Assembly: GCA_037441105.1 (NCBI GenBank)
Contig: JBBISW010000005.1
Span: forward strand, 1-34,021
DNA length: 34,021 bases
Direction of reading: 5' to 3'
Origin: Chloroflexota bacterium
GTDB lineage: Bacteria; Chloroflexota; Dehalococcoidia; GIF9; UBA5629
A model generated the notes under the pieces. That model searched no databases and was not told where the DNA came from. It worked only from the letters and a program-made list of their open reading frames with translations. Numbering within the stretch: position 1 is the stretch's first letter; each line of letters begins with the position of its first letter. Positions 1 to 34,021 of this stretch are shown here, piece after piece. The position numbers were made by a program, and so were the translations under genes.

Positions 1-14
1 CTCCTCGTAAGGAG

Positions 15-575
15 GTGAGGAAAAACATAGTCAAGGAATTACGCGTCAATCGAGAGATTCGAACGAGGGAGGTTCGGCTTATAGGGGAAACTGGAGAGCA
101 AATGGGAGTATTCCCACTGGAAAGGGCATTGCAGATTGCAAATGAGCGTGGTCTCGATTTAGTAGAGGTAGCGCCTACATCAGCTCCTCCTGTGTGTCGG
201 CTTCTTGACTATGGAAGATATAGATATGAGCAGACCAAAAAAGAACGTAAGGCGCGAAAGAGTCAAAAAGGTGCTGTGCTCAAGGAGATTCGAATCAGGC
301 CTAGGGTTAAGGAACATGACCTAGAAACCAAAATCAAAGTGGCCAGGAAATTGTTAGAAGAAGGTGATAAGGTAAAGGTTTTCATATTTTTCCGAGGCCG
401 TGAGGCAACTCATCCAGAAATAGGATTGAAGTTATTGCAGAAAGTGGCAGATAGTTTGAAAGACATTGCTGCGTTGGACGGGACACCGTCATCGGCAGAG
501 CGCTATATGAGCTTGGTGTTTTCGCCGATTTCGAGCAAGCATACTAAGAAAACAGCCGTCGAGGAGCAAGTTTAG
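15..575 (+). CDS. infC: translation initiation factor IF-3
   Basis: ORF 15..575 has IF-3 hallmarks REVRLIGETGEQMGV and APPVCRLLDYGRYRYEQTKKE. It heads an infC-rpmI-rplT operon. The GTG at 15 lies inside the Shine-Dalgarno AAGGAGGTGA (9..18), so the real start is more likely the in-frame ATA at 27. Confidence 0.93.
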   Translation: MRKNIVKELRVNREIRTREVRLIGETGEQMGVFPLERALQIANERGLDLVEVAPTSAPPVCRLLDYGRYRYEQTKKERKARKSQKGAVLKEIRIRPRVKEHDLETKIKVARKLLEEGDKVKVFIFFRGREATHPEIGLKLLQKVADSLKDIAALDGTPSSAERYMSLVFSPISSKHTKKTAVEEQV

Positions 576-779
576 ATGCCGAAGCTTAAGACTCATAAGG
601 GGGCCAAGAGCCGTTTCCACATAACTGGCACCGGCAAGATTATGCGTGTAAAAGGTGGTAAGAGCCATCTAAGGCGTAAGAAGCCATCCAGAACCAAGCG
701 CCTTTACGATGATACGATTCAAGTTCAACCTTCAGATAAGGCTAGGCTAAAGAGACTTTTGCCCTATGGCTTGAAATAA
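576..779 (+). CDS. rpmI: 50S ribosomal protein L35
   Basis: 67-aa very basic protein with the N-terminus [14 protein letters not shown] typical of L35. Its ATG abuts the infC stop (TAGATG). It sits between infC and rplT. Confidence 0.95.
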
Positions 780-794
780 ATCAGGAGGAGATGA

Positions 795-1154
795 TTGCCA
801 CGAGTTAAAGGCGGTGTAGTTACCCATCGACGACATAAAAAGGTACTGAAGTTAACCAAGGGGCACAGGGCTACCAGACATGCCTTGTATCGGCGAGCTC
901 ATGAGTCTATGCTTCATGCCTTATATTATGCTTATTGCCATCGCCGGGAGCGTAAGGGCGACATGAGACGGCTGTGGATCATTCGGATAAATGCTGCTGC
1001 CCGGGCTGGTGGACTTTCTTATAGTCAATTTATTGATGGCCTAAAGAAGGCTAATGTGGAAATCGACCGCAAAGCACTGGCAGAAATGGCAGTGAATGAC
1101 CCCTCCAGCTTTTCTAATCTATTGGCTTTAGCTTCAGCCAAACTTAAGAGCTAA
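795..1154 (+). CDS. rplT: 50S ribosomal protein L20
   Basis: TTG start at 795 preceded by AGGAGG (783..788). The N-terminus [16 protein letters not shown] and the segment [12 protein letters not shown] are typical of L20. Confidence 0.95.
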
Positions 1155-1175
1155 TCCTCCCCTTGCATAGCAAAA

Positions 1176-2216
1176 ATGATACTAAATCAAGTTGAAGAGC
1201 TTGCCTCTAAAGCCTTTGGTGAACTAGACAAAGTCAATGATGCCCAGGAACTTGAGGCTTGGCGAGTTCATTATTTAGGCAGAAAGAGTACCTTCATACA
1301 AACCTTGCGTTCATTGTCAGCATTGCCACTTGATGAAAGGCGTGTAGTAGGAGCTCGGGCCAATGAACTTAAAAAAGCCCTTGAAACCAGCTTGGCTGAG
1401 AAGAAGAGGAGCTTAGAGCAAGGCTTAGCCCTTTCTTTACAGCGCGAAAGCTTGGATATCACTCTACCCGGTCAGCGAGTTCTTCTAGGCCGCCTCCATC
1501 CGACAACTCAAATACTTGATGAGATTTGTGATATTTTCAGTAATATGGGTTTTCAGGTTGTTGAAGGGCCTGAGGTGGAATGGGAGTATTATAATTTTGA
1601 AGCGCTTAATATGCCGGCGGATCACCCGGCTCGAGATATGTTCGCAACGCTGTGGGTGGATTTCAATACTGAGGCTGGTGATAGGTCTATGCTTTTGCGT
1701 ACCCACACCTCTCCAGTCCAGATAAGGGTCATGGAGAAATCACGTCCGCCGATAAGAGTGATAGCCCCAGGGCGAGTATTTAGATATGAAGCCACAGATG
1801 CTACGCACGAATGGATGTTTTATCAAGTTGAAGGGCTTGCAGTAGATACGAATATCACTCTGGCTGACTTAAAAGGTACTCTTTTTGAGTTCGCTCGCCG
1901 CCTTTTTGGCAAGGATAGGAAATGCCGCTTTCGTTGCGACTATTTTCCCTTTGTTGAGCCTGGTGTTGAGGTGGCTATTGATTGCCTGGTGTGTCGGGGA
2001 GCTGGTTGCCGACTGTGTGGCAACAGTGGTTGGATTGAAATCTTGGGTGCAGGGATGGTGCATCCTGAGGTTCTTCGGCGTGTTGATATTGACCCTGAAG
2101 TTTATTCTGGTTTTGCCTTTGGCATGGGTGTGGAGCGTATCCCAATTCTTCGCTATGGTATAGATGATATTCGCCTCTTTTATAGTAATGACCTCAGGTT
2201 TTTAAGACAGTTCTAA
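1176..2216 (+). CDS. pheS: phenylalanine--tRNA ligase alpha subunit
   Basis: 346 aa with HPARDMFATLW, the class II motif 2-like FRYEATDATHEWMFYQVEG and the motif 3-like GFAFGMGVERI. It lies immediately upstream of pheT. Confidence 0.95.
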   Translation: MILNQVEELASKAFGELDKVNDAQELEAWRVHYLGRKSTFIQTLRSLSALPLDERRVVGARANELKKALETSLAEKKRSLEQGLALSLQRESLDITLPGQRVLLGRLHPTTQILDEICDIFSNMGFQVVEGPEVEWEYYNFEALNMPADHPARDMFATLWVDFNTEAGDRSMLLRTHTSPVQIRVMEKSRPPIRVIAPGRVFRYEATDATHEWMFYQVEGLAVDTNITLADLKGTLFEFARRLFGKDRKCRFRCDYFPFVEPGVEVAIDCLVCRGAGCRLCGNSGWIEILGAGMVHPEVLRRVDIDPEVYSGFAFGMGVERIPILRYGIDDIRLFYSNDLRFLRQF

Positions 2217-2250
2217 ATCAGGCTGTTGCCGTGGTTTTGGGAGCTTAAGG

Positions 2251-4656
2251 ATGAAAGTTTCACTTTGCTGGTTGAGAGACTACGTTGGCATCTCTGTACC
2301 CCTTGGGGAGTTGTTTGAAAGGTTGACTATGGCTGGGCTGGAAGTTGGGGGGACGGAGGTAATCGGCGGAAGCTGGCAGAATATAGTAGTTGGCAGAATA
2401 ATTGATGTTAATGCTCATCCGAATGCTGACCGTTTGTGGCTGGTTACTGTTGATTTGGGTAAACAGCAGTCCACTGTGGTTTGTGGTGCGCCTAATCTTA
2501 CGGTTGGAGATAAGATAGCCTTTGCTAATGTGGGAGCTCATCTTATAGATGGTCACAGTGGTGAGCTTGTGCAATTAAAGCCGGCTAAAATTCGTGGATT
2601 TGTTTCCGAAGGCATGGTTTGCTCCGAGAAGGAATTAGGTATTTCCGATAGCCACGAAGGGATTATGGTTCTATCTCAAGAAGCACCTGTTGGTACGCCC
2701 TTGGCTGAATATCTTGGAGATACGATTCTTGACCTGAAAATAACGCCAAACCGTCCTGATTGTCTATCGGTGATTGGTATTGCCAGGGAGATAGCGGCTC
2801 TTACTGGGAACAAGGTGCATATCCCTGAGGTTTATTACCAGGAATTAGAAAAGGCAATAGATTCATTTGCTTCGGTGGAAATTGTCGAGCCCGAGCTGTG
2901 TCCTCGGTATTGTGCCAGTTTGCTTACTGGGATTAAGGTGGTGCCATCGCCTCAATGGTTGCAGCAGCGTTTATTAGCTTGTGGCATGCGACCTATCAAT
3001 AATATCGTCGATATTACTAACTATGTGATGCTGGAGTATGGGCAACCACTTCATGCCTTCGATTATACCCAAATCCGTGGAAAGCAGATTATAGTGCGTC
3101 GAGCAAAAGATGGCGAGACTATAACTACTTTGGATGGAGTTGAGCGGACTCTCAACCCAAATATACTAGCGATTGCCGACAAGGAGCGAGTTGTTGCCAT
3201 TGCCGGCATTATGGGAGGTGCGGATACGGAAGTTACGGCTGATACTACCACTGTTCTGATAGAATCGGCGAATTTCAACCAGGCGGTTATTCATCGGGGG
3301 GGCATTGCTCTCAGGCTAAGCAGTGAAGCTTCGCTGCGTTTTGAGAAGGGGCTTAGCCGAGAGTTGCCGTTAGTAGCGTTGAAGCGGGCTACTCAATTGA
3401 TGGCAGAATTGGCGGGTGGCAAGGTAGCTAAGGGGATTATCGATGCCTACCCGGGGAAGATACAGGGAGAACCTATATTGTTGTCTGCTGCAGATGTTAG
3501 GCGACTACTTGGTGTAGAGATGAGAGTTAGCGAAATAGTAAAGACTTTGGAGTCTTTGGGTTTCAGCTGTGAAAAAGCCGGGTCACCCTCACAAGTTTGG
3601 GTTGAGATTCCATGGTGGCGCACTGATGTCAATTTTGTTGCTGATCTGGCTGAAGAGGTAGCCCGTGTTATTGGCTATGACAAGATACCGACTACTATGC
3701 TAAGCGCGTCTTTGCCAATACATGAGCCAACACCAATGTTGTCTCTGAGGGGACGGCTACGTAGTACCCTTGTCAATTGTGGTTTTCAGGAGGTGCTTAC
3801 TTATTCCTTGACTAGTCTGGAGATGATGAGCAGGCTTTCGCCCGAGCTTTGTCTGAAAGGCCCAACTCCAGTTAAAGTGGCTAACCCTATGTCCAGGGAG
3901 CAAGAATATCTTCGTACCACTCTGCGGTCTGGGCTTCTCTCAGTTTTGGCTCGCAATGAGAGGTATCAGGAGGATAGCATCAGGCTTTTTGAGATTGGGA
4001 GAGTGTTCTTCCCTCGGGAGAGAGATTTGCCTCAGGAGAAGGAGATTCTTTGTGCCGTGCTCAGTGGATTACAGCGTAGGTTGTTCTGGCGAGGTAAAGA
4101 AGAGCCCGTCGATTTCTTTGTTGCTAAAGGGGTAGGGGAAACCGTTTTGTCCCGATTAGGTTTGATGGCGAGCTTTGAGCCAACTGAAGATGAAAGCTTG
4201 TGCCCGGGGAGAAGTGCCAAAATAATCCTTGGTAGCGAGGTGGTAGGTGTTATCGGTGAACTTCACCCTAAGGTATTGGAAGCCCTTGAGCTTTCCGGGA
4301 CTGCGTATCTTATTGAAATCGACTTGGATAAACTGTCATCTTTTGCAGTAAGTGCTAAGAAGTATGAGCCGGTTCCCCGATATCCGAGCACGGCGAGAGA
4401 TATCGCGCTATTGGTGGACGAGCGGATAATCTACCAACAGATTTATGCTATTATTCAGGATTTCCCCTTGGTGAACTCTGTAGCTCTTTTTGACCTTTAT
4501 GTCGGGCAACAGGTACCGGCAGGCAAGAAATCTCTTGCTTTCCGAATTGTCTACCAATCCGCCACACATACCTTGACTGATGAAGAAGTTGACAGTGTCC
4601 AGCAGCAAATTCTTGATAAGTTGCAGCGCGATTTAAGGGCTACCTTGAGGAGCTGA
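2251..4656 (+). CDS. pheT: phenylalanine--tRNA ligase beta subunit
   Basis: 801 aa. The N-terminus MKVSLCWLRDYV is followed by a tRNA-binding domain and a B3/B4 region. The C-terminal anticodon-binding-like domain reads RDIALLVD...SLAFRIVYQS...TLTDEEV. The gene ends in TGA. Confidence 0.95.
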   Translation: MKVSLCWLRDYVGISVPLGELFERLTMAGLEVGGTEVIGGSWQNIVVGRIIDVNAHPNADRLWLVTVDLGKQQSTVVCGAPNLTVGDKIAFANVGAHLIDGHSGELVQLKPAKIRGFVSEGMVCSEKELGISDSHEGIMVLSQEAPVGTPLAEYLGDTILDLKITPNRPDCLSVIGIAREIAALTGNKVHIPEVYYQELEKAIDSFASVEIVEPELCPRYCASLLTGIKVVPSPQWLQQRLLACGMRPINNIVDITNYVMLEYGQPLHAFDYTQIRGKQIIVRRAKDGETITTLDGVERTLNPNILAIADKERVVAIAGIMGGADTEVTADTTTVLIESANFNQAVIHRGGIALRLSSEASLRFEKGLSRELPLVALKRATQLMAELAGGKVAKGIIDAYPGKIQGEPILLSAADVRRLLGVEMRVSEIVKTLESLGFSCEKAGSPSQVWVEIPWWRTDVNFVADLAEEVARVIGYDKIPTTMLSASLPIHEPTPMLSLRGRLRSTLVNCGFQEVLTYSLTSLEMMSRLSPELCLKGPTPVKVANPMSREQEYLRTTLRSGLLSVLARNERYQEDSIRLFEIGRVFFPRERDLPQEKEILCAVLSGLQRRLFWRGKEEPVDFFVAKGVGETVLSRLGLMASFEPTEDESLCPGRSAKIILGSEVVGVIGELHPKVLEALELSGTAYLIEIDLDKLSSFAVSAKKYEPVPRYPSTARDIALLVDERIIYQQIYAIIQDFPLVNSVALFDLYVGQQVPAGKKSLAFRIVYQSATHTLTDEEVDSVQQQILDKLQRDLRATLRS
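4501..4656 (+). repeat. Copy 1 of a diverged direct repeat, formed by the functional 3' end of pheT
   Basis: This segment aligns codon for codon, without gaps, to 6552..6707. I counted 39 mismatches in 156 nt by hand, mostly at third positions. A 26-nt identical core GACAGTGTCCAGCAGCAAATTCTTGA occurs at 4591..4616 and 6642..6667. Confidence 0.85.
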
Positions 4657-4692
4657 TTTATCTGCGACCAGAATTGTTCGAAGGCTTTCCCC

Positions 4693-4715
4693 TTTAAGCA
4701 AAACTTTTGCTTAAA
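4693..4715 (+). promoter_or_regulatory. Perfect 11-1-11 palindrome TTTAAGCAAAA-C-TTTTGCTTAAA, either a pheST terminator or an operator
   Basis: Read directly from the sequence. It lies 37 nt after the pheT stop and is followed by TTTGCG and then a GTTATAAT box (4721..4728). The stem is AT-rich, so terminator strength is uncertain. Confidence 0.35.
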
Positions 4716-4720
4716 TTTGC

Positions 4721-4728
4721 GTTATAAT
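4721..4728 (+). promoter_or_regulatory. -10-like box GTTATAAT upstream of the surface-protein gene
   Basis: A consensus TATAAT lies at 4723..4728, 36 nt upstream of the GTG at 4765. The context AAATTTgcGTTATAATaGGG recurs at 6708..6727. I found no convincing -35. Confidence 0.35.
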
Positions 4729-4764
4729 AGGGTGTGATTATTTACAGGAAGGGGGGAGACAAGC

Positions 4765-6515
4765 GTGAAAGTTAAAGTTTCTGCTCCGGCTCTATGCTTA
4801 GCTTTGCTTTTAGCTCTTTGTTTCGCAGCTCCTGTCCAGGCTGCTGGAATGACTCCAACGGCTGGTGTTGTTGGGACGACGGTGACCATATCTGGATTGA
4901 CAACCGAGCCTTATTCTATTAAGTGGGATGGAGTTGTAATCAAGCAGGGCACACTGCTGGGTGGGGTAGTGTTACATTTACTGTACCTGATGCCTGCGGA
5001 GGTAATCATACTGTCACAGTGGAAAATCCGATTGGTAATTCGGTCTTTATTGGCTCCTTTTCTGTTCTCCCGTCGATAGGCATTAACCCAAACTCAGGTG
5101 TTATTGGCGATTCTGTCACTGTTGAGGGTAAGGGCTTCGCTGCTACTGAAAGCAGCATTAAGGTCACTTATGATGGTACCGATGTAAAGACCGGGGTCAG
5201 TGCTGACAGCAAAGGCTCATGGAGTACGACCTTTGCTGTGCCCAGCTCCGCCAAGGGTAGTCACACGGTTGATGCCTCAAGAAGTACCAATAAGGCGGGC
5301 GATGTTCCCGATGTGACCTTAACAGTCAGTCCAAAAGTCACTCTTAGCCCGGTGTCTGGGGATGTTGGTACTTCAGTTACTGTCAGTGGTACTGGCTTTG
5401 GCAAGGACGAGGGCGGCATTCGAATTACCTATGATGGCACCGATGCAAGGACTGGGGTCAGTGCTGACAGCAAAGGGTCGTGGAATGCCACCTTTGTTGT
5501 TCCTAACTCTATTAAAGGCGTTCATACAATAGACGCTTCAGGTGCTTCGACCAAGGCCGATGAAATTCCTGACGTCACCTTTATTGTCTCCTCTGCTGTG
5601 AGAATTAAGCCGAATTCGGGGTATATAGGTGATAGTATTACCATCGATGGCTGCGGTTTTGGCGGCAGTGAAAGCGGCATAACGGTTACGTTTGATGGTG
5701 GTGTTGTCAAGAGCGATATCGCAGCTAATAGGGAAGGTTGCTGGACCACCTCTTTGGCTATACCTGCCAGTACCGGAGGTAGCCATTTCATAGATGCTTA
5801 TAGTTCTTCGACTACTGCTGTTGATGTTGCTGATGCTAAATTGGCTGTTTTATCGAAAATGGTCATAGAACCTGCTGAGGGCCATGTAGGTTGTGATATC
5901 GTGGTCAACGGCACTGGTTTTGGCGCAGACAAAGAATTAACTATTAAATATGACAATGTTGCTGTGGTTACTAAATTGGTCACTGATGCTAAAGGCAACT
6001 TTCAAGCGAGCCTTAAGGCACCTAAAAGTCTAGGTGGCAAGCATAATTTGACTGCTGCTGATGCCGGTGGTGCCTCAGCCTCGGGTGTTTTTACTATGGA
6101 AACAACTCCACCATCATTACCACAGGTTGTGTCGCCAAAGGATGGAAGTAGGGTAGGCCTTTTCGATCGTGTTGCCCCTACCTTTGAATGGGCCGGTGTT
6201 TCTGACCCGAGTGGTGTTTACTATAGTTTACAGGTATCTTCTTCTCAATCTGACTTTGCGACTACGGTGTTGAGTAAGGAAGACCTGGTTGAGTCTAAGT
6301 ATACTTTGACTGATGCTGAGGCGTTACTTCGAGGAAAATATTACTGGCGAATTAAAGCTGTAGATGGTGCCGGTAATGATAGCGGCTGGACCACACCAAT
6401 ACTTGTTAAGGTTGGACTTATGCCACTATGGGCGTTCATACTTGTCGTCGTTATTGCCGTCGCTTTTATAACTCGATTGGTTTTCTTTTTGCGGAGTGTC
6501 AGAAGGGGGCACTAG
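4765..6515 (+). pseudogene. Frameshifted cell-surface protein with a signal peptide, five IPT/TIG-like repeats of about 86 aa, an FN3-like module and a C-terminal TM anchor
   Basis: ORF 4765..5079 encodes the signal peptide MKVKVSAPALCLALLLALCFAAPVQAAG and the first half of repeat 1, up to IKWDGVVIKQGT. The repeat continues in the -1 frame of ORF 4923..6515 as GWGSVTFTVPDACGGNHTVTV. This indicates a 1-nt deletion, or an assembly error, near 4950..4960. The C-terminus has YYWRIKAVDGAGNDSGW, then the TM segment LWAFILVVVIAVAFITRLVFFL and a basic tail RSVRRGH. Confidence 0.8.
5076..6100 (+). repeat. In-frame tandem coding repeats with a period of about 258 nt (86 aa)
   Basis: Repeat units start near 5076, 5334, 5592 and 5850. 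Units 2 and 3 are also similar at the DNA level, for example GGGGTCAGTGCTGACAGCAAAGG at about 5193 and about 5451. The consensus is xPxSGxVGxxVTVxGxGF...IxxTYDG...GSW...F.VP.S.KG.HT.DA. Confidence 0.8.
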
Positions 6516-6551
6516 AGAGAGCTTCATCGAGCAAGTTCACATTTCCTTAAA

Positions 6552-6707
6552 GTTGGTGAGCAAGTGCCGGCCGGTAAGAAATCCCTTGCTTTCAGGGTTG
6601 TCTATCAGTCATCTACACATACCCTGACTGATGAGGAAGTCGACAGTGTCCAGCAGCAAATTCTTGAGAGGTTAGCGCGAGAGCTGGGAGCGGCGTTAAG
6701 GAATTAG
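6552..6707 (+). pseudogene. Orphan pheT 3' fragment (copy 2 of the repeat) with no start codon
   Basis: It translates to VGEQVPAGKKSLAFRVVYQSSTHTLTDEEVDSVQQQILERLARELGAALRN followed by a stop. The real pheT C-terminus reads VGQQVPAGKKSLAFRIVYQSATHTLTDEEVDSVQQQILDKLQRDLRATLRS. No pheT sequence lies upstream of the fragment. Confidence 0.85.
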
Positions 6708-6730
6708 AAATTTAGGTTATAATTGGGGCC

Positions 6731-7273
6731 ATGATAACTCAAAAAACCAAGAATCTCTATCTATATCTGGCTCTAGTCTGTTTTGCTGGTATTCTGGCTA
6801 TATTTGCGGTTGATGGTTATTTGGGTGTTTATGACATAGTCTATGTAACAGCTCAAGAGCATGAGCAGAAGATAGAACCTGATTATTGGCAGCAACCTTG
6901 GGTAAAGGAACAAGGTTATGGAATGGGAACCTCGTGGGGAGAGTCGGTTTATTTTAAGTACAAGATTGAGAACCGAACCTTTTCGATTTATGAAGCTGAG
7001 GTTGAAGCCTCGATCTGGAAAAGCGGTGAAAAGATGAAACAGCTGTTGGATGAAAACATCTCGGTAGCTCCATTTAAGGACGTAGTAGTGGATTGGAAGT
7101 TGCGGCCTGAGGACCTGGGGGAAGCAGATCTGGGGCCCGGAGGATATAGAGAGTACACTGTGCGGATCAGACTCGGTGGAATAGAGCGGAAGATAATCAT
7201 GAGCTATCATCGTGAGGTACCCATGTATCCTGAGAAAGGAGTGCCGCAGCCTGTTCCAACACCAAGCAGATGA
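6731..7273 (+). CDS. Hypothetical membrane-anchored protein with an N-terminal TM segment and a soluble domain
   Basis: 180-aa ORF with the TM segment LYLYLALVCFAGILAIFAV followed by a charged, beta-rich-looking domain. The antisense ORF 6773..7210 has a poor composition. A TATAAT at 6718..6723 ends only 7 nt before the ATG. I recognise no family. Confidence 0.6.
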   Translation: MITQKTKNLYLYLALVCFAGILAIFAVDGYLGVYDIVYVTAQEHEQKIEPDYWQQPWVKEQGYGMGTSWGESVYFKYKIENRTFSIYEAEVEASIWKSGEKMKQLLDENISVAPFKDVVVDWKLRPEDLGEADLGPGGYREYTVRIRLGGIERKIIMSYHREVPMYPEKGVPQPVPTPSR

Positions 7274-7288
7274 CGAGGTATTAAGCGT

Positions 7289-7462
7289 ATGAGAATTTAT
7301 ATCCTGTATGGTTTTGGTATTTTATTGTGCATTTCAGGGGTTGGTTATTTAGCGGCGGAGTACATTAAATACCTATCTGAGCCGGGTAAATTAGCTAGTT
7401 TGGCTCTAACCACAGCTATGTTCGCTCTATTTGGGAAATATTTCGATGAGAGAGGTTGGTGA
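7289..7462 (+). CDS. Hypothetical small membrane protein (57 aa)
   Basis: I translated this by hand as MRIYILYGFGILLCISGVGYLAAEYIKYLSEPGKLASLALTTAMFALFGKYFDERGW. It has two hydrophobic segments. It is below the ORF-track size cutoff. It ends in a TGA that is in frame with the next ORF. Confidence 0.4.
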   Translation: MRIYILYGFGILLCISGVGYLAAEYIKYLSEPGKLASLALTTAMFALFGKYFDERGW

Positions 7463-7465
7463 TTG

Positions 7466-7714
7466 ATGGGAGCAGTGGCAGTAATTGCCTCTTTGGCTTT
7501 TATCGGCTGGTTGATTTGGCGAGCGGTTGGAAGAAAGCCGATTAAAGCTCATTTGGTAAGTTACATTCTTTCCTGTATCGCAGGAGCTTTTACCTTTACC
7601 TTCTTTCTGAGCATGGACTTGCCAGAGGTGGTAAAGATACTGGCCTCTATTGTCCTGGGTGGTGTGCTGATATTTATGGCTGCCTGGTTTCAAAGACGTG
7701 TCAAACCAAGCTAG
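7466..7714 (+). CDS. Hypothetical small membrane protein (82 aa)
   Basis: The ORF track lists 7463..7714 (TTG), but an ATG at 7466 is the likelier start. The product MGAVAVIASLAFIGWLIWRAV... has three hydrophobic segments. The antisense ORF 7427..7729 looks spurious. Confidence 0.5.
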   Translation: MGAVAVIASLAFIGWLIWRAVGRKPIKAHLVSYILSCIAGAFTFTFFLSMDLPEVVKILASIVLGGVLIFMAAWFQRRVKPS

Positions 7715-7731
7715 ACTTGACTTTGTCAAGT
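7715..7731. terminator. Short hairpin ACTTGAC-TTT-GTCAAGT between convergent genes
   Basis: A 7-bp perfect stem lies directly after the stop at 7712..7714 and 14 nt from the end of the minus-strand gene at 7745. The flanking T/A tracts are weak. Confidence 0.3.
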
Positions 7732-7744
7732 TTGCTAACTTTGT

Positions 7745-10700
7745 CTAACTCGACCGCCGGCGGAGGATAAGCATAAGCAGGCTGATGTCTAGTATCACAC
7801 CGATAACAACAATTACCCAGCCCCAAAGTAGAGCTTGTTGTGATGTATTGTGTGGTTGAGTTGGTGCATCTTCGGTGCGGAAGACAAAAGTAGCACTCCA
7901 GTCGCTCTGTGTTGGCTCCAATGCCATCACTCGCCAGAAATAGTTGGTGCTGTAATCCAGTGTACTCTCATGCTTGTAACTAGTACTGGGGCTCTCTGTC
8001 TCGACCACAATTTCAGTCATTGCCGAATCTTTAGCCAGGACGAATTTGTATCTTGTGGTGTCTGTGAAAGCTGACCAAGTGAATGATGCCAATTTAACCG
8101 GGCAGCCGAGGCATCCGTTATTAGGCGATAGCAACTGAAGCCCGTAGTACGGAGTGCGCACAGGTAAACCAGCTTTGACAATAAACATTTCTCGCCAGGA
8201 TGATGGACTCCAGATGCTATCGCCTGTAGCCACATCCTGAACTGCTATCCTCCAGTAATAGGTATGACCCGCTTCGAGGGCAGGGACGGTCCATGAATTA
8301 CCATTGGCATCGATAACTTTCCCGCCGCCAGGAGGTATGACTAGAGCAGGAGCATCCAGGTCATGGGGAACATAGAAGGGGACAGACCAGCCCGTACAAA
8401 TTGTCTCCTGCGGCTGGACTAAGTTTGAAGTTCTGCAATAGCCACCAATATAAGCGACCTTCAAGGCAAAATCCTCATCCTTGGCTATTTCAATTCGATA
8501 ACCTCGGGACAAGGACACCGGTTTCCATTTGAGGTTTATCTCGCTAGCTCTTCCTGATACAGGGTCGCAATCCACTGCGGTCCGACTTACAGGCTCAACT
8601 GGTGTGGGACCGGTCCATAATAAGGTGTCTGTGTAGCACCAGACTCCGCCTTGTGGTGGATTGTATAAACGCTGGTCAATAACCCATACAGTAACCGGCT
8701 CGCCAAGGTCCAAGCCACCGCAAATTCTTAACCTTGTAGTTGGCTCTGTGCCCAAACTGATAGTGGGATCAATGCCAGCATAAGCTGACGACCATCGTAT
8801 ATACGCCGTATCCTTCCAGAAGGGGATATGATCACTGAAATAAAAGCTGCCGTTCCTCGATATGGTTAGGCCAGTAACAGCGGTTGGCCAGCTTGGTCCA
8901 CCCCACTGTGTTGACCACTTGCCAAATTCAGGTAGAGGCCAAGCCCAAGCGCCGCCACCGTAATAAACTGACCACTCATACATTCCACCCGAATTGATGG
9001 CGAAGATGTTACCACCTTTTTTATAACCGGAATGCGCAACTACCAAAGTGTTGCCGCGAGTGGGAAGTTGTGCGGTTATGGGAGTGAAACTGACACCTCC
9101 ATCTGTGGAGTAAGCTACATCGTAGGCTCCGGTGCCCATGCTGCCAACGATGATGTGTCCCTTGTCATTGTCCGGCGTTAACCCGGTGTAGGCAGTGGCG
9201 ATGCTGTACCCAGTACCAAGCTCGGTAGACACACTGCTGCCCGATACCCAACCCACCCCACTGAAGGCAAACTTTTGCACCCAGCTATCGGGGCTAAGGA
9301 CATACAATGTCTTGCTGTCCTCCGCTGCCATATCTTGAACGGCGTATGTAGGATGAATATTAGTCCAGTAATCACCAAAATCCGGCGACCACATTATCTT
9401 TTTGGTGCCCACCGCTGCCCAGAAGACGATTTGTCCATCAATTTTATCTCCAGCCAGCCCGAGGATAGCATTATCAGTCTGGTTTTGGGCACAGTTGTGG
9501 CTTGTAGTAGGTTGACATAATACACGTTCCCAGAATGTGCCTAGGGGCAGCGCTGGAAACGGTGATACCACATCAGTATTGCTGCTTGATCGCCAGACAC
9601 TGTCGAAACCGGAGCAGTTGGGATTATCGTTGATTGAAGCCAGATAAATGGTCGAGCAGTCAGGAACCGGGGCAATATCAGTGAACTTACTGATTTTGGT
9701 ATCTATCAAAGCAAGCTGATTCCACGTCTCACCATTATTTCGACTGAATGAGAATGCTGATTCATCAAGGTCTTTACCTGTGAGATAAGGGTTTGGCCAA
9801 TTAGCACCGGCGATAAGGACTGCGCTGCTGGCTGTGCCAGCATAGGCAATAGTGCCGTCTGGTGACCAGGCAACCTGGGCGTTGCCATAGCCGGAGGCGG
9901 GAACTCGGGCAGCCCCAGTAGGTGGCTTCATAGCTGGGTACCAGCAGGGAATAGGGCAGGTGGTAGGGGCATCGGTGAACCAGGTCATCACTGTAGCCGA
10001 ACATGGGTTGCCGAGAACCTCACCAGCCAGTAGCTTTCCTGAGGCATAGGTGCCATAGTAGGCGATGCTGGAAATCCTCTTGGTTGCAGTTGCCGACATT
10101 AACTTATAGCCTACGGTGTCATCGAAACGGTAGATGCCAGCGTTGCCTGTAGTTCCGGCATCATCGATGCTAATATAGCAGCGGCGCAGGCTTGGAGCTT
10201 GTCCGGAAAAGTCGGAAGGCATCTTTAGGTCGGCAGTTATAACTTGATGTACCTTAGGCGAGGTGTTAGCTCCGGCGGTGGTAATTTCCACTGGAACCCA
10301 TGTGCCCCAGTTGGTGGTGTTGGCGACCTTATCATGAATACCGATGTTAATGTAGGTGCCGGAGTTGTTAGCTGAGATGACTACTAGAGTAGAGTCGCTG
10401 GCGTAAGTGGGCGAGAACTTCATTGCCAGTATATCGCCGCTGAAGCCCTGGGCTGCCCAGGTGCCTTGCCCCGATGCCTTGAATATGTAGACATTGCCGG
10501 TGCCGAGACCGGTTCGTATGCCGACGGCGATATCATAGCCGCGGTAGTTTGGAGAGATGTCAATCGCGCTTATATGGGCGCCAGCAGGACAATTGGTGTT
10601 CTCCCATTTGGTGCCGCCGTCGGTTGATATCCAGACATTTCGCGGCAAATCAGTTGCGCTGTCATTGGTGACTACGGCTAAAAAGTTGACATTGTCGGGG

Positions 10701-11077
10701 GCTATAGCTACGTTCCATAGGCGGAAGTTGCCTTGCTCTGCGGGAGTCATTTCTCGGTAGAGGTTAATAGAGATTTTATCGTTCCAGGATATGCCACTAT
10801 CGACTGATTTATACAGCGTTTTACTGCCGATAATGCCCGGGTTGGCGATATCCACGGCGTAGAAAGTTTTGCTGTCTGAGCCGATAGCAATGCGGTTCAC
10901 CTCACATGGGCTGACGATGTCATTCTTGCCAGGGACTGCCCCCGGCGTATCGATACGAGTCCACTTGAGGACTGCCGGGCTGGCAGAGACTGGCTCGTTT
11001 GTGATTGCTGACAGCATGGTGGCTATCATTGCTAGGCTGATCGTAAGTGCTAAGATGGCGCGATGTGTAGCTTTCAT
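7745..11077 (-). CDS. 1110-aa BNR/Asp-box repeat beta-propeller surface protein (S-layer-like) with FN3-like modules and a C-terminal TM anchor
   Basis: The signal peptide is MKATHRAILALTISLAMIATMLSA. Asp-box motifs are SVDSGISW, STDGGTKW, SRNNGETW, SPDFGDYW and STDGGVSF. Cys-rich extracellular segments are present. The C-terminal modules end in GHTYYWRIAVQD and TNYFWRVMALEP, followed by the TM segment LLWGWVIVVIGVILDISLLMLIL and a tail RRRSS. The RBS AAGGAGGA lies upstream of the ATG. Confidence 0.9.
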   Translation of the reverse strand: MKATHRAILALTISLAMIATMLSAITNEPVSASPAVLKWTRIDTPGAVPGKNDIVSPCEVNRIAIGSDSKTFYAVDIANPGIIGSKTLYKSVDSGISWNDKISINLYREMTPAEQGNFRLWNVAIAPDNVNFLAVVTNDSATDLPRNVWISTDGGTKWENTNCPAGAHISAIDISPNYRGYDIAVGIRTGLGTGNVYIFKASGQGTWAAQGFSGDILAMKFSPTYASDSTLVVISANNSGTYINIGIHDKVANTTNWGTWVPVEITTAGANTSPKVHQVITADLKMPSDFSGQAPSLRRCYISIDDAGTTGNAGIYRFDDTVGYKLMSATATKRISSIAYYGTYASGKLLAGEVLGNPCSATVMTWFTDAPTTCPIPCWYPAMKPPTGAARVPASGYGNAQVAWSPDGTIAYAGTASSAVLIAGANWPNPYLTGKDLDESAFSFSRNNGETWNQLALIDTKISKFTDIAPVPDCSTIYLASINDNPNCSGFDSVWRSSSNTDVVSPFPALPLGTFWERVLCQPTTSHNCAQNQTDNAILGLAGDKIDGQIVFWAAVGTKKIMWSPDFGDYWTNIHPTYAVQDMAAEDSKTLYVLSPDSWVQKFAFSGVGWVSGSSVSTELGTGYSIATAYTGLTPDNDKGHIIVGSMGTGAYDVAYSTDGGVSFTPITAQLPTRGNTLVVAHSGYKKGGNIFAINSGGMYEWSVYYGGGAWAWPLPEFGKWSTQWGGPSWPTAVTGLTISRNGSFYFSDHIPFWKDTAYIRWSSAYAGIDPTISLGTEPTTRLRICGGLDLGEPVTVWVIDQRLYNPPQGGVWCYTDTLLWTGPTPVEPVSRTAVDCDPVSGRASEINLKWKPVSLSRGYRIEIAKDEDFALKVAYIGGYCRTSNLVQPQETICTGWSVPFYVPHDLDAPALVIPPGGGKVIDANGNSWTVPALEAGHTYYWRIAVQDVATGDSIWSPSSWREMFIVKAGLPVRTPYYGLQLLSPNNGCLGCPVKLASFTWSAFTDTTRYKFVLAKDSAMTEIVVETESPSTSYKHESTLDYSTNYFWRVMALEPTQSDWSATFVFRTEDAPTQPHNTSQQALLWGWVIVVIGVILDISLLMLILRRRSS

Positions 11078-11105
11078 GGTATCCTCCTTTAAACTTGATC
11101 TTGAT

Positions 11106-11138
11106 ATTAAAAATCCCCCACTCCTGAGAGCAGGGGAC
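11106..11138 (-). terminator. Intrinsic terminator forming the expression platform of cobalamin riboswitch A
   Basis: On the minus strand the RNA reads CCCCUGCUC-UCAG-GAGUGGGGG followed by AUUUUUAA. This is a 9-bp stem including two G-U pairs. It lies about 30 nt upstream of the BNR-gene RBS. Confidence 0.7.
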
Positions 11139-11292
11139 TTATGGTACGGCTTGGCTCATTCACTCCCTTCTCCGCGGAGGCTGATAAAGGTTGTGGGGCA
11201 GGCGTTCTGACTTTTACAGCAGGCGGGGCTGTGCCGGAATTTCACCGGCTTGCTCTCCAATTAAGCTCTTGGTCACCCAAGAACGCCCCGGT
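11139..11292 (-). promoter_or_regulatory. Cobalamin (B12) riboswitch aptamer A
   Basis: On the minus strand the sequence reads GGUGACCAAGAGCUUAAUUGGAGAGCAAGCCGGUGAAAUUCCGGCACAGCCCCGCCUGCUGUAAAAGUCAGAACGCCUGCCCC. It contains the conserved GGUGAAAUUCC, GCCCCGC..GCUGU and B12-box AGUCAGAACGCCUGCC elements. The 5' GGCGUUC can pair with GAACGCC. Confidence 0.85.
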
Positions 11293-11294
11293 CA

Positions 11295-11325
11295 ATTATT
11301 GTTCTGAGTTAGATTGAGAAGTCAA
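11295..11325 (-). promoter_or_regulatory. Possible promoter for riboswitch A and the BNR gene
   Basis: On the minus strand, TTGACT (11320..11325) is followed by a 19-nt spacer and AATAAT (11295..11300). The spacer is longer than optimal, so this call is tentative. Read-through from the upstream gene is an alternative. Confidence 0.3.
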
Positions 11326-11343
11326 AACCTCCTTTTATCTTCT

Positions 11344-11489
11344 GAGGCTGTTTAATTTCTATTTTTGGCTTCAATTTCGACCAATTTTGAGAGCCCTTTA
11401 CCTCCAACTTTTAGCCCATTTCACGGAACTTCTAGCTTCAACATTACTCAAAAAGCCCCCGAAAACCCCTTCCATTTTTAAACAGCCTC
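11344..11489. repeat. 12-bp perfect inverted repeat GAGGCTGTTTAA / TTAAACAGCCTC enclosing 122 bp, with a nested 7-bp inverted repeat
   Basis: The arms lie at 11344..11355 and 11478..11489. The nested TTTTGAG / CTCAAAA pair lies at about 11385 and about 11447. The element sits in the 230-bp non-coding gap between the binding-protein stop and riboswitch A. Confidence 0.6.
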
Positions 11490-11525
11490 TCTTCTAAATG
11501 GAGAAGTTACCCCTGTCGGCTACCT

Positions 11526-12542
11526 TCACTTGGCTGTGCCGAAAATCTCGGGGTGAATGAATTTTGCTACCTCCTCTAAGCCGTCTACTATTCTTGGTCC
11601 GGGACGCTCAATCAGATTGGCATCACTTATTCTATAAACCTGGTTGTTGACGATAGCATCTATTCCCGCTAGTCTTGTTTCTTTCATTATAGAGTTGTAT
11701 ATCAAGTTTCCTGATGTACCCATACCGCTGACGATGATTACTTGGGGGTTCCTGGCGACAACAGCCTCCAGCGATACAACTCGGGATTTCTCGAAGTCAT
11801 CAGCAAAGATGTTAACTCCACCGGCTTTCCAGATTAAGTCAGCGATAAAAGTTTTACGGCCCATTGTCCATATCGGGTCATGCCAGCAGACATAGAGGAC
11901 TCGAGGCCTCTTTTCCGCAGGTAAATCTTTGGTTTTTGCAGTTACTGCTTCAATTCTGTTGGTCAAGTTATTAATTAGCTGGGAGGCGGCTCGGCTTTTT
12001 CCATTAATTTGACCTATCAAAGCTATGTCTTTAAGCACCGTATCAATAGACTCCGCTGACATTACAATGACAGTTAGCCCAAGCTTTTCCAGAGCTGGTA
12101 GCACCATTTTCTCGTGTATTGATTCGGCAATCACCAGGTCTGGTTCCAGAGAAATCACTTTTTCCCTGTCAGGTGTGAGGTAACCAGCCACTCGTGGTTT
12201 AGCCTTAGCTGCCTCCGGATAGTCACAATAGTCCGTGGTGCCTACTAATCTATCTTCGAGCCCCACGGCAAAGAGAATCTCGGTGTTGCTCGGTGCTAGA
12301 GAGACAATCCGCTGTGGTAACCGCTCAATTGTTACTGTCCTGCCCAGATCATCAACAATGGTTAATGGAAAGCTGGGTAATTCCTCTGGCTCTGGTTTAA
12401 CTTTCTCCGGTGGTTTTCCCTCAGTTATTGGTGGGGGTGACGGTGGGGTTTCTTGAGTTGGGGGTGGAGTGGCACAAGCAACTGAGAAAACTAATCCTAC
12501 TATCGCCAGTAAAGTCAGAAAACCTAGAATATACTGTTTCAT
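11526..12542 (-). CDS. btuF: BtuF-like ABC transporter substrate-binding lipoprotein of the cobalamin/siderophore class
   Basis: The lipoprotein signal is MKQYILGFLTLLAIVGLVFSVAC. A Pro-rich linker TPPPTQETPPSPPP follows. The segment RIVSLAPSNTEILFAVGLEDRLVGTTDYCDYP is typical of the class III Fe/B12 binding-protein fold. A cobalamin riboswitch lies directly upstream. The symbol rests on family plus riboswitch context. Confidence 0.8.
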   Translation of the reverse strand: MKQYILGFLTLLAIVGLVFSVACATPPPTQETPPSPPPITEGKPPEKVKPEPEELPSFPLTIVDDLGRTVTIERLPQRIVSLAPSNTEILFAVGLEDRLVGTTDYCDYPEAAKAKPRVAGYLTPDREKVISLEPDLVIAESIHEKMVLPALEKLGLTVIVMSAESIDTVLKDIALIGQINGKSRAASQLINNLTNRIEAVTAKTKDLPAEKRPRVLYVCWHDPIWTMGRKTFIADLIWKAGGVNIFADDFEKSRVVSLEAVVARNPQVIIVSGMGTSGNLIYNSIMKETRLAGIDAIVNNQVYRISDANLIERPGPRIVDGLEEVAKFIHPEIFGTAK

Positions 12543-12560
12543 CGCGACCTCCTTTGTGCA

Positions 12561-12595
12561 AATAAAAATCCCCGTGCTCCTGAGAGCAGGGGGAT
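12561..12595 (-). terminator. Intrinsic terminator forming the expression platform of cobalamin riboswitch B
   Basis: On the minus strand the RNA reads CCCCCUGCUC-UCAG-GAGCACGGGG followed by AUUUUUAUUU. The stem is nearly identical to that of terminator A. Confidence 0.7.
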
Positions 12596-12748
12596 ATTAA
12601 TTAAATAACAAGTCCCACCCCCTTACTCCGCGGAGGCAGTTAATAGCTATAGGGCAGGTGTTCTGACTTTCACAGCAGGCGGGACTGTGCCGGAATTCCG
12701 CCGGCTTGCTCTCCAATTAAGTCCCTAGTTACCCAAGGACACCCCAGC
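12596..12748 (-). promoter_or_regulatory. Cobalamin (B12) riboswitch aptamer B
   Basis: On the minus strand the sequence reads GGGUAACUAGGGACUUAAUUGGAGAGCAAGCCGGCGGAAUUCCGGCACAGUCCCGCCUGCUGUGAAAGUCAGAACACCUGCCC. It has the same conserved elements as copy A, including the B12 box. Confidence 0.85.
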
Positions 12749-12769
12749 TACACTATTCAATTTAATGAC

Positions 12770-12798
12770 AGTATATCAATAGTCTGTGAAAAAGTCAA
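12770..12798 (-). promoter_or_regulatory. Sigma70-type promoter for riboswitch B and btuF
   Basis: On the minus strand, TTGACT (12793..12798) is followed by exactly 17 nt and TATACT (12770..12775). The -35 overlaps the proS stop codon. Confidence 0.55.
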
Positions 12799-14507
12799 AC
12801 GGCTTCACTGTGACTTTCCAGCAGTTCTTTTGTTATCGAAGTTATTTCTTTAAGTGGTACAAGTTGTACCTGGCTCTCCTTGCGCCATTTTATCTCTATG
12901 CTTTGATTCTCTAAAGCGCGGGGGCTTATAGTCAGGCGCAAGGGTATCCCCAGAAGGTCGGCATCATTGAATTTGATTCCCGGGGACTCATCCCGGTCGT
13001 CGAAAAGCACTTCTAAGTTTGCACTGGTTAAGTCCTGGTACAGTTTCTCTGCGGTTTCAGCGACATCAGAGTTCTCCAAGCGAAGCGGACAGAGGTAGAT
13101 ATGGTAGGGTGCAATGGTCATTGGCCAGATAATGCCTTTGTCATCGTGGTTCTGCTCTACTGCGGCTGCAAGTAGTCTTCCCAGTCCAATGCCATAGCAA
13201 CCCATAATGATTGGTTGTGAGGCACCATTTCGGTCGAGGAAGTAAGCCATCAACCTTTCACTGAGAAAAGTGCCAAGTTTAAAGACGTGACCTACCTCGA
13301 TACCATGACTGGAGAGGAGTTTGCCGTTGCATTTCGGACAGCTATCTCCAAGGCGAGCTACAGCGATGTCGGCAATAAGGTCAACATTGAAATCACGGGA
13401 GTAGTTTACATTCTTAAGGTGAGTGTCTGGCTTATTGGCACCGGCGATGAAATTGGAGCCTAGGGTTATTGAATCGTCGGCTACAATCTTTATTCCTTTT
13501 AAGCCAACTGGGGAAGCTGAGCCAGCTACTAATCCTGCTGCTTTCACTTCAGGTTCTGTAGCCAGACGCAGTTCTGAGCATTTCAGCAGGTTTTTGAGCT
13601 TTGTCTCGTTGACCTCCATGTCTCCTCTAATTACTACAAAGACAAGCTCGTCATCGGCTGAATAAAAGACTGCTTTTAGGGTGTGGCTTGTTGGCACACC
13701 AACGAAGTCAGCTACCTCTTCGATGGTTTTGATGTTTGGGGTTGATATTTCCTCTACGGTTAAAGGTGTTTTCTTCTCCAGCTCGTGTTTAACACTCCAA
13801 GCTTTTTCTACATTGGCGGCATAATCGCAGTTCGAACAGCAAATAATTTCATCTTCACCGGTTTCAGCGATAAGCATAAACTCGTGAGACTCTTTGCCAC
13901 CTATGGCGCCACTATCAGCTTCTACCATCACTGCCGATAAGCCACAGCGAGAGTAAATATTCTTGTAGGCTTGAAGCATCTTTTGGTAGCTGGTATCTAA
14001 CCCCGCCTCATCAACATCGAAGCTGTAGAGGTCTTTCATGATGAATTCTCGGACACGCAGTAAACCGCCTCGAGGCCGAGGTTCATCACGGAACTTGTTT
14101 TGTATCTGATAGAGGAGGAGGGGCAAGTCACGATAGCTCTGCACATAGCGGCGGACAAGCTCTGTGATAACTTCTTCGTGGGTAGGTCCCAAGACCAACC
14201 TGTGCTCTCTTCGGTCGGTGACAGTGAACAACGTCTTGCCAAAAGAAGGATATCTTCCTGATTCTTCCCATAGTTCGAAGGGTTGGAGTGTAGGTAGCAT
14301 CAACTCCTGTCCGCCGGCCTTATCCATTTCCTCTCGGATTATTTGCTCGATTTTCCTGAGCACACGCCAACCTAAAGGCAAGTAGGAATAGACACCAGCG
14401 GCTACTTGCTGAATCATTCCAGCCCTGAGTAACAACTGGTGACTTAAAGTGTCAGCTTCTGATGGTATTTCTTTTAGTGTCTTACCGAAAAGATTAGAAA
14501 AACGCAT
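12795..14507 (-). CDS. proS: proline--tRNA ligase (bacterial type with an editing insertion)
   Basis: 570 aa with HQLLLRAGMIQQVAAGVYSYLPLGWRV, the motif 2-like FRDEPRPRGGLLRVREFIMKDLYSF and the motif 3-like GCYGIGLGRLLAA. Confidence 0.95.
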   Translation of the reverse strand: MRFSNLFGKTLKEIPSEADTLSHQLLLRAGMIQQVAAGVYSYLPLGWRVLRKIEQIIREEMDKAGGQELMLPTLQPFELWEESGRYPSFGKTLFTVTDRREHRLVLGPTHEEVITELVRRYVQSYRDLPLLLYQIQNKFRDEPRPRGGLLRVREFIMKDLYSFDVDEAGLDTSYQKMLQAYKNIYSRCGLSAVMVEADSGAIGGKESHEFMLIAETGEDEIICCSNCDYAANVEKAWSVKHELEKKTPLTVEEISTPNIKTIEEVADFVGVPTSHTLKAVFYSADDELVFVVIRGDMEVNETKLKNLLKCSELRLATEPEVKAAGLVAGSASPVGLKGIKIVADDSITLGSNFIAGANKPDTHLKNVNYSRDFNVDLIADIAVARLGDSCPKCNGKLLSSHGIEVGHVFKLGTFLSERLMAYFLDRNGASQPIIMGCYGIGLGRLLAAAVEQNHDDKGIIWPMTIAPYHIYLCPLRLENSDVAETAEKLYQDLTSANLEVLFDDRDESPGIKFNDADLLGIPLRLTISPRALENQSIEIKWRKESQVQLVPLKEITSITKELLESHSEAV

Positions 14508-14564
14508 ATTATCCTTTGAGCCAGCTTTTTATCCTGCCTTTGTAGACAGTGTCCTTGCTTCCAG

Positions 14565-14846
14565 CTATTCTATACTAAATGGTGGATATTTGTCAGTTAT
14601 AAGCAGAAAATAGCCGCTTACTCTAGTGTACCAGCGAACATAGCCAGCAACGAAATCGAAGGCCCACTTAGGATATCTGCCAGTGAACAAGATAGCCCAC
14701 CAGGCAATGAAAGTGACAACGCTGGCAGCTATACCAAGGGCCCATAAGGCGATCCCATGAGGTATAACCATAAGGCCTCTAAAGAAGGTTGTCAACCGTG
14801 AGAGTTTCTCTTGATAGTCCACAGTGATAGTTATCGGATAGTTCAC
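14565..14846 (-). CDS. DUF4389-like small membrane protein
   Basis: 93 aa with a GTG start behind GAAGGAGGG. The sequence LSRLTTFFRGLMVIPHGIALW...ILFTGRYPKWAFDFVAGYVRWYTRVSGYFLLITDKYPPF matches the DUF4389 pattern as I recall it. Confidence 0.7.
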   Translation of the reverse strand: MNYPITITVDYQEKLSRLTTFFRGLMVIPHGIALWALGIAASVVTFIAWWAILFTGRYPKWAFDFVAGYVRWYTRVSGYFLLITDKYPPFSIE

Positions 14847-14915
14847 TTCACCCTCCTTCTGTTACCCTTTTGCGAATCCGTCTTAGTTCGGTCCACCCTG
14901 TTATAATCCAAGAGA

Positions 14916-15068
14916 TTAAAAATATGAATGCGAAATAATGAATACTATCCTGTGCTCGGGCATAATACGTATCATGGCATTTATACCACCTATCGCCAAG
15001 ATTAACCCAGAAAACAAAAAAACAAGTCTAGCATAATATTCGACCCATCCTTTAACATTCTTTCTCAT
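14916..15068 (-). CDS. Possible 50-aa membrane peptide
   Basis: I translated this by hand as MRKNVKGWVEYYARLVFLFSGLILAIGGINAMIRIMPEHRIVFIISHSYF. An AAGGAGA sits about 9 nt upstream of the ATG. It is below the ORF-track cutoff and I recognise no homology. Confidence 0.3.
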   Translation of the reverse strand: MRKNVKGWVEYYARLVFLFSGLILAIGGINAMIRIMPEHRIVFIISHSYF

Positions 15069-15107
15069 GTCCCATCTTCTCCTTTCAGCTTAATACATTA
15101 GTCTTCT

Positions 15108-16154
15108 TCAAAGGCTTTTTACTTCAGCCATCAGTGCTTCCAGGAAGTCTTTTTCAGCGACAGTGTTTACCACTTTACCTTTCTTAAAGATAGCGCCTTT
15201 GCCTTTGCCACAGGCGATGCCGACATCGGCATCTCTTGCCTCACCGGGACCATTGACAATACAGCCCATGACAGCAACCTTGATAGGCTTGGTTACTTCT
15301 CTCAGGCTTTTGTCTACGGACTCAGCCAAACCGATGATATCTACCTCAGCCCGGCCGCATGAAGGACAGGTTATCAGAGTGGGACCATGCTGGCGAAGGT
15401 CAAGGCTCTTCAAAATCTCGTAGGCGGCGTTTACTTCTTCGCAGGGATGGGCGCTGAGTGAAACGCGAATAGTGTCGCCAATACCTTCGTGTAGAAGTAT
15501 ACCGATACCTACTGCGCTGCGAGCAATGCCGGCTTTGGGAAGACCAGCCTCGGTTATGCCTAGATGTAAAGGGTAGGGTATTCTGGAGGCTATTGCTCTG
15601 TAAGCCTCGATAGTGGTGGACACATCGAAGGCTTTGAGGGAAACTTTAATCAAATCAAAGTCCAGGCTTTCCAGTAAGCGGATTTGCTCCAGCGCTGTAT
15701 CAACCATGTGCTCAGATATAGATGAGTATGGTTTTGAGGCCGGTGGTAGGCTTCCAGCATTTATACCGATGCGAATGGATACCTGTCTTTCTTTAGCTGC
15801 ATGCACTACCTTGGTAATTTGTTTTGGATCGCGGATATTACCTGGGTTCAAGCGGAGCCCATCAGTGCCGGCTTTCAATGCTGCTAGAGCGAGTCGGTAG
15901 TCGAAGTGAATGTCGGCAATGATGGGAATAGAGGTATTCTGCTTAATAGCTGAAATAGCCCGAGCGGCTTCCGTATCGGGCACGGCTACTCGGACGATAT
16001 CACAACCACAGTCAGTAAGTTCCTTGATTTGTGCTGTAGTAGCAGGTATGTTTCTGGTGTCAGTTTTGGTCATAGACTGCACCACGATAGGTGCGTTACC
16101 ACCTATAGTTACTGTCCCAACTCTTATTGACTTAGATGGCCTACGGGCTATCAA
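15108..16154 (-). CDS. ispG: 4-hydroxy-3-methylbut-2-en-1-yl diphosphate synthase
   Basis: 348 aa with VGTVTIGGNAPIVVQSMT, NPGNI and the Fe-S ligand motifs CPSCGR and GCIVNGPGE. The TTG start overlaps the rseP stop (TTGA). Confidence 0.93.
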   Translation of the reverse strand: MIARRPSKSIRVGTVTIGGNAPIVVQSMTKTDTRNIPATTAQIKELTDCGCDIVRVAVPDTEAARAISAIKQNTSIPIIADIHFDYRLALAALKAGTDGLRLNPGNIRDPKQITKVVHAAKERQVSIRIGINAGSLPPASKPYSSISEHMVDTALEQIRLLESLDFDLIKVSLKAFDVSTTIEAYRAIASRIPYPLHLGITEAGLPKAGIARSAVGIGILLHEGIGDTIRVSLSAHPCEEVNAAYEILKSLDLRQHGPTLITCPSCGRAEVDIIGLAESVDKSLREVTKPIKVAVMGCIVNGPGEARDADVGIACGKGKGAIFKKGKVVNTVAEKDFLEALMAEVKSL

Positions 16155-17221
16155 GGTAGCAGGTTCTCTCCCTGAATAATACGCGTGATATCATGGTAAC
16201 TTACCACAACAATTAACAGTATTAACATTATGAAACCGATAAGATGAACAAGCCCTTCTCGTTTAGGTGATATTCTCTTTCCTCGTCTAATCCATTCTAA
16301 GACTACAAAGATGAGTCTGCCTCCGTCTAGGCCTGGGAAGGGAAACAGGTTAATTATGGCCAAATTTATGCTGATTAAGGCAGCCAGTTTAAGAAATGGG
16401 CTAAGGCCAGCTTTAGCTACCTCACCGGTCAGGCCGGCAATGCCTATCGGGCCGGCTAACTGGGGTGCTGTTCCTCTAACGAACCAGCCTACTACTTCAT
16501 TTCGGAATAAGACAAGGATTTCCCAGCAATTAGTTATGCTTGAAGGTATTGCTTTCCAGATAGGATAGGACTCGCGGACTAGGGTGCTGTCTACTCCGAT
16601 GATAGTGATACCAATGGCTCCTTGCCCTTCTGGTGGTTTCCATCTTGGTGTCACGCTTACTTCTCGCTGTCCGAGTTCACCTTTCTGAAGCAAAATTTTT
16701 ATTTCCTGGCCGAGGTTAAGCTGAACAAGATAACCCACATCAGCGCGGTTTTTAATTGCGCGGTCATTTATTGCCAGGATTGTGTCTCCTGATTCAATGC
16801 CAGCTATTTGAGCTGGCGAGCCCAAGGCTACTTTCTGAATCTGTACTTTTTCCAACGTTACATTGTGCGGAATCATAAAGCTGATTGAAAGCAATAATAT
16901 TGGAAGCAGGATGTTCATCAGTGAGCCGGCACTAAGAACTAGCAACCGGATGGGGATGCTTTTGCTGGCTAAGCTGCCTGGTAAAGTTGGGTCTTCTTCT
17001 CCCAGCATCTTGGTAAAGCCGCCGAGGGGAATGGCGTTTAGTGAGTATGTTGTCTCGCCTCGCTTAAAACTGAAAAGTCTCGGTGGGAAGCCGATGCCAA
17101 ATTCCTCTACCTTTACGTGCGCAAGCTTAGCTGTAATGAAATGCCCGAACTCGTGGGCAAATATGAGTACTACTAGCATGCCCAGGAAGCTGATGGTGGT
17201 CAGGGCTATTGTTTCTAACAT
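16151..17221 (-). CDS. rseP: RIP site-2 zinc metalloprotease of the M50 family
   Basis: 356 aa with the HEFGHF (HExxH) motif in TM1, a PDZ-like segment GSPAQIAGIESGDTILAIN and the NLFPFPGLDGG motif. Confidence 0.9.
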   Translation of the reverse strand: MLETIALTTISFLGMLVVLIFAHEFGHFITAKLAHVKVEEFGIGFPPRLFSFKRGETTYSLNAIPLGGFTKMLGEEDPTLPGSLASKSIPIRLLVLSAGSLMNILLPILLLSISFMIPHNVTLEKVQIQKVALGSPAQIAGIESGDTILAINDRAIKNRADVGYLVQLNLGQEIKILLQKGELGQREVSVTPRWKPPEGQGAIGITIIGVDSTLVRESYPIWKAIPSSITNCWEILVLFRNEVVGWFVRGTAPQLAGPIGIAGLTGEVAKAGLSPFLKLAALISINLAIINLFPFPGLDGGRLIFVVLEWIRRGKRISPKREGLVHLIGFIMLILLIVVVSYHDITRIIQGENLLP

Positions 17222-18342
17222 AAATTACCTCTCTTGGCTAACCTAAGTGCAGTTTCTCTTGCCCAGGAATCTGCAGCCAAAATATCATCGAGGGTAGGGT
17301 TAGCTATACCCTGGTGTAAGCTGATAGTCTCGTCTATTATTGCAGGAATATCAGAGAAGCAGATATGGCCAGCGAGAAACAGTTCTGTGGCTATTTCGTC
17401 AGCAGCGCAGAGCACGGCGGGGTAGGTTCCTCCTTTTCTTCCAGCATCCAATGCTAGTTCAAGGCAGGGAAACTTGGCATAGTCTATTGGTTCAAAAGTT
17501 AAGGATTTTATTTTAGTCAGGTCAATGCGTGGCAACCTGGAGTTAGACAATCGCTTGGGGTAAGATAGGGCGTACTGGATAGGTAGACGCATATCGGGGA
17601 AGCTCAGTTGTGCCTTTAGTGAACCATCCACGAATTCTACCAAGGAATGGATGATACTCTGGGGATGAATTACAATTCCGATTTTCTCAAAAGGGATAGT
17701 GAAAAGCCAATGGGCTTCGATTGCTTCCAGCCCTTTGTTCATGAGAGTTGCTGAATTAACAGTGACCTTCTTTCCCATTTTCCACGTGGGATGTTGTAGA
17801 GCTTCGTCAATGGTGACTCTGACCAATTGAGATGGGGAGTAATGATAGAATGGGCCACCGGAAGCGGTGAGGATAAGCCGAGCCACCCCAGCCCTCTCTC
17901 CACGAAGGCATTGCCATATAGCGCTATGTTCACTATCAATTGGCAGGATTTTGGCATGATGTTGTTTGGCTTCTGTAATAATGATTTGACCTGCCATGAC
18001 CAGTATCTCTTTATTAGCCAGGGCTATCCTTTTGCCAGCTCTTATGGCTGCTAAGGTCGGAGACAATCCTGTCTTGCCTGTGGTGGCTATGACGACGAGG
18101 TCGATTTCAGAATGGCTGGCTATCTCCTCCATAGAGGAGAATTGCGTTTTACTAGGCAGGGTTAGCTTGAGAGATGAGTATGCTAGCCAGGGCTGAAATT
18201 CACTGATTTGTTCGGCTAGCAAGTCAGTGTTTTTCCCACCAGCCAATCCCACAACCCTGAATCTGCCTGGAAAGCTCCTGACTATGTCCAGGGTTTGTTG
18301 CCCTATTGAGCCTGTCGAGCCTAGAATGGCAAGGTTTTTCAT
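17215..18342 (-). CDS. dxr: 1-deoxy-D-xylulose 5-phosphate reductoisomerase
   Basis: Motifs present are ILGSTGSIGQQTLD, LANKE, DSEHSAI and NKGLE. The ORF track extends to 18375, but the ATG at 18342 gives the conserved N-terminus MKNLAILGSTGSIG and forms an ATGA overlap with the cdsA stop. Confidence 0.92.
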   Translation of the reverse strand: MKNLAILGSTGSIGQQTLDIVRSFPGRFRVVGLAGGKNTDLLAEQISEFQPWLAYSSLKLTLPSKTQFSSMEEIASHSEIDLVVIATTGKTGLSPTLAAIRAGKRIALANKEILVMAGQIIITEAKQHHAKILPIDSEHSAIWQCLRGERAGVARLILTASGGPFYHYSPSQLVRVTIDEALQHPTWKMGKKVTVNSATLMNKGLEAIEAHWLFTIPFEKIGIVIHPQSIIHSLVEFVDGSLKAQLSFPDMRLPIQYALSYPKRLSNSRLPRIDLTKIKSLTFEPIDYAKFPCLELALDAGRKGGTYPAVLCAADEIATELFLAGHICFSDIPAIIDETISLHQGIANPTLDDILAADSWARETALRLAKRGNLC

Positions 18343-19145
18343 AGCGTTGACCATAATGTAGAAAACACCACGCAATAGTATACTACAACCCCGGTAAATA
18401 TGAGGCTGTCGAGACGGTCAAGCATACCGCCATGTCCCGGTATTAGTTTGCTTGCGTCTTTGGCACCTGTGTTGCGTTTAAGCAATGACTCCACTAAATC
18501 GCCGAGCTGGGCGAATATGCTGATGACACCGCCTAAAAGGGCTGTCTGCCAGTAATTGAAAGGTAGAGTAAGGATTATCCTAAGGATTAGGGAAGCTATA
18601 ATACTAGCTAGCAGCCCACCTACAGCTCCTTCCCAGGTTTTGCCAGGGCTTATAGAAGGCGCTAACGGTCGTTTACCCCAGGTTCTGCCGATAAAAAAGG
18701 CGCTGGTATCACTAGCGAACGTGGTGAACATTGCCCAGAATACCAACTCCTTGCCAAGTTCCAGGTTTCTGAGACTGACCCAGTGGCTGAGCATCCAGCC
18801 GATGTAGAGTATTCCAGCCAGTGTCCATGCCCAGTTACTGAAAGCCTGTTCCTTTTGTGGCCTGAATAGTATCCAGATTAGTGAGATAACTATGGCAGAG
18901 GTAATGAGAAAAGGTGTCGTGGCAGGATATGGGCAATGGGGACTGAGGATAAGTAGTAGTACGCAGACCATGCCAAAATAAGTGATTGGTTGTATTTTTA
19001 AAAAACTAACCATTCGGTAGAACTCGAAGCTGCCAAATCCGGCCATAACAACTACAAGGAGCGTAAACCACGGTTCACCGAACCAGATTATGGCAATAAG
19101 AAGTGGTATGCCGATGATAGCAGTGATAATTCTTTGTCTGATCAT
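18339..19145 (-). CDS. cdsA: phosphatidate cytidylyltransferase
   Basis: 268-aa polytopic membrane protein carrying the CDS signature SLLKRNTGAKDASKLIPGHGGMLDRLDS. Confidence 0.92.
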   Translation of the reverse strand: MIRQRIITAIIGIPLLIAIIWFGEPWFTLLVVVMAGFGSFEFYRMVSFLKIQPITYFGMVCVLLLILSPHCPYPATTPFLITSAIVISLIWILFRPQKEQAFSNWAWTLAGILYIGWMLSHWVSLRNLELGKELVFWAMFTTFASDTSAFFIGRTWGKRPLAPSISPGKTWEGAVGGLLASIIASLILRIILTLPFNYWQTALLGGVISIFAQLGDLVESLLKRNTGAKDASKLIPGHGGMLDRLDSLIFTGVVVYYCVVFSTLWSTL

Positions 19146-19300
19146 TGTTTATTCATCAGGCTTTAGCTGCCTAAGGTGGTGGTAACTGTAGATGTTGGCC
19201 ACTGGTAGAAGGTTTCGGAACTGGCGAACTCAATGTTGTCGCCTTTTCATTGGTGCAGATTGACTTCGTTAGAGATGGCATGCTGCAGATTTAGGAGTTC

Positions 19301-19858
19301 TTAGACCTCTATGATCTCTTTTTCTTTGTCTTGCCCTATGCTATTAACCCGATATATGAAGTTATCGATGAGTTTTTGAAGTTGGTCGGAGACTCGCGTA
19401 TATTGATCCTGAGATATTTCTTTATTTTTCTCCGCTTGCCTTAGCCTTTCGATACCGTCCCGTCTAAAATTGCGTAGTTCGATTCTTGCCTCTTCTAATC
19501 TTTTATGCACTACTTTAATCAACTCTTTGCGTCGCTCTTCGGTCAGAGATGGGATGGGGATGCGTATAAAGGTGCCATCGCTTGTTGGATTGAGGCCAAG
19601 GTCAGATGTAAGGATAGCTTTCTCGATGGTGCGGATGGAGCTGCGGTCCCACGGTTGGATAAGTATCATTTTGGCTTCGGGGATTGAGATAGAGGCAATC
19701 TGGTTCAGTGGCATGAGAACGCCGTGATAATCAACTCTTATGTGCTCAACTAGAGCTGGTGATGCCCGTCCTGTGCGTATAGCTGCTAAATCTCGGGTCA
19801 AGGCATCGACTGCTTTCTGCATCTTGCCGTTAGTGTCAGTTAGTATTTGTTCGATCAT
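19301..19858 (-). CDS. frr: ribosome recycling factor
   Basis: RRF-like sequence MIEQILTDTNGKMQKAVDALTRDLAAIRTGRASPALVEHIRVDYHG. The ORF track start at 19909 would overlap pyrH by 50 nt. The ATG at 19858 gives a typical 185-aa RRF that starts 1 nt after the pyrH stop. Confidence 0.92.
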   Translation of the reverse strand: MIEQILTDTNGKMQKAVDALTRDLAAIRTGRASPALVEHIRVDYHGVLMPLNQIASISIPEAKMILIQPWDRSSIRTIEKAILTSDLGLNPTSDGTFIRIPIPSLTEERRKELIKVVHKRLEEARIELRNFRRDGIERLRQAEKNKEISQDQYTRVSDQLQKLIDNFIYRVNSIGQDKEKEIIEV

Positions 19859-19859
19859 C

Positions 19860-21097
<1,238 letters not shown>

Positions 21098-21137
21098 TTT
21101 CGTCTCCTTCTACGGTAAAGAGGTATATCACTATCTA

Positions 21138-21923
21138 CTATTCGTTTTCGTCAGGTGTAAAAATGTGGGATTCCAATAGTTCGGTAGGGTCTTTTGCTGC
21201 TGGGGATGGTTCAGCGGTTCCTATTTCACCGGTCTCCTTAATCATTTTGCCTTCGAGAACAGCATCGGCTATTTTGTTGCATATGAGCTTTATCGCCTTT
21301 ATGGCATCATCGTTTGCTGGAATAAGGTAATCGATACCAGTGGGATCGCAATTGGTATCTACAATGGCTACTATGGGTATACCGACCTTTTTGGCTTCCG
21401 CCAGAGCTATTTTCTCCTTAGTTGGGTCGGTAATAAACAGAGCCCCGGGAAGGGTAGTCATCTCCTTAAAGCCGCCCAGCAATTTGTTAAGACGCGCTAT
21501 TTCCTTTTCAACCTTCAGCTTCTCTTTTTTAGATAAATAATCTAACTCACCTTTGTCTCTTCTATCCTCGAGGCGGACCAAGTAATCTATCCTGGCTTGG
21601 ATGGTAGCGAAATTAGTTAGCATTCCGCCTAGCCATCTCTGATTGACATAATACATGCCACATCGTTTAGCTTCCTCTTCTATTATTTCTTGGGCTTGCT
21701 TCTTGGTGCCGACGAAGAGAAGGCTTTGCCCGTTACTGACTAAATCTCTGACGTAAGCGCAGGCTCTATCTAGCATGGCTACAGTTTGTTCTAAGTCAAT
21801 GATGTGGATGCCGTTGCGTTGGGTGAAAATGTAGCTTTTCATGCGTGGATGCCAGTGACCGGTTAGGTGTCCAAAATGGGCACCGGTTTCCAGAAGCTGT
21901 TTAACTGAAATAGACTCAGGCAA
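21138..21923 (-). CDS. rpsB: 30S ribosomal protein S2
   Basis: 261 aa with a TTG start behind GGAGG. The sequence contains [19 protein letters not shown] and FVGTKKQAQ. It has an acidic C-terminal tail. Confidence 0.95.
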
Positions 21924-21972
21924 ATTCTAACCTCCGATTCTAAATGCGATTACTTGACCAAATTTGCTCAAC

Positions 21973-22001
21973 AGTATAGCACAAGGTGCTTGGAGAGGCA
22001 A
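21973..22001 (-). promoter_or_regulatory. Sigma70-type promoter for rpsB-tsf-pyrH-frr
   Basis: On the minus strand, TTGCCT (21996..22001) is followed by 17 nt and TATACT (21973..21978). An extended -10 TG is present (gTGcTATACT). The element lies about 50 nt upstream of the rpsB start. Confidence 0.5.
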
Positions 22002-22136
22002 TTATTCGGAATTTACACAATAAACTTGACGTTACCAAGAAATAATTCAGCTAGTGGAGAAGCAGCTTTAGAGATTTACCAACGGGCAACGCGATTAGTG
22101 TGAGCTCTTAAGTTGAAACCGCCAAGACTTTTAAGG

Positions 22137-23252
22137 TTACAGTCTCAATTCTTGAGCTAGTACCTCTCGATGGAAATCAGCATCGCCAAGTGCGAGTTCA
22201 GCGGCTTTTGCCCGCTTCGAATACAGGGGCATGTCGTGGTCTTCCATCAGACTCACACCGCCTATACTTTGATGCCCCAATTTGGTAACTCGCTTGTAAG
22301 CATCGCTTACCCAGGCCTTTGCCATGGCAGCTTCTATAGCATAAGGGAGTTTCTCGCTAATTTTCCAGGCAGCTTTATAGCTAATGAACCTCGACGTGTC
22401 AATGTCAGTTAGCATATTGGCACAGTGATGTTGGATAGCCTGGAAGGCGCCTACAGGTACTCCAAACTGTTTACGGTCTTTGACATAATCCACAGTCATT
22501 TCTAGGGCTTGCTGGGCACCGCCGACCATCTCAATACATTTAGCTACCGCAGCTTTCCGTAATACCTCACGCAGTTGGATATTTCCCTGTCCTTCTTTTC
22601 CAAGGATGTTTTTCTTCGGTACTTTCACTTTGTTGAAAACCACGTCAAATTGCTTGTCACCATCAATGGTTTTGAGTAATGTGTAACGGATACCTGGGCT
22701 TTTGGTATCTACAAGGAATAAGGTAACTCCGTTTGTGGTTTTGGCGACACAGATAATGTAGTCAGCAACATGAGCGTAAGGGACAAAGAACTTTGTGCCA
22801 CTGATGACATAATCATTTCCATCGAAGACTGCCTTTGCAGTTACCTTATCAACATTGTAGCCTCCACCAGGCTCGGTCAAAGCTAGGGTAACAATCAATT
22901 TTCCTTGAGTGATCTGAGGCAGAAATTCTTGCTTCTGGGTCTCATTGCTCATTTCGAGGATGGGCATGCCTGCTAAAACCACGGTGCTAAAGAAAGGACC
23001 AGGCAGGCAAGCACGCCCCATTTCCTCCAGGAGAACAGCAAGGTCGAGGAAGCTACCTCCAGTGCCGCCATATTTCTCAGGGAATGCCAGTCCCATCCAA
23101 CCCAAGTCTGCCATTTTATCCCATAGTTCCAAAGGATATCCTCTTTCGTCGCTCACCATCTGTTTTACCAGGCTTTTGGGACATTCTGTGGTGAGAAAAT
23201 CGCGAGCCATTTTTTTCAGCATCTCTTGTTGTTCGCTAAGACCGAAATTCAT
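22137..23252 (-). CDS. Acyl-CoA dehydrogenase family protein, small subunit-like with degenerate active-site motifs
   Basis: 371 aa with an ACAD fold. ACAD signature 1 is degenerate (TEPGGGYN instead of TEPxAGSD). The position of the canonical YEGT catalytic Glu reads ALGD. No Glu occupies the alternative helix-G position. Confidence 0.85.
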   Translation of the reverse strand: MNFGLSEQQEMLKKMARDFLTTECPKSLVKQMVSDERGYPLELWDKMADLGWMGLAFPEKYGGTGGSFLDLAVLLEEMGRACLPGPFFSTVVLAGMPILEMSNETQKQEFLPQITQGKLIVTLALTEPGGGYNVDKVTAKAVFDGNDYVISGTKFFVPYAHVADYIICVAKTTNGVTLFLVDTKSPGIRYTLLKTIDGDKQFDVVFNKVKVPKKNILGKEGQGNIQLREVLRKAAVAKCIEMVGGAQQALEMTVDYVKDRKQFGVPVGAFQAIQHHCANMLTDIDTSRFISYKAAWKISEKLPYAIEAAMAKAWVSDAYKRVTKLGHQSIGGVSLMEDHDMPLYSKRAKAAELALGDADFHREVLAQELRL

Positions 23253-23305
23253 AGTAATTTTTTCTCCTTTTTGAAGTGCAACTTGCCAGGATTTTAAAAC
23301 TCAAA

Positions 23306-24523
23306 TCAACCTGAGGGTAATCCCAGTCCTCTGAGGGCGATGATATTTCTCATGATTTCAGAGGTACCAGCGTAAACAGTTTCAATGAACCCCCAGCGAT
23401 AGTGGAGTTCTGCTTCACCATGAAGCGGTGCCCATTTGGAACCCGTTTGCAGTTGTCCACTTGGTCCAATTATTTGGGTAGCGATGTCAGCCAGACGATG
23501 GGCTGTCTCTGTGGCAAACATCTTTTGCATAGACGATTGATAATTGGGTACCTCACCCTTATCGAGGATGTAGGCAAGCTGATAGTAGAGCAGGCTGGAT
23601 AACTCCAGCTCGATCGCCATTTCGGCCAACTTCTGTCGTATAACTGGGTCTTGGCTTAGTGATTTACCATCACGTTTTGTCTCTTTGGTATACTCGATGA
23701 TCTCATCGAAAATGCGCCTGAAACTACCAACAGGGAACATCCTTTCGAAGTCCAGGGCAGTCATTATGTAATAGAATCCGCGGTTTTTCTCTCCTACCAG
23801 GTTCTTCTTGGGGACTTTCACGTTATCGTAGAAGACCTCATTTGTTTTCCAGCCGGCTATTGTTGTCATATTACGGATGGTAATACCTGGGCTCTTCAGG
23901 TCTACAACCATAAGTGAGATACCCCGGTGGCGCTTTGGAGTGGTAGGGTCAGTTCTCGCTCCCAACCAGTGGTAATCAGCGAAGTGAGCATGGGTATTGA
24001 ACATCTTCTGCCCGTTTAATAAGAAGTAATCTCCTTTATCTTCAGCTTCTACTTCTCCCCTGGCTGCAGCTCGTGCCTCTGCCATGTCCTCAGCCCGTAG
24101 CTCCAGTGCTGCCAAATCAGATCCTGCCTGAGGTTCGGTATAGCCCAGAGCCATCTCGATCTCGCCTCGGGCAATGCGGGGTAGATATTCCTTTTTCAGT
24201 TCATCGCTACCCAATCTCAAGATGGTAGGGCCTGCCATGGTTGCACCAACCAGTGATACCGGCGCTCCGGCATAAGTCATCTCATCACGGATGATAAATC
24301 CTACCATCTCTGAGCTATTTATACCGCCGTATTCTTTTGGCCAGGTAGGGCAAAGCCAGCCTCTGGCTCCCATCTTTTGAATGATTCTGCGACCGTGCAC
24401 TGGGCCAGCACCTCCACTGTATTCCACTACCTCAGCGATGAGCTCCGGTGTAACTTCTTTTTTGAGAAAATCACGAACCTCTTGTCTGATTTTCTCCTCT
24501 TCTGGGGTAAATCCAAAATCCAT
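23306..24523 (-). CDS. Acyl-CoA dehydrogenase family protein, large subunit-like
   Basis: 405 aa with an intact signature GYTEPQAGSDLAA. The C-terminal motif is YAGTSEI, so the canonical Glu is replaced by Ala. A Glu is present at the isovaleryl-CoA-dehydrogenase-type position (ALDFERM). An extra Ala/Glu-rich insert EDMAEARAAARGEVEAED is encoded at 24041..24094. Confidence 0.88.
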   Translation of the reverse strand: MDFGFTPEEEKIRQEVRDFLKKEVTPELIAEVVEYSGGAGPVHGRRIIQKMGARGWLCPTWPKEYGGINSSEMVGFIIRDEMTYAGAPVSLVGATMAGPTILRLGSDELKKEYLPRIARGEIEMALGYTEPQAGSDLAALELRAEDMAEARAAARGEVEAEDKGDYFLLNGQKMFNTHAHFADYHWLGARTDPTTPKRHRGISLMVVDLKSPGITIRNMTTIAGWKTNEVFYDNVKVPKKNLVGEKNRGFYYIMTALDFERMFPVGSFRRIFDEIIEYTKETKRDGKSLSQDPVIRQKLAEMAIELELSSLLYYQLAYILDKGEVPNYQSSMQKMFATETAHRLADIATQIIGPSGQLQTGSKWAPLHGEAELHYRWGFIETVYAGTSEIMRNIIALRGLGLPSG

Positions 24524-24692
24524 ATTGTGCCTCCTTATTGCTTAACTTGGATCGGAGTTTAACACAGCGTAGCTAGTAGATGGCAATCTGCCGTAGTGTA
24601 ACAAATATCAACCTTAACTTCAATATCTACGGGGAACACAAAGCGAGAAGGAGGAAGTGAGTAAACCTGCTTATTGAGTATAACTTGCGGAG

Positions 24693-24727
24693 AAAAAACT
24701 CAGCCCCCCCGGAAAGGAGGGGATGAG
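24693..24727 (-). terminator. Intrinsic terminator between the two ACAD gene pairs
   Basis: On the minus strand the RNA reads CUCAUCCCCUCC-UUUCC-GGGGGGGCUGAG followed by UUUUUU. This is a 12-bp GC-rich stem with one mismatch. It lies 25 nt after the stop at 24752. Confidence 0.7.
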
Positions 24728-24751
24728 AATGGTGCTCATTGCTGCACTAGT

Positions 24752-25885
24752 TTAGACAAGCCCAATCTTTTGAGCTACTAACTCCCTGTGGAAGTCGGTG
24801 CCACCGAAAGCGATGTCTGCGGCCTTTGACCTGCGGTAGTAGAGGGGTATATCGTGGTCATAGCTGGTGGCGATTCCACCATGTAACCTTACTGCCCACT
24901 TGCTCACATTTTTATAGACCTCGTTGACATAAGCCTTTGCCATTGAGGCTTCTTTGGTACAGGGGAGCCTTTCTGATTCCATCCAGGCTACCTCGTAGAC
25001 CAGATAGCGGCTTGTCTCCATTGCTGTCCACATATCGGCCATTATGTGCTGAAGTGCCTGGAAGGCTCCAATTGGCCTGTCGTATTGAACTCGCTCTTTG
25101 GAATAGGCTACAGTCATCTCGACACAGGTTTGTATGGCACCGATGGATTCGGCACATTTAGCGATAGACCCTTTGCGCAGTAGCATTTCCACAATAGGCC
25201 ATCCCTCGTCCAGCTTACCCAGCATGTTTTTCTTGGGCACGGCGACGTTCTCGAATCGTACCTCACATTGCTTGTCCGCGGCCATGGTAGGTATCACTTC
25301 GCAGCATATCCCAGGCGATTTGGAGTCAACAATGAAGAGAGTGACTCCTTTTTCAGGAGAGGCTCCGTTTTTTGTTCTTGTGGCGCAGATGATGTAATCG
25401 GCAACATGGGCCATTTCCACGAAGAGCTTTGTGCCATTGATTACGAAGTCATCTCCTTTGGGTGTTGCCTTAACAGCAATTCCAGAAGCGTTGAATGTAC
25501 CATCAGCTTCAAGGAGGGCTGTAGTAAGAATTAGCTCTCCTCGAGCTATCTTTGGTAGAAACTCCTTCTTTTGTTCTTCAGTTCCTGTTTCAAGGATTGG
25601 GAAAGTGCTGGTTATGGTGGAGACTAAAGGACCGGGAAGGATGTTCCTGCCTATTTCCTCCATGAGGACTGTCAGGTCTTGGAAGGTATAGCCCATGCCC
25701 TCGTATTCTTCAGGGATGATTAATCCCATCCACCCCAGCTCAGCCATCTTCTTCCACAGTCCGGGAGAATATCCCTTATCGCTCTGTTCAAGCTCTCTCA
25801 CCAGAGTCTTAGGACACTCCGTGCCCAGGAAATCCCGTGCCATTTTTCTTAATATTTCTTGCGCTTCAGTAAATCTAAGATCCAT
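24752..25885 (-). CDS. Acyl-CoA dehydrogenase family protein, small subunit-like with degenerate active-site motifs
   Basis: 377-aa paralog of 22137..23252. The signature is degenerate (LLEADGTFN). The YEGT position reads FGGT. No Glu occupies the helix-G position. Confidence 0.85.
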   Translation of the reverse strand: MDLRFTEAQEILRKMARDFLGTECPKTLVRELEQSDKGYSPGLWKKMAELGWMGLIIPEEYEGMGYTFQDLTVLMEEIGRNILPGPLVSTITSTFPILETGTEEQKKEFLPKIARGELILTTALLEADGTFNASGIAVKATPKGDDFVINGTKLFVEMAHVADYIICATRTKNGASPEKGVTLFIVDSKSPGICCEVIPTMAADKQCEVRFENVAVPKKNMLGKLDEGWPIVEMLLRKGSIAKCAESIGAIQTCVEMTVAYSKERVQYDRPIGAFQALQHIMADMWTAMETSRYLVYEVAWMESERLPCTKEASMAKAYVNEVYKNVSKWAVRLHGGIATSYDHDIPLYYRRSKAADIAFGGTDFHRELVAQKIGLV

Positions 25886-25909
25886 GATTCCTCCTAATCG
25901 AAACTCCGT

Positions 25910-27094
25910 TTATTTCATCCTGGGCAAGCCCAAGCCGTACCAGGCAATAATATTCCTTTGTATTTCGTTCGTACCCATAGAGATGGTGGTGACGAAACAC
26001 TCCTGGTACATTTTCTCCCATTCCCCTTGCATGGGGGCCCAGCGGGATGAACTTACCTGGCCGTAGGGACCTAATATATCCGTTACTGTGAAGGCGAAAC
26101 GCTCGCCTAGCTCGCTGGAGAATATCTTCACTGCTGAAGCATCCATCAAAGCCATCTCATTTCTGTTCTGCAAATCAGCTACCCGGTATGCCAGAGCACG
26201 GGCTGCTTCTAGCTCGCAGGCTAGCTGAGCCACACGGTTGCGTATGACTGGGTCTTTTACCAAAGGCTGGCCGTTTCGCTTTGTCTCGTTACAGAATTTC
26301 ACCAATTCTTCTAGTGCGCGAACCAGGCCCATGATTTCACTCAGGCTGGACCTCTCGAAGCCGGCGAGGGTGTTAACCACTGCCCAGCCTTCGTTTTCCT
26401 GGCCCACAATGTTTTTTGCCGGGACATGGACATCATCAAAATAGACTTCACAAAACGGTGTACCCCTGTCCATGTACGGAATGGGCCTCACTGTAATTCC
26501 AGGCGTTTTCATATCGAGCAAAAGAAAGGAAAGGTTGTGGTGTTTCCGAGCGTTTGGGTCTGTCTTGAACACTCCAAATCCCCAGTCAGCGCGATGTGCC
26601 CCCGAGTTCCAGGTTTTCTGGCCATTAATAATGTATTCATCACCCTTCTTTATTGCGGTGGTGGACAGGATAGCCAGATCTGAGCCTGCATTTGGCTCAC
26701 TCCAAAGCTCACACCAGCTGACTTCGGCTTTGGCAATTGGTGGCAGAAACTCTTTCTTTATCTCCTCACTTGCGGCTTGCAAAAGGGTAGGGGCGAGCAT
26801 TTGCACTCCGAAGATGTCTACACCTGGGATTCCATGATATCCCCTTGCTTCGGCAAAGAGGACTCGGTCCATCATGGTTCTCGTGCCGCCATATTCAGCG
26901 GGCCAGGCGAGGGCAAGCCATCCTCTCTTGGCAAATTCCTTGGCACAGTGAAGGTGAAATTCCCAGCAGTCGTCATCGGCAAATACAGCCTCTATCCCCA
27001 CCAAACTGGGTGGCTTCTTCCTCTCTAGTTCTCTGCAGACGTCGAAGAACTCCTTTCTGCGTGCTTTTTGTTCATCGGTAAGCTCAAAATCCAT
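25910..27094 (-). CDS. Acyl-CoA dehydrogenase family protein, large subunit-like
   Basis: 394-aa paralog of 23306..24523 with an intact signature LWSEPNAGSDLAI. The C-terminal motif is SMGTNEI, lacking the canonical Glu. A Glu is present in LAGFERS. The RBS is TAGGAGG. Confidence 0.88.
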   Translation of the reverse strand: MDFELTDEQKARRKEFFDVCRELERKKPPSLVGIEAVFADDDCWEFHLHCAKEFAKRGWLALAWPAEYGGTRTMMDRVLFAEARGYHGIPGVDIFGVQMLAPTLLQAASEEIKKEFLPPIAKAEVSWCELWSEPNAGSDLAILSTTAIKKGDEYIINGQKTWNSGAHRADWGFGVFKTDPNARKHHNLSFLLLDMKTPGITVRPIPYMDRGTPFCEVYFDDVHVPAKNIVGQENEGWAVVNTLAGFERSSLSEIMGLVRALEELVKFCNETKRNGQPLVKDPVIRNRVAQLACELEAARALAYRVADLQNRNEMALMDASAVKIFSSELGERFAFTVTDILGPYGQVSSSRWAPMQGEWEKMYQECFVTTISMGTNEIQRNIIAWYGLGLPRMK

Positions 27095-27364
27095 CTATAC
27101 CTCCTATAGTTTTAAATTCCTATGGTAGCGCTGCCGACTGGAGATAGGTGGGTGATTGCCCAGTCGTTGCCACACGCCAGCTTAGGTTGCTACTTTACCA
27201 CTATTTGCCCTGCCTGCCACTCAGATTATCAACACACACTCGGCAGCATCTGCGCCCTGAAGTCGTGCCAATTTACTTTAGGAGAATCTCTCAACTGATT
27301 TCTACTCTTACACTCAGCATTATATTACAGAATTGCTGTTATTGCTATCTTGGCTGACGTAATT

Positions 27365-28192
27365 TTAGCGGTGCCTGATGTCTTCGATATGATAATGCAG
27401 GATACCAGCAGGTGCCTTAACCTCGACTTTTTGTCCCTTCATCCGGCCTAATAATGCTTGACCCATAGGCGAGGCGACAGAGATTTTGCCCTCTAGCAGG
27501 TTGGCTTCACTGGCATCAACTAACGTGTAGTTTACTTTTTCACCAGAAGCCATGTCCCGGAGTACCACCGTATCACCAAAGGTTATTTCATGGCCGCCGG
27601 CCTGCTGTTCATCCACCACTGTTGCCATTTTTAGGGTTGATTCCAGCTCTTTAATGCGTGCCTCCAACTGGCCTTGGTACTCTCGAGCTGCCTCTAGTGG
27701 AGCATTTTCGCGAAAGTCTTTATCAGCTGCTGCCTTCTGTAACTCTTCAGCTACTCGGGGCCGCTCGTTTTTGAGGGCGTCAAGCTCAGTCTCTAAATCC
27801 GCATAGCCTTGGCTGGTCAGCAAGACTTTCCTGCGGTAATATCGCTTCGAATGGGAAGCTGATTTGGCTGGAGACTTCTTAGTTTTGAGGTGGACAGCTA
27901 AGTTTGTTCTGGTTAAGCCCTGCTTGTAGGCATAGGCAAGGAAAGTTTTGATTGTCCCGAGCTTTTCAACTACTTCGGTGGTTGACGAAGTGATCTGCTC
28001 AGCATAATTAGCCACTTCCGGGATAGTAAGTCCGCTGAACGGACGTTTTTCTCCGTACCAGCGTACAAATTTATGTACTTCTTGTTGGGCTTTTAGTCTT
28101 TCTTCTGAGGGTAATGTTATGAGAAACTGTGTGGCAACCTGTCCTAGGCTGTAACTGTCTGGGGCTAAACTAGGCGTATTTTGCAAAGCCAT
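27365..28192 (-). CDS. GreA/GreB-family transcript cleavage factor with a roughly 125-aa N-terminal extension resembling an integrase SAM-like (core-binding) domain
   Basis: The C-terminal 150 aa contain the Gre coiled-coil tip DKDFRENAPLEAAREYQGQLEARIKELE (DxxENA retained) and a C-terminal domain ISVASPMGQALLGRMKGQKVEVKAPAG. The N-terminal part reads QFLITLPSEERLKAQQEVHKFVRWY...LGTIKTFLAYAYKQGLTRTNLAVHLK. A basic linker joins the two parts. Confidence 0.8.
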   Translation of the reverse strand: MALQNTPSLAPDSYSLGQVATQFLITLPSEERLKAQQEVHKFVRWYGEKRPFSGLTIPEVANYAEQITSSTTEVVEKLGTIKTFLAYAYKQGLTRTNLAVHLKTKKSPAKSASHSKRYYRRKVLLTSQGYADLETELDALKNERPRVAEELQKAAADKDFRENAPLEAAREYQGQLEARIKELESTLKMATVVDEQQAGGHEITFGDTVVLRDMASGEKVNYTLVDASEANLLEGKISVASPMGQALLGRMKGQKVEVKAPAGILHYHIEDIRHR

Positions 28193-28214
28193 CGTTTCGC
28201 TTTTAGTCTGGATA

Positions 28215-28244
28215 ATAATAGAACAGGCAGACGGGTGGTGTCAA
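28215..28244 (-). promoter_or_regulatory. Sigma70-type promoter for the GreA-like gene
   Basis: On the minus strand, a consensus TTGACA (28239..28244) is followed by 18 nt and TATTAT (28215..28220). The leader would be short (about 16 nt) and has no obvious SD. Confidence 0.5.
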
Positions 28245-28280
28245 ATATTGCCTAGATTGAAGCTGCTTTCTATATTTAGT

Positions 28281-29162
28281 TTATGGCAGGGCATAGCCGA
28301 TAAGCTTGTAAGCTAGCTTAGCTGTCAGGAAGGCACAAGAAGCAGGTCCCTGTGCGGGACAAAGCTCTACCAGGTCAAAGCCAACAATACGCTTATGCTG
28401 GGCTACTGATTTCAGCAAGATTAGAACTTCGTGCCATTGCATACCACCCGGTTCGGGAATGCCTACCGCTGACATGATTGAGGGGTCGAAGACATCCAGG
28501 TCAATAGATACGTAAACATTGTCACTCAGTGAAGTTACTATCTGCTCTGGTGAAGCTAAATCAGAGCTTGATGTGGAGATAGTAAAAGGATGCATCTTGT
28601 TTTGGTTCAGAAACTGCTGCTCCTCTTGGCTCAAGCTTCGTATTCCAACCTGTACAATCGGGCAAAGCTCAACTATGCGGCGCATAACGCAGGCATGGCT
28701 ATATTTAGTTCCTGAGTATTCATCACGGAGGTCAGCATGGGCATCAAGCTGCAAAACACAAAGAGCCTGATTTTCTTCATTAAGAGCTTTGACTATTCCC
28801 AGGCTCAGAGAATGCTCTCCTCCTAGCATTACGGTGAATTTATCCTGCCGGAGTAACTCTTTGGCTACCTGGTAGACTCGCTGAATCATCTCCTCGGGGC
28901 TGCTTAATACTGGTTTGATTTCAGGCAAGGTGTGAATCCCTACCTTATATATCTCCCGGCCGAGCTCAATGTCATATAATTCCAGATATTGTGAAGCATT
29001 GACGATGGCTTGTGGGCCTTCGCGGGTGCCACTGTGCCATTCGGTGGTGCTATCATAAGGGACTGGCAGAATAACAACTTTGGCGGTTTCAAAATCGGCA
29101 TAGGGGGATGCCAAGCCAGCGAAGTTTTGTGATGAGGAAAACAGGTCTTCTATGTTTTTCAT
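28281..29162 (-). CDS. speB: Agmatinase / ureohydrolase of the arginase family
   Basis: 293 aa with the Mn-binding motifs GGEHSLSLG, LDAHADL and SIDLDVFDPS. An ATGA overlap links it to the upstream speD-like gene. Confidence 0.88.
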   Translation of the reverse strand: MKNIEDLFSSSQNFAGLASPYADFETAKVVILPVPYDSTTEWHSGTREGPQAIVNASQYLELYDIELGREIYKVGIHTLPEIKPVLSSPEEMIQRVYQVAKELLRQDKFTVMLGGEHSLSLGIVKALNEENQALCVLQLDAHADLRDEYSGTKYSHACVMRRIVELCPIVQVGIRSLSQEEQQFLNQNKMHPFTISTSSSDLASPEQIVTSLSDNVYVSIDLDVFDPSIMSAVGIPEPGGMQWHEVLILLKSVAQHKRIVGFDLVELCPAQGPASCAFLTAKLAYKLIGYALP

Positions 29163-29557
29163 TTAACTAAACGGAGCTGAGATACATCTTCGGCTTCGGC
29201 AAGGTCTGTTGTGTTCCATTCTCTGTTGATCAGGCGACTTGATAGTCTGGTTAGTTGAAATTTCTCTTTGAAAAACTTAACCGCTTGCTCAGCATCGAAA
29301 TCCTTGCAGGAGAAGACGTCAATATTGACATAACAGCGTTCAACGAAGGTATGAATGCTGATGTGGCTTTCAGCGATGAAGACAAATCCAGAAAATCCCC
29401 AGTCTTCAGGATTATGCCCGATGTACCTTATTACAAGCGGCGCCGAAATTTTGGTCATTCCAATCTGAGCGGGATAGGAGTCTAAAAGTTGATAAAGAAA
29501 CTGCTCATCCTGAAGCAGATTTGAGTTGTTTCCATAGCCGTCGATAATCAGGTGCAT
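29159..29557 (-). CDS. speD: Class 1 pyruvoyl-dependent decarboxylase proenzyme of the S-adenosylmethionine decarboxylase family
   Basis: 132 aa with the self-processing motif FIAESHISIHTF (Glu-Ser cleavage site) and IDVFSC. Size and motifs match the small bacterial/archaeal SpeH/SpeD class. Substrate (SAM or arginine) cannot be decided from the sequence. Confidence 0.8.
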   Translation of the reverse strand: MHLIIDGYGNNSNLLQDEQFLYQLLDSYPAQIGMTKISAPLVIRYIGHNPEDWGFSGFVFIAESHISIHTFVERCYVNIDVFSCKDFDAEQAVKFFKEKFQLTRLSSRLINREWNTTDLAEAEDVSQLRLVK

Positions 29558-29565
29558 GGTTCCCC

Positions 29566-30789
29566 CTAAAGCAATGTTCTCCTTAACTCGAAAAGAGCTG
29601 AGGTGACCGCTCTTTGTTTTACTTGCTGGCGATTACCTGGGTAATTTCTTGTAAAGCTTTGACTACGCTGCCCATCGTCTATGCCAACAAAGATAGTGCC
29701 AACTGGTTTGCCTTCGATCTCCGCGGGTCCCATGACTCCCGTAAGGCCGACACCGATAGATGCTTTTAGCTTTTCTCTAGCCATTGCTGCCATGGTTTCA
29801 GCTACTTCAGCACTGATGAGACTGTATCGGGAAATGAACTGCGAATCCAATCCCAAAGCGGTTCTTGCTTCCTCGGTATAAGCAACTAATCCTCCCTTAA
29901 AATACCTGGAGCTTCTTGGGATATTAGTGATAATATGGGCTAGAAGGCCACCGGTGTATGATTCCATGGTTGCAATGCTTAGCCCTTTTGCCATAAGCAG
30001 GGCACCGACATTGCTCTCCAGGGTATCAGAATCTACCCCCCAGATGTAATCGTCTAGAATTGCCCTGATGTCAGCTTCCCGCTGAGTGATAAGCTGTTGC
30101 ACTTCACTTTCGGTATTAGCTTTGGCTGTAATGCGCAGGTAGATACCATCGCTCTTGGCGTATGTAGCCAGCGTCGGGTTTGTGGCTGAAAGAAATGGGC
30201 TTGCTTTCTCATCCACTTCGGCTTCAGTTAGGCCAAAGAGCTTGAGTGTCTTGGAGGCTATAACAGCACCTCCTACTTTTTGCTGTAGTCTGGGCAGTAT
30301 TTCTTTCGTCCACATCAGTTGCATCTCACGTGGTGGGCCAGGCATGGTGATAACTATTCGGTTATCTCGTTCAATCCACCAGCCGGGAGCTGTACCTCGA
30401 GGATTTTGGATTATTTCGGCCGATGGGATTATTGCTGCTTGCTTGATGTTGCTCGGTGGCATGGCTATTTTGTAATAGCTAAACAGTTCTTCAAACTTTT
30501 TGACCAGGTCTTGGTCAATTGTAATTTCCTCGCCAAGAAACTCAGCAATGGCCTCGCGGGTAACATCGTCTTGTGTCGGCCCAAGGCCTCCGGTGGTGAT
30601 GATGATGTCTGACCTTTGCCAGGCGTGGTGCAAGGTGTCAATCAGACGCTGTTGGTTATCACCGACTGTGGATATGAAGTGAAGGTCAAGCCCAAGTAAA
30701 GGGAGTTGACCGGCGAGATAAGCCGAGTTCGTGTCAGTTATCTCCCCTAAGAGGAGTTCGGTGCCAATAGAGATTATCTCCGCCTTCAT
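29566..30789 (-). CDS. cinA: CinA-family protein with an N-terminal MoCF-like domain and a C-terminal PncC-type nicotinamide-nucleotide amidase domain
   Basis: 407 aa. The N-terminus MKAEIISIGTELLLGEITDTNSAYL and the segment TTGGLGPTQDDVT are typical of CinA. The C-terminal part reads ESYTGGLLA...GVGLTGVMGP. Confidence 0.88.
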   Translation of the reverse strand: MKAEIISIGTELLLGEITDTNSAYLAGQLPLLGLDLHFISTVGDNQQRLIDTLHHAWQRSDIIITTGGLGPTQDDVTREAIAEFLGEEITIDQDLVKKFEELFSYYKIAMPPSNIKQAAIIPSAEIIQNPRGTAPGWWIERDNRIVITMPGPPREMQLMWTKEILPRLQQKVGGAVIASKTLKLFGLTEAEVDEKASPFLSATNPTLATYAKSDGIYLRITAKANTESEVQQLITQREADIRAILDDYIWGVDSDTLESNVGALLMAKGLSIATMESYTGGLLAHIITNIPRSSRYFKGGLVAYTEEARTALGLDSQFISRYSLISAEVAETMAAMAREKLKASIGVGLTGVMGPAEIEGKPVGTIFVGIDDGQRSQSFTRNYPGNRQQVKQRAVTSALFELRRTLL

Positions 30790-30810
30790 CTTGAGCCATG
30801 ATTTACAGAA

Positions 30811-32106
30811 TCAACATTTGATGGTTGAAATTCCCAGGTATTTCTCTACCAGTGCCATAGCACAGTAGTTGCCACACATACTGCAGGCTGGCCCGGTAGT
30901 AGCATATTTACTGTGAACCATCCGGACCTTTTCTGGGTCAAGAGACAGTTGAGCTTGCATTTCCCAATCAAGATTTTTTCTAGCAATAGACATCTTCCTG
31001 TCCCACTCGCTTGCTCTTTTGGTGCCTCTGACGATATCAGCGGCATGGGCGGCAATGCGTGATGCTATGATACCTATTTTTACATCTTCGATATCAGGGA
31101 GTGAAAGATGCTCTGCTGGTGTGACATAGCAGAGAAAGTCAGCCCCTGAGGCGGCGGCAATGGCACCACCTATGGCTGCAGTGATATGGTCGTAGCCAGC
31201 AGCAATATCAGTTACCAGCGGGCCTAGAACATAAAATGGAGCTTCACGGCAGAGTCTCTTTTCTAATTGGACGTTGGTGGCAATCTGGTCCAGAGGCAGA
31301 TGTCCCGGGCCCTCCACCATTGCTTGGATACCAGCTTCTCTGGCTTGCTCTACTAGCTCACCTAGAGTAATCAACTCTTCGACTTGAGCTCGGTCAGTGG
31401 CATCGGCGAGGCTACCTGGACGCATACCATCGCCTAAACTTAAAGTCACGTCAAATTTGCGGGCTATGTCTAACAAGCGGTTGAAATATTCGTAGAGCGG
31501 ATTTTCATGGTCATTGTGTAACATCCAACCCAGAAGGAAAGCGCCACCTCGGGAGACGACGTCAGTTAACCTTTGCTGACGTTTCAGCCGAGCGATAGCT
31601 GCTTGGGTAACGCCACAATGAACGGTCATAAAATCAACGCCATCATTGGCCTGCTGCTCAATCACAGCGAAGATTTCGTCGACGGTCATGTTTACAATCG
31701 CTCCGTGCTGTTCGATAGCTTCGATTCCTGCTTGATATATAGGCACGGTGCCGATAGGCAAAGTGCTGACGGCGATGATAGTTCGACGGATGGCTGATAT
31801 GTCACCGCCGGTACTTAAATCCATAACCGCATCAGCACCGAATTTGATAGCGATGTTTAGTTTCTGTAATTCGGTTTCTATAGTGCCATAATCTGATGAA
31901 GTGCCGATGTTAGCATTGATTTTGACACTTAGTTCTTTGCCGATGCCTTGGGGAAGCAGGTTGGCGTGATTAATGTTGGCTGGAATAACGATTTTGCCCT
32001 CAGCCACATATTTCAATATAGTTTCCTCGCTCACACCTTCCTGCTGAGCTACGTACTTCATTTGGGGTGATAGGACACCCTGCTTTGCCAATTCTATTTG
32101 TGTCAT
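30811..32106 (-). CDS. thiC: phosphomethylpyrimidine synthase
   Basis: ThiC-typical sequence throughout, including the C-terminal Fe-S motif CSMCGNYCA. The ORF track starts at a TTG at 32118, which abuts the riboswitch terminator T-tract. The ATG at 32106 ([10 protein letters not shown]) is the likelier start. Confidence 0.93.
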
Positions 32107-32120
32107 TTTGTTTTCCAAAG

Positions 32121-32163
32121 AAAAAAACCAAGAGCTTTAGTAACCACTACTAAACCCTTGGTC
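32121..32163 (-). terminator. Intrinsic terminator forming the expression platform of the TPP riboswitch
   Basis: On the minus strand the RNA reads ACCAAGGGUUUAGUA-GUGG-UUACUAAAGCUCUUGGU followed by UUUUUUU. Confidence 0.7.
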
Positions 32164-32170
32164 TATTTTA

Positions 32171-32267
32171 CCGCTTCCCTACGCTTGAATTACCAAGGTC
32201 AGGTTCTAACGGTTCCCCGCTCTAGCAGAGTCTCAGCCTGGAGTATTTCTCCCGGCACCCATAGCGG
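32171..32267 (-). promoter_or_regulatory. TPP (THI-box) riboswitch aptamer
   Basis: On the minus strand the sequence reads CCGCUAUGGGUGCC...GGCUGAGA...GGGGAACC...GAACCUGACCUUGGUAAUUCAAGCGUAGGGAAGCGG. The conserved CUGAGA and ACCUGA..GCGUAGGGAA elements are present. The P1 stem pairs CCGCU with AGCGG. It lies upstream of thiC. Confidence 0.88.
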
Positions 32268-32286
32268 TTAACTAAAACCTGTATTC

Positions 32287-32316
32287 AATATAACATACAA
32301 TGGCATTAAGAAACAA
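32287..32316 (-). promoter_or_regulatory. Possible promoter for the TPP riboswitch and thiC
   Basis: On the minus strand, TTGTTT (32311..32316) is followed by 18 nt and TATATT (32287..32292). An extended -10 TG is present (TGtTATATT). Confidence 0.4.
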
Positions 32317-32318
32317 GT

Positions 32319-32338
32319 AAGGCAAAGGTACTTGCCTT
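32319..32338 (-). terminator. Weak hairpin after the surface-protein gene
   Basis: On the minus strand the RNA reads AAGGCAA-GUACCU-UUGCCUU directly after the stop at 32339..32341. It is followed by an interrupted U tract (ACUUGUUUCUU). Confidence 0.3.
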
Positions 32339-33976
32339 TTACCTTTTTGACCTCTGTGCCCGCCAGGTTAATATCCCCGCTGCTGCTATGGCACCGATAA
32401 ACAGTACTGGAATAAGCAGTGATAGAATGAAAACTTGCTGGGACATAGGAGTTACTTCACATTGCTGAACCTCGGACCACGGGCTTTCATTGCCGATGTC
32501 ATCCACAGCTCTTACTCTCCAACTGTAGTTGTCTGGAGCCAGCATGTCTCCCCGGGACAATGTATACTCTGAGTTGGCCAAACTCTCTCTGACCAGGACG
32601 GGTGATAAAAAGTCATCACCGTGAGCAATCTGTAAGACATAACTTATATCACCTGGTTTACCAGAGTCTGACCAATCAAAAGTGGTTTGTGGTGTGCCTG
32701 AACTTCGCTGTCTGGAGAAGGTAATAATTTCGATAAGGCGTTTAGCAGTTCCGAGGAACACATCACCAACTGAATTAAAAGTCTCCAGTTTGGCTCCCTG
32801 CTCAGGGGATAATAATTTGGGTGCTGGGGGTGCAATTTTCGCTGTGGTAAAAACAGCTCGAGCAGAATTACCTTTGTTACCTGCAGCGGTTATCGTGTTC
32901 TCTTTAATCATGCTTGGTGGAACTTCGAATTTGGCGTTGAAGCTACCTGTATCGTCAGCGACGACCACCACATCTAGTTTTGTTTCGTTAAAGCTGATGG
33001 TTATCGCCTCGTCCTTAGCAAAGCCAGCCCCTCCGATGGTCACTTTAGCTCCTCTATTCCCTGAAGATGGCTGCAGCTCAATATGAGGAATAACATTGAA
33101 TTTGGTGTCGGGGACAATTCCCTTTGGTGTAAAACTGCTTCCATAAACACCGATTGTGTGATAGCCTTGGGTAGAAGGTGGAATATTTAATGTGGCACTC
33201 CAGCTACCATCGCCCCCACCTACTATATTGCACATGATTATATCGCCATCCCAGGTTATGGTGATGCCGTCCTCACCGGTTCTGAAGCCAAATCCATCGA
33301 TTTTAATTTCTGTGCCCACAGGTCCGGAGACTGGCTCTACCTTTGCTGCAGGAGCTACGATGAACTTGACCTTGCCGATTTCTGAAGCTTTCGTTGAAGG
33401 GCTGAGGGCGCTGATAAAATGGTCACCTTTCGTCGTTTCTGGGATGTCAAAATTGATGCTCCATGTACCAAGATGATTGGCAGTGGTAGAGGTGGGTAGA
33501 ACATTACCGTCCCAAGTTATTCTGATGTCTCTTTCAAAGGCAGAAAAGCCATTCCCGATAACTGTAACTGGTGTATACATTCGGCCAATATATGGGAAAA
33601 TTGTTATCTGAGGAAGCACGGTGAATGTAGCTGACGCTGTGCTGCTGGTCCAATTGCTATCATCGGTAATTTTAATGGTGTGGCTGCCCTTGTAAGCGGT
33701 AGGCACTTTTAAGTTGCATGTTAGTTCACCGGTTTCGGAAATAGGTATGCCTGTCAGAACTATCTGGTTGTCCCAATGGATGATGGCCGAACGGCCAGCA
33801 AAGCCATTGCCACTGATTAATATAGATGTACCAACAGTGCCTGATGTGGGAGAAACGGCAATATTAGCGGCATGCACCGGAATAGGGAATGCCAGAAGTG
33901 TTAAAAAAAGAATGATAATCAGAGCAGAGGCTGTGGATACGCCCCTAATATGCATTAGTTTTTGTTCTTTTGCCAA
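32339..33976 (-). CDS. Cell-surface protein with a signal peptide, four IPT/TIG-like repeats, an FN3-like module and a C-terminal TM anchor
   Basis: 545-aa paralog of 4765..6515. The signal sequence is ALIIILFLTLLAFPIPVHAA. Repeats follow the pattern xPxSGxVGTxIxIxGxGF...ITWDG...GSWS..L.IP.ST.G.HTI. The C-terminus has NYSWRVRAVDDIGNESPWS, the TM segment VFILSLLIPVLFIGAIAAAGILTW and a tail RAQRSKR. The start may instead be the second Met at 33955. Confidence 0.85.
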   Translation of the reverse strand: MAKEQKLMHIRGVSTASALIIILFLTLLAFPIPVHAANIAVSPTSGTVGTSILISGNGFAGRSAIIHWDNQIVLTGIPISETGELTCNLKVPTAYKGSHTIKITDDSNWTSSTASATFTVLPQITIFPYIGRMYTPVTVIGNGFSAFERDIRITWDGNVLPTSTTANHLGTWSINFDIPETTKGDHFISALSPSTKASEIGKVKFIVAPAAKVEPVSGPVGTEIKIDGFGFRTGEDGITITWDGDIIMCNIVGGGDGSWSATLNIPPSTQGYHTIGVYGSSFTPKGIVPDTKFNVIPHIELQPSSGNRGAKVTIGGAGFAKDEAITISFNETKLDVVVVADDTGSFNAKFEVPPSMIKENTITAAGNKGNSARAVFTTAKIAPPAPKLLSPEQGAKLETFNSVGDVFLGTAKRLIEIITFSRQRSSGTPQTTFDWSDSGKPGDISYVLQIAHGDDFLSPVLVRESLANSEYTLSRGDMLAPDNYSWRVRAVDDIGNESPWSEVQQCEVTPMSQQVFILSLLIPVLFIGAIAAAGILTWRAQRSKR

Positions 33977-34021
33977 CTTGGAACCATGCTGAAACCATTT
34001 TTGTTCGCCAGAGCGAACCTA

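Follow-up and report, generated by a model that had tools for sequence, protein, structure and literature searches.

We identified a locus at the 3' end of pheT that is probably a recombination scar, left when a cassette carrying a surface-protein gene (surf) from a sister genus recombined in at the end of pheT and displaced the resident end. The window analysed is a stretch of 34,021 nucleotides. Its genome, G000, is a 1.55-Mb metagenome bin of 114 contigs. We refer to the genus of the window as g1 and to a sister genus in the same family as g3. Four g1 relatives lack surf (G001, G002, L085 and L087), and L086, a g1 lineage related to G001, is a second carrier of the cassette. Alignments and trees show that positions 4617-6551 are foreign, that both flanks are of native type, that the second copy of the pheT end is intact and that its junction is shared with g3. 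The first-pass annotation had proposed that foreign DNA, comprising a pheT 3' end and surf, was acquired by recombination at the end of pheT, and the 0.97 match of surf, the trees and the empty sites in relatives bear this out. The features of the locus are as follows:

2251-4656, + strand: pheT, 801 aa, chimeric, with all five PheT domains (Pfam)
4501-4656, + strand: the pheT end in use (copy 1), an ungapped 75% match to 6552-6707
4591-4616, + strand: identical core holding or adjoining the left switch point (4597-4616), from comparison of the copies and identity to g3 locus L052
4617-4656, + strand: foreign, g3-type last 13 codons and stop of pheT (DKLQRDLRATLRS, then stop), from identity and tree
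4657-4764, + strand: cassette spacer, with 56 nt containing a hairpin/palindrome (4694-4714), a box (4713-4732), a 5' leader and a G-rich ribosome-binding site
4765-6515, + strand: surf, with a signal peptide, IPT/TIG Ig-like repeats and a C-terminal membrane anchor (Pfam TIG, Big_13, Ig_Rha78A_N)
6516-6551, + strand: 36-nt cassette trailer (J), ending ..CCTTAAA, common to nearly all g3 loci and L086
6552-6707, + strand: copy 2, an orphan pheT end, promoterless and start-less, 51 codons and stop, type-2/own-genus-like (Pfam FDX-ACB)
6552-6564, + strand: GTTGGTGAGCAAG, candidate right-hand crossover zone, identical to the post-trailer vestige of g3 locus L056
6708-6727, + strand: box 2, promoter-like and native, assigned to the 180-aa gene, whose transcript may be leaderless
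6731-7273, + strand: 180-aa membrane-protein gene, native right flank

The 156-nt tail of pheT (4501-4656) recurs at 6552-6707 in an ungapped, codon-for-codon alignment with a stop codon in both copies, as initially described. The hand count of 39 mismatches was exact (39/156, 75% identity); the copies share 117 identities, and other ungapped 156-nt placements in the window reach 39 +/- 5.5 (maximum 62). The reported bias toward synonymous differences is likewise seen, with 26 of the 39 mismatches at codon position 3, and 42 of 52 residues are identical at the protein level. Mismatches are concentrated late, as noted before: 20 of 90 positions differ before the 26-nt identical core (4591-4616 = 6642-6667), none within it and 19 of 40 after it. 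The core is the most conserved part of the pheT end in every lineage (0.81-0.96 identity), so an att function is not required to explain its identity in the two copies. Over its first 116 nt, each copy is ~0.8 identical to all lineages, which does not discriminate its source. Judged by their divergence, the copies are deeply diverged alleles and not a local duplication. The earlier proposal of two pheT alleles from different lineages is supported by a saturated dS of about 2.5 and by the placement of the last 40 nt of copy 1 within g3. Among 77 family genomes, only G000 has two pheT-end matches.

pheT in the window is of own-genus type until about position 4596 and of sister-genus type in its last 13 codons. 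It groups with g1 in trees of 2251-4050, 4051-4500 and 4501-4616, and falls inside g3 in the tree of 4617-4656. Identity to L052 rises from 0.74 (4501-4596) to 0.93 (4597-4656). Positions 4617-4656 are 0.78-0.93 identical to surf-carrying lineages (0.80-0.93 without L045) and 0.47-0.68 identical to surf-lacking lineages. Copy 1 also contains the g1/type-2 motif DEEVDS, in place of which 23 of 23 aligned g3 sequences have D[N/S/G]EVD[K/N/E]. Among the retrieved database matches, DEEVD and ..LQRDL.. occur together only in the PheT of L086 besides that of the window. The claim of a foreign pheT 3' end is thus right for the last 40-60 nt of copy 1 and wrong for its first ~96 nt, which are of own-genus type.

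The left flank is itself mosaic. Sites shared with G002 outnumber those shared with G001 by 176:46 over 2251-3350 but by 72:62 over 4021-4500, and the difference between 2251-4020 and 4021-4616 is significant (Fisher p = 3e-4). No L086-like source was apparent for 4021-4596 (identity 0.76-0.79, not above that to G002/L085), and the best identity of PheT residues 600-801 to any PheT is at most 79%.

In all g3 loci and L086, the spacer between pheT and surf is collinear with that at 4657-4764, and the 56 extra nucleotides with their palindrome are on the copy 1 side only, as first observed. Within surf, positions 5051-6450 are 0.97 identical to g3 loci L048/L052, versus about 77-82% for the flanks. 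The surf tree nests G000 in g3, beside L052/L048, whereas it falls in g1 in the trees of the pheT 5' part and of the downstream sequence (supports 0.93-1.0). Identity of the cassette to g3 is uneven (0.86-0.93 over 4597-5050, 0.97 over 5051-6450 and 0.88-0.92 over 6451-6551), which points to further, unrecorded exchanges. Relative to L048/L050/L052/L056, surf in the window is one G short in GGTGGGG at 4960-4966 and is frameshifted; its homologues are intact. Between the copies we found this one frameshifted gene and saw no integrase there, in broad agreement with the original description of surf as the sole content of the segment. GC content, suggested as a mark of foreign DNA, is 0.46-0.50 in the insert and 0.44-0.49 in the flanks; with a donor from the same family, this lack of contrast says nothing about origin.

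A 20-nt box follows each copy, AAATTTGCGTTATAATAGGG at 4713 and AAATTTAGGTTATAATTGGG at 6708. The recurrence of the box proved specific: AAATTTNNGTTATAATNGGG matched only twice in the 1.55-Mb genome, also with one mismatch allowed, and the box was for that reason rejected as a general promoter consensus of the organism. A sigma-70 consensus scan detected neither box because neither has a matching -35 element. Both are promoter-like in sequence and may act as promoters.

Copy 2 on its own matches positions 49-94 of the 94-position Pfam FDX-ACB profile (PF03147; E = 5.1e-14). It has no indel or internal stop, and its dN/dS against functional ends (0.11-0.21) is the same as that of functional pairs. 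Because this dN/dS matches that between functional ends, we regard copy 2 as not decayed and recently displaced. Its last 40 nt group with G001/G002, it has DEEVDS and it groups outside g3. No pheT homology was found upstream of 6552. For the parent allele of copy 2, an exact 22-mer had no match in the genome contigs searched; the closest functional match is L088 (46/51 residues, 83% nt), whose functional pheT end starts with the same 17 nt as copy 2. The sequence GTTGGTGAGCAAG has one to three changes in most g3 loci other than L056. The 47-aa ORF at 6564-6707 should be annotated as a pheT fragment and not as a gene.

Box 2 directly follows the copy 2 stop, and an orthologous box likewise follows the pheT stop in G002 and L085. 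The 180-aa gene groups with g1 (support 1.0), with nucleotide identities of 0.87-0.88 to G002/L085 versus 0.73-0.76 to g3. Taken together, pheT and the 180-aa gene have identities of 0.73-0.82 to L048/L052 and of 0.80-0.95 to G002/L085.

Synteny had been suggested as a check, and in all four surf-less g1 relatives the 180-aa gene directly follows pheT, via the box in G002 and L085. This empty site consists of pheT, 12-24 nt and the 180-aa gene, with neither cassette nor second end. g3 always has the order pheT, surf and a decayed vestige of the pheT end, with the same junction. This junction, ..CCTTAAA/GTTGGTGA(G)CAAG.., follows surf in nearly all of about 27 g3 loci. The vestige of the displaced end is 13-70 nt long, and L056 also retains the last ~63 nt of a G012-like end with an in-frame stop. 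L086 has the cassette, a PheT end of the same chimeric build, and a g1-type remnant that is decayed and has its best match in copy 2 of G000. The cassettes of G000 and L086 are 0.82 identical and are not sisters. The insert is polymorphic in g1, and old and fixed in g3 with only a decayed vestige of the second copy.

These observations suggest the following course of events. In g1, the ancestral order would have been pheT followed by the 180-aa gene, with the box before the latter in the G002/L085 branch. An old event in g3 would have set the cassette at exactly the same position, and the displaced end would since have decayed. The transferred cassette, native to g3, is ~1.9 kb long (4617-6551) and comprises 13 foreign codons, the hairpin spacer, the box, surf and the 36-nt trailer. 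It would have entered through the host's own recombination, without an integrase. The left exchange would lie within pheT homology, the visible switch to g3 type being in the 26-nt core. The right exchange would lie within ~13 nt at the start of the pheT end, a stretch that the cassette would carry behind its trailer as a vestige of the first insertion. Since this right-hand match opens the final 156 nt of pheT, the gene would be completed by the end that the incoming DNA brings, and the resident end, box and 180-aa gene would be shifted downstream intact. The 36-nt trailer, compared with pheT upstream of 4501 as a possible decayed continuation, resembles it no more than shuffled controls do (p 0.3-0.9) and was rejected as such; the 6551/6552 join would thus originally have been illegitimate. 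For a RecA-type exchange 13 nt are short, and microhomology or an illegitimate event may have been required on the right.

A minimum of two exchanges is required, because the copies differ by 22% in their first 90 nt, yet both look recently functional. Two single-step schemes were rejected. A Campbell-type crossover in the core should leave the first 90 nt of copy 2 of g3 type, contrary to its motif and its grouping. Template switching that duplicated the host's first 116 nt should leave the copies identical there, but 20 of 90 positions differ. No transfer from a g3 donor in one step accounts for the pattern, and we therefore infer a two-step path: the cassette would most likely have passed from g3 to one g1 lineage, followed by recombination with a surf-less g1 lineage. 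In this second step, the left crossover would fall around 3350-4020 and the right crossover at 6552-6564. Every sampled genome is too distant to have been the donor itself or the parent that lacked surf.

We tentatively consider a variant in which the cassette is an integrase-free self-targeting unit, with a spare pheT end on its left and, on its right, the fossil of an end displaced earlier, which would serve as a homology arm for repeated insertion; we judge this possible but not likely. If true, host recombination would have reinserted the cassette at the same pheT codon in the g3 ancestor, L086 and G000 lineages, and each self-targeted insertion would leave a fresh orphan pheT end.

It is unlikely that the cassette and second end were inherited vertically from the common ancestor of g1, or of g1 and g3, with G001/L087 and G002/L085 having lost the cassette by recombination of one pheT end with the other. 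Such a direct-repeat deletion would restore the order pheT, 180-aa gene, and the L086 remnant matches copy 2 best. In the pheT-5' tree, moreover, the carriers G000 and L086 are interspersed with surf-less lineages; two gains, one gain with one loss, and two losses are equally parsimonious. However, the constraint on copy 2 contrasts with the heavy decay of the remnants in L086, L056 and other g3 loci, the G000 cassette is nested in g3 at 97% rather than sister to that of L086, and G001 and G002 have functional ends without a trace of a cassette-type end.

An integrase-type element that targets the 26-nt core as an att site in the pheT 3' end and brings a replacement end is very unlikely. It would fit the identical core with the left switch inside it, the restored pheT reading frame and the occupation of the same position in three lineages (g3, L086 and G000). 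Still, neither the insert, which is one gene, nor the sequence beside it contains a recombinase in G000, L086 or about 27 g3 loci, and the core is the best-conserved stretch of the pheT end. Copy 2 also has 90 nt of homology left of the core that bear signs of recent function, unlike an element-borne arm. The related proposal of a genomic island is likewise disfavored by the single-gene insert, the lack of a recombinase and the old, fixed architecture in g3.

The possibility that the locus is an assembly chimera, in which two co-occurring strains, one with the cassette and one lacking surf, were misjoined at a k-mer common to their pheT ends, is equally remote. The genome is a 114-contig metagenome bin, and a misjoin at the vestige would yield precisely an 'intact' second end. 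Against this, three assemblies agree on the locus structure through both junctions. A Logan contig of SRR11582151 is identical to the window over 2731-9250, unbroken and including both junctions and the frameshift, and GCA_034434135.1 has one SNP relative to the window with both junctions and the frameshift present. The shared stretches (13 nt at 6552-6564 and the 26-nt core) are shorter than the usual k-mers (k = 31 for Logan). Finally, local tandem duplication of the pheT end and box, followed by divergence and later surf insertion, would account for direct repeats spanning both but is extremely improbable given the saturated dS, the nesting of the last 40 nt of copy 1 in another genus and the single copy in close relatives.

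Recombination of a g3 cassette into the end of pheT, the reading we prefer, would make this locus a clean, datable trace of inter-genus gene transfer in uncultured Dehalococcoidia, in which the empty site, the donor-type locus and decayed scars can be compared. An essential aminoacyl-tRNA synthetase gene served as the landing pad and tolerates a swap of its last 13 codons. surf is 97% identical over 1.4 kb despite a ~20% backbone difference, a pattern typically seen where phages, predators or partners exert strong selection on a gene.

Several known systems resemble the locus. For the effector loci of Rhs, CDI and T6SS systems, C-terminal displacement was reportedly described by Jackson et al. 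in 2009 (BMC Genomics 10:584). It is also treated for the same loci in a later study (Kirchberger et al., 2017; PMC5361080). In both settings, incoming DNA replaces the 3' tip of a conserved gene and brings along the gene linked downstream of the new tip, joined via the conserved part, and the old tip is moved downstream as a start-less orphan; the resulting effector arrays spread among strains by ordinary homologous recombination. The window correspondingly has a native 5' body, a foreign 3' tip with its linked gene and a start-less orphan downstream. Unlike the polymorphic toxins of effector loci, the gene here is the essential pheT, whose new tip is functionally equivalent to the old one. 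Its passenger encodes an Ig-repeat surface protein rather than a cognate immunity protein, and a single orphan is present instead of an array. The locus thus works like C-terminal displacement but is not a member of these toxin families.

A second parallel is homology-facilitated illegitimate recombination (PMC3240628), for which PMC5361080 cites de Vries and Wackernagel (2002), Prudhomme et al. (2002) and Meier and Wackernagel (2003). By those accounts, one end is anchored in homology, here pheT, and the other joins without homology, as at the original junction, or with little, as in the 13 nt at 6552-6564. The left switch of the window accordingly lies in the pheT core, and on the right 13 nt recur in the g3 vestige. 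The later event probably made use of a junction already present, with no new illegitimate join. The mechanism here, unlike in that work, is deduced from the sequence of an uncultured Dehalococcoidia bacterium.

Integrative elements and islands enter the 3' ends of tRNA, tmRNA and protein genes and supply a replacement end. As in such elements, the target here is kept intact by a substitute 3' end (pheT retains its five Pfam domains), a partial direct repeat marks the far border, and empty sites exist (G001, G002, L085 and L087). Unlike them, the locus has no integrase or other mobility gene: 4617-6551 contains a single cargo gene with TIG/Big_13/Ig domains only, as in L086 and the g3 loci. Its repeats are 25% diverged rather than identical att sites.

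Replacement-type flexible islands, such as O-antigen and capsule loci, are exchanged by recombination in conserved flanking genes. Here too, a gene for an exposed surface protein is fixed beside a conserved housekeeping gene, and its alleles move, with a phylogeny that conflicts with that of the flanks. The locus differs from such islands in that a single gene, not a biosynthetic cluster, is involved, and in showing presence/absence polymorphism as well as allele replacement. Host recombination without an integrase is the most likely mechanism. The event is of a known kind, C-terminal displacement or homology-anchored insertion, and what is new is this example and not the principle.

The last 156 nt of pheT recur downstream of the gene, and alignment bore out the gap-free repeat, with its 39 mismatches and 26-nt core, that the first-pass annotation had described:

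4501–4656: copy 1, the last 156 nt of pheT and the end in use; gap-free, codon-for-codon match to 6552–6707, stop codon included
6552–6707: copy 2, a displaced pheT end; gap-free, codon-for-codon match to 4501–4656, stop codon included
4591–4616 and 6642–6667: the identical 26-nt core

The copies are 75% identical over 156 nt, with 26 mismatches at third codon positions, and share 42 of 52 protein residues. Mismatches number 20/90 ahead of the core, 0/26 within it and 19/40 past it. The pair has 117 identities, versus 39 ± 5.5 (maximum 62) for random ungapped 156-mer placements in the window, and copy 2 by itself gives a Pfam match to the C-terminal half of FDX-ACB (E = 5e-14). Similarity resumes past each stop codon, as had also been noticed, in a 20-nt promoter-like box at 4713 and 6708. 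These boxes are the sole matches to AAATTTNNGTTATAATNGGG in the 1.55-Mb genome (one mismatch allowed) and are thus part of the repeat; this count of two rejects the box as a general promoter consensus.

Divergence between the copies amounts to a dN of 0.10 and a dS of 2.5, the latter saturated. This saturation, together with the phylogenies below, excludes a local duplication of the pheT end; the copies are old alleles brought together. Copy 2 has no indel and no stop ahead of its own, and its dN/dS against functional pheT ends is 0.11–0.21 (0.08–0.20 between functional pairs). The pheT remnants in L086, and those in L056 and the other sister-genus loci, are heavily decayed; copy 2, unlike them, was still functional as a gene end in the recent past.

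The window's genome is alone among 77 family genomes in having two matches to the pheT end. Within its own genus, neither the surface-protein gene nor a second pheT end was found at the locus in genomes G001 and G002 or in contigs L085 and L087. Gene order in these four is infC-rpmI-rplT-pheS-pheT, a 180-aa gene, two small ORFs and a 1110-aa propeller gene, so that pheT is followed directly (gap of 12–24 nt) by the 180-aa gene, an arrangement the first-pass annotation had raised. The box lies directly 3′ of the pheT stop in G002 and L085, as it does behind copy 2. A 14-residue insertion makes PheS 360 aa long in G002 (L034) and L085; it has 346 aa in the window and in most relatives. Orthologues of the surface-protein gene (at least 60% amino acid identity) occur in 13 of 14 species genomes of the sister genus. 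In this genus and about 25 metagenome contigs, pheT is followed by a spacer, the surface-protein gene and usually then the 180-aa gene.

The insert at 4617–6551, a cassette of pheT tip, spacer, box, surface-protein gene and trailer, is foreign; both flanks are native, and its junction is common to the sister genus. Identity to G002 and L085 is 0.89–0.95 from rpmI to pheT position 3350, 0.80–0.85 thence to 4596, and 0.85–0.88 from 6708 on (versus 0.73–0.76 to the sister genus). Identity to sister-genus L052 is 0.74 at 4501–4596, 0.93 at 4597–4656, 0.86–0.91 up to 5050, 0.97 across 5051–6450 and 0.90 over the trailer. Trees of pheT 2251–4050, 4051–4500 and 4501–4616 place the window within its own genus, and trees of downstream genes group it with G001 and G002 (support 1.0). 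In the tree of 4617–4656, copy 1 falls inside the sister genus and copy 2 with G001 and G002, while the surface-protein gene nests beside L052 and L048 (branch lengths 0.015–0.02). These placements and the saturated dS uphold the earlier proposal that pheT alleles from different lineages meet here.

Copy 1 reads DEEVDS as in the window's genus (D[N/S/G]EVD[K/N/E] in 23 of 23 sister-genus sequences) and, 13 codons past it, has DKLQRDLRATLRS, the sister-genus type. This puts the left switch at 4597–4616, within the core. On the right, the switch falls at 6552–6564, or at any rate cannot be detected before 6565. The 180-aa gene of L052 is 0.82–0.84 identical to window 6850–6950 (0.67–0.73 for other sister-genus loci), and L052 adjoins the window's genus in the downstream tree, suggesting an extra exchange between the two genera.

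On the tree, two losses after vertical inheritance would be equally parsimonious. This reading is at odds with copy 2 being intact and with the cassette nesting within the sister genus.

The insert holds a single gene. As had been noted, a frameshifted surface-protein gene alone lies between the copies; it encodes a signal peptide, IPT/TIG repeats (Pfam) and a membrane anchor, and is split by the loss of one G within GGTGGGG (4960–4966) relative to intact homologues. This one-base loss in a G-rich run, seen in all three assemblies, could be slippage (phase variation) or systematic sequencing error; the homologous run in L052 is GGGGGGGG. Across the family the gene has 2–5 paralogues per genome, and matches to the ~600-aa Ig-repeat protein family occur in 77/77 family genomes, most carrying 2–5. 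The pheT-linked orthologue is limited to the sister genus, the window and L086. Paralogues at window 32753–33856 (minus strand) and G000:C26:9312–10727, in the same genome, show 37% and 43% amino acid identity.

A perfect palindrome, TTAAGCAAAACTTTTGCTTAA, at 4694–4714 occupies the expected −35 position of the gene's promoter-like box. It is kept imperfectly in the sister genus; in the L044 counterpart, AAGCGAAATTTTCGCTT, both arms have changed and pairing is retained. Copy 2 is in frame with the surface-protein ORF (4923–6515), separated by a TAG stop and 12 codons (window 6513–6707). Stop read-through would add a pheT fragment to the protein's cytoplasmic end; coincidence would give the shared frame one time in three.

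Sister-genus loci carry an older scar. Nearly all have a trailer of ~36 nt past the surface-gene stop, ending ..CCTTAAA, and then a vestige, GTTGGTGA(G)CAAG, whose codons are those that open the final 156 nt of a pheT gene. The remainder of this pheT end is deleted in most loci. In L056 a further piece survives, the final ~63 nt of a pheT end; it shares 80% identity with the G012 end (from the sister clade of the sister genus), has an in-frame stop within it and precedes a box and an ATG-started 180-aa gene. No similarity was found between the trailer and pheT upstream of 4501, so the trailer/pheT-end join is an illegitimate junction, made once. PheT ends ..DKLQRDL.. throughout the sister genus and never in lineages without the surface gene, which end ..[DE].L[SA][RQ]ELGA... 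The shared trailer and vestige and this PheT end thus indicate that the cassette reached the sister-genus ancestor with a foreign pheT end and its own post-pheT box.

In L045, L043, L062 and L065, GTTGGTGA lies about 40–55 nt past the surface-gene stop and 3–4 nt upstream of the 180-aa gene's TTG start (compare window 6552–6559). It may serve as that gene's Shine-Dalgarno sequence in several sister-genus loci, a candidate role that could explain the survival of just these bases. The block spanning the 180-aa gene through the propeller gene is lost in L033, L041, L042, L054, L057, L060, L064 and L067; in L033, L041, L042, L054 and L060 the vestige survives together with the opening ~30 nt of the 180-aa gene, which marks another deletion scar, independent of the first.

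The pheT-5′ tree relates a second carrier, L086, to G001; this locus has an intact surface-protein gene (582 aa). Its PheT end is of the window-genus type through DEEVD, then DKLQRDLKATLRG; a shortened trailer is followed by a decayed remnant with ..GGAGCAACGTTAGGAAATTAG at its end. This remnant has near-equal scores against the ends of copy 2, L087, L085 and G001, all of the window-genus type. The surface-protein gene of L086 shares 0.82 identity with that of the window, and the two are not sisters in the tree. Among retrieved database matches, DEEVD and ..LQRDL.. are combined in the window and L086 only.

A chimeric assembly is unlikely. The window's bin has 114 contigs and is 88% complete. 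The window's 2731–9250 stretch is reproduced without a difference in a Logan contig of SRR11582151, a GCA_034434135.1 contig differs by a single SNP, and both contain both junctions and the frameshift; three assemblies thus agree. The sole shared stretches, 26 nt between the copies and 13 nt with the sister-genus vestige, fall below usual assembly k-mers, which makes a misjoin unlikely.

An integrase-type island, akin to the other route previously offered, lacks its defining gene: no recombinase was found in the insert, the first reading having already remarked that no integrase was visible. The 26-nt core that would be its 'att' site is the best-conserved part of the pheT end, where identity would be expected even without any 'att' function.

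We infer that host recombination produced the locus. The proposed acquisition of a foreign pheT 3′ end and surface gene by recombination at the end of pheT is supported, with refinements. The cassette has pheT sequence at its left border and, at its right, the vestige, made of the opening nucleotides of a pheT end. Recombination with a chromosome lacking the surface gene, with exchanges in pheT and the vestige, would lead to precisely the arrangement seen here; since the right-hand match is to the start of the resident end, that end would survive complete. No single-step route with a sister-genus donor works. Exchanges in the core and the start of the pheT end need the host's first 116 nt duplicated, and the copies differ at 20/90; a Campbell-type crossover would give copy 2 a sister-genus-type front, which it does not have. 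At least two exchanges and two different pheT alleles of the window-genus type are therefore needed.

The likeliest first step would be transfer from the sister genus to a lineage of the window's genus, with the left exchange in the core; the likeliest second would join that lineage to one lacking the surface gene, with the right exchange at 6552–6564. No sampled genome is a close relative of either parent, so this order of steps is tentative. Sites shared with G002 and with G001 number 176:46 at 2251–3350 and 72:62 at 4021–4500, and the shift between 2251–4020 and 4021–4616 (Fisher p = 3e-4) supports placing the second step's left boundary inside pheT. Identity varies along the cassette, which suggests that alleles were exchanged with the sister genus on further occasions. 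Rather speculatively, the fossil pheT end might be used repeatedly as a homology arm, so that the cassette would be a self-targeting insert that works without an integrase.

Islands that supply a replacement 3′ end are similar to this locus, which differs in having no integrase. In C-terminal displacement at Rhs/CDI/T6SS loci, a new 3′ tip and linked gene are anchored in a conserved body and the old tip is orphaned, homology-facilitated illegitimate recombination being the proposed mechanism (PMC5361080; PMC3240628). The window locus matches this layout of new tip, linked gene and orphaned old tip; unlike in those systems, the displaced end belongs to an essential tRNA-synthetase gene and the passenger is a surface protein.

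Follow-up and report, generated by a model that had tools for sequence, protein, structure and literature searches.

A cobalamin riboswitch, a BtuF-like lipoprotein and a double beta-propeller surface protein form a recurrent module in Dehalococcoidia, probably serving B12 scavenging

Judged by sequence and comparison, and in the absence of expression data, a B12-sensing RNA switch controls a 1110-residue surface protein encoded in a Chloroflexota genome (the window analysed is a stretch of 34,021 nucleotides). The same comparative evidence places the module of riboswitch, BtuF-like gene and propeller gene in about 50 related Dehalococcoidia loci, and because it recurs, it is probably a surface helper in B12 scavenging that has yet to be described. 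The RNA itself is nothing unusual; the unusual part is the gene that it regulates, and no description of a B12-switched propeller protein was found in the literature searched. The reading favoured here, though only by a modest degree, is that the protein is a B12-starvation-induced, surface-exposed accessory of corrinoid uptake in a monoderm Dehalococcoidia bacterium, with corrinoid binding inferred from regulation and synteny.

The riboswitch and its expression platform

The leader of the 1110-residue gene carries a cobalamin riboswitch aptamer at 11180..11305 on the minus strand, as do all features described below. A cmscan search with Rfam 15 and gathering thresholds (GA) assigned it to RF00174, a family of clan CL00101, with 34.7 bits (E = 2.2e-5; GA 31.5). 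The first-pass annotation had placed a riboswitch on this strand at 11139-11292; the call is borne out, and only its span proved slightly offset. The motifs GGUGAAAUUCC, GCCCCGCCUGCUGU and AGUCAGAACGCCUGCC on which that call was based are present in the sequence, and the last of them aligns onto the B12-box region of the RF00174 model. Aptamer core columns are invariant in both a 12-copy and a 21-copy comparison. Homologous RF00174 copies at other loci reach up to 48.5 bits, and the homologous aptamer of one locus (L011) scores best as RF01689, AdoCbl-II. The present riboswitch shares its B12 box, its lack of a peripheral extension and its terminator-type expression platform with the class-II (short) cobalamin riboswitches (RF00174/RF01689, same clan).

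The switching sequence (11163..11180) consists of a P13-like hairpin, CCUCCGCGGAG (11180-11170), and an anti-terminator strand, GGAGAAGGGAG (11173-11163), with GGAG common to both. The hairpin is unchanged in 21 of 21 leaders. Where a GC-rich hairpin and U-tract had earlier been read at 11106..11138, an intrinsic terminator was located at 11109..11140, with a 13-bp stem, a 4-nt UCAG loop and U5; the hairpin has a folding energy of -19.9 kcal/mol. Compensatory changes occur in 6 of its 13 pairs, and 88% of cells are paired in alignment A3; for comparison, sliding the registers gives 47-68% over the entire structure tested. If folding is done without the terminator 3' arm, the 5' arm pairs with GGAG and the G-run in almost every one of the 21 leaders. 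A Shine-Dalgarno sequence, AGGAGG (11083..11088), lies 5 nt before the ATG (11077) and is kept across the leader alignment. By its conserved terminator and mutually exclusive anti-terminator, the platform is predicted to couple the aptamer to gene expression, for which there are no ligand-binding or repression data. The arrangement claimed at the outset, a riboswitch with such a platform directly before the 1110-residue gene, is accordingly retained.

A second leader precedes the neighbouring gene. Its aptamer (12636..12761) matches RF00174 with 39.9 bits (E = 6.8e-7) in the Rfam 15 cmscan search, so that matches above the gathering threshold stand before both genes, as had been anticipated. 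This aptamer is short and class-II-like, lacking some 70 nt of the peripheral extension of RF00174. It scores 142.7 bits with a custom CM (R1), which is not independent evidence, since it is one of the 12 sequences that the model was built from. A promoter-like TTGACT-17-TATACT with a TG lies before it at 12798-12770, by consensus match only. A CCUCCGCGGAG hairpin (12636-12626) precedes a terminator hairpin and U-run read from the sequence at 12564..12594, and a CCCCUGCUCUCAGGAG core is common to the terminators of the two riboswitches. Both leaders run from aptamer to conserved hairpin, anti-terminator, intrinsic terminator, Shine-Dalgarno sequence and ATG.

The BtuF-like neighbour

The gene behind this second leader (11526..12542) encodes a BtuF-like corrinoid-binding lipoprotein of 338 residues, in which a Pro-rich tether of some 35 residues (residues 24-60) comes after the lipobox cysteine, Cys23. 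The protein matches Pfam Peripla_BP_2 (PF01497) at 4.2e-37 (128 bits), and its closest PDB matches are vitamin B12-binding proteins (5ysc, 5e-31; E. coli BtuF 1n2z, 6e-20). NCBIfam BtuF matches at 3.9e-30 with 104.9 bits; because this is under the equivalog cut-off of 234, the neighbour is taken as a BtuF-like homologue and not as a certified equivalog. Riboswitch, Pfam family and PDB matches agree with its original description as a riboswitch-controlled, BtuF-like B12-binding lipoprotein.

Architecture of the surface protein

The 1110-residue protein (7745..11077) belongs to the riboswitch-linked clade and is, from its ORF and an AF2 model (pLDDT 88.7, pTM 0.80), a predicted type-I membrane-anchored surface protein. 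It begins with a signal peptide at residues 1-32 (10982..11077), recognised by its n, h and c regions and a modelled helix at residues 3-25, with predicted cleavage after VSA. Two tandem beta-propellers follow at residues ~38-825 (8603..10966), with about 14 four-stranded blades according to DSSP of the model. Residues 826-1075 (7853..8602) form two FN3 domains (AF2 domain model, pLDDT 88.4), for which Foldseek returned tandem FN3 pairs (DCC, CNTN4, CbhA) at 2.6e-6 and weaker; on the strength of the model, they are probably a membrane-proximal stalk. The chain ends in a transmembrane helix at residues 1084-1109 (7751..7828), then an RRRSS tail. The signal peptide, beta-propeller, FN3-like modules and C-terminal membrane anchor of the first-pass annotation are all supported by the model. 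On its multi-Asp-box claim the evidence is divided: there are five matches to the pattern S-x-[DN]-x-G-x-x-[WFY] (residues 91, 151, 445, 564 and 657), but Pfam BNR (PF02012) stays below its cut-off (20.5 bits, cut-off 27), as does Sortilin-Vps10 (PF15902; 15.8 bits, cut-off 33), while paralogues bear precomputed matches to both families. "Cys-rich" was an overstatement, there being 17 Cys in 1110 residues.

The best Foldseek matches of the model, 6p2o and 5fkt (E ~1e-16, 13-15% identity), are double seven-bladed propellers of GH74, with 5jwz and 6p2m also among the top matches (range of E, 1e-16 to 3e-15). The low TM-scores of these matches (0.24-0.38) reflect the use of the full-length multidomain model as query. 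The closest relatives in structure are thus tandem seven-bladed Asp-box propellers, and the Pfam matches to Sortilin-Vps10 and BNR are weak. Nothing points to GH74 catalytic residues in the 1110-residue protein, and no GH74 shows membrane anchoring, B12 regulation or btuF synteny like that found here. Since the GH74 endo-xyloglucanases hold their substrate in the cleft between two propellers, and since the gene is co-regulated with btuF, the protein could be imagined as a surface enzyme or receptor for corrinoid carriers, whose GH74-like cleft binds or cleaves a glycan, protein or vesicle and frees corrinoids for BtuF. This is improbable given so low an identity, the lack of any family match at the sequence level and the absence of glycan-utilisation genes among those seen nearby.

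Conservation of the riboswitch link

All comparative data come from uncultured MAGs and metagenomes without expression data. More than 800 homologues of the 1110-residue protein, all from Chloroflexota/Dehalococcoidia MAGs, were found (the best 120 homologue matches listed are MAG proteins only), and the sample consists of 98 related loci, every one of them from a MAG or metagenome of Dehalococcoidia/Chloroflexota. In two collection scans, a same-strand Cbl riboswitch was detected upstream at 51 of the 52 orthologous loci whose upstream DNA reaches 1.3 kb or more. The clade has two layouts. The riboswitch either lies directly before the gene (85-186 nt in 30 loci of the two scans, most with a second one before btuF) or heads a riboswitch-btuF-gene operon (21 loci with only a distal riboswitch, before btuF, mostly ~1130-1240 nt upstream of the gene). 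Two further long contigs, L097 and L098, have an aptamer 85-186 nt upstream of the orthologue, as in the first layout. One orthologous locus, L016, has neither riboswitch nor btuF, and its gene is fragmented. A BtuF homologue stands directly upstream of the gene in 50 loci and in no paralogue locus. Paralogous clades, at 38-43% identity and in part from the same genomes, have a riboswitch or btuF at none of 36 loci. The conservation of RF00174 upstream of orthologues, left to be checked in the first-pass annotation, is therefore present and specific to them.

An NJ tree built from 86 family members shows the riboswitch/btuF-linked genes to be monophyletic, and the only unflagged members of their clade are two loci without upstream DNA. 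In some loci btuCD, cbiB or cobS adjoin the gene in uptake/salvage clusters. The gene order is RS-btuF-RS-gene-RS-btuF2-btuC-btuD in L022 (RS, riboswitch), where the btuCD-linked BtuF2 is missing the Pro-rich tether, ...-RS-btuC-btuD-cbiB in L039 and cobS...btuF-RS-gene in L003.

This conservation bears on whether the gene is merely a fortuitous neighbour, regulated by the riboswitch for a function unrelated to corrinoids, such as that of a B12-independent substitute. B12-independent isozymes are under riboswitch control in other bacteria, and a biochemical link to corrinoids is not shown here. However, the linkage of riboswitch, btuF and gene is kept across a clade diverging to 46% identity: all 51 informative loci whose gene is intact retain it, and no paralogue has it. 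A surface propeller is, moreover, implausible as an isozyme of any known B12 enzyme, and this explanation merits very little credence.

A specialised interface or an envelope variant

Conserved solely in the riboswitch-linked clade are 58 positions, 50 of them between residues 624 and 963. Together with a clade-specific 8-residue insertion found in the clade alignment, YTGLTPDN (residues 630-637, 9167..9190), they are concentrated in the final propeller blades and in the first of the two FN3 domains (FN3-1). The TPDN of the insertion is 96-100% conserved in the clade, and the segment is missing in 35 of 35 paralogues. The many clade-specific residues of FN3-1 include Y902, D923, W929, D953, W961, R962 and E963. 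The last blades of propeller 2 and FN3-1 are likely to be a ligand site or a BtuF-docking site, an inference made without binding data.

An alternative is B12-responsive envelope remodelling, in which a specialised paralogue of putative S-layer/envelope proteins is inserted into the surface layer under B12 starvation and, without binding corrinoids itself, widens pores or scaffolds BtuF, for example. The signal peptide, double propeller, FN3 domains and C-terminal transmembrane anchor are common to the whole family, paralogues having an anchor of the same kind. Paralogues also occur in tandem arrays, as is typical for envelope proteins, and a known B12-binding motif was not found in the 1110-residue protein. 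Furthermore, a beta-propeller S-layer protein is reported in Dehalococcoides mccartyi (preprint 10.1101/2024.05.28.596244), a member of the same bacterial class; this protein (Q3Z6N3) carries the annotation BNR/Asp-box surface protein (PMC6646388). Homology of the 1110-residue family to it is not established, however, and no riboswitch linkage is reported in the literature consulted on it. The tight operonic coupling to btuF and the concentrated aromatic and charged substitutions of the clade both speak for an interface with a specific ligand or partner, and against a mere variant of the lattice. The related suggestion, made earlier, of a major S-layer protein tuned to B12 is weakened, because the same genomes also encode paralogues without this regulation, to which the role of bulk envelope protein is better assigned. 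Envelope remodelling is considered unlikely, while remaining the most serious of the competing explanations.

Comparison with known uptake systems

BtuG, BtuH and BtuJ of Bacteroides thetaiotaomicron are surface lipoproteins whose genes lie in btu loci controlled by cobalamin riboswitches. In their accessory role they take up corrinoids at the cell surface for delivery to the transporter, and BtuG binds B12 via a beta-propeller face (PMC13616437, PMC6143338, PMC10404256). Like BtuG, the 1110-residue protein is encoded in a riboswitch-controlled btu locus. BtuG, however, is a lipoprotein made of one seven-bladed propeller and docks on BtuB, which is TonB-dependent and sits in the outer membrane, whereas here a double propeller with two FN3 domains is anchored by a C-terminal transmembrane helix and has BtuF as its apparent partner; none of the loci examined showed a btuB or TonB gene. 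BtuG crystal structures, such as 8BMZ, are in the PDB (PMC13616437), and BtuG is neither among the chain matches at E <= 1 of a profile of 67 family members compared with all PDB chain sequences nor among the best 50 Foldseek matches of the model. Membership in the BtuG family was rejected on the lack of homology by profile, Pfam and NCBIfam and on the different fold and anchoring. Of the parallel with BtuG drawn previously, a beta-propeller in a riboswitch-controlled btu locus remains, without any homology found. By analogy, and with corrinoid binding untested, the protein is a putative functional analogue of BtuG and not a homologue.

The Isd haem relay of Gram-positives passes from IsdB/H to IsdA/C, the lipoprotein IsdE and IsdDF. 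In this starvation-induced system, a tetrapyrrole goes from a surface-anchored receptor to the class-III substrate-binding lipoprotein of an ABC importer. The proposed B12 relay would follow the same logic, and IsdE is distantly homologous to the BtuF-like neighbour. The components differ: Isd relies on NEAT domains, sortase anchoring to peptidoglycan and Fur, in contrast to the propeller with FN3 domains, transmembrane anchor and riboswitch found here.

Proposed mechanism

Under the accessory-uptake reading, high intracellular cobalamin would be bound by the class-II-like aptamer, stabilising the CCUCCGCGGAG hairpin; the downstream terminator would then fold, and transcription would end before the gene. 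At low B12, GGAG and the G-run would instead pair with the terminator 5' arm as an anti-terminator, and the 1110-residue gene would be transcribed. The btuF-like gene would respond through its own paralogous switch or, in the operon layout, through one switch common to both genes. Once exported, the protein may be held at its membrane end by the C-terminal helix, with the two FN3 domains lifting the double propeller. There, at surface-layer level, the propeller is inferred to capture corrinoids or their carriers, and the captured corrinoid would, again by inference, be handed to the long-tethered BtuF and by BtuF to BtuCD.

The OFF-switch anatomy, riboswitch conservation, btuF synteny, clade phylogeny, uptake/salvage gene clusters, clade-specific specialisation and topology suggest such an accessory role. 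Pfam, NCBIfam and PDB profile searches revealed no sequence similarity of the 1110-residue protein to known B12-binding proteins, and there is neither experimental nor computational evidence that it binds corrinoids. It may also be observed that B12 regulation and btuF synteny are compatible with an indirect role, as in envelope remodelling or a docking scaffold.

A bolder form of the accessory-uptake reading is a real possibility but falls somewhat short of an even chance: a clade of Dehalococcoidia double-propeller proteins of the envelope type would have been co-opted in a monoderm cell as a dedicated receptor for corrinoids, a new B12-binding family convergent with BtuG. Its binding site, formed by the last blades of propeller 2 together with FN3-1, would capture cobamides at the surface layer, and the ligand would be handed over to a BtuF on a polyproline-rich tether of roughly 35 residues. 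If true, this would be the first account of an extracellular corrinoid relay beyond the Bacteroidota, and it would concern a class rich in corrinoid auxotrophs that are important for bioremediation and sediment carbon cycling.

Cobalamin Riboswitches and Their Expression Platform

A cmscan search of the entire window against Rfam 15 at gathering thresholds returned three matches at or above threshold, one TPP and two Cobalamin. One cobalamin riboswitch (RF00174; 12636-12761, minus strand; 39.9 bits, E 6.8e-7) precedes btuF, and the other (11180-11305, minus strand; 34.7 bits, gathering threshold 31.5, E 2.2e-5) precedes the 1110-aa ORF. About 70 nt of the peripheral extension of the RF00174 model are skipped in both matches, and both aptamers are therefore short and class-II-like. 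For a homologous copy in the related locus L011, the best-scoring model is RF01689 AdoCbl-II. As an RNA, the window riboswitch is unremarkable within RF00174/CL00101. A marginal or chance match at 11180-11305 was rejected: its score is near the gathering threshold, yet homologous copies reach 48.5 bits, and the element and its terminator are conserved, with covariation. Just 5' of the aptamers lie the sigma-70-like promoter matches TTGACT-16-AACAAT (11298-11325, minus strand) and TTGACT-17-TATACT with a TG (12770-12798, minus strand). These are consensus matches only, and would be consistent with this genome having two separate transcription units.

On the minus strand, the proximal aptamer is followed by the hairpin CCUCCGCGGAG (11180-11170), a G-rich strand GGAGAAGGGAG (11173-11163), a 13-bp terminator hairpin with a U5 tail (11140-11109), AGGAGG (11088-11083), and the ATG at 11077 that opens the 1110-aa ORF (7745-11077, minus strand). 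The first-pass annotation had placed an aptamer at 11139..11292, followed by a hairpin with a U-tract and then directly by the 1110-aa gene. The riboswitch stands, with RF00174 scores above the gathering threshold at both leaders and all of the named cobalamin riboswitch motifs present in the window sequence, whereas its borders were off by about 15-40 nt; the terminator is as described, and no other plausible gene lies between leader and ORF.

The order of aptamer, invariant CCUCCGCGGAG hairpin, G-run, terminator, Shine-Dalgarno sequence, and ATG is conserved throughout an alignment of 21 proximal leaders (A3). Pairing of the terminator helix is kept in 88% of cells, with compensatory changes in 6 of its 13 pairs, and the entire tested structure shows 91% pairing in the true register versus 47-68% with registers slid by 1-3 columns. 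When the terminator 3' arm is omitted from folding, GGAG and the G-run pair with the terminator 5' arm in nearly all 21 leaders. Since GGAG is common to the small CCUCCGCGGAG hairpin and this anti-terminator, a hairpin stabilized in the ligand-bound state would sequester GGAG and free the terminator. In class-II cobalamin riboswitches, hairpin stabilization occurs via an L5-L13 kissing loop. With ligand binding and selectivity inferred, the leader is a standard transcriptional OFF switch, and B12 shortage turns the propeller gene on.

Conservation of the Riboswitch-Gene Link

Loci from GTDB species genomes (16) and metagenomes (80) were compared, and a custom covariance model built from 12 Rfam-threshold matches was run on all of them. 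In 60 loci, the encoded protein shares 46% identity or more with the query (the ortholog range), and 52 of these are informative, with sufficient DNA upstream. A same-strand cobalamin riboswitch was found in 51 of these 52, versus none of the 36 paralog loci (38-43% identity) searched with the covariance model; a BtuF gene is also absent from all 36. Because some contigs occur in both collections, their loci enter the counts twice, and the independent loci are somewhat fewer.

The riboswitch is proximal, 85-186 nt before the gene, in 30 loci, mostly with a second copy ~1320-1500 nt upstream, before btuF. Only a distal riboswitch is present in 21 loci, mostly ~1130-1240 nt upstream, giving a riboswitch-btuF-gene operon; 47 nt separate the btuF stop codon from the next start codon in L006. 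The riboswitch-btuF-riboswitch-gene layout also recurs in two additional loci, on contigs of 2.46 Mb and 1.34 Mb. Read-through from btuF as the sole form of regulation was rejected, because ~60% of informative loci provide the propeller gene with a dedicated aptamer and terminator. The only ortholog-range locus without riboswitch or btuF, L016 (55% identity; 3974-6836), has a gene split over three ORFs, suggestive of a pseudogene or of assembly frameshift errors. In three loci (L037, L091, and L061), the sole riboswitch lies 1520-2234 nt upstream, and the gap of ~350-1100 nt between btuF and the propeller gene contains no detectable aptamer; a second riboswitch that has degenerated, or inserted sequence, may account for it.

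The propeller gene is under a conserved B12 OFF-riboswitch, as far as ligand binding and selectivity can be inferred. Its genetic coupling to a substrate-binding lipoprotein of the B12 type holds throughout a clade in which identity falls to 46%. In some loci, this module lies within a complete uptake and salvage cluster. Gene orders include riboswitch-btuF-riboswitch-gene-riboswitch-btuF2-btuC-btuD (L022), gene-riboswitch-btuC-btuD-cbiB preceded by other genes (L039), and cobS followed further on by btuF-riboswitch-gene (L003). A third cobalamin riboswitch is found 64 nt past the propeller gene in L022 (4939-5078, before btuF2-btuC-btuD) and L039 (6810-6949, before btuC-btuD-cbiB), and three paralogous riboswitches therefore stand in a row within ~5 kb. 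A gene that is co-regulated and otherwise unrelated in function could carry the same leader, but beside this coupling to btuF such a reading is given very little credence.

The BtuF-Like Neighbor

The product of the neighboring gene (11526-12542, minus strand) is a lipoprotein of 338 aa in which Pfam identifies a Peripla_BP_2 domain (4.2e-37). The nearest solved structures are vitamin B12-binding proteins (5ysc, 5e-31; E. coli BtuF 1n2z, 6e-20). It is called BtuF-like rather than BtuF because it scores under the NCBI BtuF equivalog cut-off. Its gene has its own cobalamin riboswitch and a terminator whose CCCCUGCUCUCAGGAG core is common to the propeller-gene terminator. A Pro-rich tether of ~35 residues follows the lipobox Cys; the tether is conserved among module BtuF proteins and missing in the second BtuF encoded with btuCD in L022.

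Architecture of the 1110-aa Protein

Pfam matches to the 1110-aa protein (BNR, 20.5 bits; Sortilin-Vps10, 15.8 bits; FN3-like domains) are all below cut-offs, an NCBIfam search gave no match, and a PDB sequence search with the family gave a best E not better than 0.017. No B12-binding family was found by these Pfam, NCBIfam, and PDB sequence searches. More than 800 homologs were retrieved; every one comes from a Chloroflexota/Dehalococcoidia MAG or metagenome and is annotated as 'hypothetical'. Informative domain fusions were sought in the unusually long homologs P0112, P0115, and P0030, and none was found. A paralog-seeded homology search did not reach the D. mccartyi 'BNR/Asp-box' S-layer protein, only MAG proteins being among the matches listed.

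An AlphaFold2 model from a 67-sequence alignment (pLDDT 88.7, pTM 0.80) has an N-terminal helix at residues 3-25, taken as a signal peptide with an AxA-like VSA|S site read from the sequence, ~14 four-stranded blades between residues ~40 and ~820, two beta-sandwich domains at ~830-1070, and a C-terminal helix (1084-1109) with an RRRSS tail. The protein contains five Asp-box motifs and 17 cysteines. The first-pass annotation had read a signal peptide, beta-propeller, FN3-like modules, and a C-terminal anchor from the sequence, next to a riboswitch-controlled BtuF-like lipoprotein; the model contains every one of these elements, and the RF00174 match at 12636-12761, the Peripla_BP_2 domain, and the B12-binding structural relatives agree with its view of the neighbor. 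Signal peptide, ectodomain, and C-terminal helix together make this a type-I, membrane-anchored, surface-exposed double-propeller protein, with the FN3 stalk predicted to be membrane-proximal and the double propeller distal.

In a Foldseek search, the closest structures to the propeller part are GH74 xyloglucanases (E ~1e-16, 13-15% identity), which are double seven-bladed Asp-box propellers. Full-length matches in the PDB are generic double propellers (GH74, DDB1, and hybrid two-component-system sensor domains), and BtuG is absent from the top 50. Modeled separately, residues 826-1078 match only generic tandem FN3 pairs, with no BtuH- or BtuJ-like fold among the 50 listed matches. The structural likeness to GH74 admits a GH74-like enzyme, or a receptor for corrinoid carriers, although sequence identity is low; this reading is considered improbable.

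A Specialized Clade

In a neighbor-joining tree of 86 full-length members, all riboswitch-linked genes form one clade, in which the only unflagged members are two loci without upstream sequence, and all unlinked genes fall in other clades. An ortholog and a paralog occur in one MAG (L011 and L010, both VGNX01), and a 1033-aa paralog lies 2.5 kb downstream of the regulated gene in L098. The riboswitch-linked clade is a specialized branch of a larger Dehalococcoidia envelope-protein family. Riboswitch-free paralogs form tandem arrays of 730-1000-aa proteins (L010, 105-8589; L014, 1779-9888; L098, 10813-13258) and also share genomes with the regulated gene; one paralog clade has a near-invariant C-terminal anchor, WVWVVIAIGAILVIVTLVLIFKTRRV.

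Residues at least 92% conserved in 51 clade members and at most 15% common to 35 paralogs define 58 clade-specific positions, 50 of them within residues 624-963, a stretch that takes in the final blades of propeller 2 and FN3 domain 1. Aromatic and charged gains include Y624, W725, R741, Y746, Y759, R761, W821, W929, D953, W961, R962, and E963. The insertion YTGLTPDN (630-637) is missing from all 35 paralogs, which carry Cys at 855, 936, and 949 instead. The N-terminal propeller is largely common, with 130 positions conserved across clade and paralogs. On the sequence alone, the pattern is consistent with a new interface, for a ligand or a partner, close to where propeller and stalk meet. Descent from an envelope-protein family would also suit an envelope-remodeling or scaffold paralog that binds no ligand, a reading that remains possible despite these gains although it is thought unlikely.

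Other Features of the Window

The TPP riboswitch (RF00059; 32159-32272, minus strand; 70.7 bits) immediately precedes a gene for the radical-SAM protein ThiC (30811-32118, minus strand), a classical arrangement. Convergent with the propeller gene and just beyond its 3' end, a 530-aa protein (4923-6515, plus strand) has three IPT/TIG repeats and further Ig-like domains and is probably another surface protein. ORFs at 6731-7273 (plus strand) and 7427-7729 (minus strand) have no family matches. Four acyl-CoA dehydrogenase genes (371, 405, 377, and 394 aa) stand in tandem at 22137-27094 (minus strand). In a 275-aa GreA/GreB-like ORF (27365-28192, minus strand), the GreA N-terminal domain begins only at residue ~124, which implies either an N-terminal extension of ~120 aa or a mis-set start codon.

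A Proposed Role in Corrinoid Acquisition

The biochemical role of the 1110-aa protein is an inference, namely that it acts in corrinoid acquisition. In the simplest version, it would capture corrinoids or their carriers at the surface and transfer them to BtuF. An extended 35-residue polyproline-type linker measures ~10 nm and two FN3 domains ~7-8 nm, by rough estimate, and the Pro-rich tether could let BtuF reach the propeller-stalk junction.

In gut Bacteroides, competition for B12 is decided by surface capture proteins. To our knowledge, no equivalent has been described for monoderm, S-layer-type cells. Bacteroides BtuG, BtuH, and BtuJ are riboswitch-controlled surface proteins that capture corrinoids (PMC13616437, PMC6143338, PMC10404256), and the 1110-aa protein is proposed to work similarly, also under riboswitch control at the surface, although capture is inferred. 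The proposed route to BtuF resembles the Isd haem relay. However, the 1110-aa protein has no detectable sequence homology to either system, differs in domain architecture and anchoring, is not a member of these families, and has no outer-membrane partner in the loci examined. Riboswitch-controlled surface proteins that assist B12 uptake are a known kind; what is new, given the inferred uptake role, is a non-homologous family and a different type of cell envelope. The riboswitch-propeller arrangement was not found described in the literature searched; many subscription papers were outside its scope, and a prior mention is possible.

According to a 2024 review of cobamide use by organohalide respirers (PMC11321594), most obligate organohalide-respiring Dehalococcoidia (Dehalococcoides and Dehalogenimonas) are auxotrophic for corrinoids and have to scavenge cobamides; for uptake, it names only BtuFCD and salvage enzymes. 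A conserved, riboswitch-controlled surface protein genetically coupled to BtuF is a concrete, testable candidate for the missing capture step, and it points to a possible new B12-binding fold. Possible uses of the protein are as a marker of B12 limitation in sediment and aquifer metatranscriptomes and as a lever for better growth of fastidious Dehalococcoidia. The comparative signal is unusually clean, and B12 capture by monoderm, S-layer-type corrinoid auxotrophs is now directly testable.
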